A DNA stretch of 64,000 nucleotides from an uncultured Gemmatimonadota bacterium (GTDB taxonomy: Bacteria > Gemmatimonadota > Gemmatimonadetes > Gemmatimonadales > GWC2-71-9). The stretch spans positions 10 through 64,009 of the forward strand of contig CALGOK010000014.1 in NCBI GenBank assembly GCA_937961295.1, given 5' to 3'. Positions 1 through 64,000 of the stretch are shown one piece after another. Both the position numbers and the translations under genes were made by a program. The notes under the pieces are model-generated. The model searched no databases and was not told the DNA's origin. It saw nothing but the letters and a program-made list of their open reading frames with translations. Numbering within the stretch: the first letter of the stretch is position 1; every line of letters starts with the position of its first letter.

Positions 1-46
1 ACCACCGAGATCTACACTCTTCCCCTACACGACGCTCTTCCGATCT
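1..46. other. Illumina TruSeq-type universal adapter remnant (non-biological) at contig end
   Basis: nt 1-46 = ACCACCGAGATCTACACTCTTCCCCTACACGACGCTCTTCCGATCT. This matches the 3' part of the universal adapter (..ACCACCGAGATCTACACTCTTTCCCTACACGACGCTCTTCCGATCT) with one T>C mismatch. Native high-G+C coding sequence begins at nt 47. Confidence 0.9.
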
Positions 47-1605
47 TGCGCGCTGGCGATGCCGCGATACACCGCGTCGGGCTCGAACTGCCGGCGCTCG
101 CCGGTGGCGCCGCGGAGTCGCGCGAGGTCGAACACCATCAGGCCGTGCTCGCCGGCGCCGTCGCCGGTCATGAACACGTGGTCGCGGTACACCTTGATGT
201 CGCGCGCGCCGCTGGGGTTGGCGGGCATCTCGCCCATGATCCGCGGCGCCGCGGCATCGGTGATGTCGACGAACACCAGCGCGCCGGTGCGGCCGAGGAG
301 CGCGTACTCGCGGCCGGTCTGGGGGTCGGTCCAGCCCCAGATGTCGCTCACCCGCTCGGCCGGCGTGCCGCCTAGCGTCTGGATCGAGAGGAACGCCTGC
401 AGGTCGACGTTGTCGCAGGCAAAGCCGTGCGCGGTGCCGCTGTCGCAGCGCAGCTCGCCGCTGGCGTGCGTCGCCGGGCCGGGATCCGGCGCGAGCTCAC
501 TCGGGTTGCCGAGCTCAGCGCCGCGCATCGGCCAGACCCACACGCGGCCGCGACCGCCCACGGCGTTGGGTGCGCCGACCGCGAGCGCGCGCGGACCGAT
601 CGCCAGCGCCGACCCGAAGGTGGTGCGATCGGCGCCGCCGGGCGGTGCCAGCTCGCCGGCGGCCACGAACGTCCCGCCCACCTGCTGGTACCGGAACACC
701 CGACCGCTGCGCGGCGCGCCGACCAGCAGCTCGCCACCGCGGAGCGCAATCGCGCTGCCGAACCCGGGCACGCTATCGGGAGCGACGCGCTGCCGCTCCA
801 CCCAGCCGTCGGCGCCGCGGGTGTAGAGCATCACTGCCATCGCACCAGGCGCACCGACCGCGAGCGTCGTCCCGTCGAACGCCAGCGCCCAGCCGAACGT
901 CGCGCGCGCGGCATCGTCGCCCATTGAGAGCGTGCCGACCTCGCGCCATGCATCGCCGATCGGGGCGATCACGCGCACCAGCCCGCTGCCGTTGTTCGCG
1001 AGCGGCACGGCAACGAATCCCGCCTCGTTCCCCAAGGCGACCGCGTTGCCGGTGCTCGGCATCGCCTCGAGTTCGAGCGGGATGCGGGTCCAGTCACGGC
1101 CGACGCTGCGGAAGAGGTGGGCGCGGTTGGCGTAGCCGATCAGCACTGCCTCGTCGGCGGCTGCCACCGCGCGCGGCTGCGGCTGCAGGATCGCCATCAC
1201 CGTGGCCATCGAGACCTGCGGACCGCCGTCGGGCGGCGGGGAGAGTTCGACGCCGGGATAGTCGCGATAGCTGCCGCCGTCGTGCAGCCAGGTGTGACCG
1301 CCCCAGCGACCGTAGGGATCGCCGGCGCCCACCAGCACGCCGTCGCTGGTGGTGGCGATCGACGGCGACAGCGCCAGGCCGCGCTCCACCGCGCCGGGGG
1401 CGCGGAGTTCGGTGCGCCGCTCCCAGCCGCCGGTCGTCTCCCGGAACACATGCACCGCCGCCGGCCCGCGCGCGGGGGCGCGCTTGACCACCAGCAGGTC
1501 GTTGCCGGCAAACGCCACGGCGGCGCCGAAGTAGTCCTGATCCTGGGCCACCAGCGGGGTGGCGACGGCGAGCGACGTTGCGACCAGCAACGCGAGGCGC
1601 GGCAT
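47..1605 (-). CDS. secreted FG-GAP-repeat plus choice-of-anchor-B/LVIVD-like beta-propeller protein, 3'-truncated by contig end
   Basis: ATG at 1605 gives the signal peptide MPRLALLVATSLAVATPLVAQ, in frame inside the composite 940-aa ORF 25..2847. It has repeated FGxA(L/I)AxxGxxLxVGAP motifs. The C-terminal DIWGWTDPQTGREYALLG..VFVDITD..VYRDHVF..GLMVFDL segment is paralogous to 1763..3568. The apparent stop at 25-27 lies inside adapter sequence. Confidence 0.75.
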
Positions 1606-1762
1606 CCGGATTCTCCTGTGCGGGGACACGAGACTATGGATACCCGATCCCGGACCGATCCGCGACCGTCGAGGTTTCAGCGAGGTGACCCCACCCCTCC
1701 CTTGCGGGTCCCTCGGGCAGATATCTTTGGGGCCTGTCCCGAACCATTCCCGGAGCCCTGAC

Positions 1763-3568
1763 TTGAAGCGAGCGACCCTGTCGGCAACCTTCGCGGTTGC
1801 CGCCCTCTTCACTGCGGCCTGCAGCAGCACCCCGCCAACGGGTGGCGGTGGCGGCGACGGCGAGGTCGCCAGCATCGCCATCGCGCCGACCACGCTGTCC
1901 TTCGACGCACTGGGCATCACCGCCTCGCTGGAGGCGACGCCCAAGGACGGCTCGGGCGCGACGGTCCCCGGGGCCGGGGCGATTTCGTGGGCGGTCAAGC
2001 GCACCGGCGTCATCACCGTGAGCCAGACCGGCACGGTCACCGCGATCGGCAACGGCAAGGACACGGTGGTCGCGCGGATCGGCAACGCGACCGGCGAGCT
2101 CGAGGTGGTGGTGCAGCAAGTCCCGGTCTCGCTCGAGCTGGGCAACGCACAGACCGTGTTCACGGTGCTCGGCGCCACCGCGCAGCTCACCGCCGAGCTG
2201 CGCGACCGCAACAACCGCCCGATCGTCGGCGCGGCCGGCAACGTGACGTGGAATTCCAGCAACCCCGGTGCGCTCGCCATCAACGCCACCGGCATGGTCA
2301 CGGCAGCCGGAGTCGGCAACGCCACCATCACTGCTGCAGCTGGCGGCCTGACGAAGAACGTCACCGCGGCGGTGTCAATCACCGGCCCGGTCGGCGGACC
2401 GATCACCGGCACGGCGACGCCGTGCGCCGGCGGCTTCGCCGGCCCGTTCCCCTGCAGCGGCGTCACCCTGCTCTCGTACCTGCCGCCCGGCGCGCTCGGC
2501 GTGGACAACTCCGTCGGCTTCAACGACATCTGGGGCTGGACCGATCCGCAGACCAACAAGGAATACGCCATCGTCGGCCGGCGCGACGGCGTGTCATTCG
2601 TCGACGTCACCGACCCGATCCGGCCGGTGTACCTGGGCCAGATGATCCGCACCGCGGGCTCGCCCAGCAGCACCTGGCGCGACATGAAGGTGTACCAGAA
2701 CCACGTGTTCGTGGTGGCCGACGGCGCCGGGGCGCACGGCATGCAGGTGTTCAACCTCACCCAGCTGCGCGGCGTGACCTCGCCGCGGACGTTCACGCCG
2801 CTCACCACGTACACCAACGTGAACAGCGTCCACAACATCGCCATCAACGAGCAGACCGGGTTCGCCTACCTGGTGGGCTCGTCGTCGGGCGGGACCACCT
2901 GCGGCGGCGGGCTGCACATGGTCAACATCCAGAACCCCGCCAATCCCACGTTCGCGGGATGCTTCAGCGACCCGCTCACCGGGCGCTCGGGCACCGGCTA
3001 CACCCACGACGTGCAGTGCGTGATCTACAGCGGGCCCGACGCGGCGCACACCGGCAAGGAGATCTGCTTCGGGTCGAACGAGACGCACCTGAGCATCGCC
3101 AACGTGACCAGCAAGGGCGCCCCGGTGGCGATTGCGCGGGCCACCTACCCGGCGGTGCGCTACACCCACCAGGGGTGGCTCACCCAGGACCAGCGCTACT
3201 TCCTGATCAACGACGAGCTCGACGAGACCAACGGCGTCGCGGCCACCACCCGCACGCTGGTGTGGGACGTGAGCGACCTCGACGACCCGATCCTGGTCAA
3301 GCAGTTCTTCGGCCCCACGCCGGCGAGCGACCACAACAACTACATCGTCGGCACCCGGATGTGGGCGTCGAACTACCAGTACGGCGTGCGGGTGGTCGAC
3401 GTGAGCAACCCCGTCGACCCGTTCCAGATCGGCTTCCTCGACACCGCGCCGCAGTTCGCCAACGTGCCCGGCTTCAACGGGTCGTGGAGCAACTACCCGT
3501 TCTTCGCCAGCGGCAACGTGATCGTGAGCAGCATCGGCGAGGGGATGTTCATCGTCCGGATGCCGTAG
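1763..3568 (+). CDS. lipoprotein with Ig-like (Big_2-type) repeats and a choice-of-anchor-B/LVIVD-like beta-propeller domain
   Basis: TTG at 1763 (in frame with ORF 1559..3568) gives LKRATLSATFAVAALFTAAC|SS, a lipobox. Two or three repeats of the type ITVSQTGTVTAIGNGKDTVVA / AINATGMVTAAGVGNATITA follow. The C-terminal half carries NDIWGWTDPQTNKEYAIVG, VSFVDVTDP and MQVFNL motifs. Confidence 0.75.
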   Translation: MKRATLSATFAVAALFTAACSSTPPTGGGGGDGEVASIAIAPTTLSFDALGITASLEATPKDGSGATVPGAGAISWAVKRTGVITVSQTGTVTAIGNGKDTVVARIGNATGELEVVVQQVPVSLELGNAQTVFTVLGATAQLTAELRDRNNRPIVGAAGNVTWNSSNPGALAINATGMVTAAGVGNATITAAAGGLTKNVTAAVSITGPVGGPITGTATPCAGGFAGPFPCSGVTLLSYLPPGALGVDNSVGFNDIWGWTDPQTNKEYAIVGRRDGVSFVDVTDPIRPVYLGQMIRTAGSPSSTWRDMKVYQNHVFVVADGAGAHGMQVFNLTQLRGVTSPRTFTPLTTYTNVNSVHNIAINEQTGFAYLVGSSSGGTTCGGGLHMVNIQNPANPTFAGCFSDPLTGRSGTGYTHDVQCVIYSGPDAAHTGKEICFGSNETHLSIANVTSKGAPVAIARATYPAVRYTHQGWLTQDQRYFLINDELDETNGVAATTRTLVWDVSDLDDPILVKQFFGPTPASDHNNYIVGTRMWASNYQYGVRVVDVSNPVDPFQIGFLDTAPQFANVPGFNGSWSNYPFFASGNVIVSSIGEGMFIVRMP

Positions 3569-3662
3569 GCGCGACAGCGCGAGGGGCGAAGGGCGAGGAG
3601 CTGTCACCCCGAGTCCGCGCGCAGCGCGGGCGAGGGGGCGGAACCCAAGGAATGCACCGCCG

Positions 3663-3690
3663 AGGCCGGCTCCTTTGCAGGGGCCGGCCT
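3663..3690 (+). terminator. stem-loop terminator candidate downstream of 1763..3568
   Basis: AGGCCGGCTCC-TTTGCA-GGGGCCGGCCT forms an 11-bp stem (one G-T pair) followed by TGTCGT. The U-tract is weak. Confidence 0.45.
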
Positions 3691-3730
3691 TGTCGTCCGC
3701 CGTCGCCGGTCCCGCCTGCCGCCCGGGCCG

Positions 3731-3753
3731 GCCGACCCATGGGTCGGCCCTAC
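3731..3753. repeat. REP-like 23-nt palindrome with CTAC tail (family A)
   Basis: GCCGACCCATGGGTCGGCCCTAC. Identical copies lie at 27023 and 27677, and variants at 3815 and 27180. Confidence 0.7.
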
Positions 3754-3814
3754 GGTTACCCGTTAGTCTTCACTCCCTCGCTGCGCTCGGGACAAGCCTT
3801 CACCATTCACCGCC

Positions 3815-3837
3815 GGCGACCCATGGGTCGCCCCTAT
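3815..3837. repeat. REP-like palindrome, diverged copy (family A)
   Basis: GGCGACCCATGGGTCGCCCCTAT, in the same orientation as 3731, 13 nt upstream of the peptidase start. Confidence 0.55.
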
Positions 3838-3850
3838 ACCGGACACCGCC

Positions 3851-5671
3851 ATGCGCCGCCTCCTCGCCCCCCTCCTCTTCGCCCTCCCCCTGGCCGCGCA
3901 GGGGCCCAGCAAGGCCGCCCCCGTCTTCGCCGACGGCCAGGCCCAGATCGTCCCGGCGTTCGCCGACACCGCGACCTGGATCCGTGAGCGGCTCTGGGTC
4001 GAGACGTCGTTCGACACCGACGGCGACGGCCGGCTCGATCGCGTCCACGTGGACGTCACCCGCCCCGGCCCCACCGCGAGCGAGGGACTCAAGGTGCCGG
4101 TGATCTACGAGACGAGCCCCTACTACGCCGGCACCTCGGGCGAGCGGCAGTACCTCTGGGACGTGCACCAGGAAGTCGGCGGCCCGCCGCCGCCGCGCAC
4201 GTCGCAGCCCGAGATCGCCTACCAGAGCGAGCGCAAGTGGATCAGCAACACCCACGTGAACACCTGGGTGCCGCGCGGCTTCGCCGTGGTCCACTCGGAG
4301 TCCCCCGGCACCGGCCTCTCGCAGGGATGCCCCACCGTGGGCGGCCCCAACGAGGAGCTCGCCCCCAAGGCGGTGATCGACTGGCTCAACGGCCGCGCCC
4401 GCGGCTTCACGGCGCCGGTGGGCGGCGACGAGGTGCGCGCCACGTGGACCACGGGCAAGGTGGGAATGACCGGCACGTCGTACAACGGCACCCTGCCCGT
4501 CGCCGCGGCGATCACCGGCGTGGAGGGACTCGAGGCGATCATCCCGATCGCGCCCAACACCTCCTACTACAACTACTACCGCTCCTACGGACTGATCCGG
4601 CACCCCGACGGCTGGCTCGGCGAGGACATCGACTTCCTCTACGACTTCATCAACAGCGGCGATCCCAGCAAGCGCGAATACTGCAACCGCACCGTGCGCG
4701 ACGGCGAGATGGCGGCCAAGGATCGCGTGACCGGCGACTGGAACGACTTCTGGGCCGCGCGCGACTACTGGCCCCGCATCGACAACATCAAGGCCGCTAC
4801 GCTCATGGCGCACGCGTTCAACGACTGGAACGTGATGCCGATCCACAGTGTGCACGTGGCCAAGCGGCTGCAGGAAAACGGCGTCCCGGTGCAGATGTAC
4901 TTCCACCAGGGCGGCCACGGCGGCCCGCCGCCGCTCGAGCTGATGAACCGCTGGTTCACCCGCTACCTCTACGACGTGCAGAACGGCGTCGAGAACGACC
5001 CCAAGGCGTGGATCGTCCGCGAGGGCGACGCGCGCGACAAGCCCACGCCGTACGCCAACTACCCGCTCCCCACCTCCGCCGGCGTGACGCTGCATCCCAC
5101 CGGCGGCGGCAACGGCGTGGGCGGCCTCGCGATGGGCGCCCCGGCCACCCCGCCGATCGAGACGCTGACCGACCTGGTCGACTCGAGCAGCGTGGCGCTG
5201 GCGCGGATGGCAGAGTCGGAGCACCGGCTGGTGTACGCCACGCCCGAGCTCACCCAGCCGCTCCACATCAGCGGCACCCCGCGGGTGACCGTGCGCGTGG
5301 CGGTCAACAAGCCCGCCGCCAACCTGTCGGTGTACCTGGTGGCGATTCCCTACGACGAGCCGCAGCGCCGCCAGCCCGACTTCTCGATGATCACCCGCGG
5401 CTGGGCCGACCTGCAGAACCGCAACTCGCTGGAGAAGAGTGAGCCGCTGGTGCCGGGCGAGTTCTACGAGATGACCTTCGACCTGCAGCCCGACGACCAG
5501 GTGATCCCGGCCGGCAAGCGGCTGGCGCTGATGGTGTTCTCGAGCGACCGGGGCTTCACCCTCTGGCCCGCCCCGGGCACCGAGCTGCAGGTGGACCTCG
5601 CGGGGACGTCGATCACCATCCCGGTGGTGGGCGGCGCGGCGGCATTCGCGGCGGCGACGACGACGCCCTGA
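3851..5671 (+). CDS. Xaa-Pro dipeptidyl-peptidase / peptidase S15 family, secreted
   Basis: 606-aa ORF. Signal peptide MRRLLAPLLFALPLAAQG. N-terminal DTDGDGRLDRVHVDVTRP and YETSPYY motifs. Nucleophile elbow GMTGTSYNG. Length and layout fit PepX-type S15 enzymes. Confidence 0.8.
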   Translation: MRRLLAPLLFALPLAAQGPSKAAPVFADGQAQIVPAFADTATWIRERLWVETSFDTDGDGRLDRVHVDVTRPGPTASEGLKVPVIYETSPYYAGTSGERQYLWDVHQEVGGPPPPRTSQPEIAYQSERKWISNTHVNTWVPRGFAVVHSESPGTGLSQGCPTVGGPNEELAPKAVIDWLNGRARGFTAPVGGDEVRATWTTGKVGMTGTSYNGTLPVAAAITGVEGLEAIIPIAPNTSYYNYYRSYGLIRHPDGWLGEDIDFLYDFINSGDPSKREYCNRTVRDGEMAAKDRVTGDWNDFWAARDYWPRIDNIKAATLMAHAFNDWNVMPIHSVHVAKRLQENGVPVQMYFHQGGHGGPPPLELMNRWFTRYLYDVQNGVENDPKAWIVREGDARDKPTPYANYPLPTSAGVTLHPTGGGNGVGGLAMGAPATPPIETLTDLVDSSSVALARMAESEHRLVYATPELTQPLHISGTPRVTVRVAVNKPAANLSVYLVAIPYDEPQRRQPDFSMITRGWADLQNRNSLEKSEPLVPGEFYEMTFDLQPDDQVIPAGKRLALMVFSSDRGFTLWPAPGTELQVDLAGTSITIPVVGGAAAFAAATTTP

Positions 5672-5676
5672 CTGAC

Positions 5677-5747
5677 GCGACATCGCGAGGGGCGAGGAGC
5701 GGGAGCGGGCGGTTTCGCCCCTCGCCCCTCGCCCTTCGCCTTGTCGC
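5677..5747. repeat. G-tract heptad hairpin (GCGACA..GGGGCGA family) between convergent genes
   Basis: Left arm GCGACATCGCGAGGGGCGAGG. Right arm CCTCGCCCCTCGCCCTTCGCCTTGTCGC. It sits between the stops at 5671 (+) and 5753 (-). Confidence 0.6.
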
Positions 5748-5752
5748 AGCAG

Positions 5753-6277
5753 TCAGTCCACGTACGGCACCCATCGCAGCAGGCGCACCGTATCCCGCAG
5801 CACCGCCAGCTCCACGTAGCTCTCCGCCTCGTGCGTGGGGTGGCGCCAGGTGGCGATGGTGCTGTCGCCGCGCGCCTCCTCCGCTTCCGGCGGGCCGAGC
5901 CGCGTGCGGGCGACTTCGCCGGTGGTGGTGCCGATGGTGATCCCGCCCGGGAAGGTCACCGTGGGGTCGGTGGTCTCCGCGCCCAGCAGCAGCACGTTGC
6001 CCGATGCGCCGAGGGCGAGGAACTCGTGCCGCCAGCGGGGATGCACCATGGTGATGGCGGTGTCGGTACCGTAGCCGTGGCGGTTGGGCACCGTGTTGCG
6101 GTCGACGCGGAGCGGTTCGCCGAGGGAGCGCCGTACCGCCGCGGGAGTGTCGCCGTGCATCCCGATCCGGTCGTAGAGTGCCGCCACCGCGTCGCTGCCG
6201 GTGCGGCCCGAATAGCCGCCGCTCGCCCCGGCGCACGCGGTGGTGGCGAGCAGGCCGACGATGATCGCGCGCCTCAT
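5753..6277 (-). CDS. hypothetical lipoprotein
   Basis: ATG at 6277 (in frame with ORF 5753..6685) gives MRRAIIVGLLATTAC|AG, a lipobox. Its start overlaps the upstream stop as ATGA (6274-6277). Confidence 0.6.
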   Translation of the reverse strand: MRRAIIVGLLATTACAGASGGYSGRTGSDAVAALYDRIGMHGDTPAAVRRSLGEPLRVDRNTVPNRHGYGTDTAITMVHPRWRHEFLALGASGNVLLLGAETTDPTVTFPGGITIGTTTGEVARTRLGPPEAEEARGDSTIATWRHPTHEAESYVELAVLRDTVRLLRWVPYVD

Positions 6278-6609
6278 CGCGTCTCCGGGGTGATGACCAT
6301 GAAGCGAATCCGGCGCCGGTGCCGCGCGATGAGGTAGTCCACCAGGTCGCCGATGATCAGGTGCTGCCGACTCTTGCCGCGGGTGATCACGCGGCAGAGC
6401 AGCAGCCGCGCGTCGCCGTCCCACTCGACGTTCACGGCACCGGGCCGGTCGGGGGCGGTGCTGCGCAGCTTGAGCCAGCCGGGATAGCGGCCGGGCTTGT
6501 GGGCCCACACCACCTCGAGCGCGTGGCGCTTCTCGCGCTGGGGGTCGTTCTCGATCGCGTCGCGCAGCGACGCGCCGCGGGTGCAGTGGACGGTGATCAG
6601 GGTCTGCAT
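6274..6609 (-). CDS. hypothetical protein (111 aa), family not recognised
   Basis: ORF with sensible composition and G/C-rich third positions. It is ATGA-coupled to the downstream lipoprotein gene. Confidence 0.5.
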   Translation of the reverse strand: MQTLITVHCTRGASLRDAIENDPQREKRHALEVVWAHKPGRYPGWLKLRSTAPDRPGAVNVEWDGDARLLLCRVITRGKSRQHLIIGDLVDYLIARHRRRIRFMVITPETR

Positions 6610-6680
6610 GGTGCCCCGGGGTTGAGGACGCGCAGTCGTACCCGACGCACGGAAGGATGTGCCCGGTCGGCAGGCAGAAT

Positions 6681-6810
6681 GTCACGGGGGACGGGGGACG
6701 GGCGACGCGTAACGGGGGACAGGGGCCCGCTCGGACGCTGGCTCGTGCAGTCCCCGTCCCCCGTCACCCGTCCCCTGTCACCTGTTTCCCGTCCCCCGTC
6801 CCTCGTCACC
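6681..6810. repeat. inverted array of ACGGGGG heptads (G-tract hairpin, second family)
   Basis: Left arm GTCACGGGGGACGGGGGACGGGCGACGCGTAACGGGGGACAGGGG. Right arm TCCCCGTCCCCCGTCACCCGTCCCCTGTCACCTGTTTCCCGTCCCCCGTCCCTCGTCAC. Confidence 0.65.
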
Positions 6811-6814
6811 GTCT

Positions 6815-7243
6815 TCAGAGATCTCTGCGGTAATGAATCGCCCGCTCCACCTCCTCGAAGCCGAGGCCCAGGTGGGCGCGCTGCGAGCCGAGGTTGTCGA
6901 GCAGGACGTCGGAGGCCATCTCGGTGTAGCCCTGGGCGCGGGCCCAGTCGAATGCGGCCTCCACCAGCGCCGACCCGACACCGCGGTCGCGCGCATCGGC
7001 GTCGACATACCACCCCTCGAGGTAGGCCACCGGCGAAGTCAGGCAGCCGTCGGCATACCGCCGCGCCCCCACCTCGGCGAAGCCGCACAATCCCCCGCCG
7101 TCGCGCTCGGCCACCAGCACCACCGCGTCAGCGCGCGACAGCCAGTCGTCCATGTCGGCCTCGACCTGGTCGGGCCAGAACGTGGTGCGCATCCGGCCCC
7201 ACTCGGCGCGGTCGGAAGCAGTGTAGATGCGGATGGTGTGCAT
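6815..7243 (-). CDS. GNAT N-acetyltransferase, AAC(6')-I-like (aminoglycoside 6'-N-acetyltransferase family)
   Basis: ATG at 7243 gives MHTIRIYTASDRAEW. Motifs LWP-like FWPD, SPVAYLEGWYVDADARDRGVGSALV (acetyl-CoA loop), EMASD and N..S...H..LGF. The layout matches AAC(6')-I enzymes. Confidence 0.75.
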   Translation of the reverse strand: MHTIRIYTASDRAEWGRMRTTFWPDQVEADMDDWLSRADAVVLVAERDGGGLCGFAEVGARRYADGCLTSPVAYLEGWYVDADARDRGVGSALVEAAFDWARAQGYTEMASDVLLDNLGSQRAHLGLGFEEVERAIHYRRDL

Positions 7244-7261
7244 CGGAGCTTGGTGAACGGT

Positions 7262-7308
7262 GATGGGTGAAGGGTAAAGGGGACTGCCCCCTTCACCCTT
7301 CACCCATC
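7262..7308. repeat. near-perfect 47-nt palindrome of GAAGGGT heptads
   Basis: GATGGGTGAAGGGTAAAGGGG-ACTG-CCCCCTTCACCCTTCACCCATC. It overlaps the stop of the 7293..8555 gene. Confidence 0.65.
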
Positions 7309-8555
7309 ATCTCCACCGATGCGACGACGAGCTCGCCAGTATCGACCTCGTATATGCCATACACCTTGCTCCCCTCGGCCTCCCACGGCGTCAAGCCGCT
7401 CGGGAGGATCAGCTCCCAGAGCAGCCGGCCGTCGCGGTCGAACACGTCCCAGTGGCGGTGCGCCGGGCGGCGGCTGGGGGTGAAGCGGATCAGGATCGGG
7501 TGGATGTCGGCGGTGGTCGAGTCGACCACGTGCACCCAGAGCCGGTTGTCGCGATCGAAGTTGAGCGCCGTGAGCGAGTTGCGGCGGTCGCCCACCTCCA
7601 CCAGCTCGAGCACCTCGCGGAGCGGTCCCAGCACCGCCTCGGGGACACCCGACTCGGCGTACACCGCCTGCCAGTCGGGATTGCGCACCGCGTCGGTGAC
7701 CGGCACACGATCCCAGTCGCGGCAGAACCGCTTCGGTCGCACGTCGCCGCTGATGGCGATGCAGTATTCCACGCCGTCGGCGAGCGCGGCCCGGCCGTCC
7801 GGCGCCATCGCGATGATCGGCGTGGGACCGAAGAGTGACGCGAGCGAGGCCGTCATCGACGCGCCGAACACGTACGGCTGGCCGATGACCCGGCCGCGTT
7901 CCGACGGCAGCGCGCCGTTGAGCGGGTGGCTCACGATCCCGGCGAAGTTGGGTTCGCCTCGGGTGCTCACGCCGGAGCCCCACGCCAGCTGGGCGATCTG
8001 GTCCACCAGGGCGATCCGTCCCGGCATCATCGAAGGCAGGTCGGGGTCAAGCAGCATCGTCCCCGATTCGAGCATCGCGCCGTTGGTGTCGAACCGGGCC
8101 CAGTGCCTGTGCTGCCGGTCGACGGCGAAGATGACGCTGTCGGTGCTCCCCATCGCGCCGATCTGCACGAACTCGCCCGGCCCCTCGCCTTCGCGGCCGA
8201 GTGTGGCGATCGGGGTGCCGTCGGTGGAGATCAGGTGAATGCGGGTGCGGTCGGCGATGGCGATCCGGTTGCCGGCGAGCACCAGCTGGGTGGGGCGCTC
8301 GAGCGACTCGCTCTGCCAGAGCACCGTCACCGAGTCGATCACCTGCCGGCCGCCCACGCTGCCAGCGTGCGTGGTGACCACCGTGGTATCGCCGGCGGAG
8401 GTGGTGGTGCTCCGCCAGGCGCCCGACGCGGCATCGCCCGAGGAGCAGGCGGCGAGGGCCAGCAATGCAATCGCGCAGGCGCGTCCCTTGGGACGCGCGG
8501 TGCCGGCATCGCGCACCCCGGGGGGTGCGCCCGCGGGTATCCATCCCATCACCAC
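7293..8555 (-). CDS. 6-bladed beta-propeller lipoprotein (TolB/NHL-like fold family)
   Basis: Lipobox IALLALAAC|SS. Motif GREGEGPGEF. Paralogous to 22215..23390 (GRRGEGPGDL). GTG at 8555, or ATG at 8549. Confidence 0.65.
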   Translation of the reverse strand: MVMGWIPAGAPPGVRDAGTARPKGRACAIALLALAACSSGDAASGAWRSTTTSAGDTTVVTTHAGSVGGRQVIDSVTVLWQSESLERPTQLVLAGNRIAIADRTRIHLISTDGTPIATLGREGEGPGEFVQIGAMGSTDSVIFAVDRQHRHWARFDTNGAMLESGTMLLDPDLPSMMPGRIALVDQIAQLAWGSGVSTRGEPNFAGIVSHPLNGALPSERGRVIGQPYVFGASMTASLASLFGPTPIIAMAPDGRAALADGVEYCIAISGDVRPKRFCRDWDRVPVTDAVRNPDWQAVYAESGVPEAVLGPLREVLELVEVGDRRNSLTALNFDRDNRLWVHVVDSTTADIHPILIRFTPSRRPAHRHWDVFDRDGRLLWELILPSGLTPWEAEGSKVYGIYEVDTGELVVASVEMMGEG

Positions 8556-8556
8556 G

Positions 8557-9336
8557 TCAGCTCCCCGCGCGGAAATCGCTCCACGTCATCCGGTACGACT
8601 CGCTCTCCGGCACCCATTCGGCGTTGAAGGTGCGCGGGTACGCCCACGTGGCGCCGGGGATCTCCGGCACCGGCAGCGTGAACGACTGCCGTTCCATCAG
8701 CTTGGCTCGGGTGACCATCGGCTCGATGAAGATCGGCCGGCCGCCGTAGTAGCCCACCACCATCGTCCCGCTGAACAGTTCGCTGGTGGCGTACTCGGAC
8801 TCGAGCAGCGAGTGCATTCCCATGTTGGGGACGCAGGTGCCGATCAGCGTGTCGGTGCCGAGCATCTCGGCCACTGGCGGCGGCAGCGGCTCGTCGCGCA
8901 GCGTGTAGCCGGCCGGCACCGCAGCGGGCTTGGTGCGGTCGCTGCAGTCGATCGCCTGGCGCTCGGCGGCGGAGATGAAGTTGAAGTGGAAGTCGAAGTG
9001 GGGTGCAAAGAACGTCGGCGGCGGGTGGCCCATCGGCTCCCACGCGAAGGTGTAGTTCACCAGCCCGCTGGCGGCCTCGCTGCCGGCCGGCATGGCGAGG
9101 TCGGCCTGGTAGGCGGGCGGCCACGACATCTCCATCGAGTCGGGGGCGCCGGCGATCGACGCGAGCGGCACGGTGGCCCCCACCGCGAGGAGCGAGTCGC
9201 CCTGGCTCCGCGACCAGGTGCAGGTCTGGCCGCCGAAGGCGTCGGCGCAGGGGCCCGCGGTCTCGACGATCTCGGGCGGGGCGGCGGTGCAGGCGGCGAG
9301 GGCAATGGGCACGGCGGCAAGGCGCAGACGTGGCAC
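8557..9336 (-). CDS. hypothetical lipoprotein (possibly DUF5602/TTHB210-like)
   Basis: 259-aa ORF. Lipobox MPRLRLAAVPIALAAC|T. Contains an HFDFHFNF motif. The family assignment is from memory only. Confidence 0.6.
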   Translation of the reverse strand: MPRLRLAAVPIALAACTAAPPEIVETAGPCADAFGGQTCTWSRSQGDSLLAVGATVPLASIAGAPDSMEMSWPPAYQADLAMPAGSEAASGLVNYTFAWEPMGHPPPTFFAPHFDFHFNFISAAERQAIDCSDRTKPAAVPAGYTLRDEPLPPPVAEMLGTDTLIGTCVPNMGMHSLLESEYATSELFSGTMVVGYYGGRPIFIEPMVTRAKLMERQSFTLPVPEIPGATWAYPRTFNAEWVPESESYRMTWSDFRAGS

Positions 9337-9381
9337 GGGCGGCTCCTGTGGGTGTGGGAGGAGCCGGGAATGTACTGCAGG

Positions 9382-9456
9382 GAGAAGTGAGGGGTGAGTC
9401 CTGAGACGTGGGGGGAGGGGACATTCTCACTCCTCGGGACTCGTTCCTCACTTCTC
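9382..9456. repeat. long imperfect hairpin (GAGAAGTGAGG..CCTCACTTCTC)
   Basis: 11-bp outer stem plus a GAGTCCTGAG/CTCGGGACTC inner stem. It is intergenic, between the 9610 stop and the 9336 start. Confidence 0.5.
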
Positions 9457-9609
9457 GCGCAAGCGGACCATCCGCGGCCCGCCCCGTGCGGGCGGCGGAC
9501 CGGGAGGTCGCAAGGGAGGAATATCTACTGCGGTGAAGCCGGAGGAGCAGCAACTTCTGCCGGCCTCACTGATATGGATGCTCCGGGGTCGGGAAGGGTT
9601 GCAGGGGGG

Positions 9610-10020
9610 TCAGGGGAGGTCGTCGGCCGGTCGCATCCGGGTGAACGGGAAGCCGTTGCAGCCGGTGCGCGGGGCGTCCCTGCGGGCGATGGTGACCCGG
9701 GCGGCGGAGTCGGCGGTGGGGGCGTTCCAGGTGGCGATGCAGAAGGCCCAGGTCCAGGGCGGCATCGCCTCGAGCGCCATCCAGTCGATCCGGGTCCAGG
9801 TGGAGTCGACGTTGCGGGCGATGAGGAACTGGCCGGCCGAGTCCCAGCGGGTGATCCGGTACCGGGTGCCGGGGTGATGGAGCCAGGCGGTATCGGTGAT
9901 GGTGTGCCGGGACCGGTAGTCGTCGATGAAGTCGCCGGTGACCGGCGACTGGGCGGCGAGTGGGGTTGTGGAGAGGGTGACTGCGAGGAGCAGGAGGGCG
10001 GGTCGGCGTGAAGCTGGCAC
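9610..10020 (-). CDS. hypothetical secreted protein
   Basis: GTG at 10020 (in frame with ORF 9610..10200) gives VPASRRPALLLLAVTLSTTPLAAQ, a signal peptide. The upstream part of the ORF is Arg/Pro-rich and looks non-coding. Confidence 0.5.
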   Translation of the reverse strand: MPASRRPALLLLAVTLSTTPLAAQSPVTGDFIDDYRSRHTITDTAWLHHPGTRYRITRWDSAGQFLIARNVDSTWTRIDWMALEAMPPWTWAFCIATWNAPTADSAARVTIARRDAPRTGCNGFPFTRMRPADDLP

Positions 10021-10117
10021 GAAGGGTTCTCTGGGCTGGCGGGTCGCGGATTTGAGGAGTATTTGAGGGTAGTGTAGCACCCTTCCGGGGACACCCTCTC
10101 CAGATGGAGGCCTCGAC

Positions 10118-13100
10118 GTGCTCCCCTTCCGCCTAGTCTGCCTGGGGCAACCGCAGTTGTTCGGTCCAGATGGCGAGCCGGTGCGCTTCCGGACTCGCAA
10201 GCACTTGGCATTGCTCGTCTACCTCGCCGTTGAGCCCCCAAGAGCGCACCGTAGAGATCAATTGGCCACACTACTTTGGCCGGATGCTGAGCTTGAGGAT
10301 GCACGACACTCCCTCGCAACAGCCCTGTCGGTCCTGCGGGGCCGGCTAGGTTCGGACGCCTTCGACTCAACCCGGGACACCGTTCGATTGAGGTCCGGCC
10401 GGGTGGCCACGGATACCGAAGGAATTAGGACAGAGGAATGGATGACATCCGCCGACGAAGCAATCGGCTTGTTCCTTCAAGACTTCGATATTCCCAATGC
10501 CCTAGCCTTCGGACACTGGGTAGACACCACGCGCGCCCGGTTGATCCCGCTTATTCATGATTCGCTGCTGCTCAGCATTGAGCGGTATCGTTGCAGTGGG
10601 AATCTACACCGCATGATGCTCGCTGCTGAACACTTAGCAGCGGTTGATGAGCTTTCCGAGCACGCCGTCCGCGCTCTCATCGAGGTGCGCACGCTCGCGG
10701 GAGATCGGATGGGGGCGCTTCGGCTGTTCGACCGCTGGCGACTTCGTGCCGCCGAGGAATTCGGCGCGGCACCAAGCCGCGCGCTGCTAGAACTCGCGTC
10801 GAGAATTCGCCGCGGTACAGTCGAGCGCCCCCAGTGCGCCGCCAAGACCCACACTCCGTTCATCGAGTACCGTCACAGCCCCATCGTCGGCCGAGAACTC
10901 GAGTATCGTGCTTGCTACCAGGCGTGGCAGCAGGCCAAAGCGGGGGCCTCACGGCTCATCTTAGTTCAAGGTGAGAATGGTGTCGGCAAGACCACGATTG
11001 TCGACCGCGTTGCAAGCGCGGTTGCACTCGAGGGGGCGAGCACCGTCAGTGTCCAGGGATTCTCACTCGAGCGCGACCTTCCCCTCGGCTTCATCAGCAC
11101 GCTAGTGAGTGAGCTGGTCGACCTCCCCGGTGCTGGTGGAGCCGATCCGAGACAGCTCGCAGTCTTATCCTCGCTTAGCCCGAAGGTCCATCAACGGTGG
11201 CCTGGCCTGCCACCCTCGGGGCCCGACACTCGGGAGGACGCTCGCCTACGCATCGCGCAGGCGATAGTCGCTCTCCTCCTCGCCCTCTCTGAAGAAGCAC
11301 CCCTAGTTATCGTGCTAGATGACTTCCATCAGGCTGACCCGATCTCGCTAGCAGTGGCACACCTCGTTCTTCGTCGTGCACAAGACTTGCCATTGCTCGT
11401 ACTGATGACGGCCTCTCCACAACCTAAAGGTGAGGAGGCCAGTAGGTATTGCCTGTCGCAACTGACTTCCTCTCTCGAGATCACGACGCTGGACGTTGAG
11501 CCGCTTCGCCCACTGGACGCACAAGAGCTACTCCAGAGCTTACTAGCAGACGACGATCCAGGGCCGTCCGTTCGGCGCGCGATACTGATCGCGGCGAATG
11601 GCAACCCACTACAGCTCGTGCAATTGGTGAGCGATTGGCGACAGAGAGGTGATCAGTCCTTCGCACTGACATTTGGTGCAATGACAACTGCGCCCACCAC
11701 CTCACCGGCACTGTTGACGGGACACCTGCTAAGCGGCGTGCTGTCGGCGCTGGATCCGGACACTCGCGCTGTTGCCGATCTTGCGGCCGTCCTTGGTCGT
11801 CGCCTCAACGACTTGACAATGTATACACTTGTCGAGTCGCCGCTCCCGCGTACCTTGCGCGCGATCACGACGCTCATGGCGCATAGGGTACTCCGCGATT
11901 CCGGAGGTCGCTTGGAGTTCGCCAGTGAGTCAGTACGCCATACTTGGTACATGGCGATAGCGGCGCCAATGAGACGAGCGCTTCACTCGTGTGTGGCAGA
12001 CCGCCTTCAGAGCGCCCCGCGAAACACCCTGAACGGAGCATCACAACTCGAAGTGGCATGGCACCTGGTCCGGGCCGGCCGCACTGAAGACGCAGCACCA
12101 TTCCTCCTGACTGGCGCACGTGAAGCGATCCGGCTGGGAGCACCGCATGAGGCTGAGATTGCACTTCGCACCGGGATATCCACACTTCAGGGACGAGAGC
12201 GTCGCATAGCACAATTACTCTGGGCCGAATCCCTGCAAGAGCTTGGTCAATGGTCTTCGTCTATTCGCGTACTCAACCACCCTGAGGACTCTATCACCGG
12301 ACCGGATGCGCATTGGCAACAGGTCCTGCGGGTAATCGGGGACCACTGGAGTCGTGGCGATGCGCGCAGTGAACACGAGCTGTGCGTGCAGGCTCTAGGC
12401 CGAATCGCGGCATCGCGCCAGCCCGCTGATGTTCGCGTTCGCGCTCTCAACGCCATTCCCTACCTCTTGTCGTACACGCACGACTCCTCGGGGATGGACC
12501 ATTTCCGTGGCGCCCTTGACTCATTCGATCGGAGCAGCCTTGAACCTTATGACCACCTACAATTCCTTTCAGCGGCAGCTTGGTACTACGCAAACGTAGG
12601 CGACGTGACCCACGCTGTTGCGTTACTCGAGACGGCTGTAGGGTTGATCGACGATCACGGATACCGTAGTTCGGTTGCGATCCGGACATTGATCGGTGCC
12701 GCTAGTACCAAGCTAATGAGTGGCGAGTATTCTTCGGCCCCTCCCTTACTAGATCGCGCCATGCGCCTTGCGACGGAACTTGACAATAGACTCCATCGGG
12801 CGGCCGCATCGGCCAGCATGGCAATCGCGACGGGGCGTCTTGGAAACGTTGACCAACAGATCGCGTACGCCACGTTGTCTCTCGACACCCTTCGCGGTAA
12901 GGAATGCAGTATCATCGCGATAGCCGCCTCATTTGAGCGTGCGCTCGGCCTTGCGCTGAGCAATCATGCGAACGATGCCCGCTTGACGATGGACAATCTC
13001 GTCAGTTGGTCAGGCCCACAAGCACCGGCATGGCAACGTCAAGGCATTGGGCTGCTAAAGGCGGATATTTTGAAACTGCTAGGTGAGGAACGTCGAGCAA

Positions 13101-13450
13101 CAAGCGTCGCACGGAGTGCGCTCTCGTTAGGCACTGACCGCCCACTGGCACTCGATTTCGCTGGCCCGTTTGCGAGGTGGCAAGCGCTCGCGTCAACAAC
13201 CCACGCTAGTCAAGTGCGGGCACTAGAGGGCATTCGGAAGTCAGTCTTGCCCCTACGGGGAATCCACGAGAAGGACCGAGCTGAGGCACTCGCCTCAGTC
13301 GTACTCCTTGAGGCGAGGCTCGGCAGAGAGACATCGGACGCGCCCAGGGAACTCCAGCGAGCATTGGCACGGCTGCCCCGACACCTGACGCAGGTCAATC
13401 AGCGACTGGGCCTAATGCAAACCGCCGGTACTGGCCGCGGAGAGGGTTGA
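10118..13450 (+). CDS. SARP/AfsR-type regulator: OmpR-like winged helix + BTAD + AAA/STAND P-loop NTPase + TPR-like C-terminus
   Basis: GTG at 10118 with GGAGG 7 nt upstream. N-terminal RFRTRKHLALLVYLA..LWPD..ARHSLATALSVLR (trans_reg_C). BTAD helices. Walker A GENGVGKTT and Walker B LVIVLDDFHQAD. A long helical-repeat tail. G+C is visibly lower than in the flanks. Confidence 0.85.
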   Translation: MLPFRLVCLGQPQLFGPDGEPVRFRTRKHLALLVYLAVEPPRAHRRDQLATLLWPDAELEDARHSLATALSVLRGRLGSDAFDSTRDTVRLRSGRVATDTEGIRTEEWMTSADEAIGLFLQDFDIPNALAFGHWVDTTRARLIPLIHDSLLLSIERYRCSGNLHRMMLAAEHLAAVDELSEHAVRALIEVRTLAGDRMGALRLFDRWRLRAAEEFGAAPSRALLELASRIRRGTVERPQCAAKTHTPFIEYRHSPIVGRELEYRACYQAWQQAKAGASRLILVQGENGVGKTTIVDRVASAVALEGASTVSVQGFSLERDLPLGFISTLVSELVDLPGAGGADPRQLAVLSSLSPKVHQRWPGLPPSGPDTREDARLRIAQAIVALLLALSEEAPLVIVLDDFHQADPISLAVAHLVLRRAQDLPLLVLMTASPQPKGEEASRYCLSQLTSSLEITTLDVEPLRPLDAQELLQSLLADDDPGPSVRRAILIAANGNPLQLVQLVSDWRQRGDQSFALTFGAMTTAPTTSPALLTGHLLSGVLSALDPDTRAVADLAAVLGRRLNDLTMYTLVESPLPRTLRAITTLMAHRVLRDSGGRLEFASESVRHTWYMAIAAPMRRALHSCVADRLQSAPRNTLNGASQLEVAWHLVRAGRTEDAAPFLLTGAREAIRLGAPHEAEIALRTGISTLQGRERRIAQLLWAESLQELGQWSSSIRVLNHPEDSITGPDAHWQQVLRVIGDHWSRGDARSEHELCVQALGRIAASRQPADVRVRALNAIPYLLSYTHDSSGMDHFRGALDSFDRSSLEPYDHLQFLSAAAWYYANVGDVTHAVALLETAVGLIDDHGYRSSVAIRTLIGAASTKLMSGEYSSAPPLLDRAMRLATELDNRLHRAAASASMAIATGRLGNVDQQIAYATLSLDTLRGKECSIIAIAASFERALGLALSNHANDARLTMDNLVSWSGPQAPAWQRQGIGLLKADILKLLGEERRATSVARSALSLGTDRPLALDFAGPFARWQALASTTHASQVRALEGIRKSVLPLRGIHEKDRAEALASVVLLEARLGRETSDAPRELQRALARLPRHLTQVNQRLGLMQTAGTGRGEG

Positions 13451-13466
13451 TCACGGGAATGACAGG

Positions 13467-14942
13467 TTACCTATCACCGGCAGCTCTTGTCGGAGCAGCG
13501 GACTTGCTCGAGGGTGATCGACCAGACCGGATCGCTTCATGTGCTCGCGCTCGAATCCGTGGCTGAGGCAAGTACTCGGGTATGCTGGATGGGTCCGAGA
13601 TCAGGCGACGAACAGTCACCGAATTTACGGTGAGATCGACAAGATCCGAGTCAAATTGGGTCGATCGTCCCTTGTTAAGTTCCGACAACACGACCTCGAG
13701 CGAGAGTGCCTTTCGGTACGGTCGATTGGTTGTCATCGCATCCACAGTGTCGGCAATTGCGATGATCCGCGCCCCAAGAGGGATCGCGTCTCCTGAGATC
13801 CCATCCGGATAGCCCCTACCATCCCAGCGTTCGTGATGGTGGCGAACACAACTCACGACATATCCCTGGAACCTAGAGAACAATGAGACCAGCTCTGCAC
13901 TTTTTGCCGAGTGGGTCTTCATGATCGCCCACTCATCCTCGTTAAGCTTACCCTCCTTCTGAAGGAGCGGCGCAAACTCTTCGTGGATCTTTCCGACGTC
14001 GTGAAGTAGTGCCGCGTTCTCGATGTCTTCGATCTCTTCAGGCGACAAGCCCAAATCCACAGCGATCGCTCGGGAAAGTCCGCAGACCCGGCGCGAGTGG
14101 CCCGATGTGTATGGATCACGGGCTTCGATGGCCTTCACCATCATCGCGAGTTGTTCCCGAACATTCAGTTCGAGCTCCTCATAGGCAAGATCGAGCTCTT
14201 TGTGGACCTCCTCGAGCCGATTCAGCTTGCCATAGATATGTCGCGCGCCGATCAACGGTAGCACGATCACGAGGAAGAGGAAACGTCCGACACCTTGTGA
14301 TTCATTTGACACCAGGAACAACCAAGCGACGACGATAGCCAGCGAACTAGCGGCAAGATCGTAGCCCAACACCCATACGGTGTTCGCGCGCCAAGTAGAA
14401 ACTATCGGGCGATTGCTTGCCAACGCGACAACGGTGTTGACAAGGATGGAATTGGTGATGAAGTAGACCAGCGCCGCCAACAAGAACACGCCGACTTCGC
14501 CGAGTGCAACGTCGAAAGTGACTAGCCCTGCGGTCGCGGGGTCCAGAAACGCGGGGGGATGAACCCCTCCAAAGAAGCTGTAACAGATGAACGTCAACCC
14601 GACCGAGACGATTCGCTCCGAAATATTGAATGCCGCCTTGATCAGCGGCGTTCGCTCATAGAGCTGTGAGATCGCCTTCACGACGCCAGCGGTCAGCGCA
14701 CCCCAGAAGCCACCAAGGATCAAGCCGACTGCGAGGTGGAACACGAAGACCAGGGAGCCTGTGAGACCCCCGGACTTGTTCTGGGTCCGTGATACCTCCA
14801 GCAGGCACCCGACAAAGAGGAGGCTGAAGAGCGCCCACGCGCCGGGAGCCTCGTCGCCAATGAGAGAGGTTCCCCACAGCACGACCGCTGCAGCGAGGAC
14901 GACTCCGATCACGTACCGACGAACCGCGGCGTTGAAGGGCAT
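13467..14942 (-). CDS. HD-GYP domain c-di-GMP phosphodiesterase with N-terminal polytopic membrane domain
   Basis: 491-aa ORF with about 7 hydrophobic helices, then HSRRV..LLHDVGK..HHERWDGRGYP, an intact HD and GYP signature. Confidence 0.9.
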   Translation of the reverse strand: MPFNAAVRRYVIGVVLAAAVVLWGTSLIGDEAPGAWALFSLLFVGCLLEVSRTQNKSGGLTGSLVFVFHLAVGLILGGFWGALTAGVVKAISQLYERTPLIKAAFNISERIVSVGLTFICYSFFGGVHPPAFLDPATAGLVTFDVALGEVGVFLLAALVYFITNSILVNTVVALASNRPIVSTWRANTVWVLGYDLAASSLAIVVAWLFLVSNESQGVGRFLFLVIVLPLIGARHIYGKLNRLEEVHKELDLAYEELELNVREQLAMMVKAIEARDPYTSGHSRRVCGLSRAIAVDLGLSPEEIEDIENAALLHDVGKIHEEFAPLLQKEGKLNEDEWAIMKTHSAKSAELVSLFSRFQGYVVSCVRHHHERWDGRGYPDGISGDAIPLGARIIAIADTVDAMTTNRPYRKALSLEVVLSELNKGRSTQFDSDLVDLTVNSVTVRRLISDPSSIPEYLPQPRIRARAHEAIRSGRSPSSKSAAPTRAAGDR

Positions 14943-15234
14943 ATGATTGGGAGGAAACCCCAGCTAGTTCGGCTTAACCCCAGCTTACAGTCTCAGCGCG
15001 GAAAAGACCCGCGATGAAATCCACCGCAGCGGCCAGCCATTCCAGCATGTGCGTCACCTCCTCTCCAAAGCCAAATACCCACTGAGAGGGGCAGATCCCG
15101 CTTGACCTGCCTGACGCTTCGCTTGTTTGGACCGCTCGGCTCCGCTCACTGCCGGACCCTGGTGTTTCCCCCCGTACTCCTTTCGGTCAATGCTCCGTTA
15201 CGCGGGCTCGCACCCGCAGGTTGACCTCAATTCC

Positions 15235-16068
15235 TCAGCCGGCGATCTGCCGCCGCGCCGACACCCAGCGATTGGTCGCATCCAGCACCGCGAACACCGC
15301 CGCATGCTCGGCACTCTCGCGCACCTCCGCCGACCCCACCAGCAGCGTCGAGTGCCGGCCACCCACCGCCTGCACCCCCGCCATGACCCACGTCCGGTCG
15401 AACGCGTCGACCACCTGCGTTCCCTCGAGCGCCAGCGAGTGCCGCTCGAGCAGCCGCTCGATCACCCGCACCGCCGCCCGCGCCGCACTCTCCACCCGGT
15501 TGCGCGGCGTGTCGGGACCCTCCTCGGTGGCCGTCTCGACGTTCCCCTCGCAGGTGAGCGTCACCGTGGCCGTGACCCAGCGCGGCCGGCCCGCCGGCGC
15601 GATGAGCAGCTCCTCGAACAGCACCGCGCGCTGGTTGGCCTGCTGCCGCACCGCCACCTGCTCCAGCGTCCGCAACGGCTCCACCTCCGCCGTGTGCGCC
15701 ACGCTGATCTTGCGATGGTCGACCCGCAGCCCCAGGTGCGCCAGCAGCGCACTCTCCACGTTGCGCACCACCTGCTTGGGCGTCTGCGCATTGGTGGCCA
15801 GGATGTGGATCTCGCTCACCTCGCCCAGCGGCGTGGTCACCACCCGCGCCGAGAGCACCCCCTCGAGCGACGTCAGCAGATTCTCGGCCCGACGCACCCC
15901 CCAGGGGTCGTTGGCCGGATCGATCGGAGACCCTCCCGCACGGGCCCCGGCAGGATCGCGAAACTGCTGCGGTGAAGCGGTCACGGCATTTCCTGTCGTG
16001 ATGGTCGTGCATGGTGGATGACCGATCGCCACCCGCGAGTGGCCGCCATCCGTGATTGTCACTCGCAT
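15235..16068 (-). CDS. hypothetical protein; C-terminal half resembles a LeuA-dimer/ACT-like regulatory fold
   Basis: In frame inside composite ORF 15235..17415. ATG at 16068 (MRVTITDGG), or GTG at 15984 preceded by AGGAA. It lies 30 nt downstream of the GGDEF gene. The fold suggestion is by eye only. Confidence 0.55.
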   Translation of the reverse strand: MRVTITDGGHSRVAIGHPPCTTITTGNAVTASPQQFRDPAGARAGGSPIDPANDPWGVRRAENLLTSLEGVLSARVVTTPLGEVSEIHILATNAQTPKQVVRNVESALLAHLGLRVDHRKISVAHTAEVEPLRTLEQVAVRQQANQRAVLFEELLIAPAGRPRWVTATVTLTCEGNVETATEEGPDTPRNRVESAARAAVRVIERLLERHSLALEGTQVVDAFDRTWVMAGVQAVGGRHSTLLVGSAEVRESAEHAAVFAVLDATNRWVSARRQIAG

Positions 16069-16097
16069 CGCGCGCCGCAAGCGGCGCGCCTGCGTGC

Positions 16098-17807
16098 TCA
16101 CGCGATCGTGTTCCTGCCCGCCGCCTTTGCCAGATACAGCGCCCGGTCGGCCTGCTCCAGCAGCGGCCCCTCGCCCGGCGCCGCGGGATCGTACTCGGCC
16201 ACCCCGATGCTCACGGTGATCTGGCCGAGGTTGAACCCCATCCGGTCGCCCGCCTGCTCCACCCGCTCCCGCACCGCGTCGGCCACCCGCAGGGCGCCGG
16301 CCCGGTCGGTCCGGGTGAGCAGCACCACGAACTCGTCGCCGCCGTACCGCGCCGCAAGGTCGGTGGCGCGGATCGTCTTGCGGAGCTCGTCGCTCACCGC
16401 CCTGAGCACCATGTTGCCGCGCTCGTGGCCGAAGCGATCGTTGAGCTCCTTGAGCCGGTCGAGGTCGATGAACAGCACCGCGAACGACTCGCCACTGCGC
16501 TTGCTCCGTTCCACCTCGTGCCCCAGCCGCTGCTGCAGCGAGCGGTAGCTCGCCAACCCGGTGAGCGCGTCGGTGCTCGCGTCGCGCGAGGCGTCGTCGG
16601 CCCGCCGCGCCAGCCACGGCACGCACTGCCGGAGCGAGGCCCTGCCCAACGCCGCCGCCTGCGCAAACCGGTGGCAGGTCTGGTAGCCGCACGCCCGGCA
16701 ATCCCACGCCTTGCCGTCGGGACTCGTCCCGATCGCGTCGAGGATCGCCCGCACCGCCTGCGGCTCCGCCTGCTCGCGCCGGCTGCCGAACGGGAACGTC
16801 GCCCCCACCTCCACCGGCGCCGGGTCGGGCACCACGGGCACCCGGCTCCGCGTCGGCTCGTACGACGCCAGCAACCGGCGCCGACGATAGAGCTCCTCCT
16901 TGGGCCCCGCGGTGGGATGACCCAGCGCGCCGTGGTGCGTCTGCACGTCCACGAAGCCGAGGTCGATCCGGTCGTGCCCCACCGCGCGCGCCAGCGCGCC
17001 GAGCCCCTCCAGTCCCCGCACCGCCAGGATGCGGCGGCCCAGCGACGACCCGCTCACCACCATCTCCAGCGGCAGCCCGCCCGCCACACTCATGTGGCGC
17101 CGGGTCTCCGACGGCAGCCGGGAGAACGTCTCCGGCATCTGCGCCGGCCGCACCTCGCGCAGTGCGAACAGCTGCTCCAGGTCGGCGAAGGTCATCACCG
17201 CGTCGAGCTCGTCGACGGCCCCCGGCGCCCCGGTCCCGACGTACACCACCGGGAGCCCTGACCCCAGCGAATGACGCAGGAACCGGGCCTCTGCCACGCA
17301 CGGATAGGTCACCGGGGCCAGGTAGGGAACCAGCTCGGGATGGTGGGCCGTCACGGCCGCCACCACCACCGGATCGGTGCTCCGGATCAGCGTCCCCCAG
17401 TCGGGGTCCTCCCACAGCCGCAGGTACTCCTGGGCCACCAGCTCGTCACCCACCACCCCCCGGGAGACATGCCGGAACCCCGCCTCGTAACAGGCGTTGA
17501 CCAGCTGCTCTGGCGTTGCAGGATGGAACCATGCCGCTGCCTCGGGTGCCAGGATCAGCGCCCCGGTCCCCGCCTCGGCGATCGCCAGGGCGCGGTCGAG
17601 GGCGCCGCTGGCGGCGATGGCGGTGTGGGGACAGGCGGGAATGCATTCGCCGCAGCGAATGCAGTCCTCCGCGACCAGCCCCACCACGCGCGCCTCCGGC
17701 GGCAACGCGATGGCGTCCGTTGGGCACACCCGGACGCACGCGAGGCACGCGACGCAACGCGAAGGATCGACCGTCAGTTGCAATTGGGGGCCCCGAGAGG
17801 CGGGCAC
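16098..17807 (-). CDS. 2x[4Fe-4S] ferredoxin + [FeFe]-hydrogenase-large-subunit-like domain + CxxCGxxxC Fe-S motif + GGDEF diguanylate cyclase
   Basis: CVACLACVRVCP and CIRCGECIPACP. A Fe_hyd_lg_C-like core with RSTDP in place of TSCCP. CRACGYQTCHRF...C. RATD-x5-GGDEF (I-site plus active site). Confidence 0.85.
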   Translation of the reverse strand: MPASRGPQLQLTVDPSRCVACLACVRVCPTDAIALPPEARVVGLVAEDCIRCGECIPACPHTAIAASGALDRALAIAEAGTGALILAPEAAAWFHPATPEQLVNACYEAGFRHVSRGVVGDELVAQEYLRLWEDPDWGTLIRSTDPVVVAAVTAHHPELVPYLAPVTYPCVAEARFLRHSLGSGLPVVYVGTGAPGAVDELDAVMTFADLEQLFALREVRPAQMPETFSRLPSETRRHMSVAGGLPLEMVVSGSSLGRRILAVRGLEGLGALARAVGHDRIDLGFVDVQTHHGALGHPTAGPKEELYRRRRLLASYEPTRSRVPVVPDPAPVEVGATFPFGSRREQAEPQAVRAILDAIGTSPDGKAWDCRACGYQTCHRFAQAAALGRASLRQCVPWLARRADDASRDASTDALTGLASYRSLQQRLGHEVERSKRSGESFAVLFIDLDRLKELNDRFGHERGNMVLRAVSDELRKTIRATDLAARYGGDEFVVLLTRTDRAGALRVADAVRERVEQAGDRMGFNLGQITVSIGVAEYDPAAPGEGPLLEQADRALYLAKAAGRNTIA

Positions 17808-17892
17808 GCACCAGTGCGCGCCCGTCCAAGTTGGGGAATCACTTGAGAAGAGTCAAGAGGTGAGCCGTCCCAAGATCAATACAGATGGTCAC

Positions 17893-19425
<1,533 letters not shown>

Positions 19426-19426
19426 C

Positions 19427-19903
19427 TCAGTGCTCCGTCTCTCCGGCCAGCAGCCGGACGGCATGGTCCACCAGCGGGGCGAGCACCGCCAGCCCGTCGC
19501 GCACCCCGCCGGGCGAGCCGGGGAGGTTGACGATCAGGGTCCGCCCCCGCGCCCCGGCCACCCCACGACCGAGCGCCGCGGTGGGGACAGTCGGCAGGGC
19601 AGCAGCCCGGATCGCCTCGGCGATCCCGGGGGCCTCGCGCTCCAGCACTGCCCGGGTCGCCTCGGGGGTCACGTCCCGGGGTCCCAACCCGGTCCCGCCG
19701 GTCGTGATGACCAATTCCGCGACACCGTCGTCGCACCATCGGGCGAGGGTCGCCGCGATCTGCACCGTCTCGTCGGGGATGGTGGCCCGCTGGGCGAGGG
19801 TGTACCCCCGCTCCGATGCCCACGCCGCCACGGCGTCACCCGAGGCGTCCTGGCGCTCGCCGCGGGCGCAGGCGTCGGAGATGGTGAGGAGGGCGAGGTT
19901 CAT
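19427..19903 (-). CDS. mog: molybdenum cofactor biosynthesis protein MogA/MoaB family (molybdopterin adenylyltransferase)
   Basis: 158 aa. Motifs TISD..G.R.D.SG, ITTGGTGLGPRD and NLPGSP. Its stop is 1 nt from the next start. Confidence 0.85.
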   Translation of the reverse strand: MNLALLTISDACARGERQDASGDAVAAWASERGYTLAQRATIPDETVQIAATLARWCDDGVAELVITTGGTGLGPRDVTPEATRAVLEREAPGIAEAIRAAALPTVPTAALGRGVAGARGRTLIVNLPGSPGGVRDGLAVLAPLVDHAVRLLAGETEH

Positions 19904-19911
19904 GGGAATCG

Positions 19912-20037
19912 CGGCCCGCGGCTGAAGCCGCGTCTCGGCAGGGGCGCCCGCTGAAGCGGGCCCCGGTGAGACTGCCGATCGCGACAGGCGGCTTCATGCC
20001 GCCGTGTTCGCCGAGACGCGGCTTCAGCCGCGGGCCG
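19912..20037. repeat. 126-bp element closed by a perfect 28-bp inverted repeat, with two internal hairpins
   Basis: The 19912-19939 arm CGGCCCGCGGCTGAAGCCGCGTCTCGGC is the exact reverse complement of 20010-20037. Internal hairpins are GCCCGC-TGAA-GCGGGC and GGCGGC-TTCAT-GCCGCC. The element ends 8 nt from the mog ATG. Confidence 0.7.
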
Positions 20038-20048
20038 ACGCGCGACGT

Positions 20049-21035
20049 TCATCCCCCACGCTCAACAAACGGCGGCCGCTTGAGCGTGGCATCCCACTCC
20101 CGATCCGCCGCCACGATCCGGATCGGCGTCCCGGCCACGTCACTCCCCCGCGGCACCGCGGTGATCCCGATCACGCCGGCGCGCGGCGACACGGCGCTCG
20201 AGCGCACGCGATCGACGGTGCGGTTGTTGACCTGCACCTCGCTCCCCACCGGTGGCGCGGTGTCGCCCTCGGTGGTGAAGCCGATGAGCACCTTGAGCGC
20301 GCCGCTGCGATGGCGATTGGCGAGTGCCACCTCGCCGGGGAACGGGGCGCCCTTTCCCTGTGCCACCAGCTCTTCCATCCCCGCCTCCACCGGCGTGTCC
20401 TCGGCGGCCACCTCGGTGCCGATGCGCAGGATCCCCCATTCCAGGCGCACGAGGCTCCACGTGTCGGCGCCGACGAACGGCACGCCGAGCCGCTCGATGG
20501 CGGAGCGGAGCGAAGTGACGTCGCGGGCGCGGCAGTAGAGGTCGAGTCCGTCGGGGCCGAGGCGCGTGGCGCGCGCGGCGAACACATCCACGCCGGCGAG
20601 TCGCGCGCGCCGGAGGTCGCCGGGCGACTCGGGGACCGGTTCGAGCAGCGTGGCCAGCCGTCCCTTCGCGGCGGGGCCACGCACCGCCACCACCGCCACG
20701 TCGTCGCTGATGTCGCGGAGCCGCACGTTGCCGCGCTTGCGATCGACCAGGTAGCTCCACGCCGCGGCGCGGGAGTCGCCGTCCACCAGCAGCATCACCA
20801 GGTCGTCGAAGCGGTAGACCGTCACGCGGGCGAGGATCGTGGCGTCGTCGCGGAGCAGCAGCGCGTCGGCGAAGCGGCCCGGCGGCACCCGCGAGATGTC
20901 CACCGTGCACACGCGATTGACGTACGCGTGTGCGTCGGGGCCCGACACCTCGAACTGGCCGTGCGCGGCGGGGGTGTAGGCCGCGGCGCTCGACACCATC
21001 GCGTCGTAGCCGGCGGGGGCGGCGGTCTCGCTCAT
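20049..21035 (-). CDS. GcvT/YgfZ-family folate-binding (aminomethyltransferase-like) protein
   Basis: ATG at 21035 (MSETAAPAGYD), in frame inside composite ORF 20049..21941, ATGA-coupled to the argF stop. GcvT-like C-terminal barrel (GKGAPFPGEVAL..LIGF). Confidence 0.75.
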   Translation of the reverse strand: MSETAAPAGYDAMVSSAAAYTPAAHGQFEVSGPDAHAYVNRVCTVDISRVPPGRFADALLLRDDATILARVTVYRFDDLVMLLVDGDSRAAAWSYLVDRKRGNVRLRDISDDVAVVAVRGPAAKGRLATLLEPVPESPGDLRRARLAGVDVFAARATRLGPDGLDLYCRARDVTSLRSAIERLGVPFVGADTWSLVRLEWGILRIGTEVAAEDTPVEAGMEELVAQGKGAPFPGEVALANRHRSGALKVLIGFTTEGDTAPPVGSEVQVNNRTVDRVRSSAVSPRAGVIGITAVPRGSDVAGTPIRIVAADREWDATLKRPPFVERGG

Positions 21036-21934
21036 TTGAGGAGCATGGCCAGCAGCGCCTTCTGGGCGTGGAGCCGGTTCTCCGCCTCGTCGAACACGCG
21101 CGACTGCGGTCCCTCGAGCACGTCCTCGGTGATCTCCTCGCCGCGGTGCGCGGGGAGGCAGTGCAGCACGATGGCGTCCTTCGCGGCGCGCGCCATCAGG
21201 TCGGCGTCGACCACGTAGCCCTGGAAGGCCACCTTGCGGAGTTCCATCTCCTCTTCCTGTCCCATCGACGCCCAGACGTCGGTATTGATCACGTGGGCGC
21301 CCTCGACCGCCTCGTCGGGATCCTCGGTGATCAGGATCTTGGTCTTCGCCTTGGTGGCGTGATAGATCCCGTGATCGGGTTCGTAGCCTTCGGGGCAGGC
21401 GAGCCGGAGCTCGAAGCCGAGGAGGCCGGCGGCCTCGATCCACGAATTGGCCATGTTGTTGCCGTCGCCGATCCACGCCACCACGCGGTCCTGCACGGAG
21501 CCGAATGTTTCCTGCACGGTGAGCAGGTCGGCGAGGATCTGGCACGGGTGGCGGAGGTCGGTGAGGCCGTTGATCACCGGCACGGTGGCGAACTTCGCCA
21601 GCTCCTCCACGTCGTCCTGCGCGAAGGTGCGGATCATGATCGCGTCGACCATCCGCGAGAGGACGCGGGCGGTGTCGCGGATCGGTTCGCCGCGGCCGAG
21701 CTGGATGTCGCGGGAGGAGAGGAAGAGGGCGTGGCCACCGAGCTGGAGCGCGCCGACCTCGAAGGAGACCCGGGTGCGGGTGGACGACTTGGCGAAGATC
21801 ATCGCCAGCGTCTTTCCCGACATGGGGCGCTCCTGGTAGCGGCCGGTCTTCATGTCGGCCGCCAGCGTCAGGAGGTCGAGGGTCTCCCGGGCGGAGAGGT
21901 CGGGGATCTTGAGGAAGTCGCGCTTGGGGGCCAT
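21032..21934 (-). CDS. argF: ornithine carbamoyltransferase
   Basis: ATG at 21934 (MAPKRDFLKIPDLS). Motifs STRTR, HPCQ, DVWASMG and HCLPAHRGEE. Confidence 0.9.
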   Translation of the reverse strand: MAPKRDFLKIPDLSARETLDLLTLAADMKTGRYQERPMSGKTLAMIFAKSSTRTRVSFEVGALQLGGHALFLSSRDIQLGRGEPIRDTARVLSRMVDAIMIRTFAQDDVEELAKFATVPVINGLTDLRHPCQILADLLTVQETFGSVQDRVVAWIGDGNNMANSWIEAAGLLGFELRLACPEGYEPDHGIYHATKAKTKILITEDPDEAVEGAHVINTDVWASMGQEEEMELRKVAFQGYVVDADLMARAAKDAIVLHCLPAHRGEEITEDVLEGPQSRVFDEAENRLHAQKALLAMLLK

Positions 21935-22214
21935 GTGCCATCCTGGGGGTCGGGGACGCCAGAATGGCAGGAATCTAAGCGCTAACGGGGGTCGGGGGGA
22001 AACGGGACGGGGGCTGACCGGCTTAGTGCGGTGGACTCGATGCGGTGTCCACGATGGAGTAGAGCTGCAGTTCAACAGCGAGGAGGTGTCGGTCGTGGGT
22101 TCGACGCCGCAGATCAGGACGATCCGCGTCAATGCGATGTGAACCTGACGATTCCTCCCGGCACCAGCCTCGAAACCCCGCACCAGCACGGGTCGGGTTG
22201 GTCACCGCGGACAC

Positions 22215-23390
22215 CTAGTCGGGAGTCATTCTGTAGAGGACAGCATCCTCAACTCCGTCGGGATCATCGGATACCAGCAATACGTGGCTTCCACCAAACC
22301 ACCGGAGGCGTTGGGTGCTGTCGAAAGGCAGAGTTCGCATACGAGACTCGCCGCGCCGCAGGAGGATTCCCTTGACATCGGTATGCGACCCGTCTCGAAC
22401 GACCAGTAGCACATCACCGTGGTCAGAGACGGCCACCGACACCAACGGGGACCATATCTCGGGCACCAGCTGGTGCCGGACCATCTCCTGAGCCAACTCC
22501 TGCTGCCTGGGCGAGACGCCTTCGAACAGGCGGCGAATCGCGCTGTCGCGTACCGTGGAGGGGATTAGCGCCGCAGGCACCGAGACCGTTCGAGAGAGAT
22601 GCATACCCCCGTCGAGCGATCGCACGGACACGGCAACCTCAGCAGTCGCACCATAGCCGCTTTTCGGATACGCGGACACTCGGAACATGCCGTTGGATGA
22701 ATAGGCGTGCATGGATGTGTGACAGTAGGGAATCAATCGGGACAGCGAACCCCCATTCGGCATCGCCATTGACACGTAGCACTCTGTCGCCTCGTCGAGC
22801 TCTACTCGCTTCGCGCCCGCACCGTCCGGCTGGGCAACCATCACCGTGAGCTGCGTGGCACCCTCGACCCGCCCTCGCCACCACGACACGCCATTCGGCG
22901 TGGAAGCTTGCAGGAAGGCGCCCACCATGCCGGCCGGTGGGCGCAATGTCACTGTACTGATCACTCTGCCGTCGGTCCTGTACTTCGTCACTCGCCTCAA
23001 GCCGAGGTCGACCAGCCAGATGCTGTCACCGCGCTGGTAGATCTGTGCCACCCCCTGCAGGTCACCCGGACCCTCCCCGCGACGACCGATCCACCTGACC
23101 CGAGTCTCGCCAGGCAGCAGACCGACAATGGCCCCGTCTCGTGGCTGTGAGGCCCAGATCTGCCCATTCGGGCCCACGGTCGCAACCACGATGGGGTCAA
23201 GCACAAACTCACTGCCACGAAGTCGATGCACCTCATGCAGCGATATCCCCTGACTATGCAAAGGGAACGCTGCCGAGCAGGCGATGCACAATGAAAGTAG
23301 CATCACCCAACCAACTGGTGCTTCCGGAGAGGCCATGCTGTCGCGGCGCCCTCCCCAAGTAGATCCGCATGCTGCACGAAAGGCAGTCAT
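22215..23390 (-). CDS. 6-bladed beta-propeller secreted protein (paralog of 7293..8555), lower G+C
   Basis: 391-aa ORF. The start at 23390 is ATGA-coupled to the upstream stop; an alternative is the internal MASPEAPVGWVMLLSLCIACSAAF. GRRGEGPGDL motif. Confidence 0.65.
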   Translation of the reverse strand: MTAFRAACGSTWGGRRDSMASPEAPVGWVMLLSLCIACSAAFPLHSQGISLHEVHRLRGSEFVLDPIVVATVGPNGQIWASQPRDGAIVGLLPGETRVRWIGRRGEGPGDLQGVAQIYQRGDSIWLVDLGLRRVTKYRTDGRVISTVTLRPPAGMVGAFLQASTPNGVSWWRGRVEGATQLTVMVAQPDGAGAKRVELDEATECYVSMAMPNGGSLSRLIPYCHTSMHAYSSNGMFRVSAYPKSGYGATAEVAVSVRSLDGGMHLSRTVSVPAALIPSTVRDSAIRRLFEGVSPRQQELAQEMVRHQLVPEIWSPLVSVAVSDHGDVLLVVRDGSHTDVKGILLRRGESRMRTLPFDSTQRLRWFGGSHVLLVSDDPDGVEDAVLYRMTPD

Positions 23391-24076
23391 CGCGCTCGTT
23401 CGCGCTTCGCGTGCGCAAGGAGTGCCACTAGGCCTTTGGAGTCAGGCACGTACCGCAGGAGGTCTCCGTTCACGACCAACGTTGGGGTCCCGCTGCCCCC
23501 TAGCCGGTTAGCCAACGCCATGCCTCGAGTAATGCTCATCACACTGTCCTCGGACGCCGCGCAATCGTTGAACGCGTCCCTGTTGCGGATCTGTGCCTTT
23601 TCGGCGAAGAAGTCGAATCCGGTGCGACCTATCGAATCCTGCCAATGATAAAGCGCATCCACCATAGCCGGAAACGCGTCCTGGTGAGCGGCGCATTCCG
23701 CGACTCGCGCGGCGTCGTAGGCATCGGCATGGTAGGGCAGTGGCCAATGGTGGAAAACCAGCGCCACATCTCCGGGATTCGCGAGCATCACAGGCATGAG
23801 CACGGATTCGTGGAAGTAGCGGCACGCGGGACATGGGAAGTCTGCGAACTCGACGATCGTCAGTGCAGCGGAATCTGGCCCGATCCGTCGCCCTTCGCCC
23901 ACCAATTCCTCCCAGTTGTCGACTGGGACTGGCGCATAGTCTCGGATGCTACGCGGGCGGAGGCGCGGGTCGGCCGACAACTCGCGCCTCACGACAGCCA
24001 CTGTAACGACGAGGGCACAGGCAACGCTCAAGACCGCCAATAGCGTGCTGAAGCTGACTTTCGTTCGCTGGCTCAC
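23387..24076 (-). CDS. DsbA-family thiol:disulfide oxidoreductase with N-terminal membrane anchor
   Basis: GTG start preceded by GGGAG. TM helix FSTLLAVLSVACALVVTVAVV. Thioredoxin-fold active site FPCPAC. Late GTPTLVVNG motif. Confidence 0.8.
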   Translation of the reverse strand: MSQRTKVSFSTLLAVLSVACALVVTVAVVRRELSADPRLRPRSIRDYAPVPVDNWEELVGEGRRIGPDSAALTIVEFADFPCPACRYFHESVLMPVMLANPGDVALVFHHWPLPYHADAYDAARVAECAAHQDAFPAMVDALYHWQDSIGRTGFDFFAEKAQIRNRDAFNDCAASEDSVMSITRGMALANRLGGSGTPTLVVNGDLLRYVPDSKGLVALLAHAKRERAR

Positions 24077-24358
24077 GAAATAGCACTCCCACGACCACGA
24101 TCACCGGGATCGCCAGCGCTGGGTACGGAGGCAAACTGCGACCAGCTCACGATGCACCCGCCCTGGCCTATCACACAGCACCACAACGCGCGCAAGTCGA
24201 TACTCGCCGCCTCCATCCTCGTGAAGTCGTACCGGCCTCTAGTTGGCATCGCAGGCCGTGGAACCGTTGTAGCAACACTTGACCGTGAAACTTCCCTGAC
24301 CGTTGGTACACTGGATCTTCTCGGCCTGCGTCGGACAGTTGAGATGCCCCCAATTGCA

Positions 24359-24514
24359 TTAGTTCTGCGTAAGCTCAGACTGGCTAGGACACGAGCCCTC
24401 GTACGTGGTTTCCTTGAGGTAGCACTCAGGAACTCGCCGCGGTGATGCGAGGAGTGACACCGCGCCGAGAACGGTTGCACAGGATGCGAGTACGGTAACG
24501 CGCTGAGGTGACAT
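24359..24514 (-). CDS. small secreted peptide (51 aa). The same frame stays coding-like past its TAA for 39 more Cys-rich codons, to 24239.
   Basis: ATG at 24514 with GGAGG 9 nt upstream. Sequence MSPQRVTVLASCATVLGAVSLLASPRRVPECYLKETTYEGSCPSQSELTQN*. See the finding for the extension. Confidence 0.4.
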   Translation of the reverse strand: MSPQRVTVLASCATVLGAVSLLASPRRVPECYLKETTYEGSCPSQSELTQN

Positions 24515-24876
24515 CACGGGAGGCCTCCGCAACAGTTGTGGTTTGCACGCACTGGAATCACGAGTCCCGAGGCAATACCCTGTCCTAGAGATGCGGCACT
24601 GCGAATGACCTCTGTACGATTCATCAACGCACCCTACCAGCCGCGGGCGGGTGGGACGAATCGAACGACCACCGGACGGCATCGGCACCGAATCGACCGA
24701 AGTGTCGGAAGCCTGTCCCACCCCGCGGCTTGAAAGGCCCTCCAGGCGCTTCGCGACATGCCCGTATCAAGTCCTGCACCGCTTTGCCGCACGATGAGCG
24801 CGATGGGTTACAAGCTAGAAGAGGTCGGTACACCCAACCTACTCCAAGGTTGTGCTAGTGTTTTTCCCAGTACCGG

Positions 24877-25257
24877 TTGACGGCCGGCTCGACCGTGGAC
24901 ATTCTCCACTCCTCCCCCGACCGGAGTCGTTCGTGTGCCCCCCCCCCCGAGAACGCCGCACCCACCCACCTGCCGCTGGTCCTGCCTCCCGAGTTCCTCG
25001 CCTGGCTCCGTACCCGATACCGACTGACGCCACGGCACTGTGACCTGCTGCGCTGCCGCGCGCAGCTGATGGTGCCCAAGGAGATCGCCGTCGAGCTGAA
25101 CCTCGAGGTCGCAACCGTTCGCCGCCTGCAGGCGTCGGTGCTCGAGCGGCTGCGCATCGGCGGCGGCGAGAAGGGACTATTGCGCTGGATGGCGAATGCC
25201 CACGACCGCTGGCAGCGGGAAGCCGCGGCGGTCGAGTCGGAGTTCGCCGCCACCTGA
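24877..25257 (+). CDS. small LuxR/GerE-type HTH transcriptional regulator
   Basis: C-terminal LTPRHCDLLRCRAQLMVPKEIAVELNLEVATVRRLQASVLERL. The start is uncertain (TTG at 24877). A C11 tract lies in the 5' part. Confidence 0.6.
   Translation: MTAGSTVDILHSSPDRSRSCAPPPENAAPTHLPLVLPPEFLAWLRTRYRLTPRHCDLLRCRAQLMVPKEIAVELNLEVATVRRLQASVLERLRIGGGEKGLLRWMANAHDRWQREAAAVESEFAAT
24938..24948 (+). repeat. C11 homopolymer tract
   Basis: gtgCCCCCCCCCCCgag, encoding A-P-P-P in the LuxR-type ORF. It is the longest homopolymer I saw in the window. Confidence 0.9.
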
Positions 25258-25292
25258 TCGCCACCCGGTCGAGTCGAGATGATCCCGACCCG

Positions 25293-25556
25293 CTACGGGA
25301 CACTCCACATCAGCAGGTAGGACAGCAGCGCCCACACCACGACGTAGCATGCGCCGGCGACCACATTGACCAGCAGGTACACCCGGTCGCGGGCGATGAG
25401 CGCTGCCACCAGCGCGGCAGCGGTGAGCAGCGGACCCGCCAGCAGCAGCGCCGCGAAGAGCGGGATCGGCAGCACCCAGACGCCAACGAATGCCAACGCG
25501 ATCACCACCGCGTGCACCACCATGAACCCCCACGCGGCCACGGTGAGTGTCCGCAC
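25293..25556 (-). CDS. possible small 3-TM membrane protein
   Basis: GTG at 25556 or ATG at 25523, inside composite ORF 25293..26006. Hydrophobic sequence MVVHAVVIALAFVGVWVLPIPLFAALLLAGPLL... There is no family support. Confidence 0.3.
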   Translation of the reverse strand: MRTLTVAAWGFMVVHAVVIALAFVGVWVLPIPLFAALLLAGPLLTAAALVAALIARDRVYLLVNVVAGACYVVVWALLSYLLMWSVP

Positions 25557-25665
25557 CGTCCGGCCCGCGCCACTCCGCTCACTTTCGCCCACCGGCCCCT
25601 CCCGTCGGTTGGCGGCCCCGCCGATCGAAAGGTACCTTCGCCAGATCCCCACCACGGACCTGCCG

Positions 25666-26937
25666 ATGCCCACCGCCAGTCGCCGCGCCGCGCTGTTAGT
25701 CGCCGCCTTGTCGCTGTTCGCTGTTCGCTTCTCTCTGCACGCGCAGGACCAACCCACCGCGGTGACCGCCGACCGCCTCCTCGATGTCCGCAGCGGCCGG
25801 ATGCAGTTGCCTGGCCTGGTGGTGATGCACCAGGGCCGTATCACCCAGGTGGGCGGCACCGTTCCCGCCGGCGCCACGCGCATCGACCTCGGCGACGCCA
25901 CGCTGCTCCCCGGCTTCATCGACGCCCACGTCCACCTCACCGGCGAACTCGGCCCCGGTTTCGACCTCGCCCCGGTGCGGCAGACCGCCGTCGACGGCGC
26001 CATCAATGCCGTGGCCTACGCCTACAAGACGCTCGAGGCCGGCTTCACCACCGTCCGCAATGTCGGCAGCGGCGGCTTCGTGGACGTGGCACTGATGCGC
26101 GCCATCGACCGCGGCACGGTGCTCGGCCCCCGCATCGTCCCCGCCGGCCACGCCCTCGGCATCACCGGCGGTCACTGCGACGTGACCGGCTTCGCACCGG
26201 GCATCCGCGTGCAGGATGAGCACGAGGGGATCGCCGACGGCCCCGATGCCTTCACCCGCGCGGTTCGCGAGCAGCTCAAGTACGGCGCCAAGGTGATCAA
26301 GATCTGCGCGACCGCCGGCGTGCTGTCGTTCGAGGAATCGGTGGGCGCGCAGCAGATGAGCGACGCCGAGCTGCGCGCCGTGGTCGAGGAGGCCGCGCGA
26401 CATGGTGTGAAGGTGGCGGCGCACGCCCACGGCACGGTGGGGATCAAGGCGGCGGTGCGCGCCGGCGTGGCGTCGATCGAGCACGGCTAGATCCTCGATG
26501 ACGAGGCGATCGCGCTGATGAAGCAGCACGGCACCTACCTGGTGCCCACCCGCGCACTCGCCGGGCTGATCCCGATGGACGCGCTGCCGCCGCTGCTCCG
26601 CAGCAAGGCCGAGAACGTGCTGCCGATGGCCGACGCATCGTTCCGCAAGGCCGTCGCCGCTGGCGTGAAGATCGCGCTCGGCACCGACGCGGCGGTGATG
26701 CCCCACGGCATGAACGCGCGCGAGTTCGCGGTGATGGTCGATGCCGGGATGTCGCCGCTCGGCGCACTCCAGGCCGGCACCATCAACGGCGCCGACCTGC
26801 TGGGCACGGCCGATCGCGGCGAACTCGCGGTAGGCCGGCTCGCCGACATCGTCGCAGTGCCGGGGAATCCGCTCGAGGACATCACCGCGACCGAACGGCC
26901 GGTGCTGGTGGTCAAGGGGGGACAGCGGGTCCGCTGA
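25666..26937 (+). pseudogene. secreted amidohydrolase-superfamily metal hydrolase interrupted by an in-frame TAG (26488-26490)
   Basis: ATG at 25666 (MPTASRRAALLVAALSLFAV). Motifs PGFIDAHVHL, AHAHG, and [24 protein letters not shown]. ORFs 25366..26490 and 26518..26937 are in the same frame. A GTD(A) late motif is present. Confidence 0.75.
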
Positions 26938-26940
26938 AGC

Positions 26941-26998
26941 GCGACAGCGCGAGGCATGCCCCGAGCGTAGCGAGGGGGGCGAGGGGCGAAGCGCGAGA
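26941..26998. repeat. partial or rearranged copy of the GCGACAGCGCGAGG G-tract heptad family
   Basis: GCGACAGCGCGAGGCATGCCCCGAGCGTAGCGAGGGGGGCGAGGGGCGAAGCGCGAGAG, directly after the amidohydrolase stop. Confidence 0.45.
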
Positions 26999-27022
26999 GA
27001 CACCGGAGCCTTCACAAGCATC

Positions 27023-27045
27023 GCCGACCCATGGGTCGGCCCTAC
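27023..27045. repeat. REP-like palindrome (family A)
   Basis: GCCGACCCATGGGTCGGCCCTAC, identical to 3731 and 27677. Confidence 0.7.
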
Positions 27046-27064
27046 GCGCGCGGTGAGGCGTCGT

Positions 27065-27157
27065 CAGCGGTGGGCCACGGAGCGGATGCTTCGGCCCTTC
27101 GCGCTATCGGGAGTGCCGACACGCACGGCCGGCCAGGAGCGCAGTGGCCCACCGCTG
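27065..27157. repeat. 93-bp element with 14-bp terminal inverted repeats (family B), copy 1
   Basis: CAGCGGTGGGCCAC ... GTGGCCCACCGCTG. Near-identical to 27746..27838. Confidence 0.75.
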
Positions 27158-27179
27158 GCGCGTTCCAGAGTTTCGTTCG

Positions 27180-27202
27180 GCCGAGCCATGGGTAGGCCCT
27201 AC
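27180..27202. repeat. REP-like palindrome, diverged copy (family A)
   Basis: GCCGAGCCATGGGTAGGCCCTAC. Its CTA supplies the TAG stop of the SRPBCC gene. Confidence 0.55.
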
Positions 27203-27630
27203 ACGTCGAGCCGCTGGTCGTACGGCACGCGCTCGCCGTGCTCCAGGTAGCGGCGCAGTACCCGCAGGTACATCGCCCAGCAATTGCAGGACACACGGTA
27301 GTGCTCGTTGGCCTCGGGCCAGCCGAGGTGATGGAACCGCAGCCACGTGCCATCGCCGCGCGGCGCGAGGTGCACCCCCACCCGGGTGCCGACCCAGTCG
27401 GCGTCGGCACCGGTGAACTCCAGCTCGAATTCATTGGGCGGTTCGCAGCGCGTCACCCGCGCGCGCCAGTCGTAGCCCGGCCCGAATCCCAGCCGATACT
27501 CAGCACCCGGCTCGTCTATTCCCGCACTCTCGAGCGTCCACCACTCGTCGAGTCCCTCGGGGGTGGAGACCGCGGCGAACACCGCCGCGGGCGGCGCATT
27601 GATTGGCAGGTCGAGCAGGATATCGGGCAT
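27199..27630 (-). CDS. SRPBCC/AHSA1-family (START-like) protein
   Basis: 143 aa. Starts MPDILLDLPINAPPAAVFAAVSTPEGLDEWW and ends with a CNCWAMYLRVLRRYLEHG helix, typical of Aha1-like SRPBCC proteins. Confidence 0.8.
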   Translation of the reverse strand: MPDILLDLPINAPPAAVFAAVSTPEGLDEWWTLESAGIDEPGAEYRLGFGPGYDWRARVTRCEPPNEFELEFTGADADWVGTRVGVHLAPRGDGTWLRFHHLGWPEANEHYRVSCNCWAMYLRVLRRYLEHGERVPYDQRLDV

Positions 27631-27676
27631 GAACAGTCCTCGCTGCGCGTGGACGGCATCGCGACCAGACTGATCG

Positions 27677-27699
27677 GCCGACCCATGGGTCGGCCCTAC
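27677..27699. repeat. REP-like palindrome (family A)
   Basis: GCCGACCCATGGGTCGGCCCTAC. Confidence 0.7.
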
Positions 27700-27745
27700 G
27701 CCGCCATCGCGCGCCGCCAGCGGCGCGCCCGCACCGGACTGGTGT

Positions 27746-27838
27746 CAGCGGTGGGCCACGACGCGGATGCTTCGGCCCTTCGCGCTATCGGGAGTGCCGA
27801 CACGCACGGCCGGCCAGGAGCGCAGTGGCCCACCGCTG
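27746..27838. repeat. 93-bp TIR element (family B), copy 2
   Basis: Same length and termini as 27065..27157, with 2-3 substitutions. Confidence 0.75.
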
Positions 27839-27887
27839 ACGACATCGAGACTCGGGGACGGCCCGCGCACGCAACTGCAGCATCCGC

Positions 27888-28892
27888 TCAGATCGCGGTC
27901 GCCTCCAGGTCGATGAGGACCGAGCCAAGCGAGACGCGCACCACGTTTCGGCCCGGCGACGGACCCATGAACCAGCAGCACACCGAGGCGCGGCCGTCGA
28001 CCACCTCGTAGCGGTTCTCGGGCCGGAGGAATCCTCCGCCTTCAATGACCTGCGCGTCCAGCACCTGTGTCCCAGCCAGCAGGTTGCCGAAGTTGTCACG
28101 GAACTCGAGCAGGAACGCTGTCTGGAGGAATCCCCGCGGCTTGAGCACCTGGCCCGCGCCAGCGAGGATGCGGACTTGTGATGCGGGTCCCGGAACCACC
28201 CGGACGTCCCAGCCCACCTCCGTCGGCGAGACGCCGCCTTGCGAAGTGCGCGCGGTCACCCGGTGCAGCCCGGGCAACGTGCCGAAGCGGACATGGGTGG
28301 CCCGCGCGTATCCGTCGCGGTCGGTCATCGACTCCGCGGTGATCACCGCGCCGCCGGCGTCGCCCTCCCATGCCACCGGCACGCCGGCGACCGGGTAGCC
28401 GTCGAACGTGGTGGCTTCCGCCACGAATGCACGGGGTGACACCACCCCGACCGTTCCGCCCGCGAGTCCCGCCGGATCGATGACCGGCAGCATCCGCTCG
28501 GCGATCGGCACGATCGCGGTCGCCCGCAGCGTCACGCTCGCCTCGTTACCGCCGACGATCGTGGCCACGAGCTCGTTCACTCCTGCACCGGGTCCGAGCT
28601 CCCAGCGGTGGATGCTGGCGATGCCGTCAGCCCCCGTGACCGCCTGTCCACCACCGGCCCCGCCGCCGGCACCGACCGCGAACACCACGCGGACACCTTG
28701 CACCGGGTAGCCGCTCTTGGTGACCCGAACCGCCGGCGCGACGGCGACCGCCTGACCGGTGTAGGCACTCTGTCCGTCCCCGGCAGCGGCGGCGATCGCC
28801 AGCGGGATCGGCTCGGGTTCGGGCAGCACGTCGGCGCCACCGCACCCGACGACTGTGAAAGCACACAGGAAAGCCACCAGGGGTCGTGACAT
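27888..28892 (-). CDS. lipoprotein with tandem Ig-like (Big_1/invasin-type) domains
   Basis: Lipobox FLCAFTVVGC|GG. Repeated blocks of the type G.PV.GV.V.F....GGG......VTGADG.A...W.LG. Confidence 0.7.
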   Translation of the reverse strand: MSRPLVAFLCAFTVVGCGGADVLPEPEPIPLAIAAAAGDGQSAYTGQAVAVAPAVRVTKSGYPVQGVRVVFAVGAGGGAGGGQAVTGADGIASIHRWELGPGAGVNELVATIVGGNEASVTLRATAIVPIAERMLPVIDPAGLAGGTVGVVSPRAFVAEATTFDGYPVAGVPVAWEGDAGGAVITAESMTDRDGYARATHVRFGTLPGLHRVTARTSQGGVSPTEVGWDVRVVPGPASQVRILAGAGQVLKPRGFLQTAFLLEFRDNFGNLLAGTQVLDAQVIEGGGFLRPENRYEVVDGRASVCCWFMGPSPGRNVVRVSLGSVLIDLEATAI

Positions 28893-28986
28893 GTGTCCTC
28901 CGATGCAAGAGAGCGACGGGCGACGTGGGTGCTGCCCCTACATCGACTCCGTCGCTCCGTCCTCCGTCGTTCCGTCCTCCGGCCTG

Positions 28987-29967
28987 TTACGTCCCCGTCG
29001 CCGTGAACGTGACCGTCACGCCCTCGACCGTCACCTGCAGCGCGTTGTGTCCGGGGCCGAGGATCCAGCCGGTGACGGTGGCAACACCATCGCCGTTGCT
29101 GGTCACCTGCGGATTGACCACGCTGCCGCTGCCGCTGGTGATCATGAAGGTCACCGGCCGGTTGGGCGCCACGTTGCCGTAGGCATCGCTCAGCCGCACC
29201 GAGGGCGGGGTGCTCACGGCGCTTCCAGCCGGTGCACTCTGGCCGTTGCCGCCGAGCCGCGCGAGGGCGGTCACCGCACCGGCCTCGCCGGTGGCGCGGA
29301 ACACCACCGGTGCGCAGCGCCCGTCGCACTGCACCGTGGCGATCAGCGTGTTCTCGCCGGCGGTGGTGCCGAGCACCCACTTGAGCACGCCGGCGGTGCC
29401 GTCGCGATCGGTGACGGCGTCGCCGTAGCGCATCCCGCCGCCGCCAGTGCCGATCCGCCATTCCACCGCCACGCCCGGGATCGGACGCCCCGCCCCATCG
29501 GTGACCCGCAGCACCGGCCGGACGGTCACCGGCAGCCCCACCGTACCGGTGATGGCGGCACCCTGCACCGGTGCCACGGCCACCGGATTGGATGTGGTGG
29601 AGAGCGCGGTGAAGTAGATCGGCGAACCGACCGCGTCGGTGACCGATGCCTCGACCGCCTGCGCGCCCGCCGGGCCGAGGGTCCATCCCTCGACGCGGGC
29701 GATGCCGTCGGGACCGGTCACCGCGGTGGCGCCCTGCAGCGAGCCGCCGCCGGCGCTGACCCGGAAGTGCACGGTGACCCCGGCCACCGGCGCACCGCGC
29801 CGGGTCACCAGCACCGCCGGAGCCTGGGCCACGTTGGTCCCGGCGATCGCCTCCTGCGCAGTGCCGGCGTGGATGGCGAGGACCAGGTCGGTGTCGGGGG
29901 TGCTGGGCGCGTAGCCCTGGCAGGCCGCGAGGACCACCGCGGCGAGGACGGGAATGCGATATCGCAT
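28987..29967 (-). CDS. lipoprotein with tandem Ig-like (Big_1/invasin-type) domains, paralog of 27888..28892
   Basis: Lipobox VLAAVVLAAC|QG. Three repeats such as GAPVAGVTVHFRVSAGGGSLQGATAVTGPDGIARVEGWTLG. Confidence 0.7.
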   Translation of the reverse strand: MRYRIPVLAAVVLAACQGYAPSTPDTDLVLAIHAGTAQEAIAGTNVAQAPAVLVTRRGAPVAGVTVHFRVSAGGGSLQGATAVTGPDGIARVEGWTLGPAGAQAVEASVTDAVGSPIYFTALSTTSNPVAVAPVQGAAITGTVGLPVTVRPVLRVTDGAGRPIPGVAVEWRIGTGGGGMRYGDAVTDRDGTAGVLKWVLGTTAGENTLIATVQCDGRCAPVVFRATGEAGAVTALARLGGNGQSAPAGSAVSTPPSVRLSDAYGNVAPNRPVTFMITSGSGSVVNPQVTSNGDGVATVTGWILGPGHNALQVTVEGVTVTFTATGT

Positions 29968-30032
29968 GACCAGTCTCCGGGGGATGATCCCTAGACGTTA
30001 CCGCCGGAGGAAGCGGGTCGCCAGTAGTCCGC

Positions 30033-30125
30033 CACCGGTGGGCCACGGAGCGGATGCCCCGGCCCCTCGCCCCATCGGGAGCGCCGACACGCACGGCCGG
30101 CCAGGAGCGCAGTGGCCCACCGCTG
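30033..30125. repeat. 93-bp TIR element (family B), copy 3 (more diverged)
   Basis: CACCGGTGGGCCAC ... GTGGCCCACCGCTG. The internal differences from copies 1 and 2 are mostly T>C. Confidence 0.7.
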
Positions 30126-30131
30126 GCGAGA

Positions 30132-31544
30132 CTACAGGATGTACCGCCTCAGGTCGTCGTCCTTGATCACGTCGGCAAGCTTCTCGCGCACGTCCTTCGC
30201 CTCGATCCGCAGCGTGCCGGTGCGGCCGTCGGGAAGGTCGAAGAGCAGCTCCTCCATCAGCGCCGCCATCACCGTGTGCAGCCGGCGCGCGCCGATGTTC
30301 TCCATCCGGTCGTTCGCCTGCCACGCCGTGCGCGCCAGCTCGGCAATGGCGTCCTCGGTGAACTCGAGCTGCACCTTCTCCGCCCCGACCAGCGCGGTGT
30401 ACTGTTTGGTGAGCGCGTTCTCGGGCTCGGTGAGGATCCGCACGAAGTCGGCCTCGGTGAGCGGCTCCAGCTCCACCCGGATCGGGAACCGTCCCTGCAG
30501 CTCGGGAATCAGGTCGCTCGGCTTGCTCACGTGGAACGCGCCGGCGGCGACGAACAGGATGTGGTCGGTGCGGACGTAACCGTAGCGGGTCTGCACCGTG
30601 GCGCCCTCGACGATCGGCAGCATGTCGCGCTGCACCCCCTCGCGCGACACGTCGGGCCCGGTGGTGCTCCGCTCGCCGGCGATCTTGTCGATCTCGTCGA
30701 GGAACACGATGCCGTGGTTCTCGACCCGGTCGAGCGCCTCGTTGACCACGTCGTCCATGTCCACCAGGCGGCGCAGCTCGTCGTCCTCGAGGATCCGCCG
30801 CGCCTCGGGGACCTTCACCAGCCGGCGCTTGGACTTCTTGGGCAGGTTGTCGCGCAGCCAGTCGGAGAACGAGAACTCTGGGCCCTCCATTCCCTCCGGC
30901 GGCCGGAACGCGTCGGGATCGGGATAGTTGAGCGGGGCCACCTCGATCTCCACTTCCTTGTCGTCGAGCGCGCCGTCGAGCAGCTGCTTGCGCAGCTTCT
31001 CGCGCGAGCGCTCGCGCCGCTTGGCCATCTCCGGATCGCTCGGCGGCACCGGCTGTCCCTCGCCGTCGACATCCACCGGCGGCAGCAGCAGGTCGAGCAG
31101 CGTCTCGATGGCGCGCTGCTCCGCCTGCGGCCAGACCTCGTCCTCGCGCTCGCTGCGCACCAGCGAGATGCCGGCGTCGACCAGGTCGCGCACCAGCGAC
31201 TCGACGTCGCGGCCCACGTAGCCCCCCTCGGTGAACTTCGACGCCTCGATCTTGATGAACGGCGCGCCGGCGAGCCGTGCGAGGCGGCGGGCGATCTCGG
31301 TCTTCCCCACCCCGGTGGGGCCGATCAGGATGATGTTGCTCGGCGTGATCTCGTCGCGGATCGCCTCGGGCGCCTGCCCCCGCCGCCAGCGGTTGCGGAT
31401 GGCGATGGCGATCGCCTTCTTGGCCGCCGCCTGCCCCACGATGTAGCGGTCGAGCTCCGCCACGATCTGGCGCGGCGGCAGCTCCTCGAGCCAGGGCTGG
31501 GGAGGCGGCGGGGTGGAGGGCGATCGAGAGGACGGCTGGGTCAT
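30132..31544 (-). CDS. hslU: ATP-dependent protease ATPase subunit HslU
   Basis: ATG at 31544 (MTQPSS..). Motifs PRQIVAELDRYIVGQAAAKKAIAIAIRNRWRR, GPTGVGKTEIARRLA and IVFLDEIDKI. Confidence 0.95.
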   Translation of the reverse strand: MTQPSSRSPSTPPPPQPWLEELPPRQIVAELDRYIVGQAAAKKAIAIAIRNRWRRGQAPEAIRDEITPSNIILIGPTGVGKTEIARRLARLAGAPFIKIEASKFTEGGYVGRDVESLVRDLVDAGISLVRSEREDEVWPQAEQRAIETLLDLLLPPVDVDGEGQPVPPSDPEMAKRRERSREKLRKQLLDGALDDKEVEIEVAPLNYPDPDAFRPPEGMEGPEFSFSDWLRDNLPKKSKRRLVKVPEARRILEDDELRRLVDMDDVVNEALDRVENHGIVFLDEIDKIAGERSTTGPDVSREGVQRDMLPIVEGATVQTRYGYVRTDHILFVAAGAFHVSKPSDLIPELQGRFPIRVELEPLTEADFVRILTEPENALTKQYTALVGAEKVQLEFTEDAIAELARTAWQANDRMENIGARRLHTVMAALMEELLFDLPDGRTGTLRIEAKDVREKLADVIKDDDLRRYIL

Positions 31545-31558
31545 GGCGCAAAGATACA

Positions 31559-31635
31559 GGCGACAGGCGAGGGGCGAAGGGCGAGGGGCGAGAGGCACCC
31601 GCCACCCCTCGCCCATCGCCTCTCGCAATGTCGCC
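31559..31635. repeat. G-tract heptad hairpin filling the hslV-hslU intergenic gap
   Basis: Left arm GGCGACAGGCGAGGGGCGAAGGGCGAGGGGCGAGAGG. Right arm ACCCCTCGCCCATCGCCTCTCGCAATGTCGCC. About 30 bp pair, with 2-3 mismatches. Confidence 0.65.
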
Positions 31636-31637
31636 GC

Positions 31638-32174
31638 TTAGAGCTCCAGCACGGTGAGGTTGCTGTTGGTGTACACGCAGATCTCCGCGGCGATCTGCAT
31701 GCTCCGCTCGACCACCTGCCGAGCGGTGAGGCGCTCGTCGGCGATCAGGGCGCGCGCGGCGGCGAGGGCGAAGTCGCCGCCGCTTCCCACCGCGAGGATC
31801 CCGTCGTCCGGCTCGATCAGCTCGCCGTTCCCGGAGAGGAGGAAGGTGTGCTCCTGGTCGGCCACGATCAGCACCGCCTCGAGCCGGCGGAGGAAGCGGT
31901 CGCTGCGCCAGTCGGTGGCGTCCTCGGTGGCCGCGCGGGTGAGGTTGCCGGGATAGCGGTCGAGCTTCTCCTCGAATCGCTCGAAGAGGTTGAGCGCGTC
32001 GGCCACCGACCCGGCGAAGCCGGCGAGGATCCGGCCGCCCTTGAGGGCGCGGACCTTGGAGGCCTTCGCCTTGACCACCGTGTCGCCGATCGAGACCTGG
32101 CCGTCGCCGGCCATCGCCACGCGACCATCCTTGCGCACGGCTAGAATTGTGGTGCCATGATAGGGGATCGACAT
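31638..32174 (-). CDS. hslV: ATP-dependent protease subunit HslV
   Basis: ATG at 32174. Starts [28 protein letters not shown], the HslV N-terminus with the TT active site. Confidence 0.95.
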
Positions 32175-33533
32175 CGCCGCTGGCTCTCCGGAGCGTTGGG
32201 TCTGGTGATCGCGGCGGCGGTGGTCGCGCGCGCCGCGACCCTGCTCGCCATCGATCCGTGGTTCGACGAACTCTACTCCCTCTATGCCGCCTCGGGCCAA
32301 CCCGGCGACGCCTGGGCCGCCGCGGTGGCCGACCGGGTCCACCCCCCGGGATTCTACTACCTGCTCTGGGGCTGGCTGCAGCTGGCCGATCCCACCCCGC
32401 TGGGCCTCCGGCTCCTCCCCTTCGCCGGCTGGCTCGCCACGCTGGCGGCGCTGGGCTGGATGGGCCGCCAGTTCGCGCTCGACCGCACCCGGATCCTCGC
32501 CCTCGTGGCCCTCGGCGCCGTCAACCCGGTGCTCTTCGAGCTGGGCGGCTTCGTGCGCGGTTACTCGGTGCTGGTGGCTGTGGTGGCGATCGCGATCGGC
32601 GCCGCGGTGCAACCGCCCCGCGGACGCGCACCGTGGCTGCTCCTCGCTGCGCTGGTCGCCGCCACCTGGCTCCACTACTTCGCCTGGCCGGTGGTGGGCG
32701 CCATCGCACTCGGACTCGCGTGGCAGCGCCGCTGGCGCGACGCGGTGCTCAGTGCAACGGTCCCCGCGCTCGCGTTCCTGCCGTGGGTGATCGCGATGGC
32801 CACCAGCGACGCACAGGTCGCCGCGGTGGGGCAGTCGCTCAACTTCGTCGGCGCGCCGGGGGTGGTGCCGCTGATCGCCGCACCGGGCGCCCTGCTCACC
32901 GCGCCCGGCGCGTGGCTCACCATCGAGACCGGCGCGATGGCACTGATCACGTCGCTCATCCTGGTCGACGCGTTCGTCGAGTGGCGCGACCGCACCACCC
33001 GAGTGCTGGTGCTGCTCACCGCGCTGCTGCCGATCGCCGCGGCGTTTGCGGTCTCGCAGTTCACCGCCGTGGGCGCGTGGGGGATGCGCTACTTCGCGGT
33101 GTCGATCCCGGCGCTGCTGCTGCTGCTGGTCAACTACAACCGGATCAGGCCCCGGCTCCGCACCGTGGCGATCGTCCTGATCGGTGCCGCCGGCGTCGTC
33201 GGCATCCTCGGCACCCGCACCCGGCACACGCCGTGGCGGGAGGTCCACGCCGCGATCACCGCCGGCGGCACCACCATCGCCCACGCCAACGAGGGGTTCG
33301 TGCTGCTGCCGCTGCGCTACCAGGCGGTGATCGCCGGCTCGGGGCTCGAGGTGCGCGAGGTCCCCGGCATCCCCGCCCCCGACGCCGCACCGGGATGGCT
33401 GGTGCTCCGCCCCGCGCTGCTGCCCGAGAGCTACCAGCCGACCGACGCGCTTCGCGCGATGGGCCGCACGGTGAGCGATTCGTTCGCGATGGGAGAGGGA
33501 TGGCTGGAGGTGCGGGGGTGGAAGTTCGAGTGA
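32157..33533 (+). CDS. polytopic membrane protein, GT-C/PMT_2 (family-39-like) glycosyltransferase candidate
   Basis: 458-aa ORF with about 10 TM helices. Early DPWFDELYS loop motif. The start is uncertain: the annotated start overlaps the hslV start on the opposite strand by 18 nt. Confidence 0.6.
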
Positions 33534-33607
33534 TGGCCAGCCGCGGCCGTCAGGCCGCTGTGATATTGACCGCCCTCTCCGCGGCCTGACGGCCGCGGCT
33601 GGTTCTT

Positions 33608-34537
33608 CTATTTCGCCCTCGGATGCGCCTTCCGGTACACTTCCTTGAGCCGCTCCACCGACGTGTGCGTGTACACCTGCGTGGTCGACAGCGAGGCGTG
33701 CCCCAGCAGCTCCTGCACCGCGCGCAGGTCGGCGCCGGCGTCGAGCAGGTGGGTGGCGAAGGTGTGGCGCATCGAGTGGGTGCGCATGGTGTCGGCGCCG
33801 ATCGCGTCATACAGCCGGTGCATCCGGCGCTGGATGGTGACCGGCGCCAGCCGCTTGCCGGTGCGGCCGATGAACACCGCCTCGCGGTCCTTCGTCGCAC
33901 GCTTGGCGTACTCCGCGCGGAGTGAGAGCCAACGCCTGAGCGCCAGCGTGGCGCGCGTCCCCACCGGAACGATCCGCTCCTTGCGCCCCTTCCCCACCAC
34001 CTTGACCTGGTCGCTCAGCAGGTCGAGTCGCGGCAGGTCGAGCTCGCGCAGCTCCGAGAGCCGCAGCCCCGACGAGTAGAACAGCTCCAGCATCGCCAGG
34101 TCGCGCACCGCCTCGGGATCGTCCTCCGCCGCCAGCTCCTCCGCGTGCGCAAACAGCCGATCGACCTGCTCGGCGAGCAGGTAGGTGGGGAGCCGCTTCT
34201 CGAGCTTCGGCATCTTGGCAGCGCGCACCGCCACGGTGTCGATGTCGTGGTGCACGTGCAGCCAGCGATAGAACGAGCGGATGGCAGAGAGGGTGCGCGC
34301 GGCACTCCGGCGCGCGAGGCCGCGGCGCTCGAGCTCGCCCAGGAAGGCGCGGATCGCGAGGCGATCGACCTCGGCAAACTGCCAGGTGCGGCCGCCGTGG
34401 CGGCGGTCGAGGAAGTCGGTGAATGCCGCGAGATCGCGGCGGTACGCGGCGATGGTGTGGGGCGACTGGTCGCGCCCCTTCTCGAGGTGGACGAGGAAGT
34501 CGCGAACCAGCGGCGGGACTACAGCGTCGCCAGCCAT
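33608..34537 (-). CDS. xerC: tyrosine recombinase XerC/XerD family
   Basis: ATG at 34537 ([36 protein letters not shown]). Catalytic R..Hxx[33 protein letters not shown]. Confidence 0.9.
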
Positions 34538-35814
34538 GTCGCGAAGTCCTCGCGCGCCCGCGCCACCTGCCGCTCCTTGCGCTCCGCCTTCTTCACCTTG
34601 CCGTCGAGGGGCTCGAGCAGGCCGAAGTTGGCGTTCATCGGCTGGAAGTGCTCGGGATCGGCCTCGCGCAGGTAACGAAGCAGGCCGCCCAGCATGGTGG
34701 TGGGCGGCGGCACCGCGGGCGGCTTGCCGTCGAGTGCGCGGGCGAGGTTGATCCCGGCGAGCAGCCCGGTGCCGAGCGACTCGGTGTAGCCCTCGACGCC
34801 GGTGAGCTGGCCGGCAAAGAAGAGCGGCGCGCCGTCGCGCTCCTGCAGCGCGGGCCCCAACGACGCCGGCGAGTTGATGTAGCTGTTGCGGTGGATGCTC
34901 CCCCAGCGCAGGAACTCCGCCTCGCCGAGACCGGGGATCATGGTGAAGACGCGGCGCTGCTCGGGGATCCGGAGCCGGGTCTGGAAACCGACCAGGTTCC
35001 ACATCTGGCCCGCCTTGTCCTCGCGGCGCAGCTGCACCACCGCGTACGGATCGCGGCCGGTGCGCGGATCGGCGAGCCCCACCGGCTTCATCGGTCCGAA
35101 GCGCAGCGTCTCGCGACCGCGGCGCGCCATCTCCTCCACCGGCAGGCACCCCTCGAAATACGGCACCTGGTCGAACTCGTGCGCGGTGAACTGGTCGGCG
35201 GTGGTGAGCGCGTCAACGAACGCCTCGTAGCCGTCGCGATCGAGCGGGGCGTTGAGGTAGTCGTCGCCGCCACCCTTGTCGTAGCGCGACTTGGCGTACA
35301 CCGCATCCTGGTCGAGCGACTCCGCGCTGACGATCGGGGCGATCGCGTCGTAGAACGCCAGCGCCCCGGTGCCGAGGCGGGCCGCGATCGCCTCGGCGAG
35401 CGCATCGGAGGTGAGCGGGCCGGTGCACACGATCCCGGGCTCGGGGAGCGCGGTGGCCTCCTCGCGCACCACGGTGATCCGCGGATGCGAGTGGACCTTG
35501 GCGTGCACCAGCTGACCGAACACCTCGCGGTCCACGGCGAGCGCCGCACCGCCAGGTACCCGCGCCTCGTCGGCCAGCGGCAGCAGGATGCTGCCGAGGT
35601 CGCGCAGCTCGGCCTTGAGCAGGCCGTGGGCGTTGTGGAGCTCCACCGACTTGAACGAGTTGCTGCACACCAGCTCGCCGATCCGTTCGGTCTGGTGTGC
35701 GGCGGTGCGCCGCACCGGGCGCATCTCCGTCAGGGTGACATCGAGGCCACGCTCCGCGAGGGCCCACGCCGCTTCCGAGCCGGCCAGGCCGCCTCCCACC
35801 ACGGTCACCTTCAT
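34519..35814 (-). CDS. trmFO: methylenetetrahydrofolate--tRNA-(uracil54-C5)-methyltransferase TrmFO (Gid)
   Basis: ATG at 35814. Starts [23 protein letters not shown]. Also has CSNSFKS and [12 protein letters not shown]. It is ATGA-coupled to the topA stop. Confidence 0.9.
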
Positions 35815-38519
35815 GAGGATGTCTTCGGTGTCTTCTTCTTGGCAGCGCGCCCCGAGGGGCGCGCCTGCGATGCCTTCTTGGCGCGCTTGGTGGTCTTCTT
35901 CGCGGCCTTGGCGGTCTTCGCGGCGCGGCGCTTCCCCTTGGGCGGCTTCCCCTTCTCGGCGATCAGCTTGACCGCCTCGTCGAGCGTGAATGCCTGCGGG
36001 TTGGCGCCCTTGGGGAGCGAGGCGTTGAGGTCGCCGTGCTTGATGTAGGGGCCGTAGCGCCCGTCGAAGAGCTGCACCGGTTCGCCGTCGGCGGGGTGCT
36101 TGCCGATCTCGCGGAGCGGCGTGGCGCCGGCGCGGCGGCCGCGACCCTGCTTGGGTTCGCGCAGCAGCTCGAGTGCGCGTTCGAGTGTCACGGTGAGCAC
36201 GTCGTCGCCGGCCTTGAGCGAGCGGAAGTCGTCCTTCCCCTCGGCGCCGCCCTTGGCGTGCACCACGAACGGCCCGAAGCGGCCGAGGCCGGCCTTCACC
36301 GCGTTGCCGGTGTCGGGATGCTTGCCGAGGAGGCGCGGCAGCGCGAGCAGTCCCACCGCCATCTCGAGCGTCACCTCGTCGGGCTTGACGCCCTTGGGGA
36401 GCGAGGCGCGCTTGGGCTTCTGCTTCCCCTCGCCTTCGCCCAGCTGCACGTAGGGACCGTACTGGCCGTCGAGGAGGTAGATCGGCTCGCCGCTCTCGGG
36501 GTGCACGCCAATCGACTCGGGTCCCTCGGCGCGCTGGCGGATCAGCGCATCGATCCGCTCGGGGTCGAGGTCGGCCGGGGTGGCGTCCTTGGGGAGCGAC
36601 GCGCGCAGCGTCTCGCCGTTCTCCTTGCGCTCGGCGTACGGACCGAAGCGGCCGATCCGGATCTCGGCGCCCATCCCCTCGAGCGCCACCAACCGCGCGT
36701 CGGCCGGTTTGATCTTCTCCATGCCGATCTCGGTCTGCGACTGCAGTCCCTCGTCGCCGAGGTAGAAGCGGCGCAGGTACTTGAGCGAGTCCTCGCGGCC
36801 CTCGGAGATCTCGTCGAGCGAGTCCTCCATCCGCTTGGTGAACTCCACGTCCACCAGGTCGCCGAAGTGGCGGATCAGCAGGTCGGTCACGGCGAAGGCG
36901 GTGAACGTGGGCACCAGCGCCTGGCCCTGACGCACCACGTAGCCGCGGTCCTGGATGGTGCCGATGATGCTCGCGTAGGTGGAGGGGCGACCGACGCCGT
37001 TCTCCTCCAGCGCCTTGACCAGCGACGCCTCGGTGTAGCGCGCCGGCGGCTTGGTCTCGTGGCCCACCGGCTCGAGGTCGCGGCACTCGGGGGTGTCGCC
37101 CACCGCGAGCGCCGGCAGCGGCGAGTCCTTGTCTTCGAGCGCCGCGTCGGGATCGTCGGACCCCTCCACGTAGGCGCGGAGGAACCCGGGGAAGTCGGTG
37201 CGCTGGCCGGTGGCCTTGAAGCGCGCCTCGTCGACGGTGATCTCCACCGTGGTGCTGGTCTTCTTCGCGTCCTTCATCTGCGACGCGACGGTGCGCTTCC
37301 AGATCAGGTCGTAGAGCGCGAACTCGTCGCCCGACAGGCCGGTCTGGTCGGGTGTGCGGAACGTGGAGCCCGCCGGCCGGATCGCCTCGTGCGCCTCCTG
37401 CGCGTTGTGCACCTTGTTGGCGTAGCGCCGCGGCTCGGCCGGCAGGTAGTCGTCGCCGTACAGCCGGCCGACGATGGCGCGGGCCGCCTTCAGCGCCTGG
37501 TCCGACAGCGCGATCGAATCGGTGCGCATGTAGGTGATGTGGCCGTTCTCGTAGAGCTTCTGCGCCACCTGCATGGTGCGCTTGGCCCCGAAGCGCAGCT
37601 TGCGGTTGGCCTCCTGCTGCAGCGTCGACGTGGTGAACGGTGCGTAGGGCCGCAGCGTGCGCGGCGTCGACTCCACCGAGTCGACAGTCCACGTGGCGGC
37701 CTGCAGTCGCTCGACCAGCTCGCCCGCCTCGCGCTCGCCCAGCAGGAGCACGTCCTTGCCAGCGGCGATCTTGCCGGTGTGCTCGTCGAAGTCCTTGCCG
37801 GTGGCCAGCCGCTTGCCGCCCAGCTCCACCAGCTCCGCCTCGAAGTCGTCTCGCCCCTGGCGCAGCGTGGCCTTGAGGTCCCAGTAGGTGCCGGTGCGGA
37901 AGGCGAGCCGCTCGCGCTCGCGGTCGACGATCAGCCGGGTCGCCACCGACTGCACCCGGCCGGCGGAGAGCCCGAACGCCACCTTCTTCCAGAGCAGCGG
38001 CGAGAGGGTGTAGCCCACCAGCCGGTCGAGGATGCGGCGGGTCTCCTGGGCACGGACCAGGTCCTGGTCCACGTCGCGGGTGTGGTCGAGCGCCTCCCGG
38101 ATCGCCTCGTTGGTGATCTCGTGGAACACCATCCGCTTGACCGGGATCTTGGGCTGCAGCACCTCGAGCAGGTGCCACGAGATGCTCTCGCCCTCGCGGT
38201 CTTCGTCGGTCGCGAGGTAGAGGACGTCGGCATCGCGGAGCTGCTCCTTGAGCTCGCGCACCACCGGCTTCTTGTCCGACGGCACCACGTACAGCGGCTC
38301 GAAGTCGTTGGCGATGTTCACGCCGAAGCGCGCCCACTCCTCGCCCTTGTGCTTGGCGGGAATCTCCTTGGCGTCGCCGGGGAGGTCCCGCACATGGCCC
38401 ATCGACGCGGCGACCGTGAAGCCGTCGGGGAGGAAGCCGCGAATGGTCCGCGCCTTCGTCGGCGACTCGACGATGACGAGGGCGTTGGGACCGAGCGATG
38501 AGCGGTTCTTGCTGACCAT
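35811..38519 (-). CDS. topA: DNA topoisomerase I (zinc-finger-less C-terminal repeats plus Lys-rich tail)
   Basis: ATG at 38519 ([21 protein letters not shown]). Toprim DEDREGE. Active-site region [10 protein letters not shown]. Four G(R/Q)(F/Y)GP(Y/F) C-terminal repeats. Tail [16 protein letters not shown]. Confidence 0.95.
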
Positions 38520-38719
38520 GGAACTCCAGAGTGTCGAGACTGCTGCCGGCCGGAGGTACGTCATCCCGACCGGCCTGCCCTGCGCAACGCGGAAGAGAGC
38601 GACCCAGCGCGGTCGTGGAACGGAGGGATGACGAGCACCGGCCCCTGCTGCACCACTAATACCCCGCCCGGCACCATCCCGGCAAGACAGCCCGCCGCAA
38701 GGCGTTCCCTTCCAACGAC

Positions 38720-39238
38720 TTACCAGCCCCCGTACTGGCGGGCGGCGGTTGCCACCGCCGCCGCCACCCGTTCCGGCGCGGCCTCGGCTGCGATTTCCAG
38801 CCCCGCCTTGCGGTACCACGACTCCCGCTGGGCCAGCTGTTCCCGGAGTCTCGGCAGCGGATCGCCGGCGAGGAGGGGGCGGTCGGCCGCGGCGCCGAGT
38901 CGGCGGGCGGCGACCTCCGGCGAGACCGACAGATATAAGGAGAGGGCGGCCGGTTCGGCGCGCTCCAGGTTGCCGGGCACCGCGGCCCAGCCGCCGCCGG
39001 CAGCGATCAGCTGGGGGGGCCCGGCCAGGGCGCCGTCCATGGCCGCGCGCTCCAGCTCGCGGAAGGCGGCCTCGCCCTCCTCGGCGAAGATCGCGGCGAT
39101 CGGACGACCGGCGTCGCGTGCGATGATGTCGTCGAGGTCGCACCACGGCGCGCCGAGGAGCTCGGCGGCGAGCCGGGCGACCGTGGACTTTCCCGACCCC
39201 GAGAGGCCGACAAGGATGACCGGCCTCGGGGTGCTCAG
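38720..39238 (-). CDS. aroK: shikimate kinase; start codon unclear (candidate CTG at 39238 overlapping the aroC stop)
   Basis: The P-loop [13 protein letters not shown] is encoded at about 39220-39182, in frame with ORF 38720..39040. No ATG/GTG/TTG exists in frame upstream of the P-loop. GGG..RPLL motifs lie downstream. Confidence 0.75.
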
Positions 39239-40446
39239 GGCGCAGGCTCCTGCTCGCCCATCGCCGCGCGGCGGCCGGCGAGCGCGGCGAGGTAGCCATC
39301 GAGGTTGCGGCGCATCTCGCCGAGCGAGTCGCCGCCGAACTTCTCCAGCATCGCCTCGGCAAGCACCAGCGCCACGAGCGCCTCGGCGATCACGCCCATC
39401 GCCGGCACCGCAGTGACGTCGGAGCGCTCGCTCTGCGCGTTGGCCTCGGCGCCGGTGTCGAGATGCACCGTCTTGAGCGGCGACATGAGGGTCGAGATCG
39501 GCTTCATCGCGACGCGCACCACCAGCGGCTCGCCGGTGGACATCCCGCCCTCGAGTCCGCCGGCGTTGTTGCCCTGGCGGGCGAAGCCGGCGCCGCGGAC
39601 GTGGTCACCCGCCGAGATGATCGGGTCGTGCACCTCGGAGCCGGGACGGCGGGCGGCCTCGAAGCCGAGCCCCACCTCGATCCCCTTCACGGCAGGGATC
39701 GACATCAGCATGCCGGCGAGCCGGCCGTCGAGCTTGCGATCCCAGTGCACGTGCGAGCCGAGCCCCACCGGGAGGCCGTGGGCGACCACCTCGATCTCGC
39801 CGCCGAGGGTGTCGCCGTCCTTCTTGGCCCGGTCGATCCGTGCGATCATCGCCGCCTCGGCGTCCTTGTCGAGGACGCGGACGGGGGAGGCGTCGGATCG
39901 GTCATTCAGGGGACGGGGAACGGGGGACGGGGAACAGGTCACGCCCCCCAGCGACACCACGTGCGACCCGATCTCGACGCCGAGTGCATCGAGCAACCGG
40001 CGGGCGACGGCGCCGCAGGCGACGCGCGCGGTGGTCTCGCGGGCCGAGGCGCGCTCGAGGATGTCGCGGGCATCGTGGCGGTCGTACTTGAGGACACCCA
40101 CCAGGTCGGCGTGGCCGGGCCGCGGCCGCGCCACCCGGCGGCGGCGTTCCTCGCCCGGGGTCCCCTCGGCCGCCATCACGTCTTCCCAGTTGGCCCAGTC
40201 GCGGTTGGCGATCAGCATGGCGATCGGCGAGCCGAGGGTTTCCCCGGCGCGGATCCCGGCCAGGAACTCGACCCGGTCCTGCTCGATCTTCATCCGGGCG
40301 CCGCGGCCGTAGCCCTGCATCCGGCGCTTGAGGTCGTGATCGACCCACGGCGCGTCGAGCGGGAGTCCGGCGGGAATCCCCTCGACGATGGCGACGAGGG
40401 CCTTGCCGTGGGACTCCCCGGCCGTGAGAAACCGTAGGCTAGGCAT
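39235..40446 (-). CDS. aroC: chorismate synthase
   Basis: 403 aa. Starts [27 protein letters not shown]. Also has RPGHAD and SARETT motifs. Confidence 0.95.
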
Positions 40447-40567
40447 GGGGAGAGAAGATACGCTGGGAGGGCCGCCGCTGTCGCGCCGCGTGCGGCGCGG
40501 CCGACTTCGGGACCATCACCGATCGGCCGCGCCCTTCGGGCGCGGAAGCGAACCGGCCCCGCCCCCA

Positions 40568-40605
40568 AACGCAACGCGCCCGGCATCGGCCGGGCGCGTT
40601 GCGTT
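40568..40605 (-). terminator. strong hairpin terminator candidate after pilQ
   Basis: AACGCAACGCGCCCGGC-ATCG-GCCGGGCGCGTTGCGTT is a perfect 17-bp stem. On the minus strand it is followed by TTTGGGGG. Confidence 0.6.
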
Positions 40606-40619
40606 CACGGGCGTCGGAG

Positions 40620-42416
40620 CTATTCCACCGGATCGTCGATGATCCGCGGCGTGACCATCACGATCAGGTCGCGGCGGTTCTCGCGGTTCTCGGTGAACGA
40701 GAACAGGTTGCCGACGAACGGCAGCGACGACAGCAGCGGGATCCCGGCGCGGTTGCGGGTCACGGTGGTGGTGGTGAGGCCACCGATCACCGCGGTCTCG
40801 CCGTCGCGCACCAGCAGCCGCGACTTGGCGATCTGCTTGGGGATGGTGAACCCCAGGTCGGCCGCGGCGAGCGGCTGGATCGACGAGCGCTCGGCCTCGA
40901 CGTCCATCCGGATCTCGCGCGACGCCGTCACGCTCGGGGTGACCGTCAGCTTGATGCCGGTCTCCTTGAACTGCACGTTGGCACGCGGCGCCTGGTTGAC
41001 CTGGCCGAACGACGAGGCGTCGATGACGCGCACCGGCGTCTCCTCGCCGCTCAGGATGTAGGCCTGCTGGTTGTCGAGGGTGTGGATGATCGGCACCGCC
41101 TCGACGTCGGTCAGCTCCACCCGCTCCAGCGCGCTCAGGAACGCCGTCACCGAGAAGCCGCCGATGGCGGTGGTGAACGCCAGGTCGAGCGCCGACCCGG
41201 TGATGATGGCGTCCGCGTTGGTGATCGCCGACATGGCGTTGCCGCCGAGGTTGACGATCTGCGTGTTCGGATTGTACGGTTGCCCGGTGAGCGGGTCGAT
41301 CCGCTGGATCAGCTTGTTGAAGAACTGCTCGCTGGTGCCCAGGTCGTACTTGAACCCGAGCTGGGCGAGGTCGGTGCGGTCGACGAAGATCAGCTTGGCC
41401 TGGATCGCCACCGTCGGGGTCCGGATGTCCATCCCCTGGATGAACTGCACGATCGACGGCAGCTTGGTCCGGGTGTCGGTGATGATCAGCGCATTGAGCG
41501 ACGAGTCGGCCACCACCGCGCCGCGGCCCGGCGTCAGCATCGACGCCATGGTGGCGGCCATCTGGCCGGCCTTGGCGTAGTTGAGCCGCACCATCTGGGT
41601 CTGCAGCACCTCGATCGAGTCGAGCTTGGCGAGCTCGCCCGGCGAGTCGATCCGCAGGATGCCGCCCGGCAACTCGGCCACCGAGAGGCCGTGGGCCGAG
41701 AGCAGCGCGTGGAAGGCGTACTCCCACGGCTGGTTGGTGATGGTGGCGTCGACGTTGCCCTGGACGCCGGGGCCGACCACGATGTCGCGGCCGCTGAACG
41801 CCGCGAACGCGCGAGCCACTTCCGCCCAGCTGGCCTGCTCGAAGTAGACGTCGATCGGCGGTCCGTCCTGCTGGCGCGCCTGCTGCTGTGCCGCCTTGCC
41901 CATCACCGTCCCAGCGCCGGCGGAGCCGGTGGAGTGGGTCATGGTGAGCGTCTCGCGCGCCGGTGCCGGGCGGGCCGCCACTGGCACGGCAGCCGGGGCG
42001 CGGCCGCCGAGCTGCCAGGCATCGAACGGTTCGTCGGCGTAGGCCACGGTGATCACGCCGGGCGTGTCGCCGTTCACGCGGTACGCCGGGAGCCGGTCGA
42101 ATTCCAGCACCACTCGCACCACGTTGACCTCGTGCTGGCGCACGCGGACGTCGCGGACGCTGCCGCGGCGGAGTCCGTCGTACGCGCTGGCCTGCTCGAG
42201 CGTGGCGCCCTGCAGGTCGAGGACCAGGCGGGCCGGGTCGGTGAGCGTGAAGTCGCGGATCGTGACGGTGCCTTCGACCGCGATCGCGAGCCGCGCGGCG
42301 CCGCCCGAGTGCGACAGGGTCACCGCGGTGACCTTGGCGTCGGGGGCGGGCAGTTCGGCGGCCGGGGCGGCGACGAGCGCCGCCGGCAGCAGCCAGGCAT
42401 ATGAGCGGGTGATCAT
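40620..42416 (-). CDS. pilQ: type IV pilus secretin PilQ (AMIN domain + secretin)
   Basis: 598 aa. AMIN-like N-terminus (ARLVLDLQGA). C-terminal secretin motifs GGLTTTTVTRNRAGIPLLSSLPFVGNLF and LIVMVTPRI. Confidence 0.9.
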   Translation of the reverse strand: MITRSYAWLLPAALVAAPAAELPAPDAKVTAVTLSHSGGAARLAIAVEGTVTIRDFTLTDPARLVLDLQGATLEQASAYDGLRRGSVRDVRVRQHEVNVVRVVLEFDRLPAYRVNGDTPGVITVAYADEPFDAWQLGGRAPAAVPVAARPAPARETLTMTHSTGSAGAGTVMGKAAQQQARQQDGPPIDVYFEQASWAEVARAFAAFSGRDIVVGPGVQGNVDATITNQPWEYAFHALLSAHGLSVAELPGGILRIDSPGELAKLDSIEVLQTQMVRLNYAKAGQMAATMASMLTPGRGAVVADSSLNALIITDTRTKLPSIVQFIQGMDIRTPTVAIQAKLIFVDRTDLAQLGFKYDLGTSEQFFNKLIQRIDPLTGQPYNPNTQIVNLGGNAMSAITNADAIITGSALDLAFTTAIGGFSVTAFLSALERVELTDVEAVPIIHTLDNQQAYILSGEETPVRVIDASSFGQVNQAPRANVQFKETGIKLTVTPSVTASREIRMDVEAERSSIQPLAAADLGFTIPKQIAKSRLLVRDGETAVIGGLTTTTVTRNRAGIPLLSSLPFVGNLFSFTENRENRRDLIVMVTPRIIDDPVE

Positions 42417-42925
42417 GGCGTCCCGTCCTCCGATCGACGGACATGGAAGGTCTGGTCTCGGATCGTGCCGAAATCGTTGAGGCGAAGCACGGCGATACCC
42501 GGCGAGATCTGTACCACGGTGAGGCGGCCGATGCGCTGGCCCGGGCTCACGGTGTAGCGCCGGCTGCTGCCGCGATCCTGGAAGATCGCGATCGAGCGCG
42601 ACGGATCGGACGGCTGGTAGATCACCGACGAGAGCGAGAGGTCGCCGAGCTCGGGGCCGCCGCCCGCCTCCGCGGTGAAGAGCGGCCGGAACGGGTCGCG
42701 CGGCGCCGGGTCCCAGCGATACACCTCGCGGAGCAGCGGGCGCTCGCCGGCCGCGGCCGCGGTGTCGAACGCCACCGCCACGTGGGCCGCGGGTGCCGCC
42801 GAGTCGGCGGCGGGGGTCGCCGCGGCCTCGGCAATCGGCGGCGTGGCGGCGTCGTCGGTGGCCGCGCCGCCGCCGCAGGCGGCGAGCAGCAGCAGCCCGG
42901 CCAGCAGCCTCGCGTCACGTGCCAT
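42413..42925 (-). CDS. pilP: pilus assembly lipoprotein PilP
   Basis: ATG at 42925. Lipobox LLLLAAC|GG. C-terminal YTVSPGQRIGRLTVVQISPGIAVL beta-domain. ATGA-coupled to pilQ. Confidence 0.75.
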   Translation of the reverse strand: MARDARLLAGLLLLAACGGGAATDDAATPPIAEAAATPAADSAAPAAHVAVAFDTAAAAGERPLLREVYRWDPAPRDPFRPLFTAEAGGGPELGDLSLSSVIYQPSDPSRSIAIFQDRGSSRRYTVSPGQRIGRLTVVQISPGIAVLRLNDFGTIRDQTFHVRRSEDGTP

Positions 42926-43538
42926 TGGTCGTATCCTCCGCCGGCGGCGCCTTGACGTACGTGCGCACGCTGAAGGTGGCCTGCAGCATCGAGAGGGAGT
43001 CGCCGAGGAACCGGGCCGCATTCGGATCGGCGCGCGAGATCTGCACGTTCATCGGCACGATGATCCGGCGCAGCGTCGCCACGTCGGTCAGGAACTGGCC
43101 GACCTGGTTGTAGCGGCCGATCACTGCGAAGCCATGCATGTGGGTGTCGAACGGCTCGGGGCCGGCCACCGGGGTCGCCGGCGTGTACCGCACCACCTGC
43201 AGCCCGCGCACCTTCGCGCGGATGTTGATGTCGTCGATCAGGTTGGCGACCTCCGACTGCTCCGGAACCAGCGCCCGGAGCACGCCGAGCGATGCGCCGT
43301 ACGCCTCGGCGCGCTCGCGCACCTGCTCCACCGACTCGGTGGCCAGCGAGCGCTTGGCGGAGTCGATCCGCGCCCGCACCGAGGCCAGGGTGTCGGCGGT
43401 CGAGTCGACGCGCATCATCTGCTCGCGGGCCCCGGGGAGCCCGATCATGTCGAGCACCGCCCCGGTGTAGCCGACGTAGGCGACCAGCCCGGCGATCAGG
43501 ATCAGGAGGATCGGGGTGGACCGTGGAGTCTCCGCCAT
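42915..43538 (-). CDS. pilO: pilus assembly protein PilO
   Basis: ATG at 43538. Single TM helix STPILLILIAGLVAYVGY, a coiled coil, and a ferredoxin-like C-terminus. Position between pilN and pilP. Confidence 0.75.
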   Translation of the reverse strand: MAETPRSTPILLILIAGLVAYVGYTGAVLDMIGLPGAREQMMRVDSTADTLASVRARIDSAKRSLATESVEQVRERAEAYGASLGVLRALVPEQSEVANLIDDINIRAKVRGLQVVRYTPATPVAGPEPFDTHMHGFAVIGRYNQVGQFLTDVATLRRIIVPMNVQISRADPNAARFLGDSLSMLQATFSVRTYVKAPPAEDTTNGT

Positions 43539-43540
43539 CG

Positions 43541-44221
43541 TCAGTCCTCCACCACCGACTCGAGGATCGGCGTCGTCCGGATGTAGGACGAGTCCGCCCG
43601 CGAGAAGGAGGCCTGGATGGTGAACTCGGTCAGCGCCCGGTTGCCCTCGATGACCTGCTCGGCGCGGATCGGCAGCACGTTGACCAGCCACGGGCTCGCC
43701 TCGAGCCGGCGCAGGAACGTGGTGTAGTTGCCGAGGTCGGCCGTGCGGCCGACGATCGAGATGGACGGCGGCGGGAACTCACCCGGCACCGGCGCGGTGG
43801 TCGGCGCGATGTGGGCGATCGACGTCAGCCAGGTCCCGTCGGGGAGGGCGTCGCCGATGTCCGCCAGCATGTGCGGCCAGATGTAGCGGTCGCGATCGAC
43901 CGCGCTGATCGTGCCGATCTGCGCCAGGATCGAGTCGCGCGCGCGCTCCTCGCGGCGCTTCTCGCGCATGAAGCCCTGGTAGCGCGCGTACTCGGCGCGG
44001 GCCTCGTCGAGCTCGGGACCGAGCGAGGCCATCCGCGCGCCCGAGGAGATGAACATCCAGCCGAGGCCGAGGATGACGATGGCCCAGGCGGCGATGGCCG
44101 CCATCTGCCACGGCTCCTTGATGCCGCTGGTCATCCCGCGCAGCCGCTCGCCGATCCCGGCGAACGCCGCCCCGCGCTGCACCGCCCGCTTGGCACCCGG
44201 ACGGAGGTTGATCGTGATCAT
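43541..44221 (-). CDS. pilN: pilus assembly protein PilN
   Basis: The MITINLRPG N-terminus is the PilN INLLP-type motif. One TM helix. Position after pilM. Confidence 0.8.
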   Translation of the reverse strand: MITINLRPGAKRAVQRGAAFAGIGERLRGMTSGIKEPWQMAAIAAWAIVILGLGWMFISSGARMASLGPELDEARAEYARYQGFMREKRREERARDSILAQIGTISAVDRDRYIWPHMLADIGDALPDGTWLTSIAHIAPTTAPVPGEFPPPSISIVGRTADLGNYTTFLRRLEASPWLVNVLPIRAEQVIEGNRALTEFTIQASFSRADSSYIRTTPILESVVED

Positions 44222-44234
44222 CGGTCGATCCTCC

Positions 44235-45278
44235 TCACGCCGCGGTCCGAAGGGCGAGTCCCACGGGGAGCATCAGCAGCGGCGCGACCTCGTCCATCGA
44301 CAGGCTGTCGAAGGCGTGGGGCGCCACGTCGCGGCGTTCAATCGGATGGGCCGGGGTGACCGGCACCTTGAGGCGGTCGGCGAGCACGCCGGCCAGGCCG
44401 GGCACCCGTGAGCCACCGCCGGTGAGATACACCCGCGAGAGCTGCGCCGAGGGACGCGAGGCGGTCTGCAGGAACGCCGCCGCGCGCTCGATGCCGAGCG
44501 CCATCTCCTCGCCGCGCGACGCGACGTGCGGCGCCAGCGCCGGGTCGAGGTCGCCGCCGCGCACCACGCGGTCGGCCGCCTCGGCCGGCATCCCGCGCTC
44601 GCGCTGCAGGTCCTCGCGCAGCCGCCGCACGCCGATCGGCAGGTCGCGGGTGAGCACCGGGACGCCGTCCTCGAGCAGGTTCACGATGGTGGTCTCGTGG
44701 CCGATGTTGGCCAGCGCCACCACGCCCCGCATCGCCTCGGGATAGTTCCGCTCGAACGCGTTGTGGAGCGCGAACGCCTCGACGTCGATCACCCGCGCGT
44801 CGAGCCCGATCTCGGCCAGCAGCGCCAGCTTCGACTCGACCAGCTCGCGCTTGGCCGCGACGAGCAGCACCTGCATCTCGAGCCCCTCGCCATCGGGGTC
44901 GAGGATCTGGAAGTCGAGTTCGACGTTTTCGGGATCGAAGGGCACGTGCTTGTCGGCTTCCCAACGGATCACGTCCCGGGCATCGGCTTCCTTCATCCGA
45001 TCCATCGGGATCTTCTTGATGATCACGTCGCGGCCGCCGACGGCCACGGTCACGTCCTTCGTCTTGATTTGCGCGGTGGCGAGGAGGTCCCGCACGGCAT
45101 CGGCCACGAGCCGCGGGTCCATCACTTCGCCCTCGACGATGGCATCGTCGGCAACGCGTGCGATCGCGACCTGCTCCAGGACGGGGTGGCCCGATCCGTG
45201 GTTGATCACGACGGCCTTGATGAACCCGCTGCCGATATCGAGTCCCACCGTGGAGCGCGCGCGGGGGAAGAGCGCCAT
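44235..45278 (-). CDS. pilM: pilus assembly ATPase-like protein PilM (actin-like fold)
   Basis: ATG at 45278. Starts MALFPRARSTVGLDIGSGFIKAVV and has YLTGGGSRVPGL. Confidence 0.9.
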   Translation of the reverse strand: MALFPRARSTVGLDIGSGFIKAVVINHGSGHPVLEQVAIARVADDAIVEGEVMDPRLVADAVRDLLATAQIKTKDVTVAVGGRDVIIKKIPMDRMKEADARDVIRWEADKHVPFDPENVELDFQILDPDGEGLEMQVLLVAAKRELVESKLALLAEIGLDARVIDVEAFALHNAFERNYPEAMRGVVALANIGHETTIVNLLEDGVPVLTRDLPIGVRRLREDLQRERGMPAEAADRVVRGGDLDPALAPHVASRGEEMALGIERAAAFLQTASRPSAQLSRVYLTGGGSRVPGLAGVLADRLKVPVTPAHPIERRDVAPHAFDSLSMDEVAPLLMLPVGLALRTAA

Positions 45279-45311
45279 ATGAGCCCGGATTGTGCGGTGG
45301 AGGGTTGACGT

Positions 45312-45341
45312 ACGGTACTGCCGGAGTGTCCGGCAAGTCAA
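45312..45341 (-). promoter_or_regulatory. possible sigma-70-type promoter for pilM with a palindrome in the spacer
   Basis: The minus strand reads TTGACT-18 nt-TACCGT. The spacer contains TGCCGGA-CAC-TCCGGCA. Weak evidence, by eye only. Confidence 0.25.
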
Positions 45342-45465
45342 GCAGCGTACCGATGACCAACCCGTTGTCCGAGGACCACTTACGGCCTGGAGTCCCCGGG
45401 CGAAACCGGGACTTGCGCCCCGGCGACCCCGATCCGGGGTCGCACCACTCGTGCCACCGGCGTCC

Positions 45466-45882
45466 TCACCAGCGGGGCCGGCTGCCCAGCACGTTGGCAG
45501 TATCGGCGCCGCCGAGCGCGAGGAGGAGGGTGCCGTCGCGCGCCGCGAGCGGGCGGCCGGCACCGTCGCGGCGCCCGACGGCCACGTGGAGCCACACGAG
45601 GGCGGCGGCGGCCTCGCGCGCCGCCGTCACCACCACATCCCCTCCGACCACCCGCGGCGGCGCCACCGCCACGATCGCCCCCGGGGGGAGCGCACCCAGC
45701 GCCGAGTCGTGCGTCACCCTCGCCCTGGCAATGGCGGTGTGCAGGGCGAGCTCCGCCTCGACGGCCAGGCGTCGATCGCCCACCAGGCGCATCCGGGTCG
45801 CGCTCGCCGCCAGCGCGACCGCCGCCAGCGACTCGAGCAGCACCACCAGGGCGAGCGCCCACGCGAGCACCATCGCGTTCAC
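45466..45882 (-). CDS. PilX-like pilus assembly protein (N-terminal hydrophobic helix)
   Basis: GTG at 45882 is GTGA-coupled to the upstream stop. Starts VNAMVLAWALALVVLLESLAAVALAASATRMRL, which resembles the PilX_N type. Confidence 0.55.
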   Translation of the reverse strand: MNAMVLAWALALVVLLESLAAVALAASATRMRLVGDRRLAVEAELALHTAIARARVTHDSALGALPPGAIVAVAPPRVVGGDVVVTAAREAAAALVWLHVAVGRRDGAGRPLAARDGTLLLALGGADTANVLGSRPRW

Positions 45883-46571
45883 TCCAATGGGGCGAGCAGC
45901 GACGCACTCACCCCCGCCGCGCCGCGGAACTGCAGCCGGAGCGCCCCCGACTGGTGCCACCACTGCACGCCGACCGGATCGACCGGGCCGGCGAGCGGCT
46001 GGATCACGCCACCGTTCCAGCGATGCTCGAGCCCGACCGCGGTCGCCCCGCCGCTGGCGTAGCGGCGCAGCCGCACCGGCTCGACAATGCGAACGTGCAC
46101 TGCGGCGGACACCGGGAGGCCGGGCGCGATCCGCAGCGCGTTCGACCCGTCGGGGCATCGGTCGGTTGCGACATCGTCCACCGCGCGCCGCAGCCAGGCA
46201 ACCGGGTCGGCGGTTGCCAGCACCACCAGCTCGTCGCGCGCCGCCGCCGGCAGGCGTTCGCCCCGCCAGGCCGCCGCGCGGAGCAGCAGGGTGTCGCCGG
46301 CCATCCCGCACACCGGAGCCTCGCCGACCGGCCGGTCGAACTCGAGCGCCGTGGCGGCCGGGACCCGCACCTCGCTGTCCACCGCGGCGGCGAGGTCGTG
46401 CTGGAGCAGCGCCACGAGGGCCGTCGCGTCGCGCTCCTCGGCGGCACGCCGTCCGATCAAGGTCGCGGCGCCGGCGGCCCAGCGCACTGCCGCGGCGGCA
46501 ATCCCGCCGACCAGCCCCAGCAGCGCCAGCGCCACGACGAGCTCGGCGAGGGTCGCGCCCCGCGACGTCAC
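45879..46571 (-). CDS. minor pilin / pseudopilin with prepilin-type N-terminal motif
   Basis: GTG at 46571. Starts VTSRG|ATLAELVVALALLGLVGG, with Gly at -1 and Glu at +5. GTGA-coupled to the upstream gene. Confidence 0.65.
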   Translation of the reverse strand: MTSRGATLAELVVALALLGLVGGIAAAAVRWAAGAATLIGRRAAEERDATALVALLQHDLAAAVDSEVRVPAATALEFDRPVGEAPVCGMAGDTLLLRAAAWRGERLPAAARDELVVLATADPVAWLRRAVDDVATDRCPDGSNALRIAPGLPVSAAVHVRIVEPVRLRRYASGGATAVGLEHRWNGGVIQPLAGPVDPVGVQWWHQSGALRLQFRGAAGVSASLLAPLE

Positions 46572-46942
46572 CGGCCGCACCGGATCGCCAGGTGCAGGGT
46601 CGGCCGACCCGGAGCGGAGGGGAGCACCACCGGCCTCGCTTCGGGCGCCGGCGCCTGGCGGCAGTCGAGGGCGGCGGCTCGCGCCAGCACCGTGTCGCGG
46701 CGGCCAAGGTCGGTGGCGACCCGATCCCGGGCGATGCCGTCGAGGCGGAATGACGTGGCGAGCGCCGCGGCCGCCAGGATGCCGGCCACCTGCAGGAGCA
46801 GGACGGCCGCGAGCAGCTCGGGCAACGAAAGGCCGGCACGGGGACGGATCGGGACCAGGGCGCACTCCGGGTGGCGGGTGCCGCAGCATCGCCACGCCGC
46901 GCCGGGCGCGGCGGCACCCAACGACGCGGGCCGCCCGCGCAA
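46568..46942 (-). CDS. minor pilin / pseudopilin with prepilin-type N-terminal motif
   Basis: RAG|LSLPELLAAVLLLQVAGILAAAAL, with Glu at +5. The start is uncertain (TTG at 46942 gives a long leader). Confidence 0.55.
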   Translation of the reverse strand: MRGRPASLGAAAPGAAWRCCGTRHPECALVPIRPRAGLSLPELLAAVLLLQVAGILAAAALATSFRLDGIARDRVATDLGRRDTVLARAAALDCRQAPAPEARPVVLPSAPGRPTLHLAIRCGR

Positions 46943-46979
46943 CAGCGCGAGCGGCCCGGGTCACCCCTTCAGGAGGGTC

Positions 46980-47357
46980 TCAGCTGCAGGAGATCACGCC
47001 GTCCGTCGTCGTCCCCGCACCCACCGTCACCTCGCACTGCGTGAAGCCGGCGGTGATGCTCGGGTTGGTCACCGTGGCGGTGAACGACGAGACGCTGCCC
47101 ACCATCACGTGGGTGTTCCCCTGGCTGGGGCGGAACACGTTCGAGCTGAGCGTGCTGGTGTACGTGGTCCAGTCGATGTAGTACGCCTCCTGCGCCGTCA
47201 TGATGTTGCGCAGGTCGCTGCGGACCGAGGCAAGCTTGGACTTGTCCTTGGTCGCCGCGAACTTCGGGATGGCGATCGCGGCAAGGATGCCGATGATCAC
47301 CACCACGATCAGCAGCTCGATGAGCGTGAAGCCGCGCTTGCCGTTGCCGAAGGTCAT
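46980..47357 (-). CDS. pilA: type IVa major pilin (paralog 1)
   Basis: Starts MTFGNGKRG|FTLIELLIVVVIIGILAAIAIPKF. The C-terminal Cys..Cys loop ends ..DGVISCS. Confidence 0.9.
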   Translation of the reverse strand: MTFGNGKRGFTLIELLIVVVIIGILAAIAIPKFAATKDKSKLASVRSDLRNIMTAQEAYYIDWTTYTSTLSSNVFRPSQGNTHVMVGSVSSFTATVTNPSITAGFTQCEVTVGAGTTTDGVISCS

Positions 47358-47387
47358 CGCCTCATTCCCGGTCTGGCGGATAGGACA

Positions 47388-47421
47388 CGGGGTCGGTCAC
47401 CCCAAGAGAGCACCGACCCCG
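47388..47421 (-). terminator. hairpin between the tandem pilin genes (attenuator or terminator candidate)
   Basis: CGGGGTCGGT-14 nt-ACCGACCCCG is a 10-bp stem. There is no U-tract. Confidence 0.35.
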
Positions 47422-47468
47422 GTCGCCCGGACCAGCCCGTTGCCGGCCGGCCCGGTTCCCCCGCTACC

Positions 47469-47846
47469 TCAGCTGCAGATGATCACGCCGTCGGTCGTGG
47501 TGCCCGAACCGACCTGCACCTGGCACTGCTTCGGGTTGGTGGTGATCGACGCGTTGCTCACCGTCGCGGTGAACGACTGCGTGGTCCCCGACATGGCCGC
47601 GAGCGAGTTGCCGCTCGAGACGGTGAAGATCGCCGACGACAGCGTGCCGGTGTAGGTGGCGTAGTCGGAGAAGTACGCTTCCTGCGCGGTCATGATGTTG
47701 CGCAGGTCGGTCTTCACGGACGCCAGCTTCGCCTTGTCCTTGGTGGCCGCGAACTTCGGGATCGCGATGGCCGCCAGGATGCCGATGATCACGACCACGA
47801 TCAGCAGCTCGATGAGGGTGAAACCCTTGCGGTTCTTGACCAGCAT
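47469..47846 (-). CDS. pilA: type IVa major pilin (paralog 2)
   Basis: ATG at 47846. Starts MLVKNRKG|FTLIELLIVVVIIGILAAIAIPKF. The C-terminus ends ..DGVIICS. The 5' 110 nt are nearly identical to paralog 1. Confidence 0.9.
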   Translation of the reverse strand: MLVKNRKGFTLIELLIVVVIIGILAAIAIPKFAATKDKAKLASVKTDLRNIMTAQEAYFSDYATYTGTLSSAIFTVSSGNSLAAMSGTTQSFTATVSNASITTNPKQCQVQVGSGTTTDGVIICS

Positions 47847-47944
47847 GTGGCAGTTCTCCTGAAGAGATGAGTAGATGCGTTGGGGGCGGGGCCTCGAACG
47901 CCACTCGGCCGGTACGCCGCGACCACCCTCCGGGGCCTTCACTA

Positions 47945-47961
47945 GGCACATCGGATGCCAG
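47945..47961 (-). promoter_or_regulatory. sigma-54 (-24/-12) promoter candidate upstream of the pilin genes
   Basis: The minus strand reads cTGGCATccgatGTGCc. The GG and GC elements have consensus spacing (TGGCAC-N5-TTGC). It lies about 100 nt upstream of the ATG at 47846. Confidence 0.5.
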
Positions 47962-48136
47962 AGTGGGCCGACTCAGCGCAAGTGCATGACTTTCAACGAG
48001 TTGCGCCACCTGTGGAAGGCGTCCAACAGCCCCTTTCCGGCCCCCGCGGAGCGGTAGATTGCAACGCCGTGGACGGCACGAGTCCTGCCCCGACCAGTAT
48101 CGTCGCCTCGCCGTCCAACTTCCGCCCCGGAACGCC

Positions 48137-49861
48137 GTGACCCGCTCCAGCCGCCAGCTGCTCCTCGGCCTGCTCGTGGCGCTCGTCGCCGTCACCGCCA
48201 GCGCAACCACCTTCCTCAACGGCTTCGCCCAGGACGACGTCGCCATCGTGGTCGACGATCCCCGGGCCCGCGATCCCGGCCGCTGGGGGGAGTACCTCGA
48301 CGAGGCCTACTGGCCGGCGCCGCTCCGGCGCGACCTGTATCGCCCCCTCACCTCGCTGCTGATCGGGGTGGAGACCTGGGCCGGCAACGGCGCCACGTTC
48401 CCCTACAAGCTGCTCCAGATCACCTTCTACGCCGCAAGCTGCATGGCGGTGCTGGCGCTGGCGCTGCGCCTGATGCCTACCGCCGCGGCGGTTGCCACCG
48501 GGGTACTCTTTGCCGCCCACCCGGTGCACGTCGAGGCGGTGGCCCTCGCGGTGACCCAGGCCGAGGTGATCGTCGGCCTGCTGGCCACGCTGTCGGTCAT
48601 CTATTACTACGACCGGCGACAACGCGGCTGGCTTGGCCGCCGCGACCACGCCGTCCTCGCCCTCCTCACCCTGGTGGCGGCCCACTTCAAGGAGAGCGGG
48701 GTGATGATCCCCGTCCTCCTCGCCGCGGTGGAGGCGATCCTGATCCGGGGCCCGTCGCTCTGGAGCCGCCGCCGCGAGCTGGCCACGCTGGTCACCTGGC
48801 AGACCCTGGCGGTGGTGGTCACCATCGCCCTACGCTCGCGGATCCCGTTCGCGAACGCGAGCGGCTCGTTCGTCGCCGAGGCGTTCGAGGGTATGCCGAT
48901 CGGCAGCCGGACGCTCACCATGCTCAGCGTGGTTCCGGAGTGGCTGCGCCTGATGCTCTGGCCCGCGACGCTCTCGGCGGACTATTCCCCGCGGCGGATC
49001 CTGCCGGCCGAGACGTGGGGGCTCGACCAGACGGTGGGGCTGGCGATCCTGGTCCTGATCGGGATCCTGGCCTGGCGGCTGCGGCACCGGACCCCGGTGA
49101 TCACCTTCGGGGTGGCGTGGTGCGCCATCGGGCTCTTCCCGGTGAGCAACGTCCTCCTCCCCACCGGGATCGCGCTGGCGGAGCGCACGCTCTTCCTGCC
49201 GAGCGTCGGGGCGATGCTCGCGGTGGGGGCGTTCCTCGGCGGCCTGGTGGGCGCATTCCCTGCGCGCCGCCGCGCGCTGGTCGGCGCACTCACCGCCCTG
49301 GTGGTGCTGGTCACCGTGCTCGGCATCTCGCGCTCGCGCTCGCGCCACACCATCTGGCGCAACTCGTGGACGATGTGGGCGCAGACGGTCCGCGACGTCC
49401 CCGACAGCTACCGCGCGCGGATGGCACTCGGCACGCTGCTGATGGGCGCCGGTCATCCGGACCGCGCCGTGGCCCAGTACGAGGTGGCCACCGAGCAGTG
49501 GGACCGCACGTGGACCCATTACTACCAGCTCGCCGAGTGGTACCGGCAGATGGGCAACTGCGAGAAGGCGATCCCGGCCTACCAGCGGGCGCTTTCCATG
49601 GAGGACGTCATTCCCGGACGGGCCTCGCTGGTCACCTGCCTGGTGTGGGTGGGCGACTATGCGGAGGCCAAGCGGCAGGCGATGATCGGCGTCGGCTCGG
49701 GCGCCTACGCCGGGATCTTCCGGGTGTGGCTGCGCACCGCCGACTCGGCCCAGCGTGTGGGCGCACCGCCAAAGACGGTCGGCTTCCCCGACGGCTACGA
49801 TCACCTCTTCGAGGCGGGCGCCGACTCGGCCCACGTGCGGCACGGTGTCCTTGCCGACTGA
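48137..49861 (+). CDS. polytopic GT-C-like membrane protein with C-terminal TPR region (TMTC/DUF1736-like)
   Basis: GTG at 48137 (VTRSSRQLLLGLLVALVAV), in frame with ORF 48059..49861. Motifs DD..IVVDD, YRPLT and FAAHPVHVEAVA. About 11 TM helices, then TPR-like helices (YYQLAEWYRQMGNCEKAIPAYQRAL). Confidence 0.65.
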   Translation: MTRSSRQLLLGLLVALVAVTASATTFLNGFAQDDVAIVVDDPRARDPGRWGEYLDEAYWPAPLRRDLYRPLTSLLIGVETWAGNGATFPYKLLQITFYAASCMAVLALALRLMPTAAAVATGVLFAAHPVHVEAVALAVTQAEVIVGLLATLSVIYYYDRRQRGWLGRRDHAVLALLTLVAAHFKESGVMIPVLLAAVEAILIRGPSLWSRRRELATLVTWQTLAVVVTIALRSRIPFANASGSFVAEAFEGMPIGSRTLTMLSVVPEWLRLMLWPATLSADYSPRRILPAETWGLDQTVGLAILVLIGILAWRLRHRTPVITFGVAWCAIGLFPVSNVLLPTGIALAERTLFLPSVGAMLAVGAFLGGLVGAFPARRRALVGALTALVVLVTVLGISRSRSRHTIWRNSWTMWAQTVRDVPDSYRARMALGTLLMGAGHPDRAVAQYEVATEQWDRTWTHYYQLAEWYRQMGNCEKAIPAYQRALSMEDVIPGRASLVTCLVWVGDYAEAKRQAMIGVGSGAYAGIFRVWLRTADSAQRVGAPPKTVGFPDGYDHLFEAGADSAHVRHGVLAD

Positions 49862-49876
49862 CGCGAGGCGCTGCTG

Positions 49877-52849
49877 ATGCGCGAAGCGCTGCTCTACCTC
49901 GCGTTCTTCCTCTCGGGCGCCGCCGCGCTCGCCTACGAGTCGGTGTGGACCCGCTACCTCGGCCTGCTGGTGGGGCACGACGCCCACGCCCAGGTGCTGG
50001 TGCTGGTGATCTTCCTTGGCGGGATGTCAGGCGGCGCGGCGCTGGTGGCGCGGCACACCCACCGCATCCGGAACCCGCTGGTGGGCTACGCGCTGGTCGA
50101 GGCGGTGGTCGGCGCCCTCGCGCTGGGGTTCCACGACCTGTTCGGCGCGGTCAGCGCGCTCGCCTATGACGGCATCTTCCCCGCCCTCGCCGGCGGCCCG
50201 CTGCTCGAGCCGGCCAAGTGGCTCGTCGCCGGGTTGCTGATCCTGCCGACGTCGCTGCTGCTGGGCGCCACGTTCCCGCTGATGAGCGCTGGCGTGGTGC
50301 GACTCGCGCCCGCGCGCCCTGGCCGGATCCTCGCCCTGCTCTACTGCACCAACGCGCTGGGCGGCGCGGTGGGGGTGCTGCTTGCGGGATTCCTGCTGGT
50401 GCGCATGGCGGGCCTTCCCGGAACGCTGGCTGCCGCGGCCGCCGCGAACCTCGTGGTGGCGCTGCTGGCCTATGCGGCGGGACGCACCGCGCCGGCCCGG
50501 CCCCCGCTCGACGCCGCGAGCGACGCGCTGCCGGCGCGCGAGCCGCTCACGCCGGCGATGCAGCGCCTGCTGGTGATCGTCGCCTTCGGCACGGCCGTCG
50601 CATCGTTCGCCTACGAGATCGACTGGATCCGGATGCTGTCGCTGGTGCTCGGCAGCGCCACCCATTCGTTCGAGCTGATGCTCTCGGCGTTCATCCTTGG
50701 CCTCGCGATCGGTGCGTTCGCGATCCAGCGCGCCGACCGGCTGGCCGCGCCGCTGGCCACGCTGGCCGCGGTGCAGGTGGCCATGGGCGTGCTGGCGGTG
50801 CTGACGCTGCCGGTGTACGTCGCGTCGTTCGACTGGATGTCGGCGCTGATGGCCACCTTCACCCCCACCGACAGCGGCTATGCCGCGTTCAGCGTGAGTC
50901 GCTACGCGCTGTGCCTTGCCGTGATGCTGCCGGCGACGATCTGCGCGGGGATGACCCTGCCGCTGATCACCCGCGCGCTGCTGCTCGGCGGTGCGGGCGA
51001 GGCGGCGATCGGCCGGGTCTATGCGTGGAACACCCTGGGATCGATCGTCGGGGTCGCGCTTGCCGCGCTGGTGCTGCTGCCGGCGCTCGGGCTCAAGCCG
51101 ATGCTGGTGGTCGCCGGCGCGGCCGACGTGGCGCTCGGGCTGGCGCTCTTCACGGCGCTCGGCGGCACCCGGCGCGCCGCGGCGATCGGACTCGCGGCGT
51201 TTGCCGTGATCGGCGCGGCCACCGTGCTGGTGCCGCTGGAGCGACGCCTGGTGGTGAGCGGCGTCTATCGCCACGGCGGCCAGCTCGACGAGACCTTCGC
51301 CCTTCCCTTCTACGCCGACGGTCGCACCGCGACGGTCGCCGTGGGCGAGACGGCGACCGGTTCACGATGGATCTCCACCAACGGCAAGCCGGACGCGTCG
51401 CTGGGGCCGTGGTGGCGCACCGCCTGCACCGACGACACGGCGCCGCTGCGACTCGCCGGCGACGAGGGAACGCAGCTGCTGCTGCCGATCGTGGCGCAGG
51501 CGTTCCATCCGGACGCCCGCCGCGTCGCCGTGATCGGGATGGGGTCGGGCGTCTCCTCGCACATCGTGCTCGCCCAGCCGGCCGCCCAGGAGGTGGTCAC
51601 CATCGAGATCGAGCCCGCGATGGTCGCGGGTGCCGCGACGTTCCGGCCGGTCAATGAACGGGCATTCAGCGATCCCCGCTCGCGGCTCGAACTGCGCGAC
51701 GCCAAGGCGCACTTCGCCGTCTCGTCGGGGCGGTACGACCTGATCCTCTCCGAACCATCGAATCCGTGGGTGAGCGGCGTGGCGGGGCTGTTCACCGTGG
51801 AGTTCTACCGCCGGGTGGAGACCGCGCTGGCACCCGGCGGGATCTTCGCGCAGTGGCTGCAGGCGTACCAGCTCGACGACCCGCTGGTGCTCTCAGTGCT
51901 CGCGGCGATCGACGAGGTGTTCGGCGACTGGCGCGTGCTGCAGGTGAGCAGCGGCGACCTGCTGGTGGTGGCGACCGTGGCCGACCAGCTGCCGGCGATG
52001 GCGGGCGACCGCGTGCTCGCCGCACCCGGCCTGGAGGGCGACCTCTGCCGCTTCCTGCCGCTCGACGGCCGATCCCTTGCCGCGCTGGCGTTGGCCGATG
52101 CCGCGCTGCTCCGGCCGGCGCTGACCCGCGGGCACCGCGCCAACTCCGACTTCTACCCGGTGCTCGACCTCGGCGCCGAGCGGGCGCGATACCTCCTCGC
52201 GAGCGCCTCGGGACTCCTCTCCCTCGGCTGGGACTGGCACAACCTTGCCCAGGCGCTGCTCGACCGGCGCGGCGTGGTGGCCACCGGCGACTCATTGCCG
52301 CTGGTCGACGTGACCCTGCTGCGCGAGAGCTGGGCGCGGGCGCGGCTCGATGCACCGGAGCACGCGACGGATCCGGCGATGGCGGCACCGCTCGCCCTGG
52401 TGCGCCACTGGGAGGCGCTCCGGGACGCCGCCGCCGTCGCGCCCGACTGGCGCCGCTGGCTCGACGCACACGGCCGCGCCACGCTGATGCGCCATGCCGG
52501 TGTCGCGGGTGCGATCGACGCGCCCTTCTTCGACGCCGCCGACGCCGCGGCATCGCGGCTGGACGCACCCGACGAGGTGCGCGCCGTGCTGACGTTCCGC
52601 CGCGCGGTGCAGGGCTGGGATGCCGGCGCCGCGCTGGCCGCGGCCGAGCAGCTGCACCGGTTCGGGGCGATCGGCCGACTGATCGGCGCCGACGAGGTGC
52701 GTGACGGCGCCGTGGTGATGGCAGTGCGTTCGGGCAACGGGGAACTCGCGCGCGCGTGGTTCGTGCGACTGGCGCCGGTCAGCCCCCGCGCACCGACCGA
52801 CCTGCGCACGCTGCTGCTCGAGGGGTGGCTGCTCGCGGGACGATCCTAG
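49877..52849 (+). CDS. fused polytopic membrane domain + spermidine-synthase-like (class I MTase fold) domain + long C-terminal extension
   Basis: 990 aa. N-terminus YLAFFLSGAAALAYESVWTRYL plus about 12 TM helices. SpeE-like core VAVIGMGSGVSS..VTIEIEP..DLILSEPSNPWVSG. The start is 15 nt after the preceding stop. Confidence 0.75.
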   Translation: MREALLYLAFFLSGAAALAYESVWTRYLGLLVGHDAHAQVLVLVIFLGGMSGGAALVARHTHRIRNPLVGYALVEAVVGALALGFHDLFGAVSALAYDGIFPALAGGPLLEPAKWLVAGLLILPTSLLLGATFPLMSAGVVRLAPARPGRILALLYCTNALGGAVGVLLAGFLLVRMAGLPGTLAAAAAANLVVALLAYAAGRTAPARPPLDAASDALPAREPLTPAMQRLLVIVAFGTAVASFAYEIDWIRMLSLVLGSATHSFELMLSAFILGLAIGAFAIQRADRLAAPLATLAAVQVAMGVLAVLTLPVYVASFDWMSALMATFTPTDSGYAAFSVSRYALCLAVMLPATICAGMTLPLITRALLLGGAGEAAIGRVYAWNTLGSIVGVALAALVLLPALGLKPMLVVAGAADVALGLALFTALGGTRRAAAIGLAAFAVIGAATVLVPLERRLVVSGVYRHGGQLDETFALPFYADGRTATVAVGETATGSRWISTNGKPDASLGPWWRTACTDDTAPLRLAGDEGTQLLLPIVAQAFHPDARRVAVIGMGSGVSSHIVLAQPAAQEVVTIEIEPAMVAGAATFRPVNERAFSDPRSRLELRDAKAHFAVSSGRYDLILSEPSNPWVSGVAGLFTVEFYRRVETALAPGGIFAQWLQAYQLDDPLVLSVLAAIDEVFGDWRVLQVSSGDLLVVATVADQLPAMAGDRVLAAPGLEGDLCRFLPLDGRSLAALALADAALLRPALTRGHRANSDFYPVLDLGAERARYLLASASGLLSLGWDWHNLAQALLDRRGVVATGDSLPLVDVTLLRESWARARLDAPEHATDPAMAAPLALVRHWEALRDAAAVAPDWRRWLDAHGRATLMRHAGVAGAIDAPFFDAADAAASRLDAPDEVRAVLTFRRAVQGWDAGAALAAAEQLHRFGAIGRLIGADEVRDGAVVMAVRSGNGELARAWFVRLAPVSPRAPTDLRTLLLEGWLLAGRS

Positions 52850-54408
52850 CGCCGCTGTTGCCGCGCCATCCATTCCTGCACGGGCAAGCCCACGGCATCG
52901 ACCCAGAGCGTGTCGTGCACCCGCGCGAGCGTGAGCCAGTCGCGCCAGGTGAACGGGGCGGAGAGCGAGAGGTCGGCCTCCGGCAGCCGACCGCAGCCGT
53001 ACGACCAGGTCACCTGGGCCACGCGCGGCGCGGAGCCCGGCGGGACGAGCGCGTCGCAGGGACGATCCACCACCCGTGCGAGCGCATCCGCCGGGCGATC
53101 GACGAGCACGGTGGCGAAGTCGCCGATCTCCGGCGCCGCCACCGGCAGACGTCGCGGGCCCTCGACCGGCCCGAGCACCACCAGCGTGTCCCCAGCATCG
53201 AGACCGCCCGCGAGTCGCGTGACCGCATGGTTGAGGTGCAACGCCGCCTCGGCGGTGGCCGCCGAACGCTGCGCCGGAATCGCGGCATAGAGCGGCACCA
53301 GCAGCGCCCCCGCCCCGGCCAGGCCCCGCCGCCAGCCGCCCTCGTCCCAGAGCACCCCCGTCGCGGCACCAATCAGCAGCGCCGGCGCGACGAAGAACGG
53401 CAGCGCGTAGAACGCGTCGAACTTGAACCACGGCCAGTAGAGCAGCGCACCGAGCAGCACCACCGCCGTGGCGATGGCGCCGGCCTCGACCGCGGCCCGG
53501 CCCTGCCCGCGCCGGAACGCCGCTGCGACTCCGAACCCGGCCAGCAGCAGCGCGATGAGATTGGCCGGATAGAGGAGCCGCAGTGCACCGTGACTCCCCG
53601 GTGAGATGGGGGTGACGATCGCGGCGATGTTGCCGGCGAGACGATCGACGGTGAGCGCCCCGGCGCCGTACGACATCCCGTACCCGGTCGCCACCGGCTG
53701 GCTTCGCACCACGAGGATCAGGGCAGCGACGGCAACCGCGATCAGCAGCGCCCCGGCACCGAGCGCCGGCGTGCGCGGCTCGCGCAGACGCGGCATGGCA
53801 AGCGGGCCGGGCCAGCCGCACACGGCGAGCACCACCACCACGGCGCCCAGCACGCCGACCACTTCCTTGAACAGGAAGATCACCGCGATCATCGCCAGCA
53901 TCGCCGCGGCGGCGGGCTGCCATCGCACCCGGTCGCGGTACCCCAATGCGGCGTGCAGCGCGAGCAGCAGCGCAAGCAGGCAGGCGGGTTCCGCCATGAG
54001 CTGGAGCCACGCGCGCGACGCCGGGGTGGCGACCACCAGCAGCGCCGCCGCGAGCGCCGCGCCCACCGGTGCGATGCGGAGGCGACGCGCCAGGGCGTAC
54101 GCGGCAACGGTGGCCGCGGCCATCACGCCGAAGCGCAGCAGCTGCCAGCCGTGCGACCCCTCACCGAACAGCGCGTACTGCACCGCGAAGGTGAAGTAGA
54201 AGAGCGGGTTCATCCGCCCGTGGCTGGCGTAGTAGTCAAGCAGGGCGCGGTATCCGGCCCACGCTCCGTCGTGGCGCTCGAGGATCGGGAGGAACTCGCG
54301 GAAGTCCCAGAGATCGAGCGGCAGCGGCCGGTCGGGTCGGTAGAGCAGGAACGCCAGCGCCAGCACGGCGGCGAGCAGCAGCGCGTCGAGGGCGCGCTGG
54401 CGGTTCAC
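52846..54408 (-). CDS. polytopic membrane protein, GT-C/ArnT-like glycosyltransferase candidate
   Basis: GTG at 54408 is GTGA-coupled to the GT2 stop. About 12 TM helices and a soluble C-terminal domain. Its stop overlaps the convergent 49877..52849 stop (CTAG). Confidence 0.6.
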   Translation of the reverse strand: MNRQRALDALLLAAVLALAFLLYRPDRPLPLDLWDFREFLPILERHDGAWAGYRALLDYYASHGRMNPLFYFTFAVQYALFGEGSHGWQLLRFGVMAAATVAAYALARRLRIAPVGAALAAALLVVATPASRAWLQLMAEPACLLALLLALHAALGYRDRVRWQPAAAAMLAMIAVIFLFKEVVGVLGAVVVVLAVCGWPGPLAMPRLREPRTPALGAGALLIAVAVAALILVVRSQPVATGYGMSYGAGALTVDRLAGNIAAIVTPISPGSHGALRLLYPANLIALLLAGFGVAAAFRRGQGRAAVEAGAIATAVVLLGALLYWPWFKFDAFYALPFFVAPALLIGAATGVLWDEGGWRRGLAGAGALLVPLYAAIPAQRSAATAEAALHLNHAVTRLAGGLDAGDTLVVLGPVEGPRRLPVAAPEIGDFATVLVDRPADALARVVDRPCDALVPPGSAPRVAQVTWSYGCGRLPEADLSLSAPFTWRDWLTLARVHDTLWVDAVGLPVQEWMARQQRR

Positions 54409-55148
54409 GCGCGCCGCCGCTGGCGCCGGATCGCGAGCAGCTCGAGCGGCGCGCGCAGGAAGTCGCGCGCCCGGAGCCGCGAGCCGTGGCGGTCGCTCCA
54501 GCGCTCCAGCGGCACCTCGCGGAACCGCGGCTCGGCCGGTTCCCCCGCCTCGGCGGCGAGCCGTGCGAGCAGCTCGACGTCGAAGATCCAGCGCGACGCG
54601 AATGGCGCCTCGAGGGCGCGGCGCACCGGCGCGATGTTGCGGAACAGCTTGAGGCCGCACTGCGTGTCGTACACCGGCAGCGCCAGCGTGAGTGATGCCG
54701 CCGTGGCGAACACCCGGCCGAGGTAGTGCCGGAGCGGCGAACGGACGATGTCGCGGCCGAGGAGCCGCACCCGCGACCCGAGCGCGGCCCAGGCCTCGGG
54801 ATGCGCGGCGAGCTCGTCACGAAGCCGCACCGCCTCGTCGAGCGGCGCGGCGAGGTCCGCGTCGGCGAACCCCACCAGCGCTGCACCTTCGGCCAGCGCG
54901 GTGATCATTCCCTCGCGCACCGCCTCCGCCTTGCCGCGATTGGTGCCGAGGCGCTGCACCGCCAGCTGCGCGGGGCGCGCGGCGGCGAGGCGATCGAGCA
55001 CGCCGGCGGTGTCGTCGGTGCTGCCGTCGTCGACGAAGCGAATTGCCGCGTCGGGGTGGCGGTCGAGGAACGCCAGGAACGCGTCGCCCTCGAGCCGCGC
55101 GGCCTCGTTGTAGGCCGGGATCACCAGCACCATCCCGGCGTCGCTCAT
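54405..55148 (-). CDS. family-2 glycosyltransferase, polyprenyl-phosphate sugar synthase type (ArnC/GtrB/DPM-like)
   Basis: ATG at 55148. Starts MSDAGMVLVIPAYNEAARL. Also has VDDGSTDDT, GFADADL (DxD) and YDTQCGLKLF. Confidence 0.8.
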   Translation of the reverse strand: MSDAGMVLVIPAYNEAARLEGDAFLAFLDRHPDAAIRFVDDGSTDDTAGVLDRLAAARPAQLAVQRLGTNRGKAEAVREGMITALAEGAALVGFADADLAAPLDEAVRLRDELAAHPEAWAALGSRVRLLGRDIVRSPLRHYLGRVFATAASLTLALPVYDTQCGLKLFRNIAPVRRALEAPFASRWIFDVELLARLAAEAGEPAEPRFREVPLERWSDRHGSRLRARDFLRAPLELLAIRRQRRRA

Positions 55149-55891
55149 GGGCGCCTCAGCAGGGCCAGCAGCGACACCCCGTGCGACCACGGAGCCCGGT
55201 CGCCATCGATCGCGGCGACCAGCGCTGCCGCCTCGCCGGCGAAGATCCGGTGCAGCACTCCGTTCAGCGGTCCCATCGGCACGTCGAGGTCTCCTCCCGG
55301 AGCGGCGCGGTCGCCGCGCCAGCGACGGTGCAGCGCGATCAGGGGCCGCAGTCGCGCGTTGAACGGCGAGAGCAGCCGGACCGTGACCGGCAGGTCGGCC
55401 CAGAGCGCGGCGAACTCCTCGCGCCGGTAGCGGCGGAAGTGGCCGAACGCTTCGTCGTGCGCGCTCCAGAGGGAAGGATCGGCCGGCACCGTGAGGAGAA
55501 GATGCCCCCCCGGCGGCACGGCGGCGACCGCCGCCGCCAGCAGCGCCCGATCGTCGGCCACGTGCTCGAGGACGTCGGTCATCAGCAGCAGGCCGCCCCC
55601 GGCGAGGTGGAGCCGGGCCGTGCCGGGATCGTCGGTCGCCACGAACGCCACCTCGGGGAAGCGCTCGCGTGCCAGTGCGATCGCCTCCTCCGACGGATCG
55701 AGTCCGAGCACCTGGTGGCCGGCCGCGGCCAGCGCGGCGGCGTTGCCGCCGGTGCCGCAGCCAACATCGGCGACGGCGGCTCCCGGCGCGGCCACCGCGG
55801 CGGCGATGCGCGTGATGACGGCGCGCGGGCCTGTGAAGCACCAGTGCCGCTCCTCCACCCGGGCGTGCGCCGCGAACTGCTCAGCGCGCAT
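55145..55891 (-). CDS. class I SAM-dependent methyltransferase
   Basis: 248 aa. Motif I VADVGCGTGGNA. LLLMTDVLEHV. ATGA-coupled to the GT2 gene. Confidence 0.8.
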   Translation of the reverse strand: MRAEQFAAHARVEERHWCFTGPRAVITRIAAAVAAPGAAVADVGCGTGGNAAALAAAGHQVLGLDPSEEAIALARERFPEVAFVATDDPGTARLHLAGGGLLLMTDVLEHVADDRALLAAAVAAVPPGGHLLLTVPADPSLWSAHDEAFGHFRRYRREEFAALWADLPVTVRLLSPFNARLRPLIALHRRWRGDRAAPGGDLDVPMGPLNGVLHRIFAGEAAALVAAIDGDRAPWSHGVSLLALLRRP

Positions 55892-57878
55892 CGAGCCCCC
55901 ACACCGCCCGCATCGAGTCCCGGTTCACGCGCGTGAAGCGCAGCGCACCGCCAGGCCCCGGCTCCTGCGAGAGCAGCCAGAGCGGTCCCCCGAGCGCGCC
56001 CTCGCCGAGCAGCGTGTCGCGCGCGTGCAGGTCGCGGACGTAGCGGTTGGCCGTGTCGCGGGTCACCAGCAGCGGGGCGTACACGGTGGTGCCGGCTCGA
56101 TCCTCGAGGATGCGCCGCTCGCACGCCGGCCGCAGCGGCCGACCCGGCAACACGCGCAGCGTGGTGTCGGGCGACAGGTACTGTGCCACCAGGAGGGTCG
56201 AGTCGGCGCGATGCGGCGCCACCAGCCGATCCAGCTGCGGCGCGCCCCCGCCGTCGCGCTCGACCACGGCGATCAGGCTGTCGAGCGCGCACGAATCGAC
56301 CGACCGGTAGAACCGTTCCGCATCGGGCCGCGACACGCCGATGCCCCACATCCGGGCGATCAGCTGCGCACCCCAGCTTTCGCGCACCAGCACCGTGGCG
56401 CCGCGGACGTCCATGGCCGCGGTGAGCGCGGCCACGTCGTGGCGCATCGACAGCATGCCGTTGCGGTACTGCGCGGCGCGGATCGGCAGCAGCTGGGTCA
56501 CCCCGAGCAGCAGGGCGGCGATGCCGCCGACCAGGATGCCCTGGCGGGCGGGATCGGGCCAGCCGCGTTCGCGCAGCACGGCGGGGAGCCGCGCGGTCCA
56601 CAGGGCGAGCCACGGCGCGAGCGGCAACAGGAAGCGGGGTCCCAGGTAGAAGCCGTCGTGCCAGTACGCGAGGTAGGCCGCGAGGAACAACCCCGAGCTG
56701 GCGAGCACCCACCGGTCGAAGGCCGCCAACCGCGGCACCAGCAGCAGCGCGAAGGTGGCGAACAGCAGCCCCGGAGCCGGGGTTTCGAGGAAGTGCGACT
56801 GCAACCGCAGCAGGTAGAGGTTGATCAGCTCGATGCCGCGCAGCGGCGTGTGCGGCGGCCCCCAGGGCGACTCATGGAAGCCGAGCTCGTGCGTCTTGCC
56901 CCAGAGCTCGATGTAGCCGAAGCGGAGCGGATCGCCGGTCCATGCCGCGTTGACGGCGAGCAGGGCGGCGATCGGGAGCGCGATGCCCACGCCGCTGGCG
57001 AGCAGCGGCGCCAGGTGCGGGCGCCCGAGCCGGAGTCGCCAGAGCAGCCAGGCGGCGGCGGGAAGCGCGAAGGCTGCGGCATCGAGCGGCCTGATGGTCG
57101 CCGCGACGCCGAGCGCCAGCCCGGCGAGCGCCGCGGCACCCGGATGCGGTGCCTCGTCGGCGGTCGCGCGTGCGAGCGCGAGCGCCGCGAACAGCAGCCA
57201 CGCCATGGCGGTGACGTGGTTCATCATCGAGCCGCCGAGGAACACCGTGAACGGCGCAAAGGCGAGCAGCAGCACCGCGGCGAGCTGCATCCCGGCGCCG
57301 CCCTCGAGGCGCCGGAGCAGCCGGGCGAACGCGAACACCGCCAGTCCCGCCATCCCCGGCCCGACCAGCCACGCGGCACCGAGCAGTTCGCCCGCGGCCA
57401 GCATCGCCAGGCCGCCGGCCGGGAACTGGCCGTAGAGCCGGTCGCCGGTGTCGACCAGGTGCATCGCCGCCGTGAACTCGGGGTGCGCCGGCACCGGGAG
57501 GAAGAGCCGGCCGGCGGCGAACACGCGCGCCTGCCAGAGCTGGATCACCTCGTCGATGAGGAGCGGGCGGGCGGAGAGCACCGCCTGCGCGACCACGGCG
57601 TACAGCGCCGCGGCCGCCGCCGCGAGCGTGCCGTCGGCGAGCCGGCCGCCGCGCTGCCACCGCTCGGCGATCCCGGCCCAGGCGCCCTCGCGCCAGAGCG
57701 CGGGGCGGCGGCGCAGCACGATGGCCGCGACGAGCGTGATGCCCGCGATGATCGCCCCGCCGGATCCCCACAGCGCGAGGCGCTGGCCGTACCACGGCGC
57801 CTCGTGCCCGCCGGGGATCCAGTTGGCGAGCGGCAGGAGCCCCAGCAGCAGGAGGACCAGCGCCGCGGCGCGCGCCAC
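55881..57878 (-). CDS. large polytopic membrane protein, GT-C-like glycosyltransferase candidate
   Basis: GTG at 57878 shares one nucleotide with the regulator's TAG stop. About 13 TM helices and a C-terminal soluble domain. In frame inside composite ORF 55881..58175. Confidence 0.55.
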   Translation of the reverse strand: MARAAALVLLLLGLLPLANWIPGGHEAPWYGQRLALWGSGGAIIAGITLVAAIVLRRRPALWREGAWAGIAERWQRGGRLADGTLAAAAAALYAVVAQAVLSARPLLIDEVIQLWQARVFAAGRLFLPVPAHPEFTAAMHLVDTGDRLYGQFPAGGLAMLAAGELLGAAWLVGPGMAGLAVFAFARLLRRLEGGAGMQLAAVLLLAFAPFTVFLGGSMMNHVTAMAWLLFAALALARATADEAPHPGAAALAGLALGVAATIRPLDAAAFALPAAAWLLWRLRLGRPHLAPLLASGVGIALPIAALLAVNAAWTGDPLRFGYIELWGKTHELGFHESPWGPPHTPLRGIELINLYLLRLQSHFLETPAPGLLFATFALLLVPRLAAFDRWVLASSGLFLAAYLAYWHDGFYLGPRFLLPLAPWLALWTARLPAVLRERGWPDPARQGILVGGIAALLLGVTQLLPIRAAQYRNGMLSMRHDVAALTAAMDVRGATVLVRESWGAQLIARMWGIGVSRPDAERFYRSVDSCALDSLIAVVERDGGGAPQLDRLVAPHRADSTLLVAQYLSPDTTLRVLPGRPLRPACERRILEDRAGTTVYAPLLVTRDTANRYVRDLHARDTLLGEGALGGPLWLLSQEPGPGGALRFTRVNRDSMRAVWGLDAR

Positions 57879-64000: not shown

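Follow-up and report, generated by a model that had tools for sequence, protein, structure and literature searches.

What does an in-frame stop codon signify in the middle of what otherwise reads as the gene of a small, cysteine-rich secreted protein? The question is raised by positions 24239-24514, on the minus strand, of a 64-kb stretch of DNA from an uncultured Gemmatimonadota bacterium, the whole of which we refer to as the window. The initial annotation of this locus had offered three causes for the stop: a recent nonsense mutation, an assembly error, or stop codon readthrough. Below we consider these alongside two further possibilities, namely that the truncated product is itself functional and that there is no gene at all.

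Layout of the interrupted gene

Re-reading of the minus strand reproduces the reading frame as it was originally laid out: an ATG at 24514 behind a GGAGG, an in-frame TAA, a start-less 39-codon extension in the same frame, and a closing TAG. The features of the gene, from its 5' end to its 3' end, are as follows:

24524..24528, minus strand: Shine-Dalgarno-like GGAGG, 9 nt before the ATG at 24514-24512 (read from the sequence)
24446..24514, minus strand: start codon and predicted signal peptide, residues 1-23, MSPQRVTVLASCATVLGAVSLLA
24362..24445, minus strand: first part of the mature protein, residues 24-51, with RR, C31 (Cys1), Y32, G40 and C42-P43 (Cys2-Pro) (from alignments)
24359..24361, minus strand: in-frame TAA, codon 52, directly before Cys3 (from the sequence and the alignment)
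24242..24358, minus strand: rest of the mature protein, 39 codons with Cys3-Cys8, xCP and CCYNG (from the alignment, the G+C content of third codon positions [GC3], and the best-frame analysis)
24239..24241, minus strand: TAG, the ancestral stop of the small gene (in homologs, the end lies no more than a few residues away)

We infer signal peptide cleavage after SLLA, without use of a prediction tool; the N-terminus of the small protein aligns with the N-termini of intact homologs. Upstream of the TAA lie 51 sense codons, MSPQRVTVLASCATVLGAVSLLASPRRVPECYLKETTYEGSCPSQSELTQN (MSPQ...LTQN), and downstream of it a further 39 sense codons in the same frame, CNWGHLNCPTQAEKIQCTNGQGSFTVKCCYNGSTACDAN (CNWGH...CDAN), among which ATG, GTG and TTG are all absent and which would go untranslated if the TAA is obeyed. 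Recounting alters three of the figures first given for this product: the upstream part is 51 rather than 50 aa long, the downstream part holds six Cys (C53, C60, C69, C80, C81 and C88) rather than seven, and the mature read-through product has eight Cys rather than nine, as the ninth (C12) sits within the signal peptide. Being even in number, the eight Cys fit four disulfides. No sigma-70 promoter, intrinsic terminator or Rfam family was found around the small-protein gene, and the window contains no paralog of the small peptide elsewhere.

Two genes follow on the same strand and, together with the small gene, make up what we refer to as the cassette (short repeats within it look like chance):

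23387..24076, minus strand: DsbA-like oxidoreductase of 229 aa with an N-terminal membrane anchor (Pfam)
22215..23390, minus strand: secreted NHL/DUF5128-type beta-propeller, a 391-aa ORF (profile homology)

Coding signal versus chance

The most basic objection to a gene at this position is that open stretches and Cys codons may arise by chance in G+C-rich DNA. An open 39-codon stretch carries little weight by itself in such DNA: dinucleotide shuffles produce one in 38% of cases, and 65% of all six-frame 39-aa windows are open. At least six Cys within 39 codons, however, are rare, occurring with P=0.0002 in shuffles and in 0.27% of six-frame windows. The G+C content of the downstream part at codon positions 1, 2 and 3 is 0.41, 0.54 and 0.74, respectively, and the G/C-rich third positions remarked on in the initial annotation are borne out by a GC3 of 0.74 in the 39-codon frame versus 0.53 in the overlapping 62-aa ORF.

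A codon log-odds test places the small-protein frame as the best of six in both halves. Using a codon model from eight typical window genes, the test gives p=0.001 for both halves taken together, p=0.04 for the upstream half and p=0.004 for the downstream half, whose lead over the next frame has p<0.0005; a small model derived from the two adjoining cassette genes gave no significant result. The formal test of codon bias that had been proposed for this frame thus lends it moderate support, which comes from the model of typical window genes and not from the two-gene cassette model. What refutes the chance explanation is the presence of homologs, down to E=2.7e-13, with conserved synteny (described in the following sections), and we regard its probability as practically negligible.

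Two other readings of the same stretch were considered and set aside. Translational coupling via TAATG to the 62-aa ORF, which lies in another frame, was rejected on the low GC3 of that ORF (0.53) and because its frame is not the best one. An antisense 97-aa ORF at 24152-24445, whose codon register is shared with the peptide frame, scores worse and has no homolog support.

An undescribed family of small secreted proteins

Using the read-through product as query, we searched 1.84 billion representative proteins with HMMER (phmmer). The search yielded five true small homologs of 87-96 aa, all of them uninterrupted, with alignments that cover residues 2-88 (E=2.7e-13 to 3.1e-06):

P0123, 91 aa, E=2.7e-13
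P0124, 96 aa, E=3.7e-12
P0125, 90 aa, E=1.5e-08
P0128, 87 aa, E=1.8e-06
P0130, 93 aa, E=3.1e-06

The remaining four of the nine matches (P0126, P0127, P0129 and P0131) are spurious, being long repetitive proteins. Intact or partial copies of the small gene also lie upstream of DsbA-like genes in contigs L004-L007, L008, L009, L013 and L017/L018, and tblastn recovers small-gene copies in L004-L009. The continuous homologs that the initial annotation had suggested looking for therefore exist, and in them the part past the TAA is conserved, including all six Cys.

In the alignment, the conserved Cys fall at residues 31, 42, 53, 60, 69, 80, 81 and 88 of the window protein. Family members begin with a hydrophobic N-terminus that ends in SLLA and is followed by a conserved xxRR (SLLAxxRR), and they share the motifs G-x-C-P, G-C-P and C-C-Y/F-N-G. 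The window sequence has the eight Cys, SLLAxxRR, xCP and CCYNG, with N in place of the G before CP. A continuous ORF of 87-96 codons is present in the homologs and missing solely from the window copy, where the TAA occupies codon 52. The residues aligned with this TAA (just before Cys3) in homologs are D, K, E, L, I, E, E and Y, and codons found there include AAG, GAA, GAG and TAT; the site is a variable-loop position. The TAA TGC of the window corresponds to GAA TGC in contig L008, and a single transversion suffices to turn the latter into the former.

Other routes did not lead to this family: a word-indexed protein search with the read-through product gave no match, nor did pattern scans of genome_contigs and metagenome_contigs with the small peptide, and the family was reached only through the DsbA-like homologs and their contigs and through the exhaustive HMMER search. 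Neither the small protein nor any of its homologs is recognized by a Pfam or NCBIfam model, and a profile of the small protein has no sequence match in the PDB. The family of small eight-Cys secreted proteins is undescribed.

Comparison with the family also allows the two sides of the stop to be set against each other. The window sequence deviates at 3 of 12 highly conserved positions in the C-terminal part (G59N, A62T and N85S) and at 0 of 7 in the mature N-terminal part, and it carries a two-residue deletion in the last loop. Its BLOSUM score per column (C-part minus N-part) is -0.35, versus +0.31 to +0.77 in the five others, and in no other family member does conservation drop from the N-part to the C-part. 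As this excess divergence (3/12 vs 0/7; rank 1 of 6) is not statistically significant, we take it as a weak sign of what may be relaxed constraint after the stop.

The stop codon recurs in other assemblies

If the TAA were a sequencing or assembly artefact, the true codon would be a sense codon. However, the TAA is reproduced exactly in two independent assemblies in ENA that derive from other samples, ERZ869938 (NODE_1166, 21 kb; L001) and ERZ869942 (NODE_40958, 1.8 kb; L002). The former contig is 100% identical to the window over the 3.5 kb compared; the latter is 99.8% identical, with differences only in a G-rich stretch approximately 600 nt upstream. These differences (positions 71-100 of L002) fall just beside a run of 11 G at 24941-24951, which lies between a LuxR-like ORF and the cassette, and near the end of the L002 contig; they are probably assembly noise.

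The metagenome assemblies are of low coverage (6.2 and 4.1 for the two ENA contigs, as given in their SPAdes contig names), which leaves some room for error. Nevertheless, three assemblies from at least two samples agree at the TAA and the change is a substitution, unlike the homopolymer-length errors of contig L014, so that an artefact is extremely unlikely. (In L014 itself, which has the same cassette as L013, five homopolymer-length deletions relative to L013 split the small and propeller genes; we attribute the small-gene frameshift there to an error-prone assembly and discount it.) The database members of the neighbour-protein clusters show no differences at all (100% identity), i.e., a single strain has been sampled, and no close relative with a sense codon at the TAA site was found among them.

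Predicted fold and the truncated product

AlphaFold2, supplied with the six-sequence family alignment, predicts one compact domain at moderate confidence (mean pLDDT 68). The pLDDT is approximately 70-88 over residues 31-88 and falls below 50 for most of residues 1-22 (1-13, 15-17 and 20-22), as expected of a signal peptide. Strands are predicted at residues 33-39, 66-71 and 75-81, in addition to short helices. A Foldseek search of the PDB with this model gave no match (best E=0.34). The strand at 33-39 is the only one before the stop, and its possible sheet partners are found only among 66-71 and 75-81. Because the sole strand of the N-part pairs only with strands of the C-part, the 28-residue fragment left in front of the stop (with two of the eight Cys) should not fold in the manner of the family.

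These predictions bear on the idea that this strain uses the truncated product as its functional form, in which the signal peptide is followed by 28 residues that could form one disulfide. The N-part of the window sequence is indeed the best conserved of the family in that region (mean identity 0.43, BLOSUM 2.39 per column), which speaks for this idea. All eight-Cys homologs are nevertheless full-length, and even the shorter six-Cys forms run past the stop position; the modelled single domain needs both halves; and gene callers left the locus as intergenic, with the 51-aa product annotated in no assembly. We consider a functional truncation very unlikely.

Readthrough or recent nonsense mutation

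A leaky TAA would present a different picture, in which some readthrough yields the full eight-Cys protein and the gene is functional at a reduced or regulated level. Such a gene would be expected to look much as this one does downstream of the stop, where the frame is intact, retains all conserved Cys and has a coding-like GC3, and its partner genes are intact as well. The stop itself tells against it: no homolog has a stop at the TAA site, where relatives have sense codons, and the predicted folding of the 114 nt that surround and follow the stop is no more stable than that of shuffled sequences (z=+0.79). Moreover, no tRNA gene, and hence no suppressor, lies within the 64-kb window, and TAA also terminates other coding-like ORFs there (it ends 3 of the 42 long ones). 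Among the stops of bacteria studied, UAA is terminated with the greatest efficiency, above all when U follows, as at the stop of the small gene. We judge readthrough to be unlikely.

Among the causes initially offered, then, the nonsense mutation remains; the assembly error gives way to the agreement of the three assemblies, and readthrough to a stop that is not conserved and has no RNA structure. The locus probably represents a recent nonsense mutation in a member of the undescribed family. One base substitution would have made the codon before Cys3 into TAA, with GAA to TAA or TAT to TAA being the simplest changes, and translation would end after 51 residues. Signal cleavage would leave a 28-residue fragment with two of eight Cys that could not form the fold, and the truncated product would presumably be inactive. 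The gene would be a young pseudogene, or equivalently a natural knock-out, beside two intact partner genes. Past the TAA, the 39 codons show neither another stop nor a frameshift, and none of the six Cys has been lost, which leaves two options: a very recent mutation, or selection that still acts to some degree. The intact partner genes are equally expected if the small protein is still made. As in ordinary nonsense pseudogenes, there is one in-frame stop in a conserved ORF, fixed in the sampled population; what sets this case apart is that the stop lies in an undescribed family and that the remainder of the cassette is intact.

The DsbA-like and propeller neighbours

The two neighbouring genes had been described as a membrane-anchored DsbA-family oxidoreductase with a CPAC motif and a beta-propeller protein, and both assignments hold up. 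The first encodes a membrane-anchored DsbA/Thioredoxin_4 protein with a CPAC active site at residues 82-85 (23822-23833) and a GTPT cis-Pro-type loop. It matches Thioredoxin_4 (PF13462; E=9.3e-23, 81.7 bits, cut-off 23.2) and DSBA (PF01323; E=5.7e-08, 33.2 bits, cut-off 25.6). We found 191 homologs of it, and the few with a named source are from Gemmatimonadales, Gemmatimonadaceae or Longimicrobiaceae.

The propeller gene overlaps the DsbA-like gene by 4 nt, and its start is likely M19 at 23336, which gives a protein of 373 aa. With E values up to 10 allowed, the window protein by itself gives no Pfam match, nor does it match any model in NCBIfam, and a genome_contigs pattern scan with the 391-aa protein found no match. 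Its assignment as a propeller comes instead from profiles and homologs. A profile of four propeller-family members (A3), compared with the PDB, matches the NHL domain of Thin (6d69; E=5.6e-11) in five stretches and also the NHL domains of TRIM2 (E=5.5e-10), TRIM3 and TRIM71, the range being 5.6e-11 to 1e-4. Alignment of the same profile with the L013 neighbour protein by hhalign spans 312 columns at 97.8% and E=6.5e-13, and that neighbour protein passes the Pfam threshold for DUF5128, '6-bladed beta-propeller'. The window protein is thus like the six-bladed NHL/DUF5128 propellers in showing homology at the profile level, and unlike them in having no direct Pfam/NCBIfam match. A single-sequence AlphaFold model of the propeller is all-beta with runs of four strands, but is unreliable (mean pLDDT 41). 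Two Cys (C204 and C223) are conserved, with a family spacing of approximately 16-19 residues, enough for one disulfide. Homologs of the propeller with 35-39% identity follow the DsbA-like gene in contigs L004-L012.

A conserved three-gene cassette

The genes keep a conserved order (small, DsbA-like, propeller), and at least seven distinct loci besides the window carry the trio (L004-L007; L008; L009-L011; a contig of JGI 3300056388; L013; L015/L016; and L017/L018, this last from the Gemmatimonadales MAG GCA_039915645.1). In L012 the DsbA-like and propeller genes alone are seen, as the contig stops short of any small gene. The contigs of the closest DsbA-like homologs (50-63% identity) carry a 90-96-aa ORF, the DsbA-like gene, and a 371-385-aa gene that overlaps or abuts the DsbA-like gene. 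The small-protein family thus carries synteny with the DsbA-like and propeller genes.

The small protein itself varies between loci. Besides an eight-Cys form like that of the window, there is a six-Cys form without the CCYNG...C tail in P0128, L013 and L017/L018. In the more distant lineage of L015/L016 the gene order is DsbA-like, small, propeller, and the small gene there (L015, a 474-kb contig, positions 5784-6023; L016, positions 1868-2107) encodes a different 79-aa eight-Cys secreted protein, MRNV...CYCDTNINGCP...CCYGWYVG. The gene linkage thus holds while the small protein diversifies.

Beyond the trio, neighbours differ between loci, apart from a GCV_T aminomethyltransferase gene that the window and L013 share, no more than approximately 1.2 kb from the cassette, which points to a chromosomal, vertically inherited location. 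Searches of viral contigs found no relatives of the small peptide or the propeller. In base composition the cassette stands apart from its surroundings:

22100..24870, no strand assigned: cassette as a stretch of lower G+C content, 0.58-0.63 (one 300-nt segment at 0.67) versus 0.70-0.73 in the flanks

The GC3 of the cassette is about 0.70, versus about 0.9 in the flanks within the window. Across the window, L004, L013 and L015, the trio genes have a GC3 of 0.6-0.7 (up to 0.79 in one small-protein gene) versus 0.8-0.93 in the flanks, even though in two lineages the cassette has the same housekeeping gene, GCV_T, as a near neighbour.

The initial annotation had likened the trio to a small disulfide-rich effector or a bacteriocin-like module. 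Gene context does not bear out this label: no transporter, immunity or maturation gene is conserved beside the trio, the cassette adjoins housekeeping genes, and conservation around the small gene extends to the DsbA-like and propeller genes only. On the other side of the cassette, a divergent 126-aa ORF at 24877-25257 (plus strand) has a sub-threshold match to the GerE/LuxR helix-turn-helix (E=4e-4). We considered this LuxR-like ORF as a cassette member and rejected it, as other loci do not share it next to the cassette and its GC3 of 0.86 is host-like.

Other features of the window

Several further features were observed in the window. An element of approximately 95 nt occurs in three copies between genes (27063-27160, 27744-27841 and 30033-30128); the copies are 78-89% identical across a 120-nt repeat, with a nearly invariant core of approximately 95 nt, and end in perfect 14-nt terminal inverted repeats, CAGCGGTGGGCCAC ... 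GTGGCCCACCGCTG. In appearance it resembles a repeat of the MITE/REP type or a structured RNA. Flanked by this element are two adjacent genes (27888-28892 and 28987-29967, minus strand) for secreted proteins with Big_1 Ig-like domains. Elsewhere, a gene at 13467-14963 (minus strand) encodes a 498-aa HD_5 (HD-GYP-type) protein with a weak match to the MASE9 sensor; its GC3 of 0.66 is atypically low for the genome, and it terminates in TAA.

Possible working of the cassette

Each of the three products starts with a hydrophobic segment for export or anchoring, and the module would thus act in the cell envelope. There, the anchored DsbA-like protein may put four disulfides into the small protein and one into the propeller, and the small protein and the propeller may act together in the periplasm. 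The strict linkage between small protein and propeller suggests that the two bind each other, with the small protein as a subunit, ligand, substrate or inhibitor. Taken to its full extent, this leads to the proposal of a new periplasmic two-protein machine of Gemmatimonadota, in which the small protein is an obligate subunit, ligand or inhibitor of the propeller and which has its own oxidase. We regard this proposal as rather doubtful. If it were true, the strain sampled here would be a natural knock-out of the small subunit, or else low-level readthrough of the TAA would keep the subunit supplied.

Two characterized systems invite comparison. In uropathogenic E. coli, DsbL/DsbI occurs together with the beta-propeller enzyme arylsulfate sulfotransferase, AssT (Grimshaw et al. 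2008, pmid 18565543, as listed in PMC6067686). AssT-DsbL-DsbI and the cassette are alike in that the gene of a DsbA-type oxidase stands beside genes of secreted disulfide proteins, a beta-propeller included, in an operon-like arrangement. The cassette differs in having no DsbB/DsbI-type partner, in having a propeller that is NHL/DUF5128-like rather than an arylsulfotransferase (to which there is no Pfam match), and in adding the small eight-Cys protein; it is also known from sequence alone. We rejected its membership of the AssT-DsbL-DsbI system.

The second comparison is with methylamine dehydrogenase (MADH). MauB is its beta-propeller heavy subunit and MauA its small, Cys-rich light subunit, and MauD is a thioredoxin-fold CXXC protein needed for six disulfides. 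All three are contained in the methylamine dehydrogenase cluster (bioRxiv 10.64898/2026.03.05.709764). The cassette likewise combines a secreted propeller of approximately 380 aa, a thioredoxin-fold CXXC protein, and a small, disulfide-dense secreted protein. Beyond this the two part ways: the small protein has no similarity to any PDB chain, MADH light chains included; its family has no conserved Trp pair for the TTQ cofactor; the profile of the cassette propeller matches NHL repeats only, and not the MADH heavy chain; and no mauE- or mauG-like genes are present. We accordingly rejected membership of the mau system on the light subunit, the TTQ Trp and the heavy subunit alike. Were the two-protein machine real, it would be an unrelated parallel to MauA, MauB and MauD.

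Literature searches on the feature combination of the cassette and on DUF5128 gave no result. The stop codon itself is a matter of ordinary gene decay and calls for no new biology, and for annotation the locus is better marked as a pseudogene of the small eight-Cys family than left as empty intergenic space. The family is rare, with about five clusters among 1.84 billion representatives, and is tied to a predicted DsbA-like oxidase and a propeller, in a cassette whose linkage was found in a little-studied phylum, the Gemmatimonadota. This linkage leads to the hypothesis that a DUF-class propeller acts on, or together with, a disulfide-rich partner, and the cassette may add an example of disulfide catalysts dedicated to particular substrates.

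Follow-up and report, generated by a model that had tools for sequence, protein, structure and literature searches.

A putative glycosylation island between pilSR-like regulator genes and tandem pilin genes in Gemmatimonadales

In Ppm1 and PMT of Actinobacteria and in the eukaryotic PMT/TMTC systems, a DPM1-type GT2 makes the polyprenyl-phosphate hexose for PMT_2/TMTC-type GT-C enzymes, which act on Ser/Thr-rich segments. PmrAB activates a separate operon, arnBCADTEF, for the modification of lipid A with aminoarabinose. A polyprenyl-phosphate sugar synthase and a GT-C enzyme working outside the cytoplasm are combined in GtrA/GtrB/GtrC, ArnC/ArnEF/ArnT, and the GT136 pentofuranose systems (PMC11127046). 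TfpW of P. aeruginosa group IV (Pa5196/PA7) is a GT-C enzyme whose periplasmic loop 1 carries DDx and whose C-terminus is a TPR domain; its gene is beside pilA. It glycosylates Ser/Thr of the pilin in the periplasm, and its donor is a polyprenyl-phosphate-linked monosaccharide made in the cytoplasm (bioRxiv 10.1101/2020.04.19.049825). In the published model of PilS-PilR (Pseudomonas aeruginosa, Myxococcus, and Geobacter), the sigma-54 promoter of pilA is activated (PMC6058289).

Here, a soil-type Gemmatimonadales locus is compared with these systems. The window, the whole stretch of DNA analyzed, is 64,000 nucleotides long. With a probability of about one half, six genes in it are the front end of a type IV pilus locus in which a variable glycosylation island separates pilSR from tandem pilA, and the enzymes belong to a periplasmic lipid-linked route acting on pilin. 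The features are listed in Table 1.

Table 1. Features of the locus, with positions in the window
Feature	Position	Strand	Basis
PilS-like sensor histidine kinase, 571 aa from TTG 60972	59257..60972	minus	Pfam, membrane segments
Kinase stop / regulator start	ATGA 59260-59257	minus	junction read
PilR-like sigma-54-dependent response regulator, 460 aa, REC + AAA+ sigma-54 activator + HTH_8	57878..59260	minus	Pfam
Regulator stop / 665-aa gene start	TAG 57880-57878 and GTG 57878-57876, G in common	minus	junction read
GTC1, predicted GT-C-fold membrane glycosyltransferase, 665 aa, Gemmatimonadota-specific family	55881..57878	minus	AlphaFold2, Foldseek, alignment
665-aa gene stop / methyltransferase start	TGA 55883-55881, ATG 55891, overlap 11 nt	minus	junction read
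Class I SAM-dependent methyltransferase, 248 aa, variably present in the island	55145..55891	minus	Pfam
Methyltransferase stop / GT2 start	ATGA 55148-55145	minus	junction read
GT2 glycosyltransferase, 247 aa, polyprenyl-phosphate sugar synthase type (ALG5/DPM1/ArnC/GtrB-like)	54405..55148	minus	Pfam, NCBIfam, profile
GT2 stop / 520-aa gene start	GTGA 54408-54405	minus	junction read
GTC2, predicted GT-C-fold glycosyltransferase, 520 aa, ArnT/PMT_2-like	52846..54408	minus	AlphaFold2, Foldseek, alignment
Fused multi-pass membrane / spermidine-synthase-like protein, 990 aa	49877..52849	plus	NCBIfam, Pfam
GT-C+TPR protein, TfpW/TMTC-like architecture	48137..49861	plus	TPR matches, orthologue alignment
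12-nt motif TTGCAATCTACC, family consensus TTGCAAAsTMC	48053..48064	minus	~100 nt upstream of -24 element
Sigma-54 type -24/-12 promoter TGGCATccgatGTGC	47946..47960	minus	114 nt upstream of pilA1 ATG
pilA1, major type IV pilin candidate, 125 aa	47469..47846	minus	Pfam N_methyl 1.8e-10
pilA2, second tandem pilin, 125 aa, ending ...GAGTTTDGVISCS	46980..47357	minus	Pfam N_methyl 2e-9
pilM-pilN-pilO-pilP-pilQ assembly genes, downstream of pilins	40620..45290	minus	Pfam

Overlapping genes and their conservation

The region 60972-52846 contains six genes chained by five start/stop overlaps. Read on the minus strand, all five are exactly as described in the original prediction. Tight bacterial operons most often have junctions with overlaps of 4 nt or 1 nt, which are also common in high-GC genomes, so five of them in a row in one genome are unremarkable. 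Conservation across relatives is stronger evidence for the junctions than the overlaps in a single genome.

In ~45 related Gemmatimonadales genomes, a glycosylation gene abuts the pilR stop or is overlapped by it. In 23 of the 27 non-redundant close relatives, the GTC1 start falls within ±1 nt of the regulator stop, the typical form being AAGTAGGTGGC. In another clade, at a greater distance, the pilR stop overlaps a GT2 of the polyprenyl-phosphate-hexose-synthase type, which overlaps GTC1; alternatives after pilR in this clade are methyltransferase-GT2-GTC1 or fusion protein-GT2-GTC1. The link between regulators and glycosylation genes is kept across Gemmatimonadales, whereas the exact six-gene order recurs only in L002, L008, L010, and probably L016. 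The conserved core is pilS-pilR, the 665-aa GT-C family, and GT2, while the methyltransferase and the 520-aa GT-C protein are variable extras. Orthologues of the methyltransferase (>=55% identity) are seen in only 8 of ~26 non-redundant close-clade loci.

Given these overlaps and how well they are conserved, one non-sigma-54 transcript probably carries pilS, pilR, and the enzyme genes, and the enzymes would then be present whenever the regulators are. The earlier statement that internal promoters have no room is too strong, since coding sequence can itself contain promoters. It is conceivable, albeit unlikely, that the overlaps reflect genome compaction only and that the enzyme genes run from promoters inside upstream coding sequence, uncoupled from pilSR. 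The commonness of short overlaps in high-GC genomes fits this explanation. A simple promoter/terminator scan does not speak against it, as no sigma-70 promoter was found anywhere, not even where promoters must exist. However, the pilR stop and the glycosyltransferase start still abut in two clades whose gene order differs and whose proteins diverge by 35-55%, which points to selection acting on the junction as such.

The original prediction confined the module to the six genes. The module is larger, and the convergent genes at 48137-52849, for the GT-C+TPR and MFS/spermidine-synthase-like proteins, are in the same island. The island sits between pilSR and pilA in ~45 loci, and here it extends over ~10 kb between pilR and pilA.

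Regulators and the pilin promoter

The kinase has six hydrophobic membrane segments at its N-terminus (residues ~41-196), by direct reading of the sequence, and matches HATPase_c (1.6e-23), HisKA (3.3e-14), and PAS (4e-8) of Pfam. Its match to 6TM_PilS (1.6e-4, 21.9 bits) is under the 27-bit cut-off. Among 37 kinase sequences (the window kinase and 36 orthologues), 18 match 6TM_PilS at E<=0.01, the best at 1.7e-9. The regulator matches Sigma54_activat (6e-70), Response_reg (6e-30), and HTH_8 (1.6e-14). Its orthologues are 73-94% identical across ~45 loci and are always preceded by the kinase. It is the sole REC-containing sigma-54 activator found in the window.

As predicted, tandem pilin genes are located 5.0 kb from the operon end. 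The C-terminal disulfide loop of pilA1, CQVQVGSGTTTDGVIIC, is followed by a terminal Ser. The assembly genes downstream match PilM_2 (9e-59), PilN (7e-11), PilO (1e-15), and Secretin with AMIN (3e-39). The proposed sigma-54 promoter is present ahead of pilA1. Within the window alone it is not significant, with 59 matches at <=2 mismatches vs 61 expected. Its position is kept among relatives: in 33 of 35 loci, TGGCAY-N5-KTGC precedes the first pilin gene by 75-118 nt, and it also stands ahead of several further pilin copies. The TTGCAAAsTMC motif lies at a constant distance in essentially all of the 32 upstream regions compared. It is a candidate for the PilR binding site, or for a promoter element of the divergent GT-C+TPR gene.

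The membrane segments, the 6TM_PilS matches, the domains of the regulator, and the conserved -24/-12 element before pilA support the assignment of the pair as PilS/PilR-like. By analogy to Pseudomonas, PilS would sense the membrane pilin pool and phosphorylate PilR, which would turn on the pilA promoter, itself shown by its conservation. It is highly improbable that the pair is instead a dedicated envelope-stress or glycosylation regulator, like PmrAB on arn, and is near pilA by chance. Such a role could be suspected since the window kinase is under the 6TM_PilS cut-off and the pair reaches no equivalog cut-off of NCBIfam, AtoS/AtoC being the closest (for the regulator, AtoC with 458 bits vs 714). 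In L044 and L079, the pilins are also closely followed by another kinase/regulator pair. Yet the linkage with pilA is conserved, about half of the aligned kinases match 6TM_PilS, and the conserved sigma-54 promoter is before pilA, with none before or within the glycosylation genes. Both the window scan and the comparison of loci found no sigma-54 promoter before the kinase gene or inside the operon, so there is no sign of PilR activating the six-gene operon. Of the proposed wiring of glycosylation to pilus regulation, the linkage to pilSR and the likely co-transcription stand, and control by PilR is unsupported.

Predicted enzymes and their acceptor

GTC1 relatives have 650-716 aa, mostly 660-675 aa, with a conserved N-terminus and the start codon at the identical alignment position. 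In their alignment, I108-D109-E110 is invariant in the periplasmic loop following the third membrane helix (D/E codons at 57554-57549), and two Cys are invariant in the C-terminal periplasmic domain. GTC1 has no match in Pfam; NCBIfam gives the LA_3751/LA_3752 putative GT (3.5e-8). With the AlphaFold2 model (pLDDT 90, pTM 0.91) as the query, the top 21 Foldseek matches in PDB are nearly all GT-C enzymes at probability 1.0 (ALG9, PglB, ALG12, STT3, AftA, Pmt4, PimE, and ArnT).

GTC2 has 27 homologues, in Gemmatimonadota only; the full-length ones have 503-534 aa, and one matches PMT_2. The window protein itself has no match in Pfam or NCBIfam. In the alignment, D35 of the first loop (codon 54306-54304) is near-invariant and K181-E182 is invariant. 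The best Foldseek match of its model (pLDDT 92, pTM 0.91) is ArnT (1.7e-5, TM 0.47), followed by AglB, Pmt4, STT3, and PglB. Comparison with the GT-C+TPR family by hhalign gives a probability of 70% (E 3.9e-5). The confident models, the GT-C matches, and the conserved acidic residues in the first loop support the GT-C fold predicted for both proteins, whose transferase activity is putative.

The GT2 contains the motifs PAYNE, DDGSTDDT, and DAD, as previously noted, and is without C-terminal membrane helices. It matches Glycos_transf_2 of Pfam (8e-14) and PpgS (2.9e-6) and ArnC (4e-5) of NCBIfam. The best seven PDB matches of its orthologue profile are ArnC (three), GtrB sll0501 (three), and P. 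furiosus DPMS, at E 4e-10 to 7e-8, the alignment with these solved polyprenyl-phosphate synthases being restricted to the generic N-terminal half. At least 13 orthologues are named dolichyl-phosphate beta-glucosyltransferase by JGI. Based on profile, NCBIfam, and these names, GT2 groups with polyprenyl-phosphate sugar synthases and resembles this type, in agreement with its proposed ArnC/GtrB/Dpm1 look. The methyltransferase matches Methyltransf_23 (3e-15), and also Methyltransf_12, _11, and _25.

The fusion gene is convergent with the operon, and its stop overlaps that of GTC2 by 4 nt. Its protein matches fused MFS/spermidine synthase NF037959 (57 bits vs a 40-bit cut-off) and Spermine_synth of Pfam (1.5e-11). 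The gene is in the island of at least 15 loci, and in clade B it directly follows pilR on the same strand. The GT-C+TPR gene is divergent from pilA1; its longest ORF begins at 48059, and GTG 48137 is the probable start. Its first loop contains invariant Q31-D32-D33 (48230-48238), and TPR repeats are at the C-terminus. The window protein matches only TPR families; in the set of 30 (this protein and 29 orthologues), seven match PMT_2 (best 1.2e-10) and two TMTC_DUF1736. One or two copies of the gene adjoin pilA in almost all loci.

As its family suggests, GT2 would put a hexose from a nucleotide sugar on polyprenyl phosphate at the cytoplasmic face. The lipid-linked sugar would be flipped across the membrane by some component; no flippase of the GtrA, ArnEF, or MATE type was found in the island. 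The GT-C enzymes, with the fold described above, would transfer the sugar in the periplasm, most likely to the C-terminal disulfide loop of the pilins, which is rich in Ser/Thr. Recognition of the pilin would fall to the GT-C+TPR enzyme, GTC1 and GTC2 would extend or vary the glycan, and the methyltransferase probably modifies the sugar.

The enzymes might instead glycosylate a non-pilin target (lipid A/LPS, exopolysaccharide, or other periplasmic or outer-membrane proteins), with the TCS still PilSR and the site in the pilus locus due to surface-trait co-expression or genomic history. This is a fair possibility, although less likely than pilin. About 15 of ~88 GTC1-family sequences are in a conserved housekeeping locus, gidA-GTC1-SIMPL-parA-parB, where pilin genes are lacking within 10 kb. 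A link to the pilus is thus not intrinsic to the family, and a pilin-dedicated role of GTC1 is not established. The best structural match of GTC2 is a lipid A transferase, and comparison across loci found no tracking of pilin type by the methyltransferase, GT2, or GTC2. In known systems, lipid A, O-antigen, and teichoic acids are targets of paired GT2 and GT-C enzymes (PMC11127046). Against a non-pilin target, the island is consistently between pilSR and pilA, no LPS or EPS genes are seen in it, and in L034 and L069 a GTC1 homologue is directly upstream of a pilin gene. Moreover, the copy number of the TfpW-like GT-C+TPR gene switches together with the pilin loop type, including between the sister loci L013/L018 and L008/L007+L040. 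Altogether, the island probably serves to add sugars to the pilus or to another component of the envelope, and pilin as the acceptor is plausible but unproven.

Comparison with known systems

The GT-C+TPR protein is similar to TfpW in architecture and pilA-adjacent position. Here, the predicted source of the donor is a GT2 hexose-phosphate-lipid synthase; TfpW depends on the DprE1/DprE2 D-arabinofuranose pathway. There are three GT-C genes instead of one, and the GT-C+TPR gene is divergent from pilA, whereas tfpW is downstream of it. Joining of part of the enzyme set to the pilSR operon is not described for TfpW. Some GT-C+TPR orthologues recall the Ppm1/PMT/TMTC systems by their matches to PMT_2 and TMTC_DUF1736, which are weak and partial.

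The GT2 and GT-C assignments fit the scheme of the three-component systems. Unlike those systems, the island has two to three GT-C enzymes and a methyltransferase, yielded no flippase gene, and belongs to a pilus locus, not an O-antigen or lipid A locus. As in PmrAB-arn, a two-component system is tied to a module of GT2 (ArnC) and GT-C (ArnT), and GTC2 is structurally closest to ArnT; here, however, regulators and enzymes are in one predicted operon without a visible regulator-dependent promoter, and the remaining arn genes are missing. The likeness to PilS-PilR is by domains: a kinase with six membrane segments, a regulator with REC, sigma-54 AAA+, and HTH, and a predicted sigma-54 pilA promoter. 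What differs from PilS-PilR is the overlap-chained glycosylation genes after pilR and the ~10 kb island separating pilR from pilA.

Gene junctions and their conservation

The minus strand was read at 52700–61700, and all five start/stop overlaps of the original prediction are exact (Table). The GC3 bias of genuine genes is seen in all six ORFs (window 72% GC). The start of GTC1, the 665-aa membrane protein encoded after the regulator, is supported by the lengths of its homologues (650–716 aa, mostly 660–675), and relatives have a start codon at the aligned position of its residue 1. The start of GTC2, the 520-aa membrane protein encoded last, is supported by the lengths of full-length relatives (503–534 aa). 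Since overlaps of this kind are frequent in tight operons, the pattern in one genome is weak evidence. The six genes are probably carried on a single transcript. The claim that internal promoters are impossible is too strong. The scan for consensus promoters and terminators is uninformative: it gives no promoter and three terminator-like sites (2.3 expected), all away from gene junctions. At the downstream end, the convergent stop codons of the 990-aa fusion gene (plus strand) and GTC2 (minus strand) overlap by 4 nt at 52846–52849, and a terminator would not fit between them. The operon forms one flank of a larger island, to which this fusion gene and the neighbouring GT-C+TPR gene also belong.

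Operon junctions and pilin-side genes in the window
Feature	Position	Strand	Basis
Kinase/regulator junction	ATGA 59260–59257	-	sequence reading
Regulator/GTC1 junction	TAG 57880–57878, last base common to GTG 57878–57876	-	sequence reading
GTC1/methyltransferase junction	ATG 55891 vs TGA 55883–55881, 11-nt overlap	-	sequence reading
Methyltransferase/GT2 junction	ATGA 55148–55145	-	sequence reading
GT2/GTC2 junction	GTGA 54408–54405	-	sequence reading
Fused membrane/spermidine-synthase-like protein, 990 aa	49877–52849	+	NF037959 above cut-off
GT-C+TPR multi-pass protein, C-terminal TPR repeats	48137–49861	+	adjoins fusion gene
Tandem pilin genes (pilA1, pilA2)	47846–47469, 47357–46980	-	N_methyl

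Related loci were collected by three gene-neighbourhood look-ups and a genome scan giving 79 loci, in which the best 80 of 183 matches were kept. They were compared by tblastn and the ORF logic of this analysis, from which the gene calls in the loci also come. Every relative is a metagenome-assembled genome. There is redundancy among the loci, and L002/L003/L011 and L004/L025 were each treated as one. All close homologues come from metagenome-assembled genomes of Gemmatimonadota.

In the close clade, GTC1 is 53–66% identical. The kinase and regulator genes come first, then GTC1, which is duplicated in some loci, and then, as optional genes, the methyltransferase, GT2, and GTC2. After the optional genes come other variable genes, the convergent fusion and GT-C+TPR genes, two to four tandem pilin genes, and pilM. 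The stop codon of the regulator lies within ±1 nt of the GTC1 start in 23 of the 27 non-redundant close-clade loci, typically as AAGTAGGTGGC. As for the conservation of the six-gene order, the coupling of the regulator to glycosylation genes is kept, but the full order is seen only in L002, L008, L010, and probably L016.

In the distant clade, GTC1 is 45–52% identical. Here, a 240-aa GT2 overlaps the regulator stop and in turn overlaps GTC1; its best NCBIfam matches, over the full length, are AglJ, PpgS, dolichyl-phosphate hexose transferase, and ArnC. Variants of this arrangement are methyltransferase–GT2–GTC1 and fusion protein–GT2–GTC1. The physical coupling of pilR to GT2 and GT-C genes is kept despite the different gene order, and no other observation argues more strongly for selection on it.

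Glycosyltransferases and the proposed lipid-linked sugar

Neither GTC1 nor GTC2 has a match in Pfam. Their AlphaFold2 models have pLDDT values of 90 and 92, respectively, and a pTM of 0.91 each. In Foldseek searches against PDB, the probability-1.0 matches of both are nearly all GT-C enzymes: ALG9, PglB, ALG12, STT3, AftA, Pmt4, PimE, AftD, and ArnT for GTC1, and ArnT first (E 1.7e-5, TM 0.47), then AglB, Pmt4, STT3, and PglB for GTC2. The TM-scores to GT-C enzymes are modest, 0.3–0.5, as expected across GT-C families. The model of GTC1 thus predicts a multi-pass membrane domain structurally similar to solved GT-C enzymes, with two additional N-terminal helices ahead of the GT-C core. Right after helix 79–99, I108-D109-E110 is invariant in 46 sequences. 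This is an acidic first-loop motif of the DxD/ExD/DDx/DEx type, and the positive-inside rule suggests that the loop is on the periplasmic side. In GTC2, the GT-C fold is accompanied by an acidic residue in the first loop, D35, kept in at least 90% of 27 sequences; K181/E182 is invariant. The reading of both proteins as GT-C-like is borne out by these folds and acidic motifs. By profile–profile comparison, GTC1 has no detectable sequence similarity to GTC2 or the GT-C+TPR family, and therefore they are not recent paralogues, while GTC2 is weakly related to the PMT_2-like GT-C+TPR family.

GT2 contains the DAD motif. The seven best PDB matches of a profile made from the window GT2 and 21 orthologues are ArnC (three), GtrB sll0501 (three), and the Pyrococcus dolichyl-phosphate mannose synthase. 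This 22-sequence profile is needed, as a single-sequence phmmer search against solved structures gives no match. In NCBIfam, PpgS (2.9e-6) and ArnC (4e-5) are matched, both far below cut-offs. In the JGI annotation, at least 13 orthologues are named dolichyl-phosphate beta-glucosyltransferase. The C-terminal motif presumably resembles that of ALG5, which is a lead. The ArnC/GtrB/Dpm1 look attributed to GT2 holds as a family resemblance by the profile ranking and the JGI names, but the alignment spans only residues 4–126, the N-terminal half.

By this resemblance, GT2 would make a polyprenyl-phosphate hexose. Judged by the context of an adjacent GT2 of the polyprenyl-phosphate synthase type, the donor of GTC1 and GTC2 may be a polyprenyl-phosphate-linked sugar, which would be flipped by a further component and transferred by the GT-C enzymes in the periplasm. 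No flippase (GtrA, ArnE/F, MATE or similar) is found among the six operon genes and the two convergent genes, or among the called genes of L001, L002, and L004; the membrane domain of the 990-aa fusion protein is a candidate. The methyltransferase is an ordinary class I SAM enzyme by Pfam.

The GT-C+TPR gene adjoins and diverges from pilA1 in the window and about 35 loci. PMT_2 is matched by 7 of 30 aligned GT-C+TPR sequences (the window and 29 orthologues; best 1.2e-10) and TMTC_DUF1736 by 2 of 30; the window protein itself matches TPR families only. Q-D-D after the first membrane helix is invariant in all 30. Multi-pass, with DDx in loop 1, C-terminal TPR repeats and a gene next to pilA, the window protein has the TfpW-type architecture.

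Regulators and the pilin promoter

PAS, HisKA, and HATPase_c domains are present in the kinase (Pfam), which are the cytoplasmic domains of the PilS type. By direct reading, residues ~41–196 contain six hydrophobic segments. Against Pfam 6TM_PilS, the window kinase scores 21.9 bits versus the 27-bit cut-off, with nearly the whole profile covered, and 18 of 37 kinases (the window and 36 orthologues) match at E ≤ 0.01 (best 1.7e-9). The regulator consists of REC, Sigma54_activat, and HTH_8 (Pfam) and reaches none of the NCBIfam equivalog cut-offs.

In 33 of 35 loci, the first pilin gene is preceded at 75–118 nt by a -24/-12 element, TGGCAY-N5-KTGC, which also stands before several further pilin copies. 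Within the window alone, the sigma-54 pattern occurs at chance frequency, and its meaning came only from the cross-genome conservation, which bears out the promoter predicted for the pilins. The window thus combines a regulator with REC, sigma-54 AAA+, and HTH domains and a sigma-54 promoter in front of the major pilin gene, and the domains and the conserved promoter support the PilS/PilR-type architecture of the original prediction. By this promoter, pilA should be sigma-54 dependent and require an activator, for which the neighbouring REC-AAA+ regulator is the obvious candidate. In 39 of 40 loci, no sigma-54 site precedes the kinase gene. Judged from these upstream sequences, the enzyme-carrying operon itself is not sigma-54 driven. 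No site before the GT-C+TPR gene is reproducible across loci; a weak candidate at 48074–48088 was dropped, as it is not conserved.

Two further blocks are conserved upstream of pilA1. The 12-nt motif TTGCAATCTACC (consensus TTGCAAAsTMC; 48053–48064, minus strand) lies ~100 nt upstream of the -24 element and is present in essentially all 32 loci. The second is a dyad-like block (CTAAnnnGTTG...CAA...TTAG-like) ~30–45 nt upstream of the -24 element. The blocks could serve PilR binding, with the TTGCAAAsTMC motif as the candidate site, and IHF-type bending; alternatively, they could form the promoter of the GT-C+TPR gene, which is transcribed divergently.

Downstream of the tandem pilin genes are minor-pilin-like ORFs and then pilMNOPQ. 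The overlapping ORFs in the pilA2–pilM interval (45879–46964, minus strand) contain weak class-III-signal-like segments, GATLAELVVALALLGLVGG and AGLSLPELLAAVLLLQV, and N_methyl reaches only 0.007. They probably encode divergent minor pilins, with true starts well inside the mechanical ORFs.

A second kinase/regulator pair is present directly downstream of the pilin array in two distant-clade loci (L044, 17929–20152; L079, 17086–19312), and recalls the duplicated pilS2/pilR2 of Myxococcus. Its regulator is 42% identical to that of the window, which has no second pair; L039, L064, and L070 show weaker regulator-like matches (28–31% identity). The window contains a second sigma-54 activator (17893–19464; 523 aa, AAA+ and HTH_8), which was ruled out as PilR because it has no receiver domain and is 28 kb from pilA. 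It lies upstream of a 569-aa protein (both within 16098–19464, minus strand) that combines 4Fe-4S ferredoxin, Fe-hydrogenase-like, and GGDEF diguanylate cyclase domains, an unusual redox-sensing c-di-GMP architecture.

Elsewhere in the window, the ORFs 25366–26490 and 26518–26937 (plus strand) match the first and second halves of Amidohydro_1 (profile positions 1–176 and 194–345); either an amidohydrolase gene is split or frameshifted at 25366–26937, or the assembly is wrong there. Two stretches, ~10000–15000 and ~22000–25500, have a GC content of 0.59–0.66 versus ~0.71 and are possibly acquired DNA. The former contains a 1110-aa ORF whose N-terminus resembles, by eye, a SARP/BTAD-type regulator joined to an ATPase and repeats. 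It also encodes a membrane protein of 491 aa that bears HD-GYP motifs (HDVGK...HHERWDGRGYP). The Rfam scan of the window gives no RNA family.

Pilin types, the probable sugar acceptor and known systems

The number of GT-C+TPR genes goes with the pilin loop type. The short loop CxVxVGxGxxxDGxxxC (pilins mostly 124–125 aa) is accompanied by one GT-C+TPR gene in 12 loci including the window, and the long loop CxVQVGAGAASTVDGVIxC (127–131 aa) by two in 13 loci. L064 has the long loop and a partly detected second copy. The pilin state differs between sister loci of the GTC1 tree (L013 vs L018; L008 vs L007/L040), and kinship was taken into this association as these two independent switches only. 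No such link to the pilin type is seen for the methyltransferase, GT2, or GTC2.

Among the window pilins and 60+ pilins of the loci, most first copies have one Ser directly behind the last Cys as their final residue (...CS), and others end in Pro, Thr, or Cys. In P. aeruginosa 1244 and Acinetobacter, the C-terminal pilin Ser is the residue that TfpO glycosylates. It was not adopted as the glycosylation site here, since some first pilins end in Pro, Thr, or Cys. No Wzy_C/TfpO-type gene is seen in the three gene-neighbourhood look-ups or the pilin comparison.

Taken as a whole, the island most likely serves to glycosylate pilin, with a probability of about one half. The pilin would be the sugar acceptor, and the GT-C+TPR enzyme is the best candidate for its recognition. 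The main rival is another acceptor in the envelope, which we consider possible but less probable. In about 15 of ~88 GTC1-family sequences (Gemmatimonadaceae), GTC1 sits in a conserved gidA–GTC1–SIMPL–parA–parB locus, and no pilin motif is found within 10 kb. Because GTC1 has such paralogues in a housekeeping context, the role of GTC1 and GTC2 in pilin glycosylation is less certain. In two loci (L034, 9971–12587; L069, 1–2461), a GTC1-family member is directly upstream of a pilin gene.

In the gidA(mnmG)–GTC1–SIMPL/DUF541–parA–parB loci (L033, 7978–15172; L050, 8016–14371; L066, 8002–14368; also L055, L061, L068), GTC1 often overlaps the gidA stop, near the expected replication origin, and no pilin or glycosylation genes are nearby. 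In L034 and L069, the pilin gene follows the GTC1 homologue by ~160 nt and is equipped with a separate sigma-54-like site (TGGTAYcgggcGTGC); the available sequence contains neither a kinase nor a regulator.

Extending the pilin reading, it might tentatively be proposed that, in the periplasm, Gemmatimonadales build glycans directly on type IV pilins by a line of several GT-C enzymes fed by polyprenyl-phosphate hexose, without an oligosaccharyltransferase of the PglL/TfpO type. Part of the line would be hard-wired into the pilSR operon, so that the cell makes sensor/regulator and enzymes at a constant ratio. A new GT-C family would begin with GTC1, and the pilin allele would be swapped together with its GT-C+TPR partner(s) as a cassette. 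Such exchange, if true, suggests that phages drive the diversification of the glycans on the pili of soil bacteria. If the acceptor is not pilin, the finding is an ordinary envelope-glycosylation operon with an unusual neighbour.

Uncharacterised GT-C families are present in an order-wide conserved layout of an understudied phylum, and GTC1 has no Pfam model. The results suggest that the GT-C/lipid-linked-monosaccharide route, whose representative to date is TfpW, occurs widely in a soil phylum that is abundant but little studied; at least two uncharacterised GT-C families and a pilSR-fused glycosylation layout would be involved in it. Testable candidates are the enzyme sets, with which pilin might be glycosylated in another host, the conserved sigma-54 promoter of pilA together with its putative upstream activator site, and the pairing of pilin type and accessory gene. 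This pairing looks like the pilin-allele/accessory-gene cassettes of P. aeruginosa. Pilin glycosylation is known from a few pathogens, in which it affects adhesion, recognition by the immune system, and resistance to phages specific for pili (bioRxiv 10.1101/150227).

In the literature, we found no description of pilSR in one operon with GT-C/GT2 genes, and none on Gemmatimonadota pili. The sigma-54 pilA and the adjacent REC-AAA+ regulator match the published PilS–PilR model (PMC6058289); the window pair appears PilSR-like in architecture and mode. TfpW is a GT-C enzyme that arabinosylates group IV pilins of Pseudomonas, encoded next to pilA, with DDx in loop 1 and C-terminal TPR (bioRxiv 10.1101/2020.04.19.049825). 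The likeness of the GT-C+TPR protein to TfpW is one of architecture. No DprE1/DprE2-like families (D-arabinofuranose pathway) are found among the window ORFs scanned, which are part of all its ORFs. The island matches the three-component logic of periplasmic glycosylation (PMC11127046) and that of TfpW-type pilin glycosylation, but departs from the three-component class in that no dedicated flippase is found among its genes. What is unfamiliar is not the parts but how they are arranged and how many GT-C enzymes there are.
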